Part shown: piece after piece, positions 1 to 64,000 of the stretch
Numbering within the stretch: position 1 is the first letter of the stretch
Layout of the letters: the number at the start of each line of letters is the position of its first letter
Source of the DNA: Podarcis erhardii
Lineage: Eukaryota
Assembly: GCA_964252035.1 (NCBI GenBank)
Contig: OZ176207.1
Strand: one strand, 5' to 3'
DNA: 64,000 nucleotides
The notes under the pieces: model-generated
Seen by the model: the letters and a program-made list of their open reading frames with translations, nothing else
What the model was told of the DNA's origin: nothing
Database searches by the model: none
Made by a program: the position numbers and the translations under genes

Positions 1-1819
1 ACAAGTGCAATCTAGTATTGCTTACCGACTGGTATCAGGCACTTCAAGACTAAGCCCATCAAACTAGACATGCCACACAACACTATGAAATTAGCAATTA
101 TGTTTATGTCTCTCTTTTTTGAAGTAAATAGCAGGTATGGGAGGGAAGGTGATCTAGGTCAGGGATCAGCAGGGAAGGCTTTGCCATTGGTTGGATCCCA
201 GTCTGGATCTAGCGCATGCTCCTACCATCTCCCATTATTGGTGCCTCTAAATCTAGAAAAACAAAACCATGCTTGCAATGGGCAGCTGAATTAATGGTGT
301 CATTGTTTGGTCTGGCCTTCAACAGAGAATAACCGAATTTAGTGAGACGTAATTCTCAATAGGAGTGTATTCTAAGATTATATTATTTTTATTATTTATA
401 AAATAATATTTGTATACCTCTCTTCATGAAAAAATATCAAAGCAGCTTACAACAAGTTCACATAAAAACATTTGAAACCATGTAAAAGATTAAAATCGGA
501 GGTCAACTATTACAGATAGAAACTTTAACTTATCTCAGAATAAGTCCTATTTTGCCTAGGCTTTTAAAAGCTATTTTTTGTTCATTTGAATTCCCCCAGC
601 TCTTGTTTTCATATGCCTTTATACTATTGTTTTACTGGGTTTGTGTTGCATTTTTATTTTAATGAGCCTGATGAGCATGGGACGATGCAGTGAACAGCAA
701 AAGTTCAGAACAAGACAAGCAGGAAATAGCCTGTTTCCATGGTTCTGCCCTTGAAATATTAGTCCTTCTCCTGAAAAAAAGCCCCTAAAGCTTTATGTCA
801 AATGGTGAAACCCGGCAATCCGCCCCACCACCCTAATAGTACACTCTCAATCCACACTCTCCATCCGTTTCTATGTCACCTAATGGGTTTTGCTCACCAC
901 CTGAGCTGTACAAAAGGATGACCAAGCTTAATGTGTCAAAATGAGAAAACAACCCTAGGCTGGTTCATGGTTCATGCTGGCACCGTGTTATACTGTGCCA
1001 TTGCACCCATACAGCTGTCCTTACACTTGACCCTGAAGGCCTAAAATAAAATAAAAACTGCTGCCTCAGAAGAGAGATTTGGAGGTGTTCTTAAGCTGAG
1101 ACATATACAACCCTCGTGGGTTTTTAAGAACCTACACTGAAAATGAGAAACAATAGGAGCTGCAATTTGATAATTGTTACTGAAGCCTAAGAAAAACAGT
1201 TTGTAAGGTAAACACAAGGACAGAAAAATACATTTTCACTTACACCAACAAAAGAAAGGAAAGTGCAGCTACAATTCAATCAATGGGATAAGTACCATAG
1301 ACTTTAATAAATTATTCAAATGCATCCAAACTTTCAGATGAACAAGCTGAACCACAGTAATCACAGTCGCCAAGGTCATGTATGAAAATTCCTCTGAAAA
1401 AATATTAAGGTTATATCCCACCTTAGCCATACTCAGAGTAGACCATCTGAAATTAATGGACACAACTCATTTAAGTTAATTAATTCCAATGGGTTTTCTC
1501 AGAATAGAATTTAGTTGGATACTATCCTTAATGTTTTACTACAAAATTAAATTGCTCCTACAGAGAAATAAAACAAGCATGTGTTAAAAACATAAGAAAG
1601 AGCTTGGCTGGACTAAACCAAAGGTCCACTGAGTCCAGAACTACAGCAACCAACCAGATATCACAAAGCAGGACAATAAGTAAATAGCCCTTTGCTGGTT
1701 TTCTTGTATTCAGAGAGGCACTGCCTCTGAGCACAAAGGTCCTAGTAAGCTAATCACCAGCATACAAGAGCTATATTAACTAGGCTGCAATCATACACAC
1801 ATTTTACATGGGAGCAAAT

Positions 1820-2212
1820 CCTTGACTGAATAGGGATTCAACCTTAATTCTAAGTAAATTGGTGATAAGGGACACCTAGCTACATTAAATGAATTCAAAT
1901 ATCCAGGGCCTGATGAGCTACACCCACGGGTACTAAAGGAGCTTGCGGATATAATACTGGAGCCTCTGTCCATAACCTTTGAGAATTTCTGGAGAATAGG
2001 TGAGGTCCCTGCAGACTGGAGGCAGGTGAATGTCTTCATCTTCAAAAAGAAAACCCATGTAACTACCAGCAGGTCAGCTTCATATCAATACCAGGAAAGA
2101 TCCTAGAATGGATAGTGAAACAGTCGGTCTGTGGACACTTAGAAAAAGATGCTGTGATTACTAAGACCCAGGATAGGTTTCTCAAAAATAAGTCATGCCA
2201 GATGCCAAACTG
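1820..2212 (+). mobile_element. CR1 LINE ORF2 internal fragment (degraded)
   Basis: Translates to PGPDELHPRVLKELADIILEPLS..WRIGEVPADWRQ..GKILEWIVKQSVCGHLEK..KNKSCQ, with frameshifts. Confidence 0.88.
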
Positions 2213-2499
2213 GGACAGGCACCTAATGCTGCAGAATACAGATTTGGGATTCAATATAACCTTCACCAATTGGAGATCTGAACCCAAACTAACAGAATGA
2301 CAGCCTTTCCTCAAATACAGGGAGCAAGGACAGAAAAGCCACACTCTTTATCTTTTGTGCCAGCCCCCTTAACTACTTATTTTATAAAGCTTGGGAGCAT
2401 TATTTGGCTAGAATTGGGGATAAGGTGGGAAGGGGTATGTAGCTTGTGGCTTTCATAAAGGAATTGCCTACCTTTTATCATCATCATCATCATCATCAT

Positions 2500-2810
2500 A
2501 TATTTATATGCTGCCTTCTTTCCTGGCAAGTTCATATGAGGAAACACAGTCTTTCAGAAAACTTAAACCTAAGCTGTGTAGGGGTTTATAACTTTGAATT
2601 GCATCCAGAAACAGACTGGTAGTCAGTGGAGCAGTTCTAAGGAGTGAGCTGTGTGCTTCCTACAACCAGACCCAGTCAACAATGTGGTTTCAGCTCTTTG
2701 GGCCAGTTGAAGTTTCTGAACACTTTTCAAAGGCAGCCCATCGCAGTAATCCAAATGGGATGTAACTAAGACATGACTCACTGTGGCCAAATCAGATGTC
2801 TCAAGGACAA
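2500..2810 (-). mobile_element. Old L2 LINE 3' fragment
   Basis: Degenerate similarity to the young L2 at 46235-47564 (actttgaattg..cagaaacagactggtagtcagtg; ttcaaaggcagccc..gcagtaatccaa). Confidence 0.55.
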
Positions 2811-3389
2811 ATCAAACATCTTCCATACATTTGGACATTTGGACAACCAACCAGGATTGTGGAACTTCTACTCATCTGCTATTCACACTGTCTATTTTAC
2901 AGCCTGTTTTTAATCTAGGAGTGTCTGGCATATTGACTGGGTTTGGATACAGGTCAGGAGGTGTGTTTGTACAACCCAAAAAGTTCCACTGGGTTGTTCA
3001 GAAACTAAACTCATCTTTTTTCTTACATCAGATGTTTAGTTTTCTCAAGTTTGGGTGATAACCTTCCAAATGAAACTCAAGAAGAAGCCAATATGCCTGT
3101 TCTCTTCCTGAGTTTGCATAGTTTCCTTTTCCTTGCCTCTACCAATGTCATTGGTGTATCAGCTAAAAACGCAGTGATAACACTTCGCTGTCAACTTTCA
3201 TTATTTCTTTGCTGACAGATATTTAAGCTAGAGAACCAGTAAACAAGACTGGAATGAAGCCCATGCAGAGGTGAGAAATAGCAAGCGCTGCAAGGAAGGA
3301 CAAGCAAGAGCGGAAACTAGAGGGCTCTGCGAGAATGGGGGAGAAGAGGAGGCAAGGGACACATATAGATGCACAATAGGAAAAGAAGT

Positions 3390-3490
3390 AGCTGTTAAAG
3401 GTAATCCATCAGGATGACCAAGGCTGATATAGTCCTGAAGCCAGGTCTGAACCCAGATGGGAATGAATTCAGATAGACATCCACCCAGGG
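3390..3490 (-). mobile_element. Old L2 RT fragment
   Basis: YLNSFPSGFRPGFRTISALVILMDYL resembles the L2 motif DPFQSGFRP..TETALVALVDDL. Confidence 0.6.
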
Positions 3491-3912
3491 TGTGAAAAAT
3501 AAATGGTCTAAAGCAGGAATGTGGAACCTGCAACCATCCAGATATTGTTGGGCTTTAACTCCCATCACCCCTGATGGACTATGGTGGATGGACAAGTGGA
3601 AGTTGGAAGACCAACAACATCTGAAGAGCCATAAATTTCCAATCCCTGTTGAAGCAGACAGGGTGAGTAGAAGTCTGTTGTTGAGGACAGTTGTGACCGG
3701 GGTGGGGGGAGGCAGAGAGGTAAATGGAAAGAGGAAGGCTTGGTCTTTTGAGCTCCTGAGGGGAGGGTTTCAGAAGGGTAGGAAAAGAGGAGGCAGACAC
3801 TGTCCCCTGCAAGTCTCAAACAGCACTACAATAGTCCTATTCCAGGCCAGATGGAGCTCTGAAGAGCAGCACTCATGTTAGGCCTGGAGGGGGGGGAGGT
3901 GTTAAAAGGTAA

Positions 3913-3914
<2 letters not shown>

Positions 3915-3976
<62 letters not shown>
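3915..3976. repeat. Compound microsatellite (TC)n(TG)n
   Basis: About 15 TC units followed directly by about 16 TG units. Confidence 0.95.
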
Positions 3977-3978
<2 letters not shown>

Positions 3979-5127
3979 ATAATTAAATGTACATATTTAA
4001 ATATATTATATTGCCACAGTCGCTCTGGGGACCATTTTAATTAACATTTCTTAAAAACTAAAACATTGCTTAGAATTCTGAGGCCATTAATTATAGTGAC
4101 ACATTTATGGATCTTAACAGCCTGCAGTTCCATGAGGAGATGCTGTGAACAAGATACAAAGAAAATGGGACTCTCCCACCCAAAAAATGATGCTGTAAAA
4201 ACTTATTCTACTTGTAGGTGTCTGATAACAAGTCCCTTGTTCAAATCTTACCTTAGCCCACTTAGGCAGGCTAAAGAGCTACCAAGTAGACAATTATTCT
4301 CTCACCTTTAGCTTCTCCACTACAGTACAAGGACAGAAATACTGAACTACCTTGTTGTCCTAAGGATCACTGGATAAATTATGTGAAGCACTTCCAGCAC
4401 TCTAAAAAGCACTCTATAATGCTAAGCATTAGGACTGCGGTTACTAGGAGATTAAAAGAAATAATCACTCCACAGAATCTTAAAGAATGCCAAAATTTCC
4501 TATCATTTCTTGAAATTTGATGCTTCAATAATTCATTGCACTTCCGTGGCTGGGCTAAAAAGTAGATGCACTTGTTATCAGAGTAGATTAATCAATAGCT
4601 ATTTCCATATATGTTTAAGGGCAGCCATATAATCCGAGGTCACTCACAGCAGCACATGAGTGGTTGGCAGGGAGCACAGTTCCCAAAAAGAAGGAAGGAA
4701 CTGAGCTGACAAGACTCAACACATCTGAGCTATAGGTAGGCTTGCACATTTCATCTTGCAAGAGGAGGGGCCTCTGAATCATAGCTTTAAATTATGGCAC
4801 CATTTCTATTTCACAGCTTACACTTACATGAGAATAAGCCCCACTGAACTCAAACTTACTTCCAAGTAAGCATAAATAGGACAGTTATTATACTGCAACT
4901 CTCTACTTCTGGCAAATTGATCTATTTCTATGCAATGTACTAGCTCAGATTCATTTAAAAACAAAGAAAGGAGAATTATCATAGAGATGAAGCATCCCAT
5001 AGGCCTTTGTGTTATATTTTTAAGGGGAAGACAAAGCATCCTTCCGAATGTGTGTATTTATTGCTGTGTACAATATAATTGAATGTAAGCATCTCAAACA
5101 AATTGCATGTGTTCTTTTTCAATAGAG

Positions 5128-5312
5128 CAGTAGTTCCCAACTGGTGGTCTATGGACCCCAGAGGGTCCACATAGCCCACCCAAGGGGTCTGTAGCACCAT
5201 TCACATAACAACAACTATCATAGAGAGATCAACATTTTCAAAAGTAGGGAGTCCATGGCTTGGCTTTTGAAAAGCAGGGGGTTCGCAGTACTTAGCTAAT
5301 TGGGAACCACAG
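5128..5312. mobile_element. hAT-like MITE (degenerate)
   Basis: Imperfect TIRs CAGTAGTTCCCAA ... TTGGGAACCACAG; no 8-bp TSD is recoverable. Confidence 0.5.
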
Positions 5313-8300
5313 GGTATCAGTTAGCACTGAAGTGCTTCACCCATCATGCTAAACTGGAGTTTGCAGGATTGTGAATGTGCAGCCTGACCCACATGTGGCT
5401 TTCCTCTGCTCACATGGGTGCTGCATGCAGTGCAAATGAGCCATGGTATGGCTTGTTGTTGTCTGCAAACTGAGGTTGCAGTTATCCAGATCAGTGGTAT
5501 GGCAGAAATAGGTTATTTTGTTTCATTTTGCTATGAACAGAAACCAATATGGGTCTGAGCCACTGAGAGAACAGGATTATGGAGATAGACACAGTCTTGA
5601 CTCCTTGTGTCTAGAGTCACCAGGGACACGAGGCAGGTCTAACTTTCACTCAGTGGAGACTCCACTCAATGGTGTCCCCAAGTACATCTGTTTGCTTTCT
5701 CTCAAATAAGCAAATGGCTGCTGTGAACTAAAGTGCTTTAGCACTACATGTATTGCAATGAGAACCAAATCTGCCTCTTTGTCTCTGGATGACCTGGGTC
5801 CCAATGAGAAGGATCCTACAGGTAAGTGCAATGTGTAGGTCATCTCTCTACAACACCCCATACCCCAACATGTATACAATTTCTTCACTGACATATATTT
5901 ACTTTGTTTATAAAAATATACCACCCACTCCAGCAACCTACCCAAATCCAGCAGGGTTTTCAGAAATGATTCAGCTGGACCTGTGCCTCTGTGAGAAATG
6001 CTCCTTTTGACACAGAGAATCGTGGTTGGAAACATAAGTAGACATGCAAAGGTACCCTACTTTGATGTGGCATGAGTTTTTTCATAAAGGTTTTGTCAGA
6101 AACATAAAATGAATATTATGACCTGCACACTAATTTGATCTGGGAACATCTGGATTTATGTATACAGCATTGAAGGAGGTGGATGTGCTTCTACATTTTG
6201 GCCTGCCACGTATAGATTTTTTTCCTTTCCCTTGGGGAATACACAGTGTTTCAGGAAGTAATATCTTTCACCGAATTGTGAGGATGAAGTCTCTCCCAGG
6301 AAGGGGAGGACGAAAGGGAGGAGACAGTCATAAATGACTGAAGAGAGAATAATGGGTGGACAGCAAGAGAGAGAAAGGCATTGGACACACTGCCTGAGAG
6401 CATGAGAGCATCATGTGTAAGATTGGTGGTGGGGCAAACTCAAGAGAAACAAACAGCATGGGAGAGAAAGAAACAGGTGATTGGTCTGGAGGACACACCA
6501 GGGAGGGGAAGGGGAAAGAGATACCAGAGAGAGAGAAATTATCCACCAGTTTGCTACTTATAGAGTGGAATTCCCTGAGTTAGAATTTACCAGTCAAAAC
6601 ATTTGTAACAGGTCACTAATGGACTAGGATCAAAGAAGCTTCCCCCTGCAAATAAGATTGTTATTTGGCACACCCTGGAAATCTCCCATTCTGCTGAAAG
6701 AGAGGATGAATTTCTCATGAAGGTTAGCAAAAGAACCACCAAGTCCAAAGTTGTAGGTTGCCTTTGAGCCTGATCCTGGAAAATCTAATTCAAAGGAATA
6801 GTGAAGGCTTACATGAGGAAATTTTACTGAAAAGTTTAACCTATAGAACAAAGCAGTCTATAGGTGTCTGACTGTCAAGAAACACACTTCCCTGATATTT
6901 CCTCCCCATATATTCTAATTGACATTATTCTGAGTTATACCATTGGTACATCTTGACCAGCACAGTTTATTCTGACTGCAGGAGACTGCTCTTGACTAGA
7001 AATGCTAGGGATTCAAACTGGGACTTCACTTCATGGATATAAAAAGCATGTGTTCTGTCCCTGAGCTAATGGACCTGCTCCCCCTTCAGAGTTACTTAAT
7101 TTACATTGGAGGCTGGTCCCCAAACAGGAGTGGGGCACTGTGCCAACAACCTGTCTGCCTCCACCTGCCTACTTTTTACCTACTATCAGTCGAAGGGCGG
7201 CTTTGCCTGTCACTGACATCCCCTTCCGTCCTACCATTCCCAATGGTCACCAGCCACCACTGTTAATTCAGCCACATAAAGGCACCTGGAAGTTCAGTTT
7301 GAGGCATAGCGACAAGAATGATGTCTGGTGGACTGGATTCAACACTTCCTGAATATACCATGCAAACATGGGTTTTTGCATCAGGCACTGACTTGAACAT
7401 CCTCAAGCAGTACAAGCTTCCATTTTGTTTCCATAAACAAAGATAACTGAAATGTGAGGGACTGCGGCTCATGAAATCTTTGAAGCAAGAGGGAGGGAGA
7501 AGGAGAAGTACGATCAGCAGTCAAGGAGGTGAGTGAGGACTTCTGTGCTTTCAGTAACATCATTTCCTCCCCTTGCCTACCAAAAGTAGAATTTTATACA
7601 GAATAAACAAATGTGTGGAAATTTGACCAATCTGCATAATATACCCAGGTTCCAGAATTCATCTTTCCTCATAACAGATTTTTTTTTAAAGCTCAGAGTC
7701 CTTGGGTGTGTGACATGTTTTCCATTTTTCTGCTCTGCACACCACAGGGCACAAACTGAAACAAGATGGCATGACATGTAGTTCAGCTCCATCTCACTTC
7801 CTCTACTGAAAGTCTATAGTTCTATTTTTAGAGGCTTGGCCTGGATTTCAGAGACAAAACACTGCAGGATCACACATTCCATTTGTGAAAGCAGCATCTA
7901 AGCTCAACAGCCCACCCCAAGTGATACTGTTAAAACATCAACAACAGAAGACACACAAATCCCAAATGAAACAATTGCAGTTATTGTATTATTTTCTTTC
8001 ATCTACTATATAGGTTAAATGAACTGTGGCGTATTCCATCTTTCATAAACCTGTGAGGAAGTGTGATATAGGAAAATAAAAATATATTTCCACCTCAATT
8101 CTAATATTTACTCAGACACATCCCATTCTTCAAAAGGGATTTTTCCAAGTATTATGACAGCAGTCAAAAAATGAATGTGAACATCTCAAAGCTTATAGCT
8201 AATGCTTTGCTTGTTCACCACAAAGAGACACAATAAAAAGAACAATCTGTATTGATTGACCGGGATTAACTTTCTCTTTGCTTTATATTTGTATATTTAA

Positions 8301-9716
8301 TTGTATAACCACAACCACTGCTGCTGCATTTCCTTTATTTATTTCTCATAATAGTTGTTAAGGAATGAATGCTTGTATCTGAGAGTAGAAGTTAATCAAT
8401 AATACATATATGCATGGTTCTACACTGAACCCATTAGAATACTACAACTTATAAACCTCCTGATTTAATTTCTACTATAAAATAAATGTTTGGCATAAGT
8501 TACAGAAAATGCAGAGCTGCTGCCAAAAAAGCAGCCCTGTGTCAAAATCTCCCACACCCCATTCATAATATGATGTTCAATTCAGTTTCTGCCCTGGCAT
8601 TTCTTGGCCTTGGCCAGCAGAGTCATTGCTGGGCAGCAGAGGCGAGGCAATGATTGGTCAGCATTACGGCATCAGGGCATGAACTAGATATAACATCTAA
8701 CAGGGGAGGACTCAACATGGGGCTACTTTCTTGAGCAACATGTGTGTGTCTACATCACATCTAGTTTTGCTAACTATGCCCAGTTCCAGCCAAAATACAC
8801 TTCCCATCCATTTCAGTGAAGAAATTAAGGCATCCTTAAATCTCTCCTATTCACATCAATGGAAATTAAAAGCACTTGACCTTTTAACCCCTTCTAGAGA
8901 TGGGGTTGGCTATATGGCTTTGTTTTCATACTAGAGAGAGTGTGGCCCACCAAGGTGTATTAAATTTCCACAGCCAAATGGATATACCCAGGAGCTAATA
9001 GTTAAGGTATAAATTAATATCTGTAAAGATCAGACTGGATCAGACTGAGATGGGTCTAGACCAGCAGTCTTTGGAAGAATCACTGCAACCACCAAGCACA
9101 AAGTGGCCTACCAGAAATTGGCAATTGCCTGGAAAGTTCGTATTAAAAAGGAATTGGTTGTAGTTCAAGTTCATCCTGTCCAAAAAGGAACTAGTTTCAC
9201 TTAAAGTTCATAATTTACAAAATGAACTAGGTTAGTCCAGGCTCACAAAAAGTTCATCCTTAGCATGCATGCGTGCGCACACAGAGCGCATTCAGAAAGC
9301 TACAAGCTCCTCTGCTTGTATAGGGTGCAAAACTAAATTAGGATCCACAAACAAGTAATAAGACGTCTCACAGACAGAAGACTGACAGGTGAAGTTTTGC
9401 CCATAATTGTATTTTCATATTAGAAAATGCTTACCCTGTTTAATTGTTGCCTGTCACACTACTGTTAAAGGCACATGGCATCATTCGCTTTGACCCTGTA
9501 CCTCTTTCTGCATGCTGCTCCTATTGGAAGACCTCACATCTCTTCAGCAGGGAAGCCTTGGGAAATGCCTCACATTCATTTCTTCCACATTCCCGTTTAG
9601 TAACATGGATTGACTAAGAATCCTTAGCAATAGCAGTGCCTCTGTATCTCCCTAAAAAGCTTTAGAACACTGCCTCCATGTTTGCTTTCTAACTTTCTTT
9701 ATAGAGATCCAATATA

Positions 9717-9880
9717 CCATATTTTCCCATGTATAACACCCCCATGTATAAGATTCCCCCTATTTTTGGGGACTCAAAATTAAGAAAATGTACTATGCAC
9801 TATCCGTGTATAAGATGATCCCTTATTTTAAACTTCAAAAATTTAGGAAAAAATATAGTCTTATACGCGGAAAAATACAG
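9717..9880. mobile_element. Tc1/mariner (Tigger-like) MITE
   Basis: TIRs CCATATTTTCCCATGTATAA / TTATACGCGGAAAAATACAG flanked by TA on both sides. Confidence 0.75.
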
Positions 9881-10540
9881 TACTTACTTCTTTTTTAAAA
9901 AAAGAAAGCTAAGAGTCCGGCCCTCCTGTTGGGCTGGGCTTGGGGGAATTAATGTGAAGATGAACTAGAAATCATTCAAAGTTTTGGTTTTAAAATGAAT
10001 GATTCAAAATTAACTTAATTCTTCTGGCAATTATGGGGACTACTTTCAGGTATAGTTCAGAGATTTTTGAACAACAAAGAATGTTCAACGACTGGTTCAT
10101 TTCAAGAACTGGAAACTGGACTGTGCTCCACCGTTGGACCCCAAGGTTCCTTTTGGACAATTTTGTTGTAGAAGACTGTAGTTTGCCAAAATTTGAAGTA
10201 ATTTTACAATAGGTCATAATGCACTTATAAAGCATATTGGCAGCGTCACTAACAAAAATATTCAAAATTCCACCTTTTTCCATATTGCGGATCTCTGTAT
10301 TTCTTTAACCTCTTCACAAATTTTAAGAAAGCACATATTCCAACTTTTAAAAAAAGGAATGCTAACCATACACAATCATATTGATAATATGGCACAATTT
10401 ATAATCAATACAAGGAATTCAAGTATTTTGTAATTTTCAGCACAGACAGTGAAGATCAAACGTTTGAACCAATTTTTTAACTACCATTTCCCCACAACTG
10501 AGTAACAGCTAACTAGATAGCCATAAAAAAATCTCACTGG

Positions 10541-10670
10541 AGAATATAAGAAAGCCCTGCTGGATCTCAACAAGGAGCCATCTAGTCCAGATTTTAACCA
10601 CTGGCTAGGCAGGTTAGTGTTGATGGGCCATCCTCCATGTATTTGTCTATCCCTTTCTAATAAAGCCATC
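10541..10670 (-). mobile_element. CR1-type LINE 3' end
   Basis: agaatataagaaagccctgctggatc..ccatctagtccag..ccatcctccatgtatttgtctatccc is the reverse complement of a typical CR1 3' UTR. A related remnant lies near 1587-1730. Confidence 0.6.
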
Positions 10671-11069
10671 TAAGGCAGAAACTTTCACCACATATTGTAG
10701 CAATAAATTCTTTATATTAATTATGCATTATGCACATTATGCATTATGTGAAGTAGACGGTTGGCTGGGCTTTTTTTTTTTTTTTTTTTTTTGGCAATCA
10801 TGAATCTACTGTCCATTAGTGTCCATGGTAGAAAAAATGATGAGAGGCAGGTACAATCTACAGTATTTGCTGTTAGTTCTTTTATTCTGTCCTTAGTTTC
10901 TAAGAGGTTAAGCGCAAATTCAGTTTTGTGTCTATAAATGTATTGACTTCCTTTAAAACAAAATGGACGAAGTGGATACACCTTTGGGTTATTTTTGCCA
11001 CCCCAAACCCAGATACACATGCCCAAGAAAGACACATAACTTTTTATATTAAAAGAAAACCCTGCTTAC

Positions 11070-13499
11070 CACCAGAATGGCATTAAAGTGGTCACTCTTC
11101 ACCTTCTGCACTTGAATGCAAGATGCTGGCACTTGTAATAATCCTGCCCCCTTGGAAAGCTTTCCGGCATCTCCATTGGGCATCAAGTTGTTATTGCTAG
11201 GCCCAACACCCAGAGATGCCCTGTACAAATAGGTGTGCGTAAGCTTCCCCATGCCTGCAACCTCGACCATCTCTGGTGTAAAATGAGAACTTGGGAGCAT
11301 GCGCACATTGTAGCGATACTTTTCATACTCATCTGTGGGGCAGCAGCAGCAGCAGCTGCATGAGGGACTAGTCCTACAGTGAAAAAGTCGAATGGCAAGA
11401 AGGAAGATTAGAAAGCCAAGGAAGACAAAGGAAAGGCAAGCTAGACCAATGATCAAGTAAAAGTTCAAGCTGGACAGCTGCTGCCCACGTGCTTCCAAGC
11501 TGTCATCAAAGTCTGGGAGCGCTTGTGGGAGAGAGTCAGCCAGCAGGATGCCCAGGGTCACGGAAGAGGAGAGGGGAGGCTCCCCACTGTCCTTTACCAA
11601 GACCACAACTTTGTGCTTGATGGGGTCACTAGACCTCATGGAGCGACTAGTCCTGACCTCTCCAGCATTGGGTGAAACTCGAAACAAACTGCTGTCGGAA
11701 GACTGCAAGAGGTGATAAGAAAGCCAGGCGTTCTGCCCACTGTCTGGGTCGTGGGCCACTACTTTGGCCACCAGGTAGTCAGCATCTGCCAAGCGGGGAA
11801 CAATTTCTACCGCCACTGAGCCGTTCCTGACCCCTGGGTACAAGATGATTGGGGCATTGTCATTCTGGTCAAGGATGGTAATGCTGACTATAAAGGCGGA
11901 AGCCAGGGCTGGAGAGCCATTGTCCTTGGCCTCCACTTGAAAATGGAAGCTCTGGAGTTGCTCAAAGTCAAAAATGCCCTTTGCATAGACAATTCCACTG
12001 TCTGCATCAATGGCCAAATAGCTGGTCAAGGAGCTGCCTTGGATGTCAATGTCCCTGAGTAGGTAGGAGACCCGACCATTCTCCCCCAGGTCTGGATCAG
12101 AGGCTGACACATGAAAAAGGGACACCCCAGGCTTGTTGTTCTCCATTACGGAAACTTCACGCATCTGGTTGAGGAACTTAGGGGGATTGTCGTTCACATC
12201 CGCAATGTGCACCCGCAGAGTCTTCTGAGTGGCGATGGGAGGGGAGCCCAGATCAGAGGCAGTGACAGTGATGTTGTATTCGCTGACCCGTTCCCGATCT
12301 AGAAGGCCGCTGGTGACCACACTGTAGTAACTATCAAAAGAGGACTTGAGTTGGAAGGGGATGTTGGTGGGGATCTGGCAGATGACTTTCCCATTCTCTC
12401 CAGGATCTTCATCGGTGATGCTCAGGAGCGCTATCACTGTGCCCAGAGAGGAATCCTCTGGGATGGGGCTAGAAAGAGAAGTAACAGTGATCTCCGGAGC
12501 ATTGTTGTTCACATCAGTTATTTCCACCAGCAGCTTGGCTACAGTGGACATGCCAAAGACCCCTTTATCTCTTGCTTCAACGAACATCTCCAGGAGGGGC
12601 TTCCGGGCGCCCAAACTCCCACTTACTCTTATCTCCCCGGTCTGGGGGTTGATGTGGAACATCTTCTGGAGCTCAGCAGGGGTGCTGTTGCTGAAGGCAT
12701 ACCGGACCTCCCCGTTCTGACCTTCATCTAAGTCTGTGGCATGCACCTGAGTGACCAGAGTGCCATTGGGGGAGTTTTCAGAGACGCTGGCCCTGTAGAC
12801 GGAATGCTCGAAGGCGGGGGCGTTGTCATTGGTGTCAAGGACGGTGACCACGACCTGGGCGTCTCCGGACCTCTGGGGCGTCCCTCCATCTTTGGCTGTG
12901 ACCACAAGCCTGTGCGTGGCTTGCTGCTCGCGGTCCAAGGGCTTCTCCAGCACCAGTTCCGGATACCTGCTGCCGTCCCCGCGCGTTTGCATTTCCAGTC
13001 GGAAAAGCTCGTTGGGGCTCAGCGTGTAGCTCTGCACGCCGTTGATGCCTTCGTCCGGGTCCTGGGCGTTGGGCAGGGTAAAGCGAGCTCCCGGCGCCAG
13101 GAACTCGGCCACGTTCAAATGGTACTCGTCTAGCGAGAAGATGGGGGCATTGTCGTTCACGTCCAGTATTTTAAACTGCATTTTATAAAGCTCCAAGGGG
13201 TTTTCTAGCACCAGTTCGTAATTCAGAGAGCAGGTAGGTTTCAGCGCGCAGATCTGCTCCCGGTCGATGGGCTCCTTGACAGACAAAGCTCCGGTGCTTG
13301 CATCGAGGCTAAAATATTGCTTGCTGGAGCTGGTGATCATGCGGAATTTCCGGGAGGGAAGCGTCGCGGCCACGATACCCAGATCCTGCGCTAGGTTCCC
13401 GACAGGCGTGCCGGGCTCCGTTTCTTCGGGGATGGAGTACTCTACTTGTCCATTGACGGTGTAGAAAATAAGGCAGCACACCATTAAATAGACCCGCAT
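11070..13499 (-). CDS. PCDHAC1: Protocadherin alpha-C1 variable exon (810 codons; signal peptide, EC1-6, TM, variable cytoplasmic part); splices to constant exons outside the window
   Basis: The first true ATG is at 13499 (the ORF-track start at 13562 is GTG); MRVYLMVCCLIFYTVNG|QVEYS. C1-diagnostic motifs are EFLAPGARFTLPNAQD, GDAQV, SNSTPAEL, EC3 GSLG..EARDKGVFG lacking DYE/DRE, TYLYRASLG and VPASCIQ. The donor GTG|GTAAGC at 11070/11069 is phase 0. Confidence 0.93.
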
Positions 13500-14340
13500 T
13501 CTTCTATCCCTGGCTTCCCCCTCAGCTCCCTGCAGACCGAGCCAACAGTACCATAATCCCACGTTCTCAGCAAATTCGCGGCGGCGGCAGCAGCAGCCGA
13601 GCGCACCGGAGCAGGAGCAGCCGCAGCAGCCAGAGACCCGCTGGCTACCAGGCGCGGGGAGAGCAGGCGCCGCTCTTCTTCTTCTTCTTCCAGGCGCCGG
13701 CCGAAGTCATGGCTCGCCCGCCCGCCCGCCCGCCCGCTTCCCTTGTGCTGAGCCAGCGAGAGCGAGCCCTGCGCGAAGGCAGCCGCTGCCTTTGGCTCGG
13801 GATGAGCTCACGGAGGGGGGCGAGGGGGAGAAGCGCTCCTCTGGCAGACGCGGGGGCGCCTCGCTGGAGCACAGCGCCGCCAAGGGGCCCGCGCGCGCGC
13901 CGCAGCCTCCCCAGCCCTGCCCCGACTACTGTATCAGTAGGTCAGCGCGGAAACGTCGCGGATGATGCTGCAGGGAAGCAGCCGCCGGAGGGGAGGGGGG
14001 CCGCGCTCCCCGCCCCGCGACCTGGGCCAAGGCGGGGGAGAAAAGCTTCCCTTCTCGCCACGCGCGCCGCGGCTCCGCCCGCGATGGGAAACGCCCAGCC
14101 TCGCTGCCGAGCGAGGCGGCGCCTACCTGGAAAGCGGGGCGCGATGCGCACGGATCGAAGCAGGGAGGGAGGGAGGCGGGAGCCGCATCTCGCCAGAAAC
14201 GTGACGAGAAACATGGAGGGCGGAGGGGGGAGCCGTGCGCCTCGTGCGCCTTTGCTTCTTCCCTTTCCTCCACGCCCAGTGATGCGCGCACACGAACACA
14301 CACCAACACGTCTCTGACCTCCATACGGCTGACTTCGGTT
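12560..14340. promoter_or_regulatory. CpG island over the PCDHAC1 promoter and 5' exon
   Basis: Very GC- and CpG-dense (e.g. gcgcgcgcgc at 13891) against a CpG-depleted background; edges estimated by eye. Confidence 0.85.
13873..13887 (-). promoter_or_regulatory. Candidate alphaC1 CSE/CTCF site
   Basis: CCCCTTGGCGGCGCT matches CCACTAGGGGGCGCT at 12 of 15 positions, has a CGCT core and the correct orientation, and lies 374 bp upstream of the ATG. The GC-rich context makes a chance match possible. Confidence 0.35.
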
Positions 14341-14572
14341 GGTGCCAGAATAGCGCCCAAAGCCACGCTAGCTCCCCACCTACCCTTCAGACGTCTCAAT
14401 AGCACCGAATGGACCTTGGGGTACCTTGGGGAGCTTTTAAGGATGGGAGGATGGGAGCTCCGAATCTGGGGCGCTGGTGGTGGACGACGACTGAGAATCC
14501 TAGACCCCTTTTCCTGGCCCCACGAATAACAATGGAGCTTACTTGTTGAGGCTTTAGAAGAGAATGGCTCTC

Positions 14573-14609
<37 letters not shown>
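14573..14609. repeat. (TAT)n microsatellite
   Basis: About 12 units, read directly. Confidence 0.95.
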
Positions 14610-15749
14610 TATTATCTCTAGCCCTTAAGCACCGGCTGCTTGAGAGTCTCGTTGCTGTGAGACTACAGTGTTTTTTCCTGGGGCGCCTCCTAAGACCGGG
14701 GCACCCCTGTGCCATAGGCTGCAATCCCGTACAAAAGCACACTCACTTGGGAGTAAGGCCCACTGAAGTCTATGGGGCCTACTTCTGCGTGGACGTAAAT
14801 AAGGTTACACTATCGAATTCCTTTGACGGGCTAATGAATTTATATGCGGGGAATAAGGTTAGTGGAGGCAGGGCAGAAGCAGAGGAAAGCTGGAAGAAGC
14901 AGAAGTCTTGGGTTTCTTGCCACCTGGCAAATCCCGAGGCTGCTCCGCCCCAGAGTAGGAGTTTTTGTTCGTACTTGCTTTACTGCCTCGCCACCTGGCT
15001 GACATGCCCTCGTGTTCCCGGGTGGATTTTGTGTTATGCCCCAGGGAGGCCTCTCTTGAGTTCCAGCGGGAAAATCTTCAGGACGACTCTTGGATCAGGA
15101 TGAGGCAATTGTTGCAGCTTGCAAGATGTGCTTGTAAACATAACGGAGACTTGTGGCACCTTAACGCCTGGCTTTCAAAACCTTTTCCTCTAGTCCTCGC
15201 TTTCAAGATAAAAATTTGCTCGCGCCACGCCAAATTTGCTAATATATTGCAAAGAAATACATTGGAAAACAAAAAGAAACAACTCTTAGCAATGATTGAT
15301 TTGTAACACAGAACACAGCTACTGAATAATATGATCGTGGGACATCCAGAAAGTATAAACAATGCAGCTACATAAGAACATGAATCAACCCCAAAAGGGT
15401 CTTCTCCAGCACCCGATCGAAAGGCGATTCTGGATCACAACTAGGATTATCATCAGTATCACTGGATGCTCTTGCTCTCATTTTGAAAGGGTGTCTATCC
15501 ATATTCTGCAAAAAAAAAAAAAAAAAAAAAAATTCTTTGATTGTCCTTGAATCTTCCCGCCACTCTTGCCATCTTCTCCTGCCCCACACCAGTGTGACAC
15601 AGCCACACCCTTTGAAAGCCCCTGTCTTAACGGCTTGGTCATCATCTTTGGTGGGTGTAGGACACACTTTGTTTTAATCTGCTGCTCTGCTTAAAACGGA
15701 GCGCCTTTGGGGGCCATTAAACGTCTCCTCATTACTCTGTGATTGCTTA

Positions 15750-17400
15750 AATCTGGTAGTCCTTATTAAAATGCGGCTGCATATTAAAGCTGCGTGCGAA
15801 AACTCAGGGCTCCGACTGTTGAACCACGTCTTCTTCTTCTCCGACGCTCCAAGGCTGGCGATGCTCAAGAAGAAAGAGGACAAAGAGGACGTATCGCAGC
15901 TCAGCCCCCAAACTCCAACTGAAGGCGCTTCTGCGATTGACCGTTTGGCTGTGTAGGCACCATGCCTTCAAAGGATGCACACGGATATAGGATTCTTGGT
16001 GCGTGGGTAAGCGGGACGCGAGAGGATGTGTGCTTTAAATATACAGTATAGGGTGTGCGCAGCCTTTGCCTTCATGGAAGGGTGTAAACAGGATCTCCTT
16101 TGGGCGAGATTGAAGATGAGCTCTGGGAGGCTCAGAGTTTCAGTCCTAACCGTAAGTCATCTAAGCCCATAGAACTATTCTGGAAGAATATTTCACAGCT
16201 GCAGCTTTGAGCGTTTGCCAGCCATCTCTTGGGTAGCTTTGAGTGGTGAGACTTCCTTTACGCACACAAGTCCTGCATAGTAAGAAGCATTTTCTTCGCC
16301 TGGGCTGTTTCACGCACAACACCGGGTCACCGGCAGGCAACACACGCAGCTGGCCACCAGTCCTGACTGTCCGCCCCGATGAGCGTGCCTGCGTGATATA
16401 GGCGTTTCCAGATCCGTTTCTGACATCCACGCTTTATCTTTAAGCCAAATCCACTTCCAAGAACTTAGCTGCGAAGAGGCCAGTAAGTCAACGGGGTACC
16501 AAAAATATCCACCGGCTTCCTCTGGGCAGGGCTTCTGTGCCTCTCCCGCAGTGGTCAACGTGCTGGGCTGCCGGGTTCTGCAGGTGCCTGGTCTGGTCAG
16601 GACCCCAGGTAACCACCGCTGCTAGTCTTCCTTCTTGTAAACTCGCTTGCAATTCCAGTCCCGCATTGGCTGCTGTTTCTATGACGTCACGGCAGCCACC
16701 CCCTATCCTCGGCCTTGAGCTGAAAAGAGGGTTGTCGCCTCCCGCACCAATTTCCTCCGCTTCACCGACAACACCTGGGAGCTCCTCGCATGTCAAAAGC
16801 AAGCTTTCCAATTCCACTTCACGCCTCGGAACAAAACGTCCTTCCTGGGGCAGCCTCCCTGGCGGGCATCTGGCAGAAGGCGAGAAGCAGCAGCTGCCCA
16901 GAAAGAAGCCCCTTAAACGCGCGGCTACCAGCGGCCCCCCGACGCCCGCTGCGCCTCCCAGGAAACCTGCGGGCGGCATCTCTTGAGCGCTGGGCAATGG
17001 GCAGAAGAGCGGCTGCCAAGCAGGCAAACTGCGCGCCCGAGATTCGCCGCTGGATTCGGGAGCGCGTCGAGCGGCCGCTGAGCGGTGATTTACGAGTCAA
17101 CCGCAGGGAACTTGATTTCCAGGAAACCCGCGGCGTAAGGACTCCTGGGCAAGGAAGGGCGGCCGCGTCTCTCGTGCTGCCGCCTTGCTCCCCGCCGGCA
17201 AGGAAGGCGCTACCCTCGAACTGCCCCTCTGGTAACCTGAAGCCATCTTGTAACTTGGAGCTTTCTCCATGCTCTCTCTTTTATGCCTCTCTGCAGGAAG
17301 AGACATGGGTCTCTCCCAAGGAAGACCTTTGGCACGAATGCAAACAAGTGAACCGCCGTCCAAAGGAGTGCTGCGTACTGGCAACTTGCCGGCAACCAGC
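15750..17400. promoter_or_regulatory. Second CpG-rich island with a promoter-like module
   Basis: CpG-dense sequence separate from the C1 island and not recognised as a TE. It contains ATTGG (16665), GTTTCTATG (16675) and TGACGTCA (16682). Confidence 0.6.
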
Positions 17401-19600
17401 CAAGTGCTTTTGAGGAAAAGGGAAGAGCTGAACATGCCGAAGAAAAGCATTCATTGCAAACCTTCCGTTTTGCTTCACCTTCTTTCAACGGCAAGATCAC
17501 CCCTTCAGGTGTCACAGGAAGCTGTTGCCTTTAGCCTTCTTTCTCTCTTTGGGGTCCCACATTACAGTGGTACCTCGGGTTACAGACGCTTCAGGTTACA
17601 GACTCCGCTAAGCCAGAAATAGTACCTCGGGTTAAGAACTTTGCTTCAGGATGAGAACAGAAATCGTGCTCCGGCTGTGCGGCGGCAGCGGGAGGCCCCA
17701 TTAGCTAAAGTGGTGCTTCAGGTTATGAACAGTTTCAGGTTAAGAACGGACCTCCAGAAGGAATTAAGTTCTTAACCTGAGGTACCACTGTACTGCTCTA
17801 TAGCTAAGGCTTGCTGCTTTCTAAAATTCATCCCTTTTATGTAATGGCTCTATAAAAGACTCTTACTAAGTCCCACTGACTTTAATAGGGCTTACTTCTA
17901 TGTAGACATAAACAGGACTGCACTGTAAGTCTGTTCTCCATTGCTATCCATTCATCAAGCACCAAACTGATTAAAACCTCAGTTCCCTTTTGCTATTAAC
18001 TCATGCTTTTTCATTCCTGGTCCCTTCATCTCAATTTTAAGGAAACATTTAAAATGCATCTTTTCTTTCTTGCATTTCACATTTAATATTCTATTTGAAA
18101 AGACGCCATTGAAATAAATGGGACTTGGACAGGATTTAGGTATCTAAAGACAAGCCCTATTCAGCTGGATGGAACTTGAACGAAGTGTGGGAGATTAGCA
18201 GCCCAATCTAGCAATGGATATTCTTACTAGTTAGCATGAGTAGGGGTTAAAGACCACAGAGCTGTACTGCCAATAGACAGACACAGATCATAGAAATGTA
18301 ATTTGTTGAGAGGGCTCTGTGTGGTGTCATTTCCTCTCCTCTCCCGAGAGGGGGGGGGGGGACATATGGACTATTCCTTTCTCTCTTCCCGTTTCACTTT
18401 GATAAGCAATAGGAGCAGATATATATCCAACTGCTCCATCTCAGGCACATGCCTGAGGCTGTTTATACTGGAAATATACGGTAAGTATTTTGCCTGCATT
18501 TATTTTACTGCTGTTGCTGCTGAGAATGAAGGCAGTATTATGGCTTTTTCTGTTACAGATGGAACTTTAAACTTTGCTCAGCCCTACATTTTAAATGAAG
18601 TGGTAAGCTGATCTCTTTGTATGTTCAATGCACACATGGGCACTTGGAGGGATAAACTGAAATTAATGTATCTTTTCCTGCCTATTAAAACCCATTTCAC
18701 ATGAAGATCTTGAACCAGACAGCAAATTGTGCATGAAATACGGGTACTTCCCTGCTCCACTCTCTCTATCTAGAAGAGAAAGGAAGGTTCTGAAGGATGA
18801 CAATGAGCTGCAGAATTTGAAGTTTTCAGGAAGTGAAAGGTTTGTGTGCCCAGAGTGCTTGTGTCTGATGACAGGGACAAGTGCCACTTCTGTCCATCTG
18901 CTAGCATGCAGGCTGCAAAGGTGGGAGGGGAAAGGCTCTTTGTGGGACTGCAGGTTCTACAAGAGAGGAAGTCTAACTTTAGGGATGACAGAAGGTTTAA
19001 TGGCCTGCTGGTAGACAGAGGTTTTATGGTGAAGGCTATAATGGTACAAGGGGCAGTTTGTTTCTCAATCTATTTCTAGGAACCACAGGAGTAGAAAGCA
19101 CTTGTACTTGGGTGCTTGGCACAATCAATTGGCTGGTCACAGTGAAAACAGGATGCTTGACTAGATGGGTCATGGGCTTAATACAGCAGCCTCCTCTTAT
19201 GTACTTTTTTGCAGAGCAGCCAGTCCCTGTACCTACAGACTGCCTGGCTTAGGCAGTCAAATGCTGACTTGGGAGCTCCTCACAAGGACCAGATACTTCC
19301 TTGATGATCCTTCAGCAGAAGTTTGAGATCACTAAATGGCACTTGTTGCAGTTCTGTACAAGTGCAGGGGTTGGGGAGGCCAAGAGGTCTTCATTTTGCT
19401 CAGCTTGAAAAAATATATTTGGCTGTGCGGGTTTTTTATATTGATTCTAATTAATACTGTTTTGATTTAATTTATTATTTTTAACACTGTTATATTGTTC
19501 TAACTTGTCAATACTGCTTGCCACTTTTTAATATATTTTTTAGAAGATGACAGGCAGAATTTTAAAAGAAATTAAAGTAAAATATTACAATGTTTAAAAT
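15854..19600 (+). other. Candidate spliced antisense transcription unit (lncRNA or small-ORF gene), unverified
   Basis: Polypyrimidine-AG acceptors pair with GT donors at 15854-16006, 17297-17508, 18413-18480, 18559-18602, 18774-18839 and 19215 onward; ATTAAA at 19571. No transcript data. Confidence 0.35.
17565..17790 (+). mobile_element. Tigger-like MITE, full-length copy
   Basis: TIR CAGTGGTACCTC at both ends with TA target duplications; same family as 24505, 52223 and 52818. Confidence 0.9.
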
Positions 19601-22600
19601 TGAGTATTTTTTTTTTAATGAGATCTATGGGTTGTTCTACCAATAGCAAAGGAAGTCAAATACTGAACAATCCCGGCATTTGTTTGTTGTTTTTCTATAC
19701 TCTCATGTAATTGATCTCCTTTGACATGATAGGCAACATTAAAGTGATTTCTTTTCCCATTCTGCTATTGTAGGGGCAAGGCAATGTTCTCTAACATGCA
19801 GCACCCTGGCCAGCAGAACAGTCCTGTGCATGTTTATTCAGAAGTTCTAAAATGTTCATTTGGACTTTCTCCATGTATATAGTACTGCAGCCTTAGACTG
19901 ATGTATATGAATTAGAAACTGTGACATGAAAGCACTTGTCAGATTTGGGTTAGCTCTGGAACACTTTCAATGATATTGGGGACAGTAATACGTAACAATC
20001 AAATAGGATTGATATAAGGCAATACACACAGAGAGAGAGAGAGACCTCTGAACACTCTAAAAAGATTTTATAAACTCCAAAGGAGGTGAGGATATCTCTG
20101 TGGAGTCAGCAAAAACAGAGGGCCCAATGTTAATTTTATTTCTGTTTATTGATTCAGTTACTGCCTTGATCATTTGAAAGCTCTTGGTTGCTGAGCAAAC
20201 TAGCAAAGATGGGAAGAATTCCCCTCCTCCCTTTGCCACTTCCAACAGAAAAGGCTGTTATCTCATTTGATTTTTAAAAGGTGTAATATACCAACTTGTC
20301 ATTAGCTCAAAGCAGTTCCGTCTTAAATTAGCACATCATGACAAATTATTAACAGATTTCAATGTTGCAATTCCTATTTCTCTCATCACCTCCACCAAGT
20401 GAGAAAGAAGCCCACCCTGAAGCAGAAAATGTCTTTCAGGACCCAATAGTAGAAGCAACAACTAGTGTGAATTTCTAGTGCAACCATTTCAGTATAGAGA
20501 CATCTGGACCTTACATCTACTCTTCCAAGCTGTGAGCATGCTAAGAAGATTACCCAGATTCGAGACAGATACCAAAGAGAACTCAGTTCCAAGACTGTCT
20601 AGTTCTGCTCTTCAGTCATCTCTCAAACTGCTTTGGCTGGCCAATATTCATATGCTCTATTGACAATGTCAAACTATCATATAAAATACACTTCGGAAGC
20701 ATACACAGCAGCATAAATATCATATTCATAAGGCAAGCACAGCATGTAAACTAGGTTTCAGTCTATATTGCCTCCTGCTTCTGGGCCTCCAAGCTGCTCC
20801 CACCCTCACCCCCCTCCCAAATTAAGTGGAGTGTGATCCCCCCCCCCATAGATAGATGGACTGGAAAGCTGTTATTTGAAGTTGGAACTGGTCCATAGAA
20901 CTGATGTAGTGGTAGACTAGCAGAGTGAAATGAGGAAAAATGAAGTAAATTCTCCTGAGACATACAGTGAATGATTTGTAAACTGAAGACTAACTCGGAG
21001 ACAACTATTACAATATGCACTTGAGCTGAGAGGTTGTGAAGTTAGTCTGATGGAAAGTAAACTGAAATGTGGAAAGAGCTTATGTAGCTGCCTTAAGCAC
21101 AGCAGCAATTTTTAGAAATTATATCTCTCCTCCTGTTGGAGTCAGTCTCCAGGTGTAACAGATTACTTTAAAAATGCTATTAAGTCATTAAACACCCCAT
21201 AGTCCTAGGTAAAACAACAAGCAAGTCTCTAGTTTAAAAGCGCAAGAAGAGAAAGACAACCAGGAGTTTAGAAAGCAACATGTGTTTTCTAGCAGCAGAT
21301 GCCCCAATACTATCCTACTTCCTGGTCACTGTGACAAAACACCTTGGTATTGTGTGACCAGTGGTACTCAAATGTCTGAGAAATGCAGAACATAAAATTC
21401 CAATGCAAAGCAAGGAAAGTTTTTTAACAAGCTACTTGAAGAGACATACAAGTTAAGGGGCGGGGGAAATAGAAAAGAAAAAAGCATATATGCAGAAAGG
21501 CTTAGAGTGGCAGGTGAAGACAAAGCTTGCCAATGCCAAAACATTTGTTATAAGCACAAGTACAACAGATCCTGGAAAGAAGCAGCTGTTTTTTGACCTG
21601 CAGTTCCAGACACAGCATGGATACATTTCTAGGGAGATCAATCAAAGGCAGAGGCTAGTCAGGAAAGAAAACAGCGCCTTAGGCTAACATGAGGAAGGAT
21701 TTGTTGGTTGACATTCTTCTGTCTCAAGAGATAATGGAATGTGGCTCCAGTCAAACTGTTGTGTTAAAGGCATAAAGTGACCTTCCTGGGACGCAAACCT
21801 GGGCAATGTGTATGAAGGTCCTGGGCTACCCAGATGACAAGACCCCCCTCTCGGCCTCACTGAAAGGGTCCAAAGGAAAGCAGAGCAAGACATCTGGCAC
21901 CAGCTTGGCTGCAGGAGTTACCAGAAGGAGGCGTACAAGGCGCCATCCAGCCATCTTAGGGACTCTGCTCTGGGTTTATGTAGGGTTTATTCCTTAGCCT
22001 TTTCTTCTCCCAAAGAGATCATGCAAAGCATCAGAGATTTAGGACCAGAGTTCTCCTTCTCCTAGATTGGGTACCTTCCCAGGTTGGCAATCCTCATCTG
22101 CTCCTCACTTCCTTCTACAGCATGTGCAGAAACCGCCTTAATGACCATTGGAGCCACTATTGGTCTTGTCTGCTCAATCTGCCAGAGCCTGTCTTCACAT
22201 GCAGGTGAAGTCCCTAACTCACTGAGAATTTGAGACCCATTGGCTATCCTCACCTGTTTTAGCCGACTAGTCAAAACCATTTCCTGGGGTGTGCCCACTG
22301 TTGAATGCTGACAGCTTCTAGGAGCCATAGGTGAGAGCTAAGTGCAGAGTGGGGACCAAAGTAGGACAAACTACCCTAGAAGGAGCACGATTCATACAAA
22401 TCAACTGCAGTTCCTTCATAGATACAAAGACACACACATACCTCAACAGCAAAATGAAGCATTGGCAGCAAAATAACATCATCCCAGCCCATCAAATACT
22501 GAAGGAAAAGGTAAGTTTTTACCTGAAAAGATGTTAACAAACGACCAGGCGGACCTCAAGAAGGACAGTTTCCCACCTCAGAAGAAGATCTAAGAGTGTA

Positions 22601-22641
22601 AGTGACTTCCAGAAGCTACTGAGACTCTGAGACCTAAAGAG

Positions 22642-22725
22642 CTTTATAGGTCAAATCAGCATTTTTAAACTACATAGGTCAAAACCAGCATTTTTAAACT
22701 TTATAGGTCAAAACCAGCATTTTAA
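22642..22725. repeat. About 29-bp tandem repeat, three copies
   Basis: Unit ct(t/a)(t/c)ataggtcaaa(a/t)(c)cagcatttttaaa at 22642, 22670 and 22699. Confidence 0.9.
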
Positions 22726-22739
22726 TTGAGCTCTGAATC

Positions 22740-23920
22740 TAGAACAAATCTAGTTGTAACAGAATTGGTGTTATAGTATCTCTTCGCCTTGAAGCTGTCA
22801 ATAGTCGGGCAGCCACATTCTTTCCTAATAGAAGCTTCCAAACCATTTTCAAAGGCAGCTCCATGTAGAGCACATTGCAATAGTTCAATCTTGTACTTAC
22901 CAGAGAACAGATTACTGCAGCTATATTACCCCTGTTCAGATAGGGTTGTATTTGAGCCACTGGCCTAAATTGGTAAAAGGCACTCCATGCCACTGAGGCC
23001 AGCTGTGTGTCTTCCCCCTTTGTTTTGACAGCTGGGGGAGGCTTGGGAGTCGCGGGTGGGCAGTGCGCCAAATGTCCACCATCAGCAGCTCGCTCCGCCC
23101 CCCTGGGTGGCTCGCTCCACCCTTGGCTGCAGGGCCCGCACCGCTCAGTGCACCCAAGCAGCTATCCCACACCTGGGAGAAAACCCTCTATGCCCCTCCC
23201 CCCTCGGGAGCACACCCACCCTGGGCAGCATGGGCATATGCTCTGCCACTCCTTCTGGAGTCTATCATTCAAGTAGGAGCGGAATCATTGGAATGCAATG
23301 CTCCAAATATGCAGCTCAGGCAGTCGTCTCAGAATGATAAGTAAAGGTAAAGGGACCCCTGACCATTAAGTCCAGTTGCAGACGACTCTGGGGTTGCGGT
23401 GCTCACCTCACTTTACTGGCCGAGGGAGCCAGCGTACAGCTTCCGGGTCATGTGGCCAGCATGGCTAAGCCGCTTCTGGCGAACCAGAGCAGCGCACGGA
23501 AACACTGTTTACCTTCCCACCTGAGCAGTACCTACTTATCTACTTGCATTCTGATGTGCTTTTGAACTGCTAGGTTGGCAGGGACCAAGCAATGGGAGCT
23601 CACGATGTCGCGGGGATTCGAACTGCTAACCTTCTGATTGGCAAGCCCTAGGCTCTGTGGTTTAGACCACATTGCCACCCGTGTCAGAATGATACCATGG
23701 TCAATAATATTGAAAACCTCTAAAAGGTCAAAGAATATCAACACACTCCCCCTGTCTCTTTTATGACACATGTCATTGTACAAGGCAACCAAGTTTCCCT
23801 ATGAAACCCAGGTCTGAAACCCAACTGAAATGGATCTGGGAAATATGGCTCCTCCAAGAGTACCTGGATCTGGCTTGCAATCACCCTCTCAAGAGACTGA
23901 CTCCATCTTGAGTGGGGCAT
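22740..23920 (-). mobile_element. Old L2 LINE RT region, interrupted by a SINE and a GC-rich insert
   Basis: DPFQLGFRPGFHRET..FNIIDHGIIL (23690-23920) continues as LRRLPEL..FRSYLNDRLQK (23240-23339) and STRLNYCNVLYMELPLK..AARLLT (22740-22990). Confidence 0.8.
23340..23684 (-). mobile_element. Sauria SINE (Podarcis-type)
   Basis: It has a tRNA-like head with B box GTTCGAATCC and an (ACCTTT)-type tail (gtaaaggtaaagg). The TSD CAGAATGATA lies at 23330-23339 and 23685-23694. Confidence 0.92.
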
Positions 23921-24504
23921 CTCACAAAGCTCTTTTTCACATATTTTACAGAGGGCTCATTGTACCTTGCAAGGCTGGTATGATGCCCAGTCAATAAACA
24001 TGTTTTAAAATTTACTTCTGGCAATGGCTAGAAGTTAACAGAAAACTGGTCTGTGAACTACTGGGACCAGATGGCTAGAGGAAGAAACCCAGCTAATAGA
24101 GCTTTCATCTCAACATCATGTGTTTTGTGGTTGAAGCAGCTCTTAGTATATCTTTGTACACTCTCAAACAGCAGCTTGTGTCCATACTACACATTACCAC
24201 AGCTGTGGGTAATGTACAGTAATTATAGCTATTTCTTTGCTACAAAGAACCACTGGGAGCAATGGAGGCACCTCACGTAGCACAACTGGGGCACTGCCTA
24301 CCCTAAATCTCCAAACCCACCAAAGCTATAGCCCAGTTCCTCCTCTGTTCCTTACATTCCTATTAAATACACTTAGAGACCCTCTGGACTTGTTTTTGCC
24401 CATCTGCTGTACTGGCTAATCATCTCTGGGCAGCACAGCCAGGCACAACCATCCTAATGGTTCCATCCATCTATTGGAACTTAAAAGGGCTTGTAAATAC
24501 TATA

Positions 24505-24726
24505 CAGTGGTACCTCTGGTTACGTACTTAATTTGTTCTGGGGGTCTATTCTTAACCTGAAACTGTTCTTAACCTGAAGCACCTAGCTAATGGGGCCTCC
24601 TGCTGCTGTCGTGCCACTGCCGCGTGATTTCTGTTCTCATCCTGAAGCAAAGTTCTTAACCCAAGGTACTATTTCTGGGTTAGCAGAGTCTGTAACCTGA
24701 AGCGTATGTAACCCGAGGTACCACTG
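24505..24726 (-). mobile_element. Tigger-like MITE, full-length copy
   Basis: Reverse-oriented copy of 17565-17790 with CAGTGGTACCTC TIRs and TA flanks. Confidence 0.9.
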
Positions 24727-26084
24727 TAATAACTTCCACTAGAAGTGCCTTATGGAAGGCAGCAGATCCCTCTGAACCTCCTTTTTTAACACTTTCCCCA
24801 GTGGATTAAACTACCAGCCAATCAGGATTCTCTCAGAAATGCACTGAAACCTCCACAGGGTTTGGGTAGGATTATAAATGATGTTCCCAACCCCATCAGT
24901 CGCATGCATGCATTTCAATCTGAGCCAATCAGATGCATGAATTTTTGGTCTGCCTGTTGCTCTTCTCTTCCTTTGTGTCACTATTGTCTCACATTTGCAA
25001 GGCAGCAAACTAAAGCAGGAAAGACAATCTTGCCCCCACCCCTCTTTGAGTTCCTGGGTCTGGTATATAAATGTTTAAGGAGAGGAGTGGCAGTAAATTA
25101 TTTCAAAATCCTATTTGCTGTCATGGGAAGGGAAGAGGAGGAAATATCAGACCACTCATAGGGAGGCGAGAGTAACCTGGCCTTTTTGTGTGCTGCAAAA
25201 GTAGGAAGGGTGAGGATATTTGCATATTCCCAGAAGTGGAGAAGAAGGGCTACCTTTTGTGAGGAATCCAGTCTCTCTCCAGCATTCTTAGGATCTCTAA
25301 ATATCACTAGCATTTTCAACCTTTAGTTTGGATACTCTATACATCATGCTGCTTATTTTGTAAATAAAATTGTCAATATAATACCTATTGTTTTCCTTGG
25401 GCTGTTTGAATATGCTTATTAGCATTCTTTCTCTCTGACTCATGCAGCCTTCAGAATTAAAGGATCTGGAGATTTTATACGCAATATAATTGATTCCAAC
25501 TGAGGATAACAGCAATAAATTATTATAATTAAAGTAAAAACTTAGCAGAGATGTCAGGGTTTTTCCTGGGCCCAGGAACAGGTTTTCTGTGATGGGTGAG
25601 CTGTGAAAGGAGGCCCCTTGTGACAACAGAGGATTGCAGTACCTTGGAGGCTAACAAATTCATTATGACAATCTGATTCTGTGGCCTCATTATCCAACCC
25701 CGTTAAAAATCACTATGCTGTGGTCTACATATTGTACTCTGGTGTTCTAGCCACACATCAAAGTCCTTACAAAGCTATCTGGCTGGTACAGATAAGGCAA
25801 ACTAGTTTCATGATGTCTACAGTACATTTGGTAAATTATGTGCCCAACTTATGCTAGCCAGTTCCAAGAATTAAGTGCCCAGGAGCAGGGCTAGCCCAAA
25901 GCATTCAAGGTAAATTAAAACTTTCCCTGTTCTGTCGTATCGTATGCTAACCGTACAATAGTACAAAAGGCTGCAAATGAGTACTTACTTGTTTGAGAGC
26001 AAGATCCAGTGAACCTGGAGGAATTTATTCAAAGCAAGCATGTATAGGATCAAGGTACACAGCATCAATAGCTGACTGGGATGT

Positions 26085-27198
26085 AATAGAAACAGAAGAG
26101 AAACTAAAATTGAAAGAATTTGAAGAGATCCGAGAACATGTTAATGATTGGTTACAATATTTTCAAGTAAATGAGGTTTTTAAAGAAGACAAAAAGAAAT
26201 TATTTAGATATACTTTATCTAGATTTCAAAGAGAAATTGTAGAGGATAAGAATGTTACTGAAGAAGATGTATACCGTAATTTATTGTTAGAATGGGAAAC
26301 CAAAGAGGAAGTCAAATGTGTAATGATTAAATGGGCACAAGATCTAGGCTACAACTTACAAATGAAAGACTGAGAAAAATTATGGAAAGTTGATTTAAAA
26401 TTTACCGCATGTACAACTCTGAAAGAGAACTACATGAAAATGATTTATCAATTGTATTTAACTCCTGCTAAACTTGCAAAAATGTATAGAACAAGCTCTA
26501 ATAAGTGCTGGAAGTGTAAAGAGAAAGAAGGAATGTTTTACCGTAAGTGGTGGAATTGTAAAGTTATAAAAAGTTATTGGGAAATGATTTATAATGAATT
26601 GAAGATGTTCAAAATAACTTTTGTTAAAAAAAAAAAAGCATTTTTGTGAGGTATAATAGAACATGAATTACCAAAAGAATGGAAAAAGCTGTTTATATAT
26701 GCTACAATGGCGGCTCAGATTCTCCTAGCCCAGAAACGGAAGGACAACCAGACTCCAATGAAAGAAGAATGGCGAGTCAAGCTTGTGGATTAAGCTTGGC
26801 GAAACTTATGGGAAGAATCAGCGACAATGATAACGAAGACTTTTAAAAAGACTGGGAAGCTTTTATGTTGTATTTACAGAAATATTGTAAAGAAATGGAC
26901 TCACTATACAAGTAAGATCAAAAGTTAAGAAAGGATAAGATGGAATGAAATCAATTGTAGGATATAATCATGAAAGAAAATTTAGTACAAAAACAATAAG
27001 AAGTTAAGAGGATTAAGGTATAAGAATATAAAAATAAGATAACAATTAAGCAGAAATAGTAAATATTTAAAGAACCAGAAAGGGAAGTTGGAGGAAGTCA
27101 CGGGGGGGGGGATTTCTTTTCTTTTTTATGACAAATGTTACATTGTGTTCATTGATTGAATACAAAATTGTAAAACTCAATAAAATTGCTTTTAAAAA
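26085..27198 (+). mobile_element. 5'-truncated L1-clade LINE (ORF2 C-terminus and 3' UTR)
   Basis: Encodes KWAQDLG..YLTPAKLAKMY..CWKCKEKEGMFYRKWWNC (decayed CCHC knuckle) and ends in AATAAA and an A tail. The 18-bp TSD AATAG(C/T)TGACTGGGATGT lies at 26067-26084 and 27199-27216. Confidence 0.88.
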
Positions 27199-28459
27199 AA
27201 TAGTTGACTGGGATGTTATTTTAATGGCTATCTGTCACTACTTCCTCCTATTGCACCAGGGGAGTCCTTATAGAGGGGCTTACATGTTAATCTGTAGCAG
27301 CAAAACAAGTACATATTTTTATGACACCTTAAATATTAACATATTTATTACGGGAAAAGCTTTTGATGAAGCACCTGATGAAATGGACTATAGCCCATTA
27401 AGGTTTATGCCACAATAAATGTGTTAGTTTTTAAGATGCTTTAACAATTTTAAAGTATAAATCAGTATGTAGGTGCAGGTCCTAAGTGATTTTGGCAGTA
27501 CTGCCTATACACCCAGTTAAAAATTGCCATTTGTATCAGTGGACCATCTATGAGTCTGTTCTAAAGGTAGGAAGAGGACACTGCATGAAATTTCAGGGCT
27601 GGTTAATATGCACTTACGCTTTGCATTGACTAAAATGAGGGTTGATGCAATCATGTACATAATTACATAATAAAACAGACAGTAATTTCAATCACCTGTG
27701 GACATTATTTGCATAGTGGAAAACAACAGCAAAATACAACAAGACCTGCAGCAAGAGCAAACTAAGCATTTGCAATAGTCTTTACAAATTGTAGACATCC
27801 AGTTTGAAAGAATAGTAGATTACGAATGCCACTCTAATGTCATGATAAATTGGAACCTCAAAACTTTTTTTTGAGGGGTGGGGAGATGGACTCCGAGGCA
27901 GGCAATTTTGGATGCATCTCTATAAGATCAGATAAACCTATAAGGATAGAGTGAATTCAGAGGAATGTCATTTGTGATGCATCCTGTTGCCCAGAAGATC
28001 AGATAAGCCATGTACAGATCCAATGTCTAGACATCACAGTGGAACTATTCAACTATTCACAGTGGAACTATTCATACTCAATGGCAATTAGAACACAATT
28101 CATTTTTATTTATTTTTTACTGCATTTACTTTCTTGCAATTATCTCTGCAATCCCTCAATCGATCATGAAATCAATGCTCTGCTAATCAAGGGGTGAAGT
28201 TTGATGTGAGATATGTAACAATACATTTGACAGCACAAATGCAATTAAATTCATACCATATACTTCTTATGTGATGCTACCTTGCATCCTGAATTCCCTT
28301 TCCTTAATTGCAGGTGGTTGCTTATATTAAAAAACAAACACCATCCTTCTCATTTTCTGTCTGTGCATGTACAAACATAGACACGCTATAAAGAAATATA
28401 AAAATAAGCAAATAAAACCAAGAGCAGATAGAAACAGTGGACTAAATTATAAACAGCAT

Positions 28460-28880
28460 TAGCAGAAAAACAAATTGCCTGAGCAGCCAAACAAGGTCTC
28501 TGCTTGCTGACAGGTCAACAAAGAGGTAGCTAAACAGACCTCACTTCTGAAGGGTAGGCATAGGCATGGAGGTGCCCTTTCTCATTTCCAATGCCAAACA
28601 TACATCAGATGTTGGTAGAATGTAGAGAAGGGCCTCTTCTCAAAATATTTAAACCTGGAAAGCTTCATATAGGAGAAGGTGGTCCTTCAGACAACCTGGC
28701 TCCACGCCAATCAGGGCTTTAAAGGGCACAACTAGCCTTTTGAATTATGCCCAGAAATAATACTGGCATCCAGTAAAGTTGTTCTATCACTAGGGTTGGG
28801 TGCTGCCAATAACTGGCCCTGGTTAACAGCCATACAACAGCATTATGGACTAACTGAAGTTTCTGAACTAGTTTCTAAAG
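28460..28880 (-). mobile_element. Old L2 3' fragment
   Basis: Degenerate match to the young L2 (ggtccttcagacaacctgg..agggctttaaaggg..ttgaatt). Confidence 0.6.
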
Positions 28881-30979
28881 TCTGTGTAAATTAGTTTTTT
28901 ATTACAGATGGTTTAACAAAGTATGATTTGGGGCATTATTCCATCCTCATAGTATAAAGTTTCCAATAGCATTCAGGAATTGTCAGGGAAGATCAGTTTG
29001 TTTTTTACACCTCAAACAAAACTAATAATTTGGAGTTCAACTTATGATTTTCAAAAGACAAAAACAAAGGTTGGCATTATATGTGAACCAACCCTGTGAA
29101 TGGCACTGAAAACACTTTCCTTACTGGAGCCAGCTTTTAGGAATTGAGCGCAATAGTCAAATGATGCATATTTTGCTTACAAAGAATAGCAAAAAACAAA
29201 GACAGAACTGGACAAACACCATCAACATATGACTGTCCAAACACACTCTATAATATGGGTATAATCAAATGATCTGATGTTGACCATAATAAACTAGATC
29301 AGCTGTTGAGAAGGCTAATGGCCACTCAGTACCACCCCATCCACCTTCTTTGGCTAAGATAGTGTATAAACCAAAATCAATGGAGAAGACTTTTTCAAGA
29401 GATCTTTCAAAGCATCAAATCTATGTTATTTTCCCTAACAAGAGTACAGTAATAGTAATAGTTCTCTTCCCACCCACCCACCCCCCATTTGCAGTAATTC
29501 CAGTGGAATTCTAGATGGAAATCAAAGGCATTATGAAAATACCCAGAAAGCCTTTAAAAAGGAATCAGGTACTCAAGTATCTAGTCACTGATAGCAGACC
29601 ACTGATTGGAAGCTGAAATGAAAGAGTTTCTTATCCGATGCAATACACAAATATTTTAAAGTATATTATCAGAATATTTTTAAAAGTATTATCAGTATAT
29701 TTTAAAGTATATTATTAGGGGAGAAATGACAGAAAGGTGGAAATGTCAGAAATCATAGATTTTCTAAACATAGATTATAGATAAGATACAATGCCCTGGC
29801 AAATTTGGATGATTTGTGAAGGCAAAATCAAGCTGCAAAAATTGTACACAGGAACCTAGCAGAAAAGTATGAACAATTTGCTACTGAGCCTGCCCAAATT
29901 ATAAATATCTGGTCCAGTTCAGCTATTGAAATCTAGTGATAATCAAAGGGGAAAACCAAAAAGGATGGAAATACACCCAAGAAATGAAGCAGTTTTATAC
30001 GCTTGACTTGGTTTGATCTAATAAGCCTTATAAGTCTTAGCAGTTAAGAGGTAACACATTTTGTCAGGTTATAGATAATTTCTCCCAACAAGCCCACCGA
30101 GGATGCCAACTTATTTATCATTAAGAGCAACAAACAACACCCTTCTTCCACAGGTTCACTAGCACATGTCTACAGGAATTTTTGTGCTTCTCCCTTCAGT
30201 GAAACTGGATAGCCTTTAAGGAGCAGTTATATCATACAGATAATTTTTCAGAAAGTCCTTGTATTTCAAAATTAGTACCACAAACTGTGTACTAATTGTT
30301 CACTCAATATCTAATTAGATATCAACTGCTTTCAACCGATTCCCTGTTTCCTGGCTGTATCATTATGATCAATAACTGACAGTTCATATTGGCCCAACCC
30401 ACAGTTTGGCATCATTATTTCACCCAGGGCTGGCTCAAAATGTTTGGCTGCCTAAGATTGACCAGCAAATGGCACCTTACAACCCAATAAAGAGAGCTAG
30501 CACCCAAGGCCAACCAAGGTATTTTAGCAACTGGGGCAAAAAATTCTACAAGCACATTATAGTCAACCTTCCAACACCTTTAGAGAGGCCCTACAGAAGA
30601 CCCCCCCCTTCCTTCAGTCCCCAAAGTGTACGTGCAAATCAACAGTGGTGGCTTTTTTATTTATTTTTAATATTCATTTAGCAAATCATAAATCAAACAG
30701 CTCCCTCCATCTGTGTGTCTTTGCTCTGGGGCATATCCCCCTTTTACCTTTTATCAAGCATTTCCCCCCGCTTTTTGTTGTAGTTTAACAGCTGCTGGTA
30801 TTTCTTCAGAGAGGCTCACAAATGCCTAAGAAGTTGTTGCATCCCAATTTGTGCTATGGAAATAAAGCTCAATTAATTTATTTTAATACCAAAGCCTACC
30901 CTTCATCACAATGGATTGCAGGGTGGGATACAATAAAACTATATTTAAAATATCATATCTGTAATCATTAGAGAGCAGT

Positions 30980-31570
30980 TAAAATCAATAAATACTATCA
31001 ATGGTAAAATCACAATAATGGAATCTCCTGCAATCTCAACTGAACAACTTAATGAATCTCAAATGCTTGAGTAAAGAACCATGCTTCAAGTTGACATCAA
31101 AGCGAAAACTGAGTCAGAAGCTGCCATTCCTTAGAGTGGATGTGATGCTACCGTTGAATAGGCTTTCTCTGGTATTGCCACATGGTATTCAACTTCTGGC
31201 AACAGGACACTGAAAAGGGCCTCTCCAGAAAACTTAGTATCCAGGCAAGGCAATATAGGAAGAGACATTCTTTCAAGTACTTAGGCTGCCAGTAATTTAG
31301 GGCTTCATAAATCACAACTAACACTTTTATTTCAGACAGGTTGTCCATTGGCAGCCTTCAGGAACAGCTGGCTGACCCACTTAACAACCTGGCAACTGCA
31401 TCCCATACTAGCTGAAGCTTCTGTCTTCAAGAGTAACACCACACCAACAATAATCCAAGCAGGCGGTTGACAGAGCATGGATTTCTGTGTCAAGGCTATC
31501 TCTGTCAAGGAATAGCCATTGCTGGTGAGCCAACAGAAACTGGCCAGATGGATGAAAGCTAGTAATTTAC
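30980..31570 (-). mobile_element. Old L2 3' fragment
   Basis: EIKVLVVIYEALNYWQPKYLKECL resembles the young L2 QFKVLVLTFKALNGLGPVYLKERL. Confidence 0.7.
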
Positions 31571-33152
31571 TAGCAGCTGAGAAGTGTCAGTTGAGTATCT
31601 TATGGGTGGTATATAATGTTGGTCACACACACAAAAACTGAATGGGAACCAAAAGACAAGTCTTTCTAACTTCTCCAGTGGTGGTAAAACAATCTTACTC
31701 AGCTACGAGTGATTGCCAAAGAAAGAAAGAATATTCTTTCAGAGTTGTCCATACAAATTCACTCTAAGATCCTAACTACAAGTTACATTTTTTAAAAAAA
31801 TGTAAAATATTTTTTTGTGATACAAAACAAACAAATGTACAAGCATACCTCAAAGATATTGTAGGTTTGGTTTCAGAGCACCACAATAAAGCAAATATCA
31901 CAATAAAGCAAGACACACTTTTTTTGTTTGTTTCCCGGTGCATATTGAAGTTATGTGTACTCTATATTGTCATCTATTAAGCCAGGCCTCCCTAACTGCA
32001 GGGGCAAGAGGGGGAAAACCCAGCTCCAGCCCTAGACAGCTCTACTCCCAAGGCCAGAAGAGGGGCAGGGGCTGGGGAGGGGGGCTTTCTTCCCCTGGAA
32101 GCAGCCAGGCTGCCTGCAGCTGCACCCATATCCTCATAAGGAGCAATATCTGTGAAAAACAATAAAATGAGGTGTGGCTGTATTTTAACCATATTAATGG
32201 ATGCTATTTCTAAGGGGGTAATTCTGAGCAAAGAAACAGAGTGGGGAAGGCATGCTTCCCCCCATCTATCACTTCTCCACTCCAGGTTGCCTTCCCTGCC
32301 AAATGTTCCCCTCTGAATGGGGTCCCAAAAGCATTTGCCATTGCAAACGTACATTTGGAATTCTGCAAGAGAGAAAGCAACAGTGGGGAACAGAAAAAGC
32401 AACTGGAGGGGGAAAGAGTTAAGCACCTTCTTCTCCACTCCCCATTTCTTGCCTTATTTTAATCCTTTCTTAAAATACACCCTAAACAGAACAAACCATG
32501 TCTTAGATTGACACTAAATTATGAATTAATATAGACTTAAGCTTGTCAGTGGATGTATGTTCATTCACAATAAGTCATTCATTCAGCGAACAGCAGTTCT
32601 CCCTTGGCTATGACAGCTACGAAGGACATTAAAGGAGGACATTAAAACAGAGTGGTAATATCTGAAGTTAAGCTTTGAAGTCTACAAATCTTTGAGCAGC
32701 ATTTGCCTTGGAATCAATAGAACAAAAATGCACAGAAATGGGTAAAAAACATTCTTAGGTGCCTTATTAGGTGGTTGCAGTTAATGACAGAAGAATGAGC
32801 TCAGCCATCCATCCGCTATGAAAAATAATGAACAGAGAGATGAATTAATAAATTTAAAAATTAAGCCTCCATATAATTTCCCATTTCAGCAAAACAAAAA
32901 AAGTCCCACATTATCTAAGCGACACCATAAACAAGTATTGCAAATTTCACTTTAAAACAGAGTTGTACAAAGTAAATGCAAAATTGTTTAAAATTAATCA
33001 TAATAACCCCCAAAAGACACGCTTTGTGTGCTATCAGGAATCTCATTCTCTAAGAAAATTTCAATGGGAAAATTTACTTTTTATGTTGTTAGTGACTCCA
33101 CATGATAACACATCAGAAAAATTAAAGAAAGCAAACTCTCTTTACATCTCAC

Positions 33153-35522
33153 CTGCCCAGATATATTTGGGACCAGCTCCTTTCCATTCTGCAGTTCCCC
33201 ATTCTCTGAAAAGATAGGTATGTTGGGGGTAAAAACCATGAGGTCATTCTTGGCACCAGCCTCCCCAGCTGGAGCTGCCAGGATGTGGCTGTGGCGATTT
33301 GAATAGGACCAGCTGCCCACTTCGCTGGCACAAACCAGTGTGGCTGTGCCAGGGCCATACATCACGGGCTCCTTGGGTTGACACTGGCATCGCAGAGCCA
33401 TATACACAATGATTGCCAGCAGAAACAATGTGGAAACTGAGCAGATGGCAATGATCAGGTAGATATTGGAATTGCCCGCCAAGGATCCTGAGTTCACTCC
33501 CAACATGGGAAGCCGGGTATCAGTGTGAACAGCCTGAGCACTTGATATCAGTGATACACTGAATGTGACTGTGGCTGACAACACTGGTTTGCCATGATCC
33601 TTCACTACTATCAGCAGATTCTGGCTGCTGCCACCTTCTGTCTCATCCAGGGCTTGGGTTGTACTGATCTCACCGCTGTATAACCCAACGCGCCAAGGAC
33701 CACTTTTCACATCATGCAATTCATAGCGCAGCCATGCATTGTAGCCTGAGTCAGCATCCAAGGCACGGATCTTGCCCACTACATGTCCAGCTTCTAGTGG
33801 GGCTGCCAGCAAGATGGGAGCCTCCTCTGGCTCAGACACTGCTGGTGCATTATCATTCTCATCCACCACAAAGACTTGCACCGTCACATTACCACACAGG
33901 GAGGGCAGCCCAGCATCCTTGGCCCTCACTTGGAACTCCAGCAGCTTCAGCTCCTCATAGTCCAAGGGTTGCAAGGCATAGACCTTCCCGCTCTCCGAGT
34001 GCACCGAGATGTAGCTTGTCAGGGGCCAAAGCTTCTCATCCATCGAGTAGCTAACCAGAGCATTCTCAGCCACATCTAGGTCTGTGGCAGACACAGTGAA
34101 GATGTGAGCACCCGGTGGGTTGTTCTCCTTCACAAAGACCATGTAGGAGGGTTGTGCAAATGTAGGTGCATTGTCATTTACATCACTGATGGGCACAACC
34201 AGACTGCTGCTGGTTGACAGCAATGGCTCCCCTTGATCTTGTGCCATCACCAACAGTCTATATTCAGCTACTTTCTCCCGATCCAGAGGCTGAGCTATCA
34301 CCAGTGAATAATAATTCTTGAAGTTGGACATCAGCTTGAAGGGGAGCCCAGGTGGCCACAAGGAGCAGCTTACTTGCCCATTGGCACCAACATCTCTATC
34401 AGAAATGCTGAGCAAGGCCACCACTGTCCCTAGTGGAGAGTCCTCTGGCACTGGCACTGACAGTGATGAGACTGATATCTCAGGAGCATTGTCATTCACA
34501 TCCAAGACCTCAATCAGGACTTTGCAATGTCCTTTCATTGGTGGGGAGCCTTTGTCTGTTGCTTCTACCCTAATTTCACCTAACTTAATACTTTCAAAAT
34601 CAAGTTCTCCATTTAATATGATTTGTCCATTGCTTGAATCTAAACTAATCAGTGCACCTAAATTCTGTGGGTTAACACTTCGAATTGAATATATAATGTC
34701 TTTGTTAATTCCTTCATCGAGATCTGTTGCATTGAGACAGATTATTAACGTTCCTATTTTTGCATTTTCAAAAACTTTAACTTGATACACAGACTGATTA
34801 AAAACTGGTGCATTATCATTCGTATCCAGCACACTGATTAGCAACTGAGCTGTGCCAGTTTGCTCTGGTTTTCCTCCATCAGTGGCCGTAAGCAATAAAT
34901 TGTATACGTGAGTTAATTCTCGATCAAGAGGTTTCTTTAACACAAGAACTAAAGACTCACCATGCTTCTCATTGTTTTGAACATCCAAGGTGAAATACTC
35001 ATTGGGACTGAGTTTGTAGCTGAGATGAGAGTTTGAACCAATATCGTCATCAGAAGCTCCCTCTAGTGGGAAGGATGAACCTGGAAGTCTAGATTCAGAA
35101 ATATTCAGGTTTTGCCCAGCAGCTGGGAATATAGGAGCATTGTCATTGATATCCTTGATCTCCACTTCTACATGAAAGACTCTTAAGGGTTTATCCAGGA
35201 TCACCTCCAGGTGAATCATGCATACAAGGGTCTTGGCGCACATCTCCTCTCGATCTATCCGGGAATTAACAAATAAAATTCCATTTTGGACATTTACCTC
35301 TAAGTAGTCCTCATGGCCTTGGGATATCATCCGGAACATCCGGGGCATCAGCTCCTCCACCTGCAGCCCCAGATCCTGGGCAATGCGGCCCACGAAGGTG
35401 CCATGCTGGGATTCTTCCAGGACAGAGTAATGGAGCTGGCCACTTCCCATCAACCAGACTCTGTGGATTAGAATCAGCTGCAGCAGCCAGCTCTTTACCA
35501 GGGGGCATTGGTTCAAAGACAT
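33153..35522 (-). CDS. PCDHA: Protocadherin alpha alternate variable exon, last before alphaC1 (790 codons)
   Basis: The ATG at 35522 opens a 28-aa signal peptide followed by [22 protein letters not shown]. It has six cadherin repeats, [12 protein letters not shown] and the alpha-type tail [17 protein letters not shown]. The donor CAG|GTGAGA at 33153/33152 is phase 0. The paralogue number cannot be assigned. Confidence 0.95.
35055..35069 (-). promoter_or_regulatory. Exonic CTCF site (eCBS) within the FPLEGA codons
   Basis: CCACTAGAGGGAGCT, a near-consensus CTCF core about 670 bp downstream of the pCBS and in the same orientation. Confidence 0.75.
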
Positions 35523-35723
35523 TGTAACGGTAGGTTTTATCCCTGCTTTGGAAAAAAATTAATCCACTCTCCAGCGTCAGCATAAAATGGTGGGAAATAG
35601 GCAATTGTTACGCTGCAGTCTCCATGCCATCACCCTGAGCTTCTTGCAGTCTCTTGTTCTTTCTGAATTGCTGGGAGGGGCTTTGATCTCTGCCTGAAAA
35701 GAGTATTTTGAATTTCAGTGGGT

Positions 35724-35738
35724 AGCGACATCTTGTGA
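35724..35738 (-). promoter_or_regulatory. Pcdh conserved sequence element / promoter CTCF site (pCBS), canonical CGCT form
   Basis: The minus strand reads TCACAAGATGTCGCT, 202 bp upstream of ATG 35522, matching the CGCT-core CSE of mammalian Pcdh promoters. Confidence 0.85.
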
Positions 35739-37637
35739 CAATTGGTATAAATGCCACACAGGTATTTTATTTTAAAATTTCCTCAATTCTTAGATTAATT
35801 TCATGATTTCCTTCTGAAATATATGTGTAGTTTGTTGCTATTATTTTCTGATGTTTTTCCTTGCAAAGTTAACTTGTGTGTTTTTTGGTATATAGTTGTA
35901 ATACTTTTGAATAATCATTGTGGAATCAAACAATTAGTTAGGGTACATGTTGATTTCAATTATCCAAAATAGAGCTCAGACAGAGTATTGTGGCTTCCAC
36001 AGGTTATGTTTTCAACTACTTACACTAGAAGACTTTTATGCTGCTATCACAAGACATACCACACTGTTGAGAAGTTTACATTGTAGAGGTCTGAGATACT
36101 GAGTCAACTCCATTCCTTCTCAAGAGATCAACTAGGCATTACTTCTGGAACCACCATGACCAGCGGCCTTCTCTCTTTGCCCAATCACTCTACACAAGTA
36201 AGGCACAGTGTGTGACAGGCAGAGAACTGACACATGAAAAAATTAGCCAGAGAACATTGGAAAAACCCTACTGGATCCAGCTCAAAATTATTTTAGAACC
36301 TCAAGCTAGGGACACAGCCCATAATTTATTTGCAACCCAGCCTATTCCATCTTGCCAGGTAAGGTCATTGAGAGCCAAAACACTAATACAGAAATTGCTA
36401 GACAAAGGCTACGTACACAACATACATTTAAAGCATGTGACTTCCCCCAAAGAATTCTAAAAACTGTAGTTTCCACCCCCAAGCTACAATTCCCAGTGCC
36501 CTTAACTTTCTAACCACTACACCACATTGACTGACTGGAAAATTAGTGTTCCTTCCCTTTAAAAAAATATTCATAAAAAAGAAATACAAATCCCACTATC
36601 CTAGATTCAACAGGACAATAGTTTTTAAGGATATTATTGAGTCATTCTTTGCATCCTCCTGCACTTATGCACTACAGTGGTAAAAAGAATACAACAGTCC
36701 TAGGGAAGTAATTCGTTAATAATTGTACCGTCCCCAAGCAGAAGGGCAAGAAGAACTACCCCTAGTTGATGTTTGCGTTATTGATAAGATGGCTGATAGC
36801 TGATAGAGGCTCTAGGCCTCTGTTGTGTTTTGAATTAAAATAGACAATAAAATAATTGTCTGTTTTTTTAATATAAAAATATTAAAAATGGTAGTATATA
36901 CCATGTTTCATTAGAAAGTAGCCATATCTGCTTTTACTCCCAAGCCACTACTGCACAGCACGTACACGTAACTGCCTTGCTGCTGACCTCTCTTATTTTT
37001 TTATTTATTACTATTTTAAAATATTTATATGCCACTTGCCCCAGAAAAGTTTATATCCACCAACATTTCTCCAATAAAAATAAGGGCATCCTAAGGAAAA
37101 GCAGGACATTCCAGGATCAATTCCTGGATCAAATCAGAAACTGGGATGGCTGCTGTAAATCCCGGACTGTCCCTACAACATAGGGACACTTGGAGGGTAT
37201 GCAATTGTTGCCTACAGATCAATAAAGAGCTCAGGAATTTCATTTTTCTTTTGTTACAGCACAGCAGTGGGTGATTTTTAAAAAAGTTATGTGGGGGGGG
37301 GGAGGAAATCCCATGTTGCTTGGTTTTAGCAAAGAAATCTCCAGAGTTCTTCAGAACATTGAGGGCACTGTTGGAGACAGCCTCACATTATAAGGCCTAT
37401 CAGAGAACACAAACAAGCATTGGAAAAGCATGTGTAAAGCTGCAAGGTTTTTAAAAAACGCATGCAAGAATACACAGCAGTCAGTCACCTCTTAATTATT
37501 TTAAGGTAAGAAAGAGCAAGAGGCAAACACCTGCACACACACATGTCAATGGGATTATGGAGGAAACTGAATCCCTTTTACTTCCAACCACAAAAAGCCC
37601 GTGGAACTATTCTGCAATTTGACAGGCTTGATCCATT

Positions 37638-37664
37638 GGGGGTGGGGTGGGGTGGGGTGGGGGG
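37638..37664 (+). repeat. (GGGGT)n tract
   Basis: G5-T-G4-T-G4-T-G4-T-G6. Confidence 0.9.
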
Positions 37665-38307
37665 CTCCTATGCCTGTAAATTTCATCCACCTTGTCCAAA
37701 AAAAGGAAAGTTGTAGCCATTTTTAGATTTTCTGTTATAGTGAAGGCGGAAGAGAGAGGCTTGTTTTATACAGAGCAGCTCCAACCCAAATTACAGACTG
37801 AATCAGAGAGAACAGAGCACGACTCAAAAACAGACCAGAATTTTCAAAAATGCCAAGATACATACTTGGCGTATCATGGAGGCCATGCACACCCCTCTTA
37901 CCTACCACCTCAAAGGCTCAGACATCCAGCCCAGATCTCACAGATTTAACTGGTGAGAATGGGCACAGATGTTGTCATTGGTAGATGAATCAATTAAGGC
38001 TATAGTCCTATGCACATTTCCTGGGAGTACGCCCCATCCACATGGTGGAACTTTCTGTTATTGCTATTGAACAAACGTGTTTAGGATTACACTGCAAGGA
38101 ATGTTAATTTAGCTGAGAAGAGCAGTTTTAATGCAAGATAAAATTTTAGCCAAGAGCTATAGGCATCCTCTTTTTATTTTATGAGGCTCTTTTAGTTTTG
38201 GTGTGATGCTGTAATAGAAAATGAAGAAGACACAACTGTAAATGGATTTGCCTTCTAACACTTTTGTCAGTCACCCTGAGTCCCTGTCAGGGAAAAAGGT
38301 GGGATAT

Positions 38308-38343
<36 letters not shown>
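38308..38343. repeat. (AAC)12 microsatellite
   Basis: Read directly; sits at the end of a short L2-like tail. Confidence 0.95.
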
Positions 38344-38344
<1 letters not shown>

Positions 38345-38799
38345 CCCAGTGGTAGGTGCTGTTTATTAAATTGTAAGTTGACATATATTTGTAAGTTATT
38401 GTAAGTTACCGTATACTTTCTTCTTGATCTCAATCAGGCATTTATATTGAGCTTTTTCTTTTAAATGTGGTTGTGATTGTATTTTAATTAGGTATATTCC
38501 AAAGTGATTCCTTTTTTACTTCACGTACACCAAATATAAATTCATGTATACTTTTACGTTTACTTTATTATCAGTGGCAAGGAAGTTGGTTAAAGGTGGC
38601 TTAAGGAAACTGGAAGATTTTATTCAGCGAGGGTATATTCACAAAAATATATAGACAGGAGTATAAACTAGAGAGAGATTATGGGCCTCTAATAGTGCAG
38701 TCCTTTACATGGCTACCCAGAAGTAATCCCTATGTAGTTTGATTGGACTTATTCCCAGGTAAGTGAATTTGGCGTGTAGTCTCTGGTGTTTCCTTAAAT

Positions 38800-39460
38800 G
38801 GTCCAGTTCTGTGTGTGTTTGAAAAACTATATTCAAAAATATTTCTGCAATCAAATGAGAAAATCCCTCCTGTTGGTTCTGCTGGATCCCTTTGCAGCTT
38901 AGGCACTGTTGACCATGGTATCCTTCAGGACTGCCTGGCTGTGATGAGACTGGAAGGCATTGTTTTACAGTAGTTCTGTTTCTTCTTAGAGGGACAGTTT
39001 CAGAACATGGTGCTGGAGGACTCCTGTTTAAGGCTTTGGCCAATGGCCTATAGTGTGTCTGCCAAAATTCCACATTGTTTCCTCACATTTCATGAAACTG
39101 CTGGGTCAGGTGTCCAGGAGTTTGGGGGTTCATTATCACCAATATGCTGATGCCACCCAACTCTATTTCTTTTTTTCCATTTAAATCCAAGGAAACTGCC
39201 TTCAGAATTAGTGTCTGATATTAGTAATGGACTGGAAGATGGTCACAAACTGTAGATTCAGCCAGAGAAGCTCCTGGCCAATAGAAAGGCAAGCTGGAGA
39301 AATGGGGTGGACCTGGTTGTCTGAAACATTATTTTCTTCCATATTAGCCTGCATACATTTTAAGATCTTCAAGAGAGGGCTTTTTTTCTGCCTCACCAAC
39401 ATCTGAAGCACATTGTGTAGAAACCCAAAGGATGTACCCAGTGGCTATTCCCAGGCTACC
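38800..39460 (+). mobile_element. Old L2 RT fragment
   Basis: LVLLDP..TVDHGILQDCL..GVHYHQYADATQLYF, with stops and frameshifts. Confidence 0.8.
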
Positions 39461-40644
39461 TCTTTCAGTGACACATTCACGATTTCCTGGAATATACCCA
39501 TCATATCTTGATGGGAAAATATTATAAGTGAGAAAGAGCAAAAATTGTCGAGTCACACTATTTTTGTTGCTGTTGCATGCATGTTCGTGTGCATTTTATC
39601 ACTTTACCTTTGTGAGCCACCCTAAAAACTGTGCTAATGGGTGGTCAATATAAATACACTAAATGACTAAATTAAAACCCCAAGCAACCTTTCAGCATCC
39701 TTGAACTATAATAAATGGAACACATCTACACAATATCGGCAAGACCATAGAACAACGGGTAATTTACTAAACTCAACACCACAGCCATATCAGTACAAAC
39801 ATGAGCAATTGTATCCTTGAGGTGCTTAGCAAAAATATCGCCAGAGGTTGCTGAGGCACCATAAGATCTGTCTGAAAACCCACATGAAGCAGCTCTCTCA
39901 CCACCTAAACAGATGTGCTGGACAGAGATGTGCATGGTGATGGGAAAATAATTTCTTTGTTACTATATCTACCACAGAGTAAGGTCCAAAATGAACTCCA
40001 GAAAAATGAAGGACCTAAATGGACTTTAGGTAGTGGGAGATGGCACAAACTGACCAGGGATTTGACAGAACCATTTGCCATGTCATGAGGAAAGTCAGCA
40101 AAAATGAAATAGAAACCATTCAGAGCCTCCTCTTTCTGAAGGTGGATCATCTAAACTTGTCCTTCATTCCTGTGTAGGTTTGAGGAATGGTTTGAGGTTT
40201 TGTTAATGCTTGATACTTGGCCACAACTAATGTGCTACACTGTTCTTTATTTTAATTCAAAAACCAAATAACCAATATTAAACACAGTCAAGCACTGGTT
40301 GTCCAAATACTCTGAACAGAAAGAGAAGCATGTTTCAGGGGTATGCTGGCGCATATTCTTGCTTCCAACAACAGCAAAAACACTGGCTGTTTTTGCATCC
40401 AAAAGATCACCTTCACAGGTATAACTGGAATCAGGCCAATGACATTTGCCTATAAAATAAGAATAGCACTACCTTTACCCCTGCAACATTCTCATTAAAG
40501 TCTACCAAAAATCATAAGTGTGAATCAAAGTAATATTTTAATTATTGAAAAGTCAAATACCCAACCATGTCACACATGCCAAAACAGAATAGGTTTTTCA
40601 TAGTAGTTTTTTCACTGATAATAGTATCAATTCTTGTAACTCAC

Positions 40645-43014
40645 CTGCTCAGATGAATTTGGAACTGGTTCCTTCACAACTCCCACTTGCCCATTTTCCA
40701 CACAGGCCGGAATGCTGGGGCTGAAGACCATGAGGTCACTCTTGGCACCAGCCTCCCCACCCATGCCCGCCAGAAGATGGCTGTGACGATTTGAATATGA
40801 CCAGCTGCCAACTTCACTGGCACATACCAGCGTGGCTGTCCCAGGACCATACACCACAGCCTCCTTGGCCTGGCAACGGCATCGCAGCGCCATGTATACT
40901 ATGATCGCCAGCAGGAACAAGCTGGACACAGAGCAAATGGCAATGATCAGGTAGACGTTGACATTTTCCACCTGGGGCTTTGGGCTCCCTCCCTTCCTTG
41001 AAAGGTGAGGGTCGCCATGGACAGCCTGGGAATTCATCACCATGGACACACTCAAAGTAGCTGTGGATGACAAAGCTGGCTTGCCATGGTCCTTCACTAG
41101 AACGAGAAGTCTTTGGCTGTAGCTGCCCTCTGCGTCATCCAGGGAACGTGCGGCGCTGATCTCCCCACTGTATAATCCCACACGCCAAGGGCTGCTAATT
41201 GCCTCGTGCATCTCATAGCGCAGCCATGCATTGTAGCCAGAGTCAGCATCCATGGCATGGATCTTGCCCACCACCTGTCCAGCAGCCACAGGAACAGTCA
41301 AAGAGATGGGAATCACTTCTGTCCCATACACTACAGGTGTGTTATCATTCTCATCCACCACAAAGACTTGCACCGTCACATTGCCACACAGGGAGGGCAG
41401 CCCAGCATCCTTGGCCCTCACTTGGAACTCCAGCAGCTTCACCTCCTCATAGTCCAAGGGTTGCAAGGCATAGAGCTTCCCACTCTCTGAATGAACAGAG
41501 ATGTAGCTTGACAGGGGCCAGAGCTTCTCGTCCAGCCAGTAGCTGATCAGGCTGTTCTCAGCCACATCTGGGTCCGAGGCAGACACCGTGAAGATGTGAG
41601 CACCTGGTGGGTTGTTCTCCTTCACAAAGACCGTGTAGGAAGACTGAGGAAAAGCAGGAGCATTGTCATTCACATCACTGATTGGCACCACCAAGGTGCT
41701 GCTGGCTGACAGTGATGGAGTCCCTTGATCCTGGGCAGTCACTACCAGCCTATACTCAGCCTCTTGTTCCCTATCCAGAGGCTGAGCTAGCAACAGTGAA
41801 TGATAATTCTTGAAGGTGGAAAGTAGCTTGAAGGGGGTTCCATGTGGCCATAAGGAAGTGCTCACTTGTCCATTGGCCTCAATATCCCTGTCTGATATGC
41901 TTATCAGGGCCACCACCATCCCCAGAGGGGAGTCCTCTGGAACAGGTACCAGCAGAGACATCACTGAAATTTCAGGTGCATTATCATTTACATCTAGAAC
42001 CTCAATCAGAACTTTGCAATGCCCTGACAAGGGGGGATTCCCCGTGTCTTTAGCCTCAACTTGTATTTCGTAAAAATTCTTGTCTTCAAAATCCAGATTT
42101 CCTTTCACGTGAATCTCACCAGTCTTTTGATCAAGTACGAACTTTTCTTTTCCATTTGCTGGAGAAAAAGTGCTTGATGTATATGTGATCTCCTTATTTG
42201 TGCCCTCATCTAAATCGGTAGCATTTAGCTTAATTACTAATAGCCCATTCTCTGAGTTTTCTAATAAATGGACTTTATAAACTGACTGGTTAAATACAGG
42301 AGGATTGTCATTTGCGTCTAGCACTTTGATTATCAACTGGACTGTGCCAGTGAGCTGGGGCTGGCCTCCATCAACTGCTGTGAGTAAAAGTTGGTGAGCT
42401 GCACATTCTTCTCTATCAAGAGGTTTGTTTAAAACAAGAAATAAAGATGCACCACGTTCATGATTTTCTATTGTCTCTAGACTGAAATGTGGATTTGTAC
42501 TAAGTCTGTAGCTAAGGAGCGAGTTTGCACTGATGTCTGCATCAGAGGCTCCCTCTAGAGGAAAACGCGAATCACGAGAGCTAGACTCTGCAATAGTAAA
42601 TTGCTTTTCTGTTACAGGGAAAATGGGGGCATTGTCATTTATGTCGGTGATCTCCACTTCCACGTGGAAAACCTTCAGAGGTTTATCTACAAGGGCCTCC
42701 AGGTGAATAACACACACAGCACTCCTGTCACACAACTCCTCCCTGTCTATCCGGGAATTCACAAATAAAATCCCATTCTGAACATTTACCTCAAAATACT
42801 CCTCCTGTCCTTTGGACACCATTCGGAACAGCCGAGGCACCAGCTCCTCCACCTCCAGCCCCAGGTCCTGGGCGATGCGGCCCACAAAGGTGCCATGCTG
42901 GGATTCCTCTGGCACAGAATAATGGAGCTGGCCGCTCCCCATCAACCAGGATGTGTGGAGAAGAACCAGCTGCAGTAGACATCTCTTTCCAGAATTTTTC
43001 TTCCATGCAAGCAT
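40645..43014 (-). CDS. PCDHA: Protocadherin alpha alternate variable exon (790 codons)
   Basis: The first ATG is at 43014 (the ORF-track start at 43098 is TTG); MLAWKK..GSG|QLHYS. EC1-6, TM and the alpha tail are intact. The donor CAG|GTGAGT at 40645/40644 is phase 0. Confidence 0.95.
42547..42561 (-). promoter_or_regulatory. Exonic CTCF site (eCBS)
   Basis: CCTCTAGAGGGAGCC within the FPLEGA codons, about 690 bp from the pCBS. Confidence 0.7.
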
Positions 43015-43235
43015 GACAAATTCAGATACAAATCCCAGCAATGTCTTGCCTTTTTTGAGGAAGTGATGAGCAGAGTCCAAGACGTTCCTCCAAACCAATG
43101 GCTAAGAGATCAGTTGACTCTGGTATTGCAGCTAATGTTTGATGTCTCTGCTGTGTATTTGACAGACAGGATATTCAGCACATTTGAGGGAGGAGCTCTG
43201 AATTTTCAGTCTTCTTAAAAAACTCCTTAAACAAC

Positions 43236-43250
43236 AGTGACACCTTGTGA
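43236..43250 (-). promoter_or_regulatory. CSE/pCBS, CpG-less variant
   Basis: TCACAAGGTGTCACT, 222 bp upstream of ATG 43014; positional homologue of 35724-35738. Confidence 0.75.
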
Positions 43251-44687
43251 CTGAGTTTTGAACTGGAGAATCAGACTATTTATTACCTTTTATGTTTTCA
43301 AGTAAATGTTTTTTAATAATTCTGTGCCAATACATACTATTTGATACAGTTTTACTTCCAAGTAAATTCCTTAGCCTCCATTTGTTTTTCTATTCAAGTT
43401 TCATTTATTTTATTATATTCCATTAACTCAGCTCCTTTTTGGAATCTTTCCCCCCTTTATGTCAGTTATGCATCATCACTGTTTTCATTCTTCATCTGCA
43501 CACTCTTAGGTGCCATATGTACTTCCAGAAGGAAAAACTTCCATCTTCACATTCACATGCCAAGATTCACATGGCATTCCCTGGTAAAACTGCTGTGAAC
43601 TGTCATGTCCTTTTTACTTTCCTTTTCTGGTAGAATTTTTTTTTGGGGGGGGGGCGGGGTTTGAAATGTTATCAGCTTCCCTTTTTCCAGCTCCATTGTT
43701 AGGGGTGTCTCTCACATGAACAATGTTTGCCCCTACACAAACACACTGGGCATATGAAATTGCTTTATACTGAATCAGACCATTGGCCATCCAGTCTATC
43801 ATGAGTGGCTCTGATTGGCAGAACGTCTTCAGGGTCTGCAGAATAATTCATTCTCATCCACTTCTGTCTGGAATCGAGTGGGATTTTGTGCACACATCTG
43901 TATAAAGCATGAGCCTTCCAAGGATATTTGCTAGCTTCTATGTTTCTTCCTTCCTCTGCTTGGTATGCAATTTGTTGTTAATTTTGTTGTCAACAAGTGA
44001 AAATGGGTTGTGAATAAAAGCTGCCCCCCCACCTGCCCCAGGAAAACTGGTTCTTGGATGAGTGGCTACTTCTTTCCTTCTGTGCTTGCCTCTTTCCATG
44101 TTCGCCATTGCTTAGAGGGGAGTCTAATGTTTTTATTGAAATTCAAAGGATTTTCTGGGACCAAGAAATACTGTTGTAATGGATTTCAGATTATGTAACA
44201 CCAAAGGGCATAACTGGAATATGGAACAATAGATGGCTGATGGTAAAGAGCTGCAACATGGGATTATAAAAAAAAATACCAGTAAATCAAAATGGGATAG
44301 AATATCACCTCCTTTTTAGCCAAGAGGAAGACATGAGGATGCCCAGTGTCAGGCTGCTGAATTAGATCTCCTAATAGTTAATTCTTGAGAAGTTTTGAAC
44401 ATGGCAATTCTGATCCATTAGAGACTTCTGTTGCAAGTACTTTTGATATCTCTGAGGTTTATCAGTCCATGAATTCAAGTTTCACATTAGCATCCATTTT
44501 ATATTCTCTGATCAGGATAATGGCAACAACATCTGGAACGTGTGGGACTAGAGAAAAACTTTTGATAATCGGGCAGTCCTTTTCTGTTAGCCCTTAGGGC
44601 TTCCTGTTTAGCGCAAAGACAAAGGTTCGGGCTGCTTAGGCTGGAATGGTTCCAGACATACTATACCTTTCCATAATAAGCTTCTAG

Positions 44688-45140
44688 ATAAGAACAGATC
44701 AGATCAAAGGCCCACCTAGTTGAGCATCCAGTTCGCATGGTGACCAACCAAATACCTAAGGGAAATATATACCAGGATATGAACACAACAGTGGTCTTCT
44801 GCTTGTGTTTCCCAGAGGCAGCACATAGTCCTCGTGAGTATTAGCCCCTGATTTGCTGAATCGGCTCTTCAAGCTGTCCAAGTTGATACCCATCAGCACA
44901 TTGTGTGGTGGTGAATCCCAGAGTTTAAAATAGGCAGTGTGTGCTTCCTTTTGTTTATCCTGAATTTCCAATTATTCGGCTTCATTAGATGACTCCAGGC
45001 TCTAGTATTATGAGAAAGGGAGAAAAGGGTCTCCTTCTCCACACCAGGCATGATTTTGTACACTTCATGCCTCTTCAGACAGAGGAATTCATGAGGTTTG
45101 GAGGGATTTCTCCTCCACATACTTTGCATGTTTTAAAATA
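44688..45140 (-). mobile_element. Old CR1 3' fragment
   Basis: ataagaacagatcagatcaaaggcccacctag..; ttcaagctgtccaagttg..ggtggtgaatcccagagttt..ctccttctccacaccagg resemble the reverse CR1 3' end. Confidence 0.6.
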
Positions 45141-46234
45141 CTGCAAATACCCTACACAGCACTTCAAAGAATTGTGACCATGGTCTGGCATGCATATTTT
45201 AAGATGACACCAAATGCAGAATGTGAAAGAGATGGATTTGCAAGTCGTGTCTCAACATAGCCTGTCTCTTTATTACTCACTAAATTCTAATTCTGCCTAT
45301 GGCAAGAAAATAAACTCACCTTTAGTCTCACCTCCCAGACCCTTCCCTGCATTCATAAAATGAGTTCAAGGTGTTTCAGAAGAAATTTGCTTTCTCAACC
45401 ACCACCTCTGTACTAGGGCCTGGGTTGTCTTTACAGGTGATTTTTAAAAATCCAGCCTAATTTGCAATACACAGGAGATGAAAAAGCATGCACACATACC
45501 CAAAAAAATCTTCATTTAAATAAATAAAAAGTAGTCTATGTCATAAATTCCTCATAAATTAATTTCCGTGCCAAATGGTGCTCAAATTTAGGGTTCCATT
45601 TCATACATTTCCCCCTAGTTAAAACCACTTGTTCTGGATTAAACTAGAAAAAAATGCTGTACTTTATAGAGTTAAGCCTAAAGAATACAAAAAGAGAGGC
45701 TGGTGATCACTTCAATAGGGGCCACATTACATGAGGCTGCTTCTGAAAGGGAAGTGTGAAGTGGTCATTCCCAACTCTTCAGTTATAATAACACAGCATT
45801 CACATAGCATTTCAAACTAAAACTGTTTCATGAATATAATCACGCTACAATTGATGGAAGTAGGACTTCATCTCAAGGCCTCCACCTGGATTCAAGGCTG
45901 ACATGACGTCATGGTAGGCATTGTCTCATACATGATTTATTTTTTAAAGAACACTAAGGTGCTTTGTTCATCTATAGATATCCCAATTCCCCAATCAATT
46001 CTATACCTTTAGTCATATTTAAGCTTCCAATATGGAGTTTTCCTTTCATAAGGTTCAAGAGAAATACTCGCATTCTTCTCATGTCAGCCATGTGTTGACC
46101 AGATGATCTTGGAAAACCCACTGCCACCTAGCCCAGAACATTGCACTCTGAACAAGCCAAGTGGGCCTTTGGGGTTGCACACAATATGCAATGTAAACGG
46201 TTTTAATGCTTCTTTCAATGTGTTGCTTTTTATT

Positions 46235-47564
46235 ATAATAATAATTTATTATTTGTACCCCGCCCATCTGGCTGGGTTTCCCCAGCCACTCTGGGCGGCT
46301 TCCAACAGAGATGAAAAATACACTAAAATGTCACGTATTAAAAACTTCCCTGAACAGGGCTGCCTTCAGATGTCTTCTGAATGTAAGGTAATTGTTTATC
46401 ATTTTGACATCTGATGGGAGGGCATTCCACAGGGCGGGCGCCACTACCGAGAAGGCCCTCTGCCTGGTTTCCTGTAACTTGGCCTCTCGCAGTGAGGGAA
46501 CCGCCAGAAGGCCCTCGGAGCTGGACCTCAGTGTCCGGGCAGAACGATGGGGGAGGAGACGCTCCTTCAGATATACTGGACCGAGGCCATTTAGGGCTTT
46601 AAAGGTCAGCACCAACACTTTGAATTGTGCTCGGAAACGTACTGGGAGCCAATGTAGGTCTTTCAAGACCGGTGTTATATGGTCTCGGCGCCGCTCCCAG
46701 TCATCAGTCTAGCTGCCGCATTCTGGATTAGTTGTAGTTTCCGGGTCACCTTCAAAGGTAGCCCCACGTAGAGCGCATTGCAGTAGTCCAAGCGGGAGAT
46801 AACCAGAGCATGTACCACTCTGGCGAGACAGTCTGCAGGCAGATAGGGTCTCAGCCTACGTACCAGATGGAGCTGGTAAACAGCTGCCCTGGATACAGAT
46901 TTGACCTGTGCCTCCATGGACAGCTGTGAGTCCAAAATGACTCCCAGGCTGCGCACCTGGTCCTTCAGGGGCACAGTTACCCCATTCAGGACCAGGGAAT
47001 CCTCCACACCTGCCCGCCTCCTGTCCCCCAAAAACAGTACTTTCGTCTTGTCAGGATTCAACCTCAATCTGTTAGCCGCCATCCATCCTCCAACCGCTTC
47101 CAGACACTCACACAGGACCTTCACCGCCTTCACTGGTTCTGATTTAAAAGAGAGGTAGAGCTGGGTATCATCTGCATACTGATGAACACCCAGCCCAAAC
47201 CTCCTGATGATCCCTCCCAGCGGCTGCATGTAGATGTTGAAAAGCATGGGGGAGAGGACAGAACCCTGAGGCACCCCACAAGTGAGAGCCCAGGGGTCTG
47301 AACACTCATCCCCCACCACCACTTTCTGAACACGGCCCAGGAGGAAGGAGCGGAACCACTGTATGACAGTGCCCCCAGCTCCCAGCCCCTCAAGACGGTC
47401 CAGAAGGATGTTATGGTCGATGGTATCAAATGCCGCTGAGAGATCCAGCAGAACTAGGAAACAGCTCTCACCTTTGTCCCTAGCCCGCCGGAGATCATCA
47501 ACCAGTGCGACCAAGGCAGTTTCAGTCCCATGATGAGGCCTGAATCCCGACTGGAAGGGATCCA
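46235..47564 (-). mobile_element. Young 5'-truncated L2 LINE (RT domain and 3' UTR)
   Basis: The ORF contains DLSAAFDT, GVPQGSVLSP and QYADD. A single 1-bp deletion near 46690 separates it from LKDLHWLPVRFR... It has a TAA-rich tail and a candidate TSD TTTTATT at 46228-46234 and 47565-47571. Confidence 0.95.
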
Positions 47565-48335
47565 TTTTATTGATGTATTGTAATATATTTTTGTTGTATT
47601 GTGATTTTAAATTGCTGCAAGCTATTCTGACGGGTGCATGGGCGGTAGAAGGACAATATAGGTTATTTTATACAGTTAAATGTATATGTTTTATTTTATC
47701 TTCTATGCATTGAAAGTTTCATTTACTTGATTTCTCTTTATGGACTATCTAGCGAATGACATCTATTTGTGGGTGTTTGGTTGCTGTTGTTTTTAAATGT
47801 ACACATACTTGTTTTGATAAGTAGATTATCCATGAATGAATTCCACAAAAGCAAGCTACTCCATGACTGGGCTTTGGGAGAATGGTAGACTGCATTGAAG
47901 GAAAAGGGTGGGTGGGTGTGAACTGTAAGCCAGGACAATTAAAGCTTTTAAGAGTTGGGAGATTACGCGTAGAGCAACCAGTTCTGTGTGGATGCCTTGT
48001 AAAGTTAGGAATACAGCAGCAGTGGCTTGTGCAGGGGGTAGGTTTTCAGTGAGCTAGGAGGTTCCCTGACCTCATTGTTGTCCTACTCCATCCCAGGGCC
48101 TCTAGGAAGAGCCACTGTCACTCCACCCCTCATTTACAAAGGTTGGAATAAACACCCCAAGGCTTCCATGCCTTGCTGGAAAGCCCCTTGCTGAATCAAG
48201 GCATGGGTTTCCACCTCTCTTTCTATGCATATTAAAAAAGAGTGACTCTAATTCTGTGTGCTTCTTCTAGAAGGTAGATGCCACTGAAAACAGTGGAATC
48301 TGAGAAGACCTGGGAAGACATTTACTGTAAATATC

Positions 48336-48422
48336 AGAAAGAAAGAAAGAAAGACAGAAAGAAAGAAAGGAAGGAAGGAAGGAAGGAAGGAAGGAAGGAA
48401 GGAAGGAAGGAGGAAGGAAGAG
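48336..48422. repeat. (GAAA)n(GGAA)n purine tract
   Basis: About 87 bp, almost all purine on the plus strand. Confidence 0.95.
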
Positions 48423-49399
48423 CACGTGGGTAAATCTAGCTGACTGCTCATTATGAGATAATCTTGCTTCTTCTGCCTTTTGTTATTTTCACCCATAGAG
48501 TCCCCTGTGTTGATTGGCAAGGTAGTATTTGGTCACTTAGCACACTTATTAGTTGATTTTAATTTGTTTAATATTAAATAAGTTTAAGAACCTTGGACTA
48601 TTTTCTCCTCTACCACCAAATGTATCCTTATTTCTACACACAAACACACACACCATGTTAACATATCTGGCTATGAGACAGATAAAAGCACTGCCCCAAT
48701 ATTAACTGAAAAATCAGTTTTAAACATAATCATGTCACATGAGACTAGGTGAGATCACAGCATGCCAATACCTGCTCTGGCTCCAGAGAACATTCCTAGC
48801 AAAATTACATCAGGTGGTTCTCCCACAGAATGCATTAAAGCTTGGGAAGACTACATTCTTGACATGTCTGGTGGACCTACCCAAGGATTCAAACCTTCTG
48901 GCAGCACATATGTAGCATATTTTCAAAAAGAAGAGAAAGTAGTCATCCAATATTTTTGCTGCTAAATATAGTACATGGCCATAATATTTTCACAAGATAA
49001 AAGGATTTATTTCCATTTCTTCCCATGGCAGCAAACTGGACAAACCCACACCCTGAAGGAGTCTAATAGCATTCTTTTGATGACCCTATGGTTAAACAGA
49101 ATATGGGCACTCCTTATTGTGGAGAATTTATTGAATCAGGGTAAAGAAAAGAGCCCTGGTTTGTCCACCACCACCCCAAAAAAATAATAATAGTCCAACA
49201 TGGAATTATTCTAGTTTATGTAGAAGCAATCTCTGCATGTATAGAATGCCATTTTAAATCTATATTGAACATGCTTATTGCATCAAGACTGATCCTAAAC
49301 TGGCATACAGAAATTGTCATTCAGTTTGCAAAAAACATGGTATTAGAAGAAAAATATATTGTGTTTTTTCAAGGATTCTAATAGTTGCACATGACTCAC

Positions 49400-51772
49400 C
49401 TCTCCAGATGCATTTGGGAGCAGTTCCTTCCCATTCCTAACCTCCCCATTATCTGCAAAAACAGGAATGTTGGGGCTGAAGACCATGAGGTCACTCTTGG
49501 CTCCAGCCTCCCCGCTCACACCTGCCAGGATGTGGCTGTGGCGATTGGAATATGACCAGCTGCCCACTTCACTGGCACATACCAGTGTGGCTGTACCAGG
49601 ACCATACACCATGGCCTCCTTGGCCTGGCAACGGCATCGCAAGGCCACGTAAAAGATGACTGCTAGGAGGAACAAGCTGGACACGGAGCAGATGGCAATG
49701 ATCAGGTAGACATTGACATTGTCCACCAAAGACTTTGGGCTTTCACCTGTCCTGGAAAGGCGGGTGTCAGTCTTCACAGCCTGGGCACTTGCCACCAGTG
49801 ACACACTCAGGGTGGCTGTGGCCGTGAGTGAAGGTGTGCCATGATCTTTCACCAACACAAGGAGATTCTGGCTGCTTCTGCCCTCCACCTCATCCAGGGC
49901 ACGTGTGGTACTGATCTCCCCACTGTACAGCCCCACACGCCAAGGGCCAGCGGTCAACTCATGCATCTCATATCTCAACCATGCATTGTACCCTGAGTCA
50001 GCATCCAGGGCACGGATCTTGCCCACCATGTGTCCAGACAACACAGGAGCCACTAGAACAATTGGAGTCTCTTCTGATGAACCTGCCACTGTAGGCGCAT
50101 TGTCATTCTCATCCACCACAAACACCTGAACTGTAGTGTTGCCACACAAGGAGGGCAACCCAGCATCCTTGGCCCTCACTTGGAACTCCAGAAGCTTTAT
50201 GTCCTCATAGTCCAAGGGCTGCAAAGCATAGACCTTCCCACTCTCCGAGTGCACCGAGATGTAGCTTGTCAGGGGCCAGAGTGTCTCATCGATCCAGTAG
50301 CTGACTAGAGCATTCTCAGCCACATCCGGGTCTGAGGCAGACACAGTGAAGATGTGGGCTCCCGGTGGATTATTCTCCTTCACAAAGACCGTGTAGGAGG
50401 GCTGCGTGAAAGCTGGAGCATTGTCATTTACATCACGGATAGGAACTAAGAGGCTGCTGCTAGCAGACAATGGTGGAACGCCTTGATCTTGAGCTGTCAC
50501 TACCAAGCTGTACTCAGCCACCCGCTCCCGATCCAAAGGCTCTGCTAGAGTTAAGGAGTAGTAGTTCTTGAATGTTGATGCTAATTTGAAAGGCAGCCCA
50601 GGGGGCCACAAGGAGCAACTCACTTGCCCATTGGCTTCAGAGTCCCTGTCCGAGATGCTGACGAGGGCCACCACTGTCCCTGGAGGAGAGTCCTCTGGCA
50701 CTGGCACAGCAAGAGAAGTCACAGAAACTTCTGGAACATTGTCGTTCATGTCTAACACCTCAATAAGAACTTTACAGTGTCCAGACAAAGGCAAACTGCC
50801 TTTATCTTCTGCAACAATTTGAAGGTCATATAGATTAATGTCTTCAAAATCTACTTTCCCAATCACTCTGACCTCACCTGTGTTGGCATTTATGCTAAAT
50901 ATCTTTGTGAAACGGGGTGGTACATTATTACTAAAAAAATAAGTGATTTCCCCATTAATTCCTTCATCTAAATCTGTAGCATTCAGTTTAATAACCGTTG
51001 TTCCATTAGCTGCATTTTCCCATAGCTTTACCTTGTAAGTGGATTGGTTAAATACAGGAGGGTTGTCATTTGCATCCAGGACACTGATCACCAGCTGGAC
51101 TGTGCCTGTGAGCTTTGGTTTGCCCCCATCAGTGGCTGTGAGTACCAAGTGATGCACAGGAGTCTTCTCTCTGTCAAGTGGGGTTTTTAGCATAAGTACT
51201 GGAGATTTACTCTGGTCCTCATCACCTCCCGATTCAAGAATGAAATAGTCATTAGGGCTGAGCTTGTAGGTCAGCAAAGCATTGACATCTGTATCTGCAT
51301 CAGAGGCACCAGTTAACAGGAAACGGAAACCTGGTAAACGTGATTCTGCAATAGTCAAATTCTGTTCATTTACTGAAAAAAGAGGAGCATTGTCATTTAT
51401 GTCCTTGATCTCCACTTCCACATGGAAGACCCTGAGAGGTTTATCCACAATCATCTCCAGGTGAATGGAGCACACAGGGTTCTTGCTGCAAAGCTCCTCC
51501 CTGTCTATCCGGGAATTCACAAACAAGATTCCATTTTGCACATTTACCTCAAAATAGTCTTCATGTCCTCTAGACACCATCTGGAACATCCGAGGCACCA
51601 GCTCTCCAACGTCCAGCCCCAGATCCTGGGCAATACGGCCCACAAAGGTGCCATGCTGGGATTCCTCCGGCACAGAATAATGGAGCTGGCCGCTCCCCAT
51701 TTCCCAGGCTGTGTGGAGAAGAACCAGCTGCAGCAGCTGCTTTACCACGGAAGGATTCTGCCAAGGAACCAT
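49400..51772 (-). CDS. PCDHA: Protocadherin alpha alternate variable exon (791 codons)
   Basis: The likely start is 51772, giving a 28-aa leader; an in-frame upstream ATG lies at 51805, and the ORF-track start at 51823 is GTG. EC1-6, TM and the alpha tail are intact. The donor GAG|GTGAGT at 49400/49399 is phase 0. Confidence 0.94.
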
Positions 51773-52012
51773 TGCAAATACAGACACAAATCCCACCAGT
51801 GGCATCTCCCCTTTAAAAATCACCTTTCTTGAAGAAGTGAAGAGCAGGGTCCAAAGAGCTCATCAGGGTTGGTGTAATCATTTGAATAGATTCCAGTAGT
51901 CTTGCATCTGGTGTGCGATATCCCTATTGTGAATCTCACAGGCAGGATTTTCAGGCTCTCTAAGGGAGGAGCTATGAATTCTCTCTGTTCTTAAAACATT
52001 TCCTTAGGCAAC

Positions 52013-52027
52013 AGTGACCCCTTGTGA
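52013..52027 (-). promoter_or_regulatory. CSE/pCBS, CpG-less variant
   Basis: TCACAAGGGGTCACT, 241 bp upstream of ATG 51772; the flanks are paralogous to 43186-43275. Confidence 0.72.
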
Positions 52028-52222
52028 CTGAATTTTGAAATGGAGAAGCAAATTAATACATTCTGTATTTTAATCAGATGTTGCCCCCATTTGATTAATA
52101 AACCTTTTACTTTTGCATGAAGTGCTTAACTTTCTCTTACAATTGCAATTATTTTCCTTTGCTTCTCTGAATACCCTGCATAATTCATCTTAGCTTCTTC
52201 TAAAATTAATCATTTCAAAATA

Positions 52223-52356
52223 CAGTGGTACCTCAGGTTAAGAACTTAATTCGTTCTGGAAGTCCGCTCTTAACCTGAAACTGTTCTTAACCTGAGGTAC
52301 CACTTTAGCTAATGGGGCCTCCTGCTGCTGCTGTGCTGCCGCCACAGGTACCACTG
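52223..52356 (-). mobile_element. Internally deleted Tigger-like MITE (right half)
   Basis: Both TIR ends and TA flanks are present; corresponds to one half of 17565-17790. Confidence 0.85.
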
Positions 52357-52715
52357 TACAATCAACAGGAGCCCACAGCTAATCCTGCCTCCATTGGTGG
52401 TGTGGACGCAGGAAAGTGACTGCTTTCAGACTTTGGAACTCCCTAGAGAAGCTAGACTGGCTCCGTCCCTCCTTGTCTTTCTGCTGGCAGGTGAAGACTT
52501 TCTTGTTCCAACCAGCTATGGAAACTGACTTCTTATAATGAAACGGCTGGTGTAATGTGCTCTCTCTCTCTCTCTCTCTGTATGTATAGAGTTTTAATTC
52601 TATTAATGTTTACTTGTTTTTTAATTATTGTTTTTCCTGTGTTTTAGCAATTCTGTTTTTACCTGTAAGCTGCTTTTGTAAGCTGCTTTGAGTTCCTGTC
52701 AGAGAAAAAGGTAGA

Positions 52716-52742
52716 ATGATGATGATGATGATGATGATGATG
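52716..52742. repeat. (ATG)n microsatellite
   Basis: About 9 units, read directly. Confidence 0.95.
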
Positions 52743-52817
52743 TGTCTGATGGGTGTTGACAAACACATGCAGATCAAATTGACATGTGGACTTAACCTTT
52801 GCACTGCATGCATTATA

Positions 52818-52967
52818 CAGTGGTACCTCGGGTTACAGACGCTTCAGGTTACAGACACTTCAGGTTACAGACCTGAAGTCTGTAACCCAGAAATAGTACC
52901 TCGGGTTAAGAACTTTGCTTCAGGATGAGAACAGAAATCGTGCGGCGATGGCACCACTGTACCACTG
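52818..52967 (+). mobile_element. Internally deleted Tigger-like MITE (left half)
   Basis: Starts at CAGTGGTACCTCGGG, has an internal triplicated caggttacagac, and ends accactgt-accactg-TA. Confidence 0.85.
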
Positions 52968-55884
52968 TATTTTAGGAGGCAAATCTGGATTTGTTGCCAT
53001 GTAATATGTAAGAGCCATTAACTGATATGTTTCCTTTAATCTGTTCATGTCACATGCTGCCATTGCTCATATTATGAAAATAAGGGTGGAATTCAACTGA
53101 ATAATTGTGTGAGCAGAATGACTTCCGTTCATGCTGTAAGAATCTCCCTACCTCTCCTTCCCCACCTCAATACCCTCCCCAAATCTGGTCCAGATGGTTG
53201 GGGAGGGGGATCCAGAACAGATTTATAGGCTGCACAAGAGAGGAGAGGGGAGAGAATGCTTTGCTGTGCAAAGTGAAATCCTTGCGCTGACAGAATGCAA
53301 TCCTGAAAGTTCTAGATTGCCATACATAATTGTAAAAACTTACTATTATTTTTTGCACTTTTAGACCACTCTTCATGCCATAGAATCCTGTTATTTGTAG
53401 AGGTGGTCTAAGTTTGGGGGGTGGGGGTGGGCAAGAGACTTGCTGGGTCAACCTCCAAGGCCACAGACCAACGGAACTACATTCCACTCCCTCATTTTCA
53501 AAGCTACTGTTCTTAAACAGTATCTCAGGTGGATATGGTAACTGATCACCCCTCCTGTCAGGAGAAGCAAATGACAGCAGTAGAGGGAGCACTGTGGCTT
53601 TGTTGTGTTCCTTTGGCCTGACCAAGACAGGTCATCTTGAATTGGGCTTCCTCCCTGTGTTCCTCTGGAGCAATATCATAGTTACAATTGTCAGTTAGAT
53701 GCCTGAGAGAGAAGCAGCACTTTTGGGGATGCTTCTTCCAAGGCAGGTAGAAAACCCATCACCAGACAACAGCTTCCACAGTGCTTGCCAGTCTATGGCC
53801 TTGGCAGATGCCCAACTGTGCCAGCAATGTCTGTTTGCTATTGCCTCCTCCATTTTATTTTCTACTGGATAAGTTTATATAATGTTAAAAATCCAATGCA
53901 TAGCTTTAATAATAATTTTTTAAAACCTACGCCAACCTCTGATGCTGGGTCTCGCAAGTTAATAGTTTTGTATCTACTTCTTTTGCGGGGGGAGGGGGGA
54001 TACATTTTGTTTAGGCAAGCCTATCTGGATGTGTAGAATGTGAATATATGCCTTAATCGGTTTTTAGTTTGTTGTTTATCTTATGTCTTCAATGATTCAA
54101 AGAGTTGTTTTATGGTTTTCTACTCACAGTTTTATTGTGTGTTATTTTGTAAACTGCTTTGGGGTTTTCCTAAGAATTAAGCAGTATATAAATGTTATGA
54201 AATAAAGTAAAATAAATAAGGAAGGAACACACAGCCTTTCCTTCATAATTGCCTCATCCTCTTTTTCCCTTCCTTATTCTCAAGTTTGGAAGGAGTGGTG
54301 GCTATTTTTTGCTTTTATGTACAAATAGTGGTGTGTGTGCTTTTCTGACCCTCTTTCCATGTTATTTATTGCTGAAAGAGAAGTATTTTACTGAAATTCA
54401 AATTTTGGGAAAGTATTAATAGACCTGGAACAGTTTTTCAATAGACTTTAGACTGTTTGAGATCATGGATGTTGTGAAGGATTGAAACTATTCAGCCATT
54501 TTGTGTTTTATTGCTGGATGTAAAATTATTGCTCTCAGTTTACAGGTTATTTTTGTGGGATGGTAAAAAACTCAGCCCAGGAAACAAACTTAAAATGGGA
54601 AAGAAATATACAAACTTCAGGAAGAAAAAAGAAGCCTAAATATTATTGGGCAACAGAAACAAAACTCTACTGCACTGTCCAAGATGGTGGCTTGGGCGAG
54701 GTGACATCATGCATGTAAATAAAGCTGGCAAATAGGAATACAGTTGGCATTAAAGTCAGAAGAAAGAGATGAAATCAGAAGAAAGGAGCCAGGATTGAGA
54801 GCACTGTAGAGAACAAACTGTTGATAGTACTGAACTGAAAAGCCTTGAGGCTCATTTCCTCCAGACAATGATGAGCTGAAACTGCTTAGGGCTTTACACA
54901 TCAAAAAAGTATTTCAGGAACATAGGCTGTAAACTTTATAATGGGAATTCATGTTGGTGAAAGACTGGATTCCACAGTGCCATGTGGTGACCAAGATAAC
55001 TGCAGTCATCTGACCTGGCTGGCCAATGGCTCCTCCTAGGCAAGGAGAAGTATAAAGGACTCCCTTTTGCAGCTGAGTCTTTCTTCTGCAACAAGGTCTT
55101 CTTGAACTATAGGATACGACTGTGGAGTGCCTGGCGCTGACTCGGTATTTAAAGAAAAGTGATTTTTTAAATAGATAGTGTACTTTGTGAGTTTGGGGGA
55201 TGTGTGTGTGTGCACACAAGATTCTGACCTGATCTGGGCAACAACTCCCCGGCCCCAAATAAATATTTTTTGGGGAGGAAGCTAGTGTTTAAATAGGGTT
55301 AATTTGGGCCACAATCTTGATTCAAAATGCTGCCCAACATCCAAACATTGTCCGAGACAGCTGCCTCCACCTTGGGAACCCTCATGTCGAGTTTAGTGAC
55401 AACTCAAAAGACAGTTGAACCCATGCCAAAAAACGTGTGAAGTCGCACCAAAGTGACATTTTGGTCAGCCATCTTGATTCAAAGTGGTGCACGGTGTTCA
55501 AACATCAATGAAGTCCGCTTTCCCACCTTGGGAGCCCTCATGCCAAGTTTGACAATGATATATTGAGAGGCATCCAACTCTTTGAGAACAAATGGACAAA
55601 CAGACAAATCACTTTCCCAAATATGTCTAGGACACCTTGCGTTTCTTGTCTTCCTCTTTGGTCCTGACTCTTGGCTTGTTTTTCAGTCTGGTTTGCTTCT
55701 GATTCTGATTGCTGTATGATCATGCCTTCCAATTTGTTCTTCAGTCTTGGCTTCCAATCCTGAATTAGTCTTGGCTCTTGGTTTGTTTTCTGACCCTGCT
55801 TCCTGATGACTCGTAAATCCTGAATGCTCTTTGGTCCTAGTTCCTGGCTGTCCTGAAACTGCTGTCTATAGCCCAGCTATGCTT

Positions 55885-56520
55885 AATATAATATAATTCA
55901 TTTATCACAAATATCCAAAACATCTGTTTTATTGAATTTTCTCAGTGCTGAAATAGCATTTGACAGTGTGGAAAATGTTGTAATGTACAAAGTAATAAAA
56001 GCATTAGGATTTTGCCTCACTATGTGAACATCAATTGAGTTGATTCACTATGCAGTGAAAAAATAATTGTTGACAGACAGCAATGAAAACTGTATTTCCT
56101 GAATGAGGAGTAAGACAAGATTGTTTTCTTTCATCTTTCCTATTTAATTTTTGTATAGAGCTCTTCCCGACCACTGGTACAGCTTAAAGTTAGCCATGGG
56201 ATTGATTGGATTATTAGAGTATATGTTTCAAATTGCACTTTAGGTGGATAATATATTTCTGGTACACTTAAAAAAAAGAAATTGAAATGCAAAGATTCAG
56301 AGTTGGTAGCTGCATTTGGAAACACAGTGGGAGTGTAAATTCAGGTGAATGAAGAAGGCAGTGGTGTTTAAAAAATAATCTGTATCCCTTGCCCTATCAA
56401 CAGAGCTCCTAAACACCACTCATATTTACAAAGATATTCATTGCTACAGATGCTCTCCAATGCAATCTTTTAAATATCACATCCAAATCAGTCAAAAGCC
56501 TTTTCGTATCTAGAAATATC
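55885..56520 (+). mobile_element. Highly degraded L1-clade RT fragment
   Basis: FLSAEIAFDSV (cf. DAEKAFD), GVRQDCFLSSFLFN (cf. GVRQGCPLSPLLF) and KIAL*VDN (cf. KIALYADD). Confidence 0.7.
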
Positions 56521-58964
56521 CAAGCTCTCACTATAAAATTGTTTGGTAATATAATCCAATTGTATATGATTGTATTCAATGCAGGGGTGGAACTTCTGGG
56601 GGAACAGAGCTTCTCTTTCACTCCTGTCCCCTCCAGCACCCCACCACCACACACCCTCAAAATCAGCTCTGGAGAGTTGGAGGACCCTCCAGATTTCAAG
56701 GGTTCATAGGAGGGAGGAGAGGAAATGTAGGTCCTGTTCCACCAACAGAACTATGTGTGTGGAGCATTAGATGCAACCCATAGCTTTCATTTTCTCTGAA
56801 AGCTTTTTTAATTAGGAAAAAAGCCTGCTTTGTTATCAGATATATTGATAAACAATATTTTATTAATGGCAGAATTTTTATCCATTTTCCTTTGATGTAA
56901 TAAATAATGCTTTATGGCTGACTTAAGAGTCATGATTATTTCAATTATATTCAATTATATTTATTATATTTATGAAGAGAGAGACAGACAGAGAGAGAAA
57001 ATCTATGTTGCACTGGAGGCATGACAAGCATGGCCTGGCAGAAAATTTGATTCTTAATTTCAGACAATAATAATGCAGAATTGAACCATTTACCAGCTAC
57101 AGACAATTTGCTTAAACCAATCATCATCAACCATTTGAGACCCAGCATCTACCTTTAATTGTACCACACAGAACATTACCCACTTATTATTTTTAATTGC
57201 CTATATAATTAATCATTATTAGAATGTTGACATAATACTTTTCCATTTTGTGAACTACTTGTATTAATTTAAAATAAACAGACTTTCAACAATGCAATTA
57301 TCAAGGAACAGTGGTTGAAAAGGCACCACACAGAAAAAATACTCTCTGCTAAGGTACATCTCCAGCTGTCGTGTGCTGTAGTTATTTATATTTATCTCCT
57401 TCTGATATGGGCTTTCCTAGCACCAGATATCTTATGATATGCCCTTTTCCTGAAAGTGGAATATCAATATTTACAAACTGAGAGACTTCAGAGTGGCAAG
57501 ACTCCACAGAATTTCATTCAACAACCTTCCCTGAATCCAGTTTCCATCGCCATCTCAGAACTGAAAGATTCACCCTCTTTTATTCTGATATCTTTTTTTT
57601 AAAAAGTGTGTAATTCTTAAACTATGAGCTTACCTTCCTAAAGGCAGGTGAACCAAGAACAGGTAACAGCTAACCATCACCACCAAAATGCCAGTCCAAT
57701 TGTAGCACCTGTCCAGGCCTCCTCATTAACTCTCTAAAGGCTGCACAAGAACAATTGCATCCTGGCTTCCCTAAACCCTCAAACTACCAAGCACTTGCAA
57801 AGTAAAATGAAAAACAACATGAATTTTTGGTGCATTTCACAATCACACAGGCAATTCACTTCTTGTCTCAGAAATATAATTCAGATCTCATCATGGATTG
57901 TGCAGCACAAATAATTGTTTATGCAGTGTAACTATTATTATTTCACCAAAAAGGCAATAATGCAAATATTAAAATTCTGATAAAAATATTAGATTCACAC
58001 CATATTTCTACCAAAATGTGTGTATGTGTACAAGGCAAAACACAGCAGCCAGAGCCCTGTTTGAAATTTCCTTCTCAGAGCACATTTCTCCAGTTTTATA
58101 CTATCTGTATTGGTTCCCAGCTAGTTTGGTGGGCACCACTAGAAGTGTTAGTTATTTTCTTTGAAGTCCTAGATAGTTTGGTACCAGAATATTAGAGGGA
58201 CCATCCCCTGTCACATGAACCAGCCTGCCCATTGCACTCAGCATTGGACCCCTTGCCTTACAGAGCAACTGAAACCATACCAGGGAGCAGTGCAACTGAA
58301 GACCCACTGCCACACCTGAAGCCCTGCCAGCTGGCACTGGCCAGAAGAGAAGGTAGGGGATGGTCTTGTTTCAGTTTCTGCTGCACAAAATCCAGGCTGG
58401 TGCTGCTGGAGGGCCTGAAGACTGGGACCCTCAAGGGCTCGGCAAGGCTTTAGATCCATCAGATCTGAAGCTTCAGATACCTTATCTCAACCTTGAAATA
58501 CCCTGCTTCAGGGTTTATTGGCCAACAAGTTCCTGCTCTCTTGGATACAGCACCTCATCCTAACTGCTCCAGTGGCATGGATTGAGGATTAGAATTGCAC
58601 TCTTAACAATCTTCTCCCTGCACCCCAAGCCAGGCTACATATTTGATGATTTTTAGTTGATTAAAAAAGATAGTTAAATGCTGGCATAATTTATTATGCT
58701 ATAAAGAAAGTTGAGAGGTTCCCCTTCCCCCCATTCTCCCATTACCCAGTAAAATCAATTGGCAGGAACTCTTTTTTTTTCCAACAAAGCAGATATTTAA
58801 ATATGGCATTCACTTAGGTAGCTTTTAGAAGTAGGATTAGACAAGTTCAAAAGAGATAGATCTATCATAACTATTAAGCTTGATATCTAAATGAAGACTC
58901 CATGTTAAAGAGCAGTATATCTCTGTGATAGAGACAAATAGGTCAGTAGATCTCCTTTGTGCCC

Positions 58965-59360
58965 TAGAATCATAGAATCATAGAATCATAGAGTTGGAAG
59001 AGACCACAAGGGCCATCGAGTCCAACCCCCTGCCAAGCAGGAAACACCATCAGAGCACTCCTGACATATGGTTGTCAAGCCTCTGCTTCAAGACCTCCAA
59101 AGAAGGAGACTCCACCACACTCCTTGGCAGCAAATTCCACTGTCGAACAGCTCTTACTGTCAGGAAGTTCCTCCTAATGTTTAGGTGGAATCTTTTTTCT
59201 TGTAGTTTGGAACCATTGCTCCATGTCCGCTTCTCTGGAGCAACAGAAAACAACCTTTCCCCCTCCTCTATGTGACATCCTTTTATATATTTGAACATGG
59301 CTATCATATCACCCCTTAACCTCCTCTTCTCCAGGCTAAACATGCCCAGCTCCCTTAACC
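58965..59360 (-). mobile_element. Young 5'-truncated CR1 LINE 3' end
   Basis: The ORF2 end MFSLEKRRLRGDMI..NFLTVRAVRQWNLLPRSVVESPSLE..RLD is intact, followed by an octamer tail (TAGAATCA)x3 on the plus strand. Confidence 0.95.
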
Positions 59361-59754
59361 TGTCTGTAAGCTTGCCAGATTTAGTTGCTTAGCTGCTGCT
59401 AGAAACATAATATTGACCTATATGAATCTAAGGTCTGATGCAAGCAGGCAATTTCAATTGAAACTGTCTTGGTCATTCTGACAGACCACCTTTACCAGCA
59501 AAGGGACGATAGAAGTGCAACTCATGATTCTCCTGAACCTTCAGCAATTTTTTTAACAACTGGCCATGTTATCCTTCTGGAATACCTCTCCTGGATGAGA
59601 TTGGGAGACAGGAAAACACACTGATACTTTTAATTATGTGTGAAATCATGATCTACAGTAAATCTCCAGCTGGATATTTGTTTTTTATGTAGATGCTGAC
59701 TTAGTAAAACAATATAGAAAAATTAAAGAAGGAAAGCCATCTCCTGAGACTTAC

Positions 59755-62130
59755 CTGTCCAGATGAGGTTGGAGCCATTTCCTTCCCATTCCCAAGCTCT
59801 CCATTCTCCATAAAGGCAGGGATGTTGGGGGTAAAAACCATGAGGTCATTCTTGGCACCAGGCTCCCCACTCGCAGCTGCCAGGATATGGCTGTGGCGAT
59901 TTGAATAGGACCAGCTGCCCACTTCGCTGGCACAAACCAGTGTGGCTGTGCCAGGGCCATACACCATGGGCTCCTTGGGTTGACACTGGCATCGCAGAGC
60001 CATATACACAATGATTGCCAGCAGAAACAATGTGGAAACTGAGCAGATGGCAATGATCAGGTAGACATTTTTGTTCTCTTCAAGCGGCTTTGAGCTCCCT
60101 CCTGCTCTAGAATGGTAGCCATCTGTGTGGATGGCCTGAGCACTGACCACCAGTGACACACTCAGGGTGGCTGTGGTTGACAGCATTGGCTTGCCATGAT
60201 CCTTCACCACTACCAGCAGATTCTGGCTGCCAGCATCACCCTCCATCTCATTCAAAACACGAGTAGTGCTGATCTCCCCACTATATAGGCCCACCCGCCA
60301 AGGACCGCTAGTTGACTCATGCAGCTCATAGTGAAGCCATGCATTGTAGCCTGAGTCAGCATCCAGGGCACGGATCTTGCCCACCATCTGTCCAGCAACC
60401 AAAGGGATCACCAGCAAGATGGGAGTGTTCTCTGGCCCAGATACTGTTGGGGCATTATCATTTTCATCCACCACAAAGACCTGCACCATCACATTGCTGT
60501 GCAAGGAGGGCAATCCGGCGTCCTTTGCACTCACTTTGAACTCCAGCAGCTTCAGTTCCTCATAATCCAAGGGCTGCAAAGCATAGACATTCCCACTTTC
60601 TGAGTGTACCGAGATGTAGCTTGACAGTGGCCAGAGGTTCTCATCTATCCAGTAGGTGACCAGAGCATTCTCAGCCACATCTGGGTCTGAGGCAGACACA
60701 GTGAAGATGTGGGCTCCCGGTGGATTATTCTCCTTCACAAAGACCGTGTAGGAAGTCTGAGCAAAAGCAGGTGCATTGTCGTTCACATCACCGATGGGCA
60801 CAACCAGGGTGCTGCTGGCTGACAAGGGTGGGTCCCCTTGGTCTCTTGCTGTTACAACTAGTTTGTATTCTGCAACCTTTTCTCGATCCAGAGGTTCATT
60901 TAGCACCAGTGAGTAGTAATTCTTGAAAGTGGATACCAGCTTAAAGGGGAGCCCAGGAGGCCACAGAGAGCAGTTTACTTGTCCATTGGTGCCAGCGTCC
61001 TTGTCTGAGGCACTGATTAGGGCCACCACTGACTCCAGTGGGGAGTCCTCTGACACAGGTACTGATAGCGATGTCACTGATACTTCCGGGATGTTGTCAT
61101 TTACGTCCATTATTTCTATGATGACATTGCAGTGCCCTGAGAGAGGAGGGGTTCCTTTGTCTTTCGCCTCAATTTCAATATCATACAGATTGATATCTTC
61201 GTAATCCACTTTTCCTTTGACCCTAATCTCACCTGTAACTGAATCTATACTGAATGTCTTTTTTACATTGGGAGAAACATGCTTACTGAAATAGTAGGTG
61301 ATTTCCTTGTTACTTCCTTCATCTAAGTCTGTTGCATTGAGATGAATAACCAATGTTCCATCTGCCACATTTTCTAACAGTTTCACCTTATAAACAGATT
61401 GATTAAATACAGGGGCATTGTCATTTGCATCAATCACAGTGATCTCAAGATGAACTGTGCTTGTGAGTTCTGGTTGACCCCCATCAGTAGCTGTTAGCAC
61501 TAAACGATGCACAGGGATTTTTTCTCTGTCCACAGGTTTCTTTAACACAAGCACTAATGATTTACTGTGCCTGTCGTTGATTTTCTCTTCAACAACAAAA
61601 TATTCTGTGGAGTTGAGCTTGTACTTCAGTTGAGCATTAGCACCAACATCTGCATCTGAGGCTCCCTCTAGAGGGAAATGAGCACCTGGCAGTGTTGACT
61701 CTGCGACACTCAAAATCTCCTCGCCCTCCGAGAAAACAGGAGCATTGTCATTTATATCCCTGATCTCCACTTCCACATGAAAAACCCGCAGGGGCTTATC
61801 CAGGATCACCTCCAAGTGAATGGTACACACAGGATTCTTGCTGCAAAGCTCCTCCCTGTCTATCCGGGAACTAACAAACAAGATCCCATTTTGCACATTT
61901 ACCTCTAAATAATCCTTGTGGTCTTTGGAAACCATCCGGAACATCCGAGGCACCAGCTCTCCCACCTCCAGCCCCAGATCCTGAGTGATGCGGCCCACAA
62001 AGGTGCCATGCTGGGATTCCTCAGGCACAGAATAATGGAGCTGGCCGCTCCCCATCATCCAGGCTTTGTGGAACACAATCAGCTGCAGCAGCTTCATTGT
62101 CACCTGGAAATCTCTTTGCAGAAAAGGCAT
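59755..62130 (-). CDS. PCDHA: Protocadherin alpha alternate variable exon (792 codons)
   Basis: The first ATG is at 62130 (the ORF-track start at 62184 is TTG), giving a 29-aa leader to QLHYS. EC1-6, TM and the alpha tail are intact. The donor CAG|GTAAGT at 59755/59754 is phase 0. Confidence 0.95.
61660..61674 (-). promoter_or_regulatory. Exonic CTCF site (eCBS)
   Basis: CCTCTAGAGGGAGCC within the FPLEGA codons, about 670 bp from the pCBS. Confidence 0.7.
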
Positions 62131-62327
62131 AGCAAATGCAAGTACTGATGATCTGTTATAAATTACCTGGCTATAACTGAGCAAATGTTGACTGACCTGG
62201 ATAGAAAGGAGTCAATGCCGGTCCTTTTACATTGAGGATCGAAGGTTTTCCAATGAAGGAAGAGGCAGATTTTTTATCTAGTCAGAGGGAGGAGCGTGTC
62301 CTTTCAGAAATGGTCTTGTTAGTCAAT

Positions 62328-62342
62328 GGCTCCCCCTTGTGT
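62328..62342 (-). promoter_or_regulatory. CSE/pCBS, CpG-less variant
   Basis: ACACAAGGGGGAGCC, 198 bp upstream of ATG 62130; fits the CTCF core CCACYAGRKGGCGC with A at position 12. Confidence 0.7.
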
Positions 62343-63083
62343 TGAAATGTTTTTGGTTGCATAGTATTTCTTCTGACTAGCAGAATAAATGTATTCTTCT
62401 GCTACATAATGTTTAGTTTATTTTTCAAAATAGAACTTTTGAAACTCCAGGTAAACTAGGCTTCTTAAAATAAGAACAGAAAGATATTCCACTAAGTATA
62501 GGAATTTTAAAATATATAATGGCTTATTCCTTCAGAAGAGTAACTATTACCCATACAGCTCTTTGTACTGTTTCTATTTTACAATGCTGGCCCTACTCAG
62601 AGTAGACCCATTTAAAGTGCAAGGTCTCCCCTTCATGTGAGCTGTCTATATATAGTTGAATGTCATAATAGCCTCGAGTTCCCTGCCCAGAAGCAGGGAT
62701 GTTTCTTGAAAGCTTCATTTGAAATGGATTCCACAATCTGTCCAGGCAATCTAACAAAATGAGATTAAATTTTGTTTCACGTATGACAAACATAAGCAGT
62801 TTCTTCCTTCTCATTTAGATATGATTTCTTTCAAGACTTTTCATACTCCTGCTTGTTGTCCTCTAGAACATTCCAAATTTGGTGGGATCCTTATCCAATT
62901 CTGATACAAAGAACTGAACCCCAGTCTCCCATTAATCAAGGCACTGGTTTTGACCTCTGACTTGTGTTTTTGTGCTGTATTTATATATATATTTGCTTTT
63001 ATTGTTGTTGAATTTTAAATGTTTTAATTGCTATGACCTGCCCTGAGAACTTTGTTATATAGGATAGTCAATAAATAATGGTA

Positions 63084-63431
63084 CAGTGGTGCCCCGCAAG
63101 ATGAATGCCTCGCAAGACGGAAAACTCACTAGATGAAAGAGTTTTCAGTTTTGGAGGTGCTTCGCAAAACGAATTTCCTATGGGCTTGCTTCGCAAGACA
63201 AAAATGTCTTGCGAGTTCCTGCGGGGTTTTTTCCCTCCCCCCCCCTTTTTCTAAGCCGCTAAGCCGCTTATCTGCTTATCCGATAAGCCGCTAAAAGCCG
63301 CTAAAAGCCGCTAAAAGCCGCTAATAGCGCTAATCTGCTAAGCCGTCAATGGGCTTGCTTCGCAAGACGAAAAAACCGCTAGACGGAGAGACTCGCGGAA
63401 CGGATTCTTTTCGTCTTGCGAGGCACCACTG
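63084..63431. mobile_element. Tigger-like MITE, second family, nested in an L2-type tail
   Basis: TIRs CAGTGGTGCC(C/T)CGCAAGA with TA flanks and internal (AAGCCGCTAA)-like repeats. Confidence 0.88.
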
Positions 63432-63644
63432 TAAGTAAATAAATAAATAAAATAATGAAGTAGATTGAATATTGGGTTTGTGGTTTACTGTGAAGCATTT
63501 CCACTTTTGTGATCATTGCTACAATCCTATGCATTCTTACTTAGAAGTAAGCTACTAATTTCTGAAACTAATGCATTGGCAATAAATGTTGTAAATAAGG
63601 CATCATATTGAGAATTCTGGTGCTCTTGGATGGAACTATCTTGG

Positions 63645-64000
63645 CCCATTCCAGTCTGGGTCCAGGCTTGATTTGGGGACAGAATCAGTCATGGTTGCCC
63701 TAATAGATTATCTCCTTTGGGAAAAGGACAAAGAAATAGGATTCCGTGGATTCTCCTGGATCTCTCCATGGCTTTTGATACCATGGACCATAGTGTCCTC
63801 CTGGACCACCTCCATGTTTTGAGGACTGAATGCACTGTTTAATGGTGATGCCACTTCTACTTGTGGGGTCGGTTCCAGAATCATATTGGGTGACTGTGCC
63901 TCAGCCCCGTGGCAGTTGATCTGTGGAATCCCACAGGACACAATTTCTTCCTCAATGCTATTTAATAGCTATATGAAACCAATGGGGATAGTCATTAGGA
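63645..64000 (+). mobile_element. Old L2 RT fragment running off the window
   Basis: PFQSG..GTESVMVALID..LLDLSMAFDTMDHSVLLDHL. Confidence 0.8.

What the first reader, a model, noticed from the sequence alone, without database searches (positions are those of the whole stretch)
43014..43260. Alternate promoters are CpG deserts and three of four CSEs have lost the CGCT CpG
The CSE cores read TCACAAGATGTCGCT (35724), TCACAAGGTGTCACT (43236), TCACAAGGGGTCACT (52013) and ACACAAGGGGGAGCC (62328). CACT is the expected product of methyl-CpG deamination. CpG counts between ATG and CSE, by eye, are 4, 1, 1 and 3, whereas alphaC1 sits in a full island. Counting the exonic positions too, only 1 of 8 CBS positions has a CpG, yet all ORFs are intact. 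Stochastic isoform choice in this lizard may therefore run largely without the CpG-methylation switch described in mammals, for example through graded CTCF affinity or another silencing mark (inference).
Basis: partly seen in the sequence, partly recalled or inferred. Interest (0 to 1): 0.72.

Follow-up and report, generated by a model that had tools for sequence, protein, structure and literature searches.

The report
CpG-poor lizard protocadherin-alpha promoters
In this lacertid lizard, and in every other squamate sampled, the neuron-identity genes of the protocadherin-alpha row keep their conserved CTCF-type promoter motif but have lost the CpG-rich sequence that mammals, a bird and a turtle have there, so the mammalian DNA-methylation switch cannot act in the same way at most of these sites.

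Summary
Four protocadherin-alpha alternate exons on the minus strand each have a CSE/CTCF-like motif 197-240 bp upstream of the ATG, spelled exactly as written. Only the copy at 35724 keeps the CGCT CpG. CpG counts and the "1 of 8" count are correct, and alphaC1 sits in a true CpG island.

New here:
- Bat, pigeon and turtle promoters all keep CGCT (12/12), against 8/20 in nine squamate species.
- The CACT form is old, shared by geckos, an anguid and the lacertid, and it is the conservation peak of its promoter.
- The losses map to two paralogue clades, so they represent one to three old events.
- Every squamate alternate exon is at bulk-genome CpG density (o/e 0.14-0.34, against about 1 in bat and pigeon and 0.6-0.9 in turtle).
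- The promoters are not poorer in CpG than the surrounding DNA.

The mechanistic inference is only partly supported. CpA is an accepted alternative at CTCF core positions 12-13. Published in-vitro work disagrees on whether methylation there blocks CTCF. Frog and zebrafish alpha CSEs already lack CGCT. Expression, methylation and CTCF binding could not be tested.

First readers of this scan noted similar CSE CpG loss in two other windows of this genome; I did not check those notes.

The parts
43236..43250 (-). CSE / promoter CTCF-like core of alternate exon a_40k, TCACAAGGTGTCACT (CpA at core positions 12-13, no CpG)
   Evidence: approximate CTCF matrix score 12.6; 12/15 bases invariant across lacertid, anguid, skink and python
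43015..43235 (-). 221-bp interval between the a_40k ATG and its CSE; it holds a single CpG that is not conserved in other squamates
43187..43196 (-). second conserved promoter box GCTCCTCCCT, about 40 bp downstream of the CSE; the same box is at 51963-51972 and 62286-62295
   Evidence: 5 matches against 0.16 expected; 3 are at equivalent promoter positions
40627..43014 (-). alternate variable exon a_40k, given as the ORF to its stop. The likely splice donor lies at the codons Gln-Val (GT) near the 3' end. CpG o/e 0.29.
   Evidence: 95% identical to a Zootoca vivipara 'protocadherin alpha-6-like' protein
42547..42561 (-). exonic CTCF-like site (eCBS) of a_40k, CCTCTAGAGGGAGCC, in the codons Pro-Leu-Glu-Gly-Ala, 689 bp downstream of the CSE; no CpG
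35724..35738 (-). CSE of a_33k, TCACAAGATGTCGCT; the only one of the four that keeps the CGCT CpG
   Evidence: identical in the Elgaria and Tiliqua orthologues
35055..35069 (-). eCBS of a_33k, CCACTAGAGGGAGCT; no CpG
33081..35522 (-). alternate variable exon a_33k (ORF); CpG o/e 0.24
52013..52027 (-). CSE of a_49k, TCACAAGGGGTCACT; no CpG
   Evidence: identical in Elgaria, Eublepharis and two Gekko paralogues; 15/15 bases invariant
51305..51319 (-). position of the eCBS in a_49k, where the motif is destroyed (codons Leu-Leu-Thr-Gly instead of Pro-Leu-Glu-Gly)
   Evidence: the same loss is present in Elgaria, Eublepharis and Gekko
49343..51772 (-). alternate variable exon a_49k (ORF); CpG o/e 0.27
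62328..62342 (-). CSE of a_59k, ACACAAGGGGGAGCC; remodelled 3' half, no CpG
   Evidence: identical in the Zootoca orthologue
61660..61674 (-). eCBS of a_59k, CCTCTAGAGGGAGCC; no CpG
59701..62130 (-). alternate variable exon a_59k (ORF); CpG o/e 0.24
12751..14750 (.). CpG island over the promoter and 5' part of the C-type exon (ATG 13499). The exon is alphaC1 by its position as the first C-type exon after the alternates. It serves as the contrast case.

Best explanation
These are the four 3'-most alternate promoters of a lacertid protocadherin-alpha cluster. Each keeps the family's promoter CTCF-type site (CSE) in gene orientation, and three keep the exonic site about 670-690 bp downstream. In the squamate lineage the alternate promoters and exons became ordinary, CpG-depleted DNA. 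The most likely cause is that they were methylated in the germ line, unlike the island-like copies of mammals, birds and turtles. The CpGs inside the CTCF cores were replaced by old substitutions: CpG to CpA at CSE positions 12-13 in two paralogue clades, and Gly GGC to GGA in the exonic site of the common ancestor of all squamate alternates. Selection then held these CpG-free motifs constant, because CpA or A at these positions still fits CTCF. As a direct consequence, at seven of the eight sites in this window CTCF access cannot be gated by CpG methylation inside the core. Shown here: the sequences, their age, their conservation and the CpG statistics. Inferred: germ-line methylation as the cause; that CTCF binds these sites; and that promoter choice here relies on something other than core-CpG methylation, such as sparse flanking CpGs, chromatin marks or antisense transcription.
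For: - Motifs and spacing. Seven of the 12 best CTCF-like hits in the window are the 4 CSEs and 3 eCBSs, all in gene orientation.
- Gene identity: (best hits are squamate protocadherin-alpha proteins; 95% identity to Zootoca).
- Polarity: CGCT is present in 12/12 bat, pigeon and turtle CSEs against 8/20 squamate CSEs.
- Age: the CACT form is identical in lacertid, anguid and two geckos. The losses fall in clades B and D of the tree, while clades A and C keep CGCT.
- Selection: the CSE is the conservation peak. In the a_49k type, 15/15 core bases are invariant and 93% of core +-15 bp, against 31% for the whole upstream region.
- Exon CpG o/e: 0.14-0.34 in 19 squamate exons from 9 species, against 0.98-1.20 in bat and pigeon and 0.63-0.91 in turtle.
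- Decay pattern: at 31 CpG sites shared by turtle, bat and pigeon, squamates have CG at 24% and TG or CA at 52%.
- CTCF tolerance: CTCF accepts CpG or CpA at positions 12-13 (PMC10484683).
- Motif strength: approximate matrix scores for the lizard CSEs are 12.6-14.9, against 7.6-15.0 for bat.
Against: - No methylation, CTCF-binding or expression data for any squamate were obtainable. The read runs came from a related species and gave almost no reads.
- One promoter in the window and 8/20 squamate promoters overall keep the CGCT CpG under apparent selection. This suggests the CpG still matters where it survives.
- Some squamate CSEs carry a CpG at core positions 2-3, the position shown to be methylation-sensitive in vitro: Zootoca_10103 and Rhineura_12935.
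- The 5' 600 bp of some exons keep slightly more CpG (o/e up to 0.54 in Elgaria).
- The TG/CA excess is also what a general transition bias would give.
- Promoter samples are paralogues and orthologues, not independent observations.
Confidence: 0.6

Rival explanations
1. The loss is neutral and changes nothing. The CGCT CpG lies at CTCF core positions 12-13, where G and A are interchangeable and where methylation does not block binding. It was never the switch, and its replacement by CpA is ordinary drift within a degenerate motif position in a CpG-depleted genome.
For: PMC10484683 and PMC6222495: full methylation at positions 12-13 slightly enhances CTCF binding or leaves it unchanged, while methylation at positions 2-3 inhibits it. 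PMC3333863: methylating the alpha SSE-CSE did not affect the CTCF complex in EMSA, and (citing Kawaguchi 2008) CSE methylation is mosaic whatever the transcription state. PMC4978886: frog and zebrafish alpha CSEs lack CGCT.
Against: The review PMC7811963 (citing Guo 2012 and a structural study) states that methylation of the CGCT CpG precludes CTCF binding. CGCT is kept in 12/12 outgroup promoters and is invariant in squamate clade A despite strong CpG decay around it, which argues for selection on the G. This rival also does not explain the loss of the whole exon island.
Confidence: 0.3
2. The methylation switch persists but has moved. Promoter choice is still gated by DNA methylation, through the few CpGs flanking the CSE and in the 5' exon, through CpGs at core positions 2-3 in other paralogues, or through neuronal non-CpG methylation of the CAC created by the CACT box.
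For: 9-13 CpGs remain in the first 600 bp of each exon. Zootoca_10103 and Rhineura_12935 have CpG at core positions 2-3, and Gekko has a CpG directly 5' of the core. In mouse the methylation of the 5' exon, not the CSE, tracks transcription (PMC3333863, citing Kawaguchi 2008). PMC10484683 calls both CpG and CpA canonical methylation sites in mammalian DNA.
Against: The residual promoter CpGs of a_40k and a_49k are not conserved in any other squamate (0 of 5). CpG density equals the non-island background. None of the four CSEs in the window has a CpG at positions 2-3. In vitro, methylation at position 12 does not inhibit CTCF (PMC10484683).
Confidence: 0.2
3. The CpG-less genes are not stochastically chosen at all. 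They are either silent relics or constitutively expressed, like C-type isoforms.
For: No expression could be shown. The a_49k type has only one CTCF-like site.
Against: The ORFs are intact, and orthologues are 82-98% identical across families separated by long times. The promoters are conserved with a sharp peak at the CSE. Unlike the C-type exon they have no CpG island, so they do not look like constitutive promoters.
Confidence: 0.08
4. The pattern is chance or an assembly artefact.
For: None found.
Against: There are three exact 12-base pattern matches at equivalent promoter positions against 0.008 expected. The same sequences occur in independent assemblies of Zootoca, Elgaria, Eublepharis, Gekko, Python and Tiliqua.
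Confidence: 0.01

Closest known systems
Mammalian Pcdh-alpha alternate promoters (CSE/pCBS plus eCBS, CGCT box, CpG islands, methylation and antisense-lncRNA/TET switch)
   Same: A tandem row of ~2.4-kb variable exons. A CSE lies about 200 bp upstream of the ATG in gene orientation, and a second CTCF-like site lies in the codons Pro-Leu-Glu-Gly-Ala about 670-690 bp downstream. The C-type exon has a CpG island (PMC7811963; bioRxiv 10.1101/360206).
   Different: Three of four CSEs and all eCBSs lack any core CpG. One exon has no eCBS. Promoters and exons are at bulk CpG density (o/e 0.24-0.29), against about 1 in the bat exons sampled here. BMC Biol 2023 (PMC10463633) describes prominent islands flanking each mammalian variable promoter.
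Xenopus tropicalis and zebrafish Pcdh-alpha CSEs without the CGCT box
   Same: There is published precedent that alpha CSEs can exist without CGCT while keeping the rest of the motif and its position about 200 bp upstream (PMC4978886, which cites Noonan 2004 for zebrafish).
   Different: In squamates the loss is partial and specific to paralogue clades (8/20 kept). It is demonstrably derived from a CGCT ancestor shared with turtle, bird and mammal. I could not read the frog or fish sequences here.
Canonical CTCF core sites with CpA at positions 12-13
   Same: CACT places C-A at core positions 12-13. Structures show that ZF3/ZF4 accept unmodified, hemi- or fully methylated CpG, or CpA, at these positions (PMC10484683).
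   Different: Like the mammalian alpha CSE, the lizard CSE is non-canonical at positions 1, 5 and 11 (12/15 consensus matches by eye; approximate matrix scores). Binding has not been measured.
CpG-poor tandem arrays with stochastic choice from heterochromatin (olfactory-receptor type)
   Same: AT-rich, island-free promoters in a tandem array whose members are chosen sparsely. PMC10463633 contrasts this class with mammalian clustered protocadherins.
   Different: This is only an analogy. No chromatin data exist for the lizard genes, and they retain CTCF-type sites that olfactory receptor promoters are not known for.

Membership tests
Clustered protocadherin alpha, alternate variable exon | Single large exon (~2.4 kb) encoding a signal peptide, six cadherin repeats, a transmembrane segment and a short cytoplasmic part | tested here: met
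   ORFs run 795-813 codons from the ATG. The best database hits are squamate 'protocadherin alpha' proteins carrying Cadherin_2, Cadherin and Cadherin_C_2 Pfam domains, with 95% identity to a Zootoca protein.
Clustered protocadherin alpha, alternate variable exon | Tandem array in one orientation, followed by C-type exons | tested here: met
   Four alternates and one divergent C-type exon lie on the minus strand at 7-9 kb spacing, with a 22-kb gap before the C-type exon.
Pcdh promoter CSE (promoter CTCF site) | Conserved ~22-bp element about 200 bp upstream of the start codon, in gene orientation | tested here: met
   The element lies 197-240 bp upstream on the same strand as the gene and aligns with the bat, pigeon and turtle CSEs.
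Pcdh promoter CSE (promoter CTCF site) | CGCT box | tested here: not met
   Present only at 35724-35727. The other three read CACT, CACT and AGCC. The CSEs therefore work like a CSE by position and conservation but lack this named feature, as published for frog and zebrafish alpha (PMC4978886).
Pcdh promoter CSE (promoter CTCF site) | Bound by CTCF/cohesin | not testable with these tools
Pcdh-alpha exonic CTCF site (eCBS) | Second forward CTCF site about 700 bp downstream of the CSE, inside the coding exon | tested here: met
   Present in three of four exons, 668-689 bp downstream of the CSE, at the same codons as in bat and turtle. It is absent from a_49k.
CpG-island promoter (GC >= 0.5, CpG o/e >= 0.6 over >= 200 bp) | Island over the promoter or 5' exon | tested here: not met
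   No 500-bp stretch at any alternate promoter or exon qualifies. Only 12751-14750, 15751-17500 and, marginally, 46251-46750 qualify.
Methylation-gated Pcdh-alpha promoter choice (mammalian model) | Differential CpG methylation of CSE and eCBS that tracks stochastic expression | not testable with these tools
   No lizard methylome could be reached, and the laid RNA runs gave almost no reads. The substrate, a core CpG, is missing at 7 of 8 sites.

The most novel reading that the evidence does not exclude
Squamates have given up CpG methylation as the gate for protocadherin-alpha promoter choice, and possibly, by unchecked notes on other windows, for the whole cluster. Their CTCF sites are CpG-free by old, selected substitutions, and their exons have lost the islands that mammals, birds and turtles keep. 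Choice would then be set by a methylation-independent layer: heterochromatin marks, antisense transcription, or neuronal CAC methylation of the cytosine at core position 12 created by the CACT box. That would make lizards a natural experiment separating CTCF looping from DNA methylation.
Probability: 0.2. Interest if true: 0.8.

Novelty: new variant of a known kind. Interest (0 to 1): 0.55.

Why it matters
The current model of how a neuron picks its protocadherin-alpha isoform rests on methylation and demethylation of CpGs at two CTCF sites inside island-like exons. It comes entirely from mouse and human. Here a whole order of amniotes keeps the CTCF-type sites under strong constraint but lacks most of the CpGs and all of the islands. 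If lizard neurons still choose isoforms stochastically, DNA methylation at these sites cannot be essential to the choice. If they do not, the island architecture marks the origin of the mechanism. Either outcome is directly testable with a brain methylome, CTCF profiling and single-nucleus RNA-seq in a lizard. The finding also sharpens an unresolved conflict in the literature over whether methylation of the CGCT box blocks CTCF at all.

Tried and rejected
1. Expression and transcription start sites. The look-up of sequencing runs found no run on record as RNA that holds the stretch. The runs laid belong to a related species (contigs about 97% identical). Two bulk RNA runs gave 2 and 0 reads, and a single-cell run gave 16 partly fitting reads confined to the exon. 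This is too little to call expression or a start site.
2. Tuatara and crocodilian outgroups. A second protein search with a turtle query returned only turtles and mammals in its 120 rows, so the loss could not be dated relative to tuatara.
3. Pogona. The lookup of P0083 found no gene on record.
4. Frog sequences. The Xenopus paper's supplement holds sequences. Typed proteins are not accepted by the locus tools and I did not paste them, so the frog state rests on the paper's text only.
5. Guo et al. 2012 (PMC3529044) is not held. Its claim is cited through the review PMC7811963.
6. The anole cluster paper (PMC2764143) has no CSE or CpG analysis.
7. My first motif pattern was mis-specified and missed three CSEs. 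It was corrected.
8. The reading 'desert, poorer than background' was rejected: 11 CpGs observed against 13 expected.
9. The two exonic plus-strand copies of GCTCCTCCCT are the antisense reading of the conserved codons Arg-Glu-Glu-Leu, not a promoter box.
Full report
**What is in the window.**
All large ORFs are on the minus strand. Four encode alternate protocadherin-alpha variable exons, with ATGs at 35522, 43014, 51772 and 62130. Their N-termini end in the family's [11 protein letters not shown]motif. A fifth, divergent C-type exon starts at 13499. The protein from 40627-43014 is 95% identical to a Zootoca vivipara 'protocadherin alpha-6-like' protein and 87% identical to a Podarcis protein, and all strong hits are squamate alpha protocadherins. 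The window therefore comes from a lacertid lizard.

**Check of the observation.**
- Three exact matches to TCACAAGNNGTCNCT compare with 0.008 expected by chance.
- CpG counts in the ATG-CSE intervals are 3, 1, 1 and 3.
- The exonic sites sit in the codons Pro-Leu-Glu-Gly-Ala, 668-689 bp downstream of the CSE. They read CCACTAGAGGGAGCT, CCTCTAGAGGGAGCC and CCTCTAGAGGGAGCC. The fourth exon (a_49k) has Leu-Leu-Thr-Gly there and no motif. '1 of 8 with a CpG' is therefore correct.
- The C-type exon lies in a real island: the 1 kb upstream has GC 0.68 and o/e 0.91.
- One correction: the promoters are not poorer in CpG than their surroundings. The four 500-bp upstream stretches hold 11 CpGs against 13 expected from the non-island background (o/e 0.20). 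They are simply not islands.

**Comparison with other species.**
I fetched alpha loci from Zootoca, Elgaria, Eublepharis, Gekko, Python, Phrynosoma, Tiliqua and Rhineura, and from a turtle (Chelydra), a pigeon and a bat. The promoters align across all of them at the CSE.
- Every outgroup CSE reads ...CGCT: bat 6/6, pigeon 4/4, turtle 2/2.
- Among 20 squamate promoters, 8 keep CGCT. These are the a_33k type (identical in lacertid, anguid and skink), both Phrynosoma promoters and all three Rhineura promoters.
- Twelve have lost it. The a_49k-type CSE TCACAAGGGGTCACT is letter-for-letter identical in the window, Elgaria, Eublepharis and two Gekko paralogues.

**Gene tree.**
All squamate alternates form one clade relative to turtle, bat and pigeon, and split into four groups:
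- A: a_33k type, all CGCT.
- B: a_40k type, CACT, or CCCT in Elgaria.
- C: Phrynosoma and Rhineura genes, all CGCT.
- D: a_59k type (GAGCC) plus a_49k type (CACT, including the geckos).

'Three of four' in this window therefore reflects one to three old events, not ongoing decay. The window samples only the 3' end of the cluster.

**Are the CpG-less CSEs functional sequence?**
Yes, by conservation. In the a_49k type, 15/15 core bases and 93% of core +-15 bp are invariant across lacertid, anguid and gecko, against 31% for the whole 600-bp upstream region. The a_33k type gives 15/15 and 78% against 42%. The few remaining promoter CpGs of a_40k and a_49k are not conserved in any other squamate (0 of 5). 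A second box, GCTCCTCCCT, about 40 bp downstream of the CSE, is also conserved.

**The larger pattern.**
- The whole alternate exon is CpG-poor in every squamate sampled: o/e 0.14-0.34 and 18-56 CpGs per 2.3 kb, in 19 exons from 9 species.
- Bat exons score 0.98 (about 185 CpGs), pigeon about 1.2 (about 300 CpGs) and turtle 0.63-0.91.
- This holds for the squamate genes that keep CGCT as well.
- At 31 CpG sites shared by turtle, bat and pigeon, squamates have CG at 24% and TG or CA at 52%. This fits methyl-CpG deamination but also a plain transition bias.
- The exonic site lost its CpG through Gly GGC to GGA in all four squamate clades. That points to a single event in their common ancestor. 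It also changes core position 12 from C to A, so 'retained' is a prediction, not a fact.

**What the literature adds.**
- The anole cluster paper did not look at CSEs or CpGs, and I found no paper on CTCF or methylation at lizard protocadherins.
- Frog alpha CSEs, and zebrafish ones by citation, are already reported to lack the CGCT box (PMC4978886). CGCT-free alpha CSEs are therefore not new in kind.
- CGCT corresponds to CTCF core positions 12-15. Structures show that positions 12-13 can be CpG or CpA and that ZF3/ZF4 accept both. Full methylation there slightly enhances binding, while methylation at positions 2-3 inhibits it (PMC10484683, PMC6222495).
- One EMSA study found that methylating the alpha SSE-CSE did not affect the CTCF complex. 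It also recalls that in mouse the methylation of the 5' exon, not the CSE, tracks transcription (PMC3333863).
- The review PMC7811963 states the opposite for the CGCT CpG.
- The mammalian model of antisense transcription and demethylation of both sites is in bioRxiv 10.1101/360206.
- Mammalian variable promoters are described as flanked by prominent islands, unlike other stochastic arrays (PMC10463633).

**Reading.**
- Shown here: the motifs, their age, their constraint and the loss of island character.
- Inferred: squamate alternates have long been methylated in the germ line; CTCF still binds; and gating by core-CpG methylation is impossible at 7 of the 8 sites here, so any switch must use sparse flanking CpGs, non-CpG methylation or chromatin.
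- Whether lizard neurons choose isoforms stochastically is unknown.
- The read data were uninformative.
- Two unchecked first-reader notes report the same CSE CpG loss in two other windows of this genome 250-370 kb away: 8 of 11 and 7 of 9 promoters. They suggest the pattern extends along the cluster. I could not test them.

**Verdict.**
The losses are old and specific to paralogue clades, and the missing exon islands are the stronger signal. The mechanistic claim remains an untested inference that published CTCF biochemistry weakens for the CSE CpG specifically. I classify this as a new variant of a known promoter architecture, of moderate interest.

Noticed in passing
window 15751-17500: A second CpG island (GC 0.50-0.64, o/e 0.69-0.91) lies 2-4 kb upstream of the C-type exon with no long ORF. 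Another first-reader note places a candidate antisense transcript here.
   Followed up: no
window 46251-46750: A marginal CpG-rich stretch (GC 0.53, o/e 0.60) lies between alternates a_40k and a_49k. It is the only near-island in the alternate part of the window.
   Followed up: no
window 43187-43196, 51963-51972, 62286-62295 (minus strand): A second promoter box, GCTCCTCCCT, lies about 40-50 bp downstream of the CSE. It is conserved in squamates and recognisable in turtle (TCCTCCCCC) and pigeon (GCTCCGCCCC). In a_33k it reads GCCCCTCCCA. The factor that binds it is unknown.
   Followed up: partly
window 51305-51319; L002 near 2240; L003 and L011 at the equivalent codons: The missing exonic CTCF site of a_49k is old. 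The Pro-Leu-Glu-Gly to Leu-Leu-Thr/Ala-Gly change is shared with Elgaria, Eublepharis and both Gekko paralogues, so this gene type has had a single CTCF-like site since before the gecko split.
   Followed up: partly
L001 about 9745 (Zootoca gene upstream of the a_59k orthologue); L010 upstream of 12935 (Rhineura): These CSEs read TCGCTAGAGGTCACT and TCGCACGATGTCGCT. They carry a CpG at CTCF core positions 2-3, the position reported as methylation-sensitive in vitro.
   Followed up: no
L001-L011 and window (tree): All squamate alpha alternates form one clade apart from turtle, bat and pigeon copies. One-to-one orthology of alternates does not extend across amniote classes, but it holds within squamates for at least three gene types.
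   Followed up: partly
L005 (pigeon) 9341, 16572, 23220, 34346: The four pigeon promoters are nearly identical over about 300 bp and extremely CpG-rich (36-44 CpGs per 300 bp). Their CSE (GCACACGGTGTCGCT) has two CpGs. This looks like concerted evolution.
   Followed up: no
L004 (Chelydra) 10001-11647 and 18054-19397: Both turtle variable exons are open for only 549 and 448 codons in this assembly, and the annotated protein fuses them (1344 aa). The cause is probably assembly or annotation error rather than real pseudogenes.
   Followed up: no
L011 (Gekko japonicus) 471-2851 and 10001-12382: Two tandem paralogues have almost identical promoters and signal peptides, which indicates a recent duplication or gene conversion.
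   Followed up: no
window 13873-13887 (minus strand): The best CTCF-like match in the alphaC1 island is weak (CCCCTTGGCGGCGCT, approximate score 6) but ends in CGCT. No hit of 10 or more lies upstream of the C-type exon.
   Followed up: no
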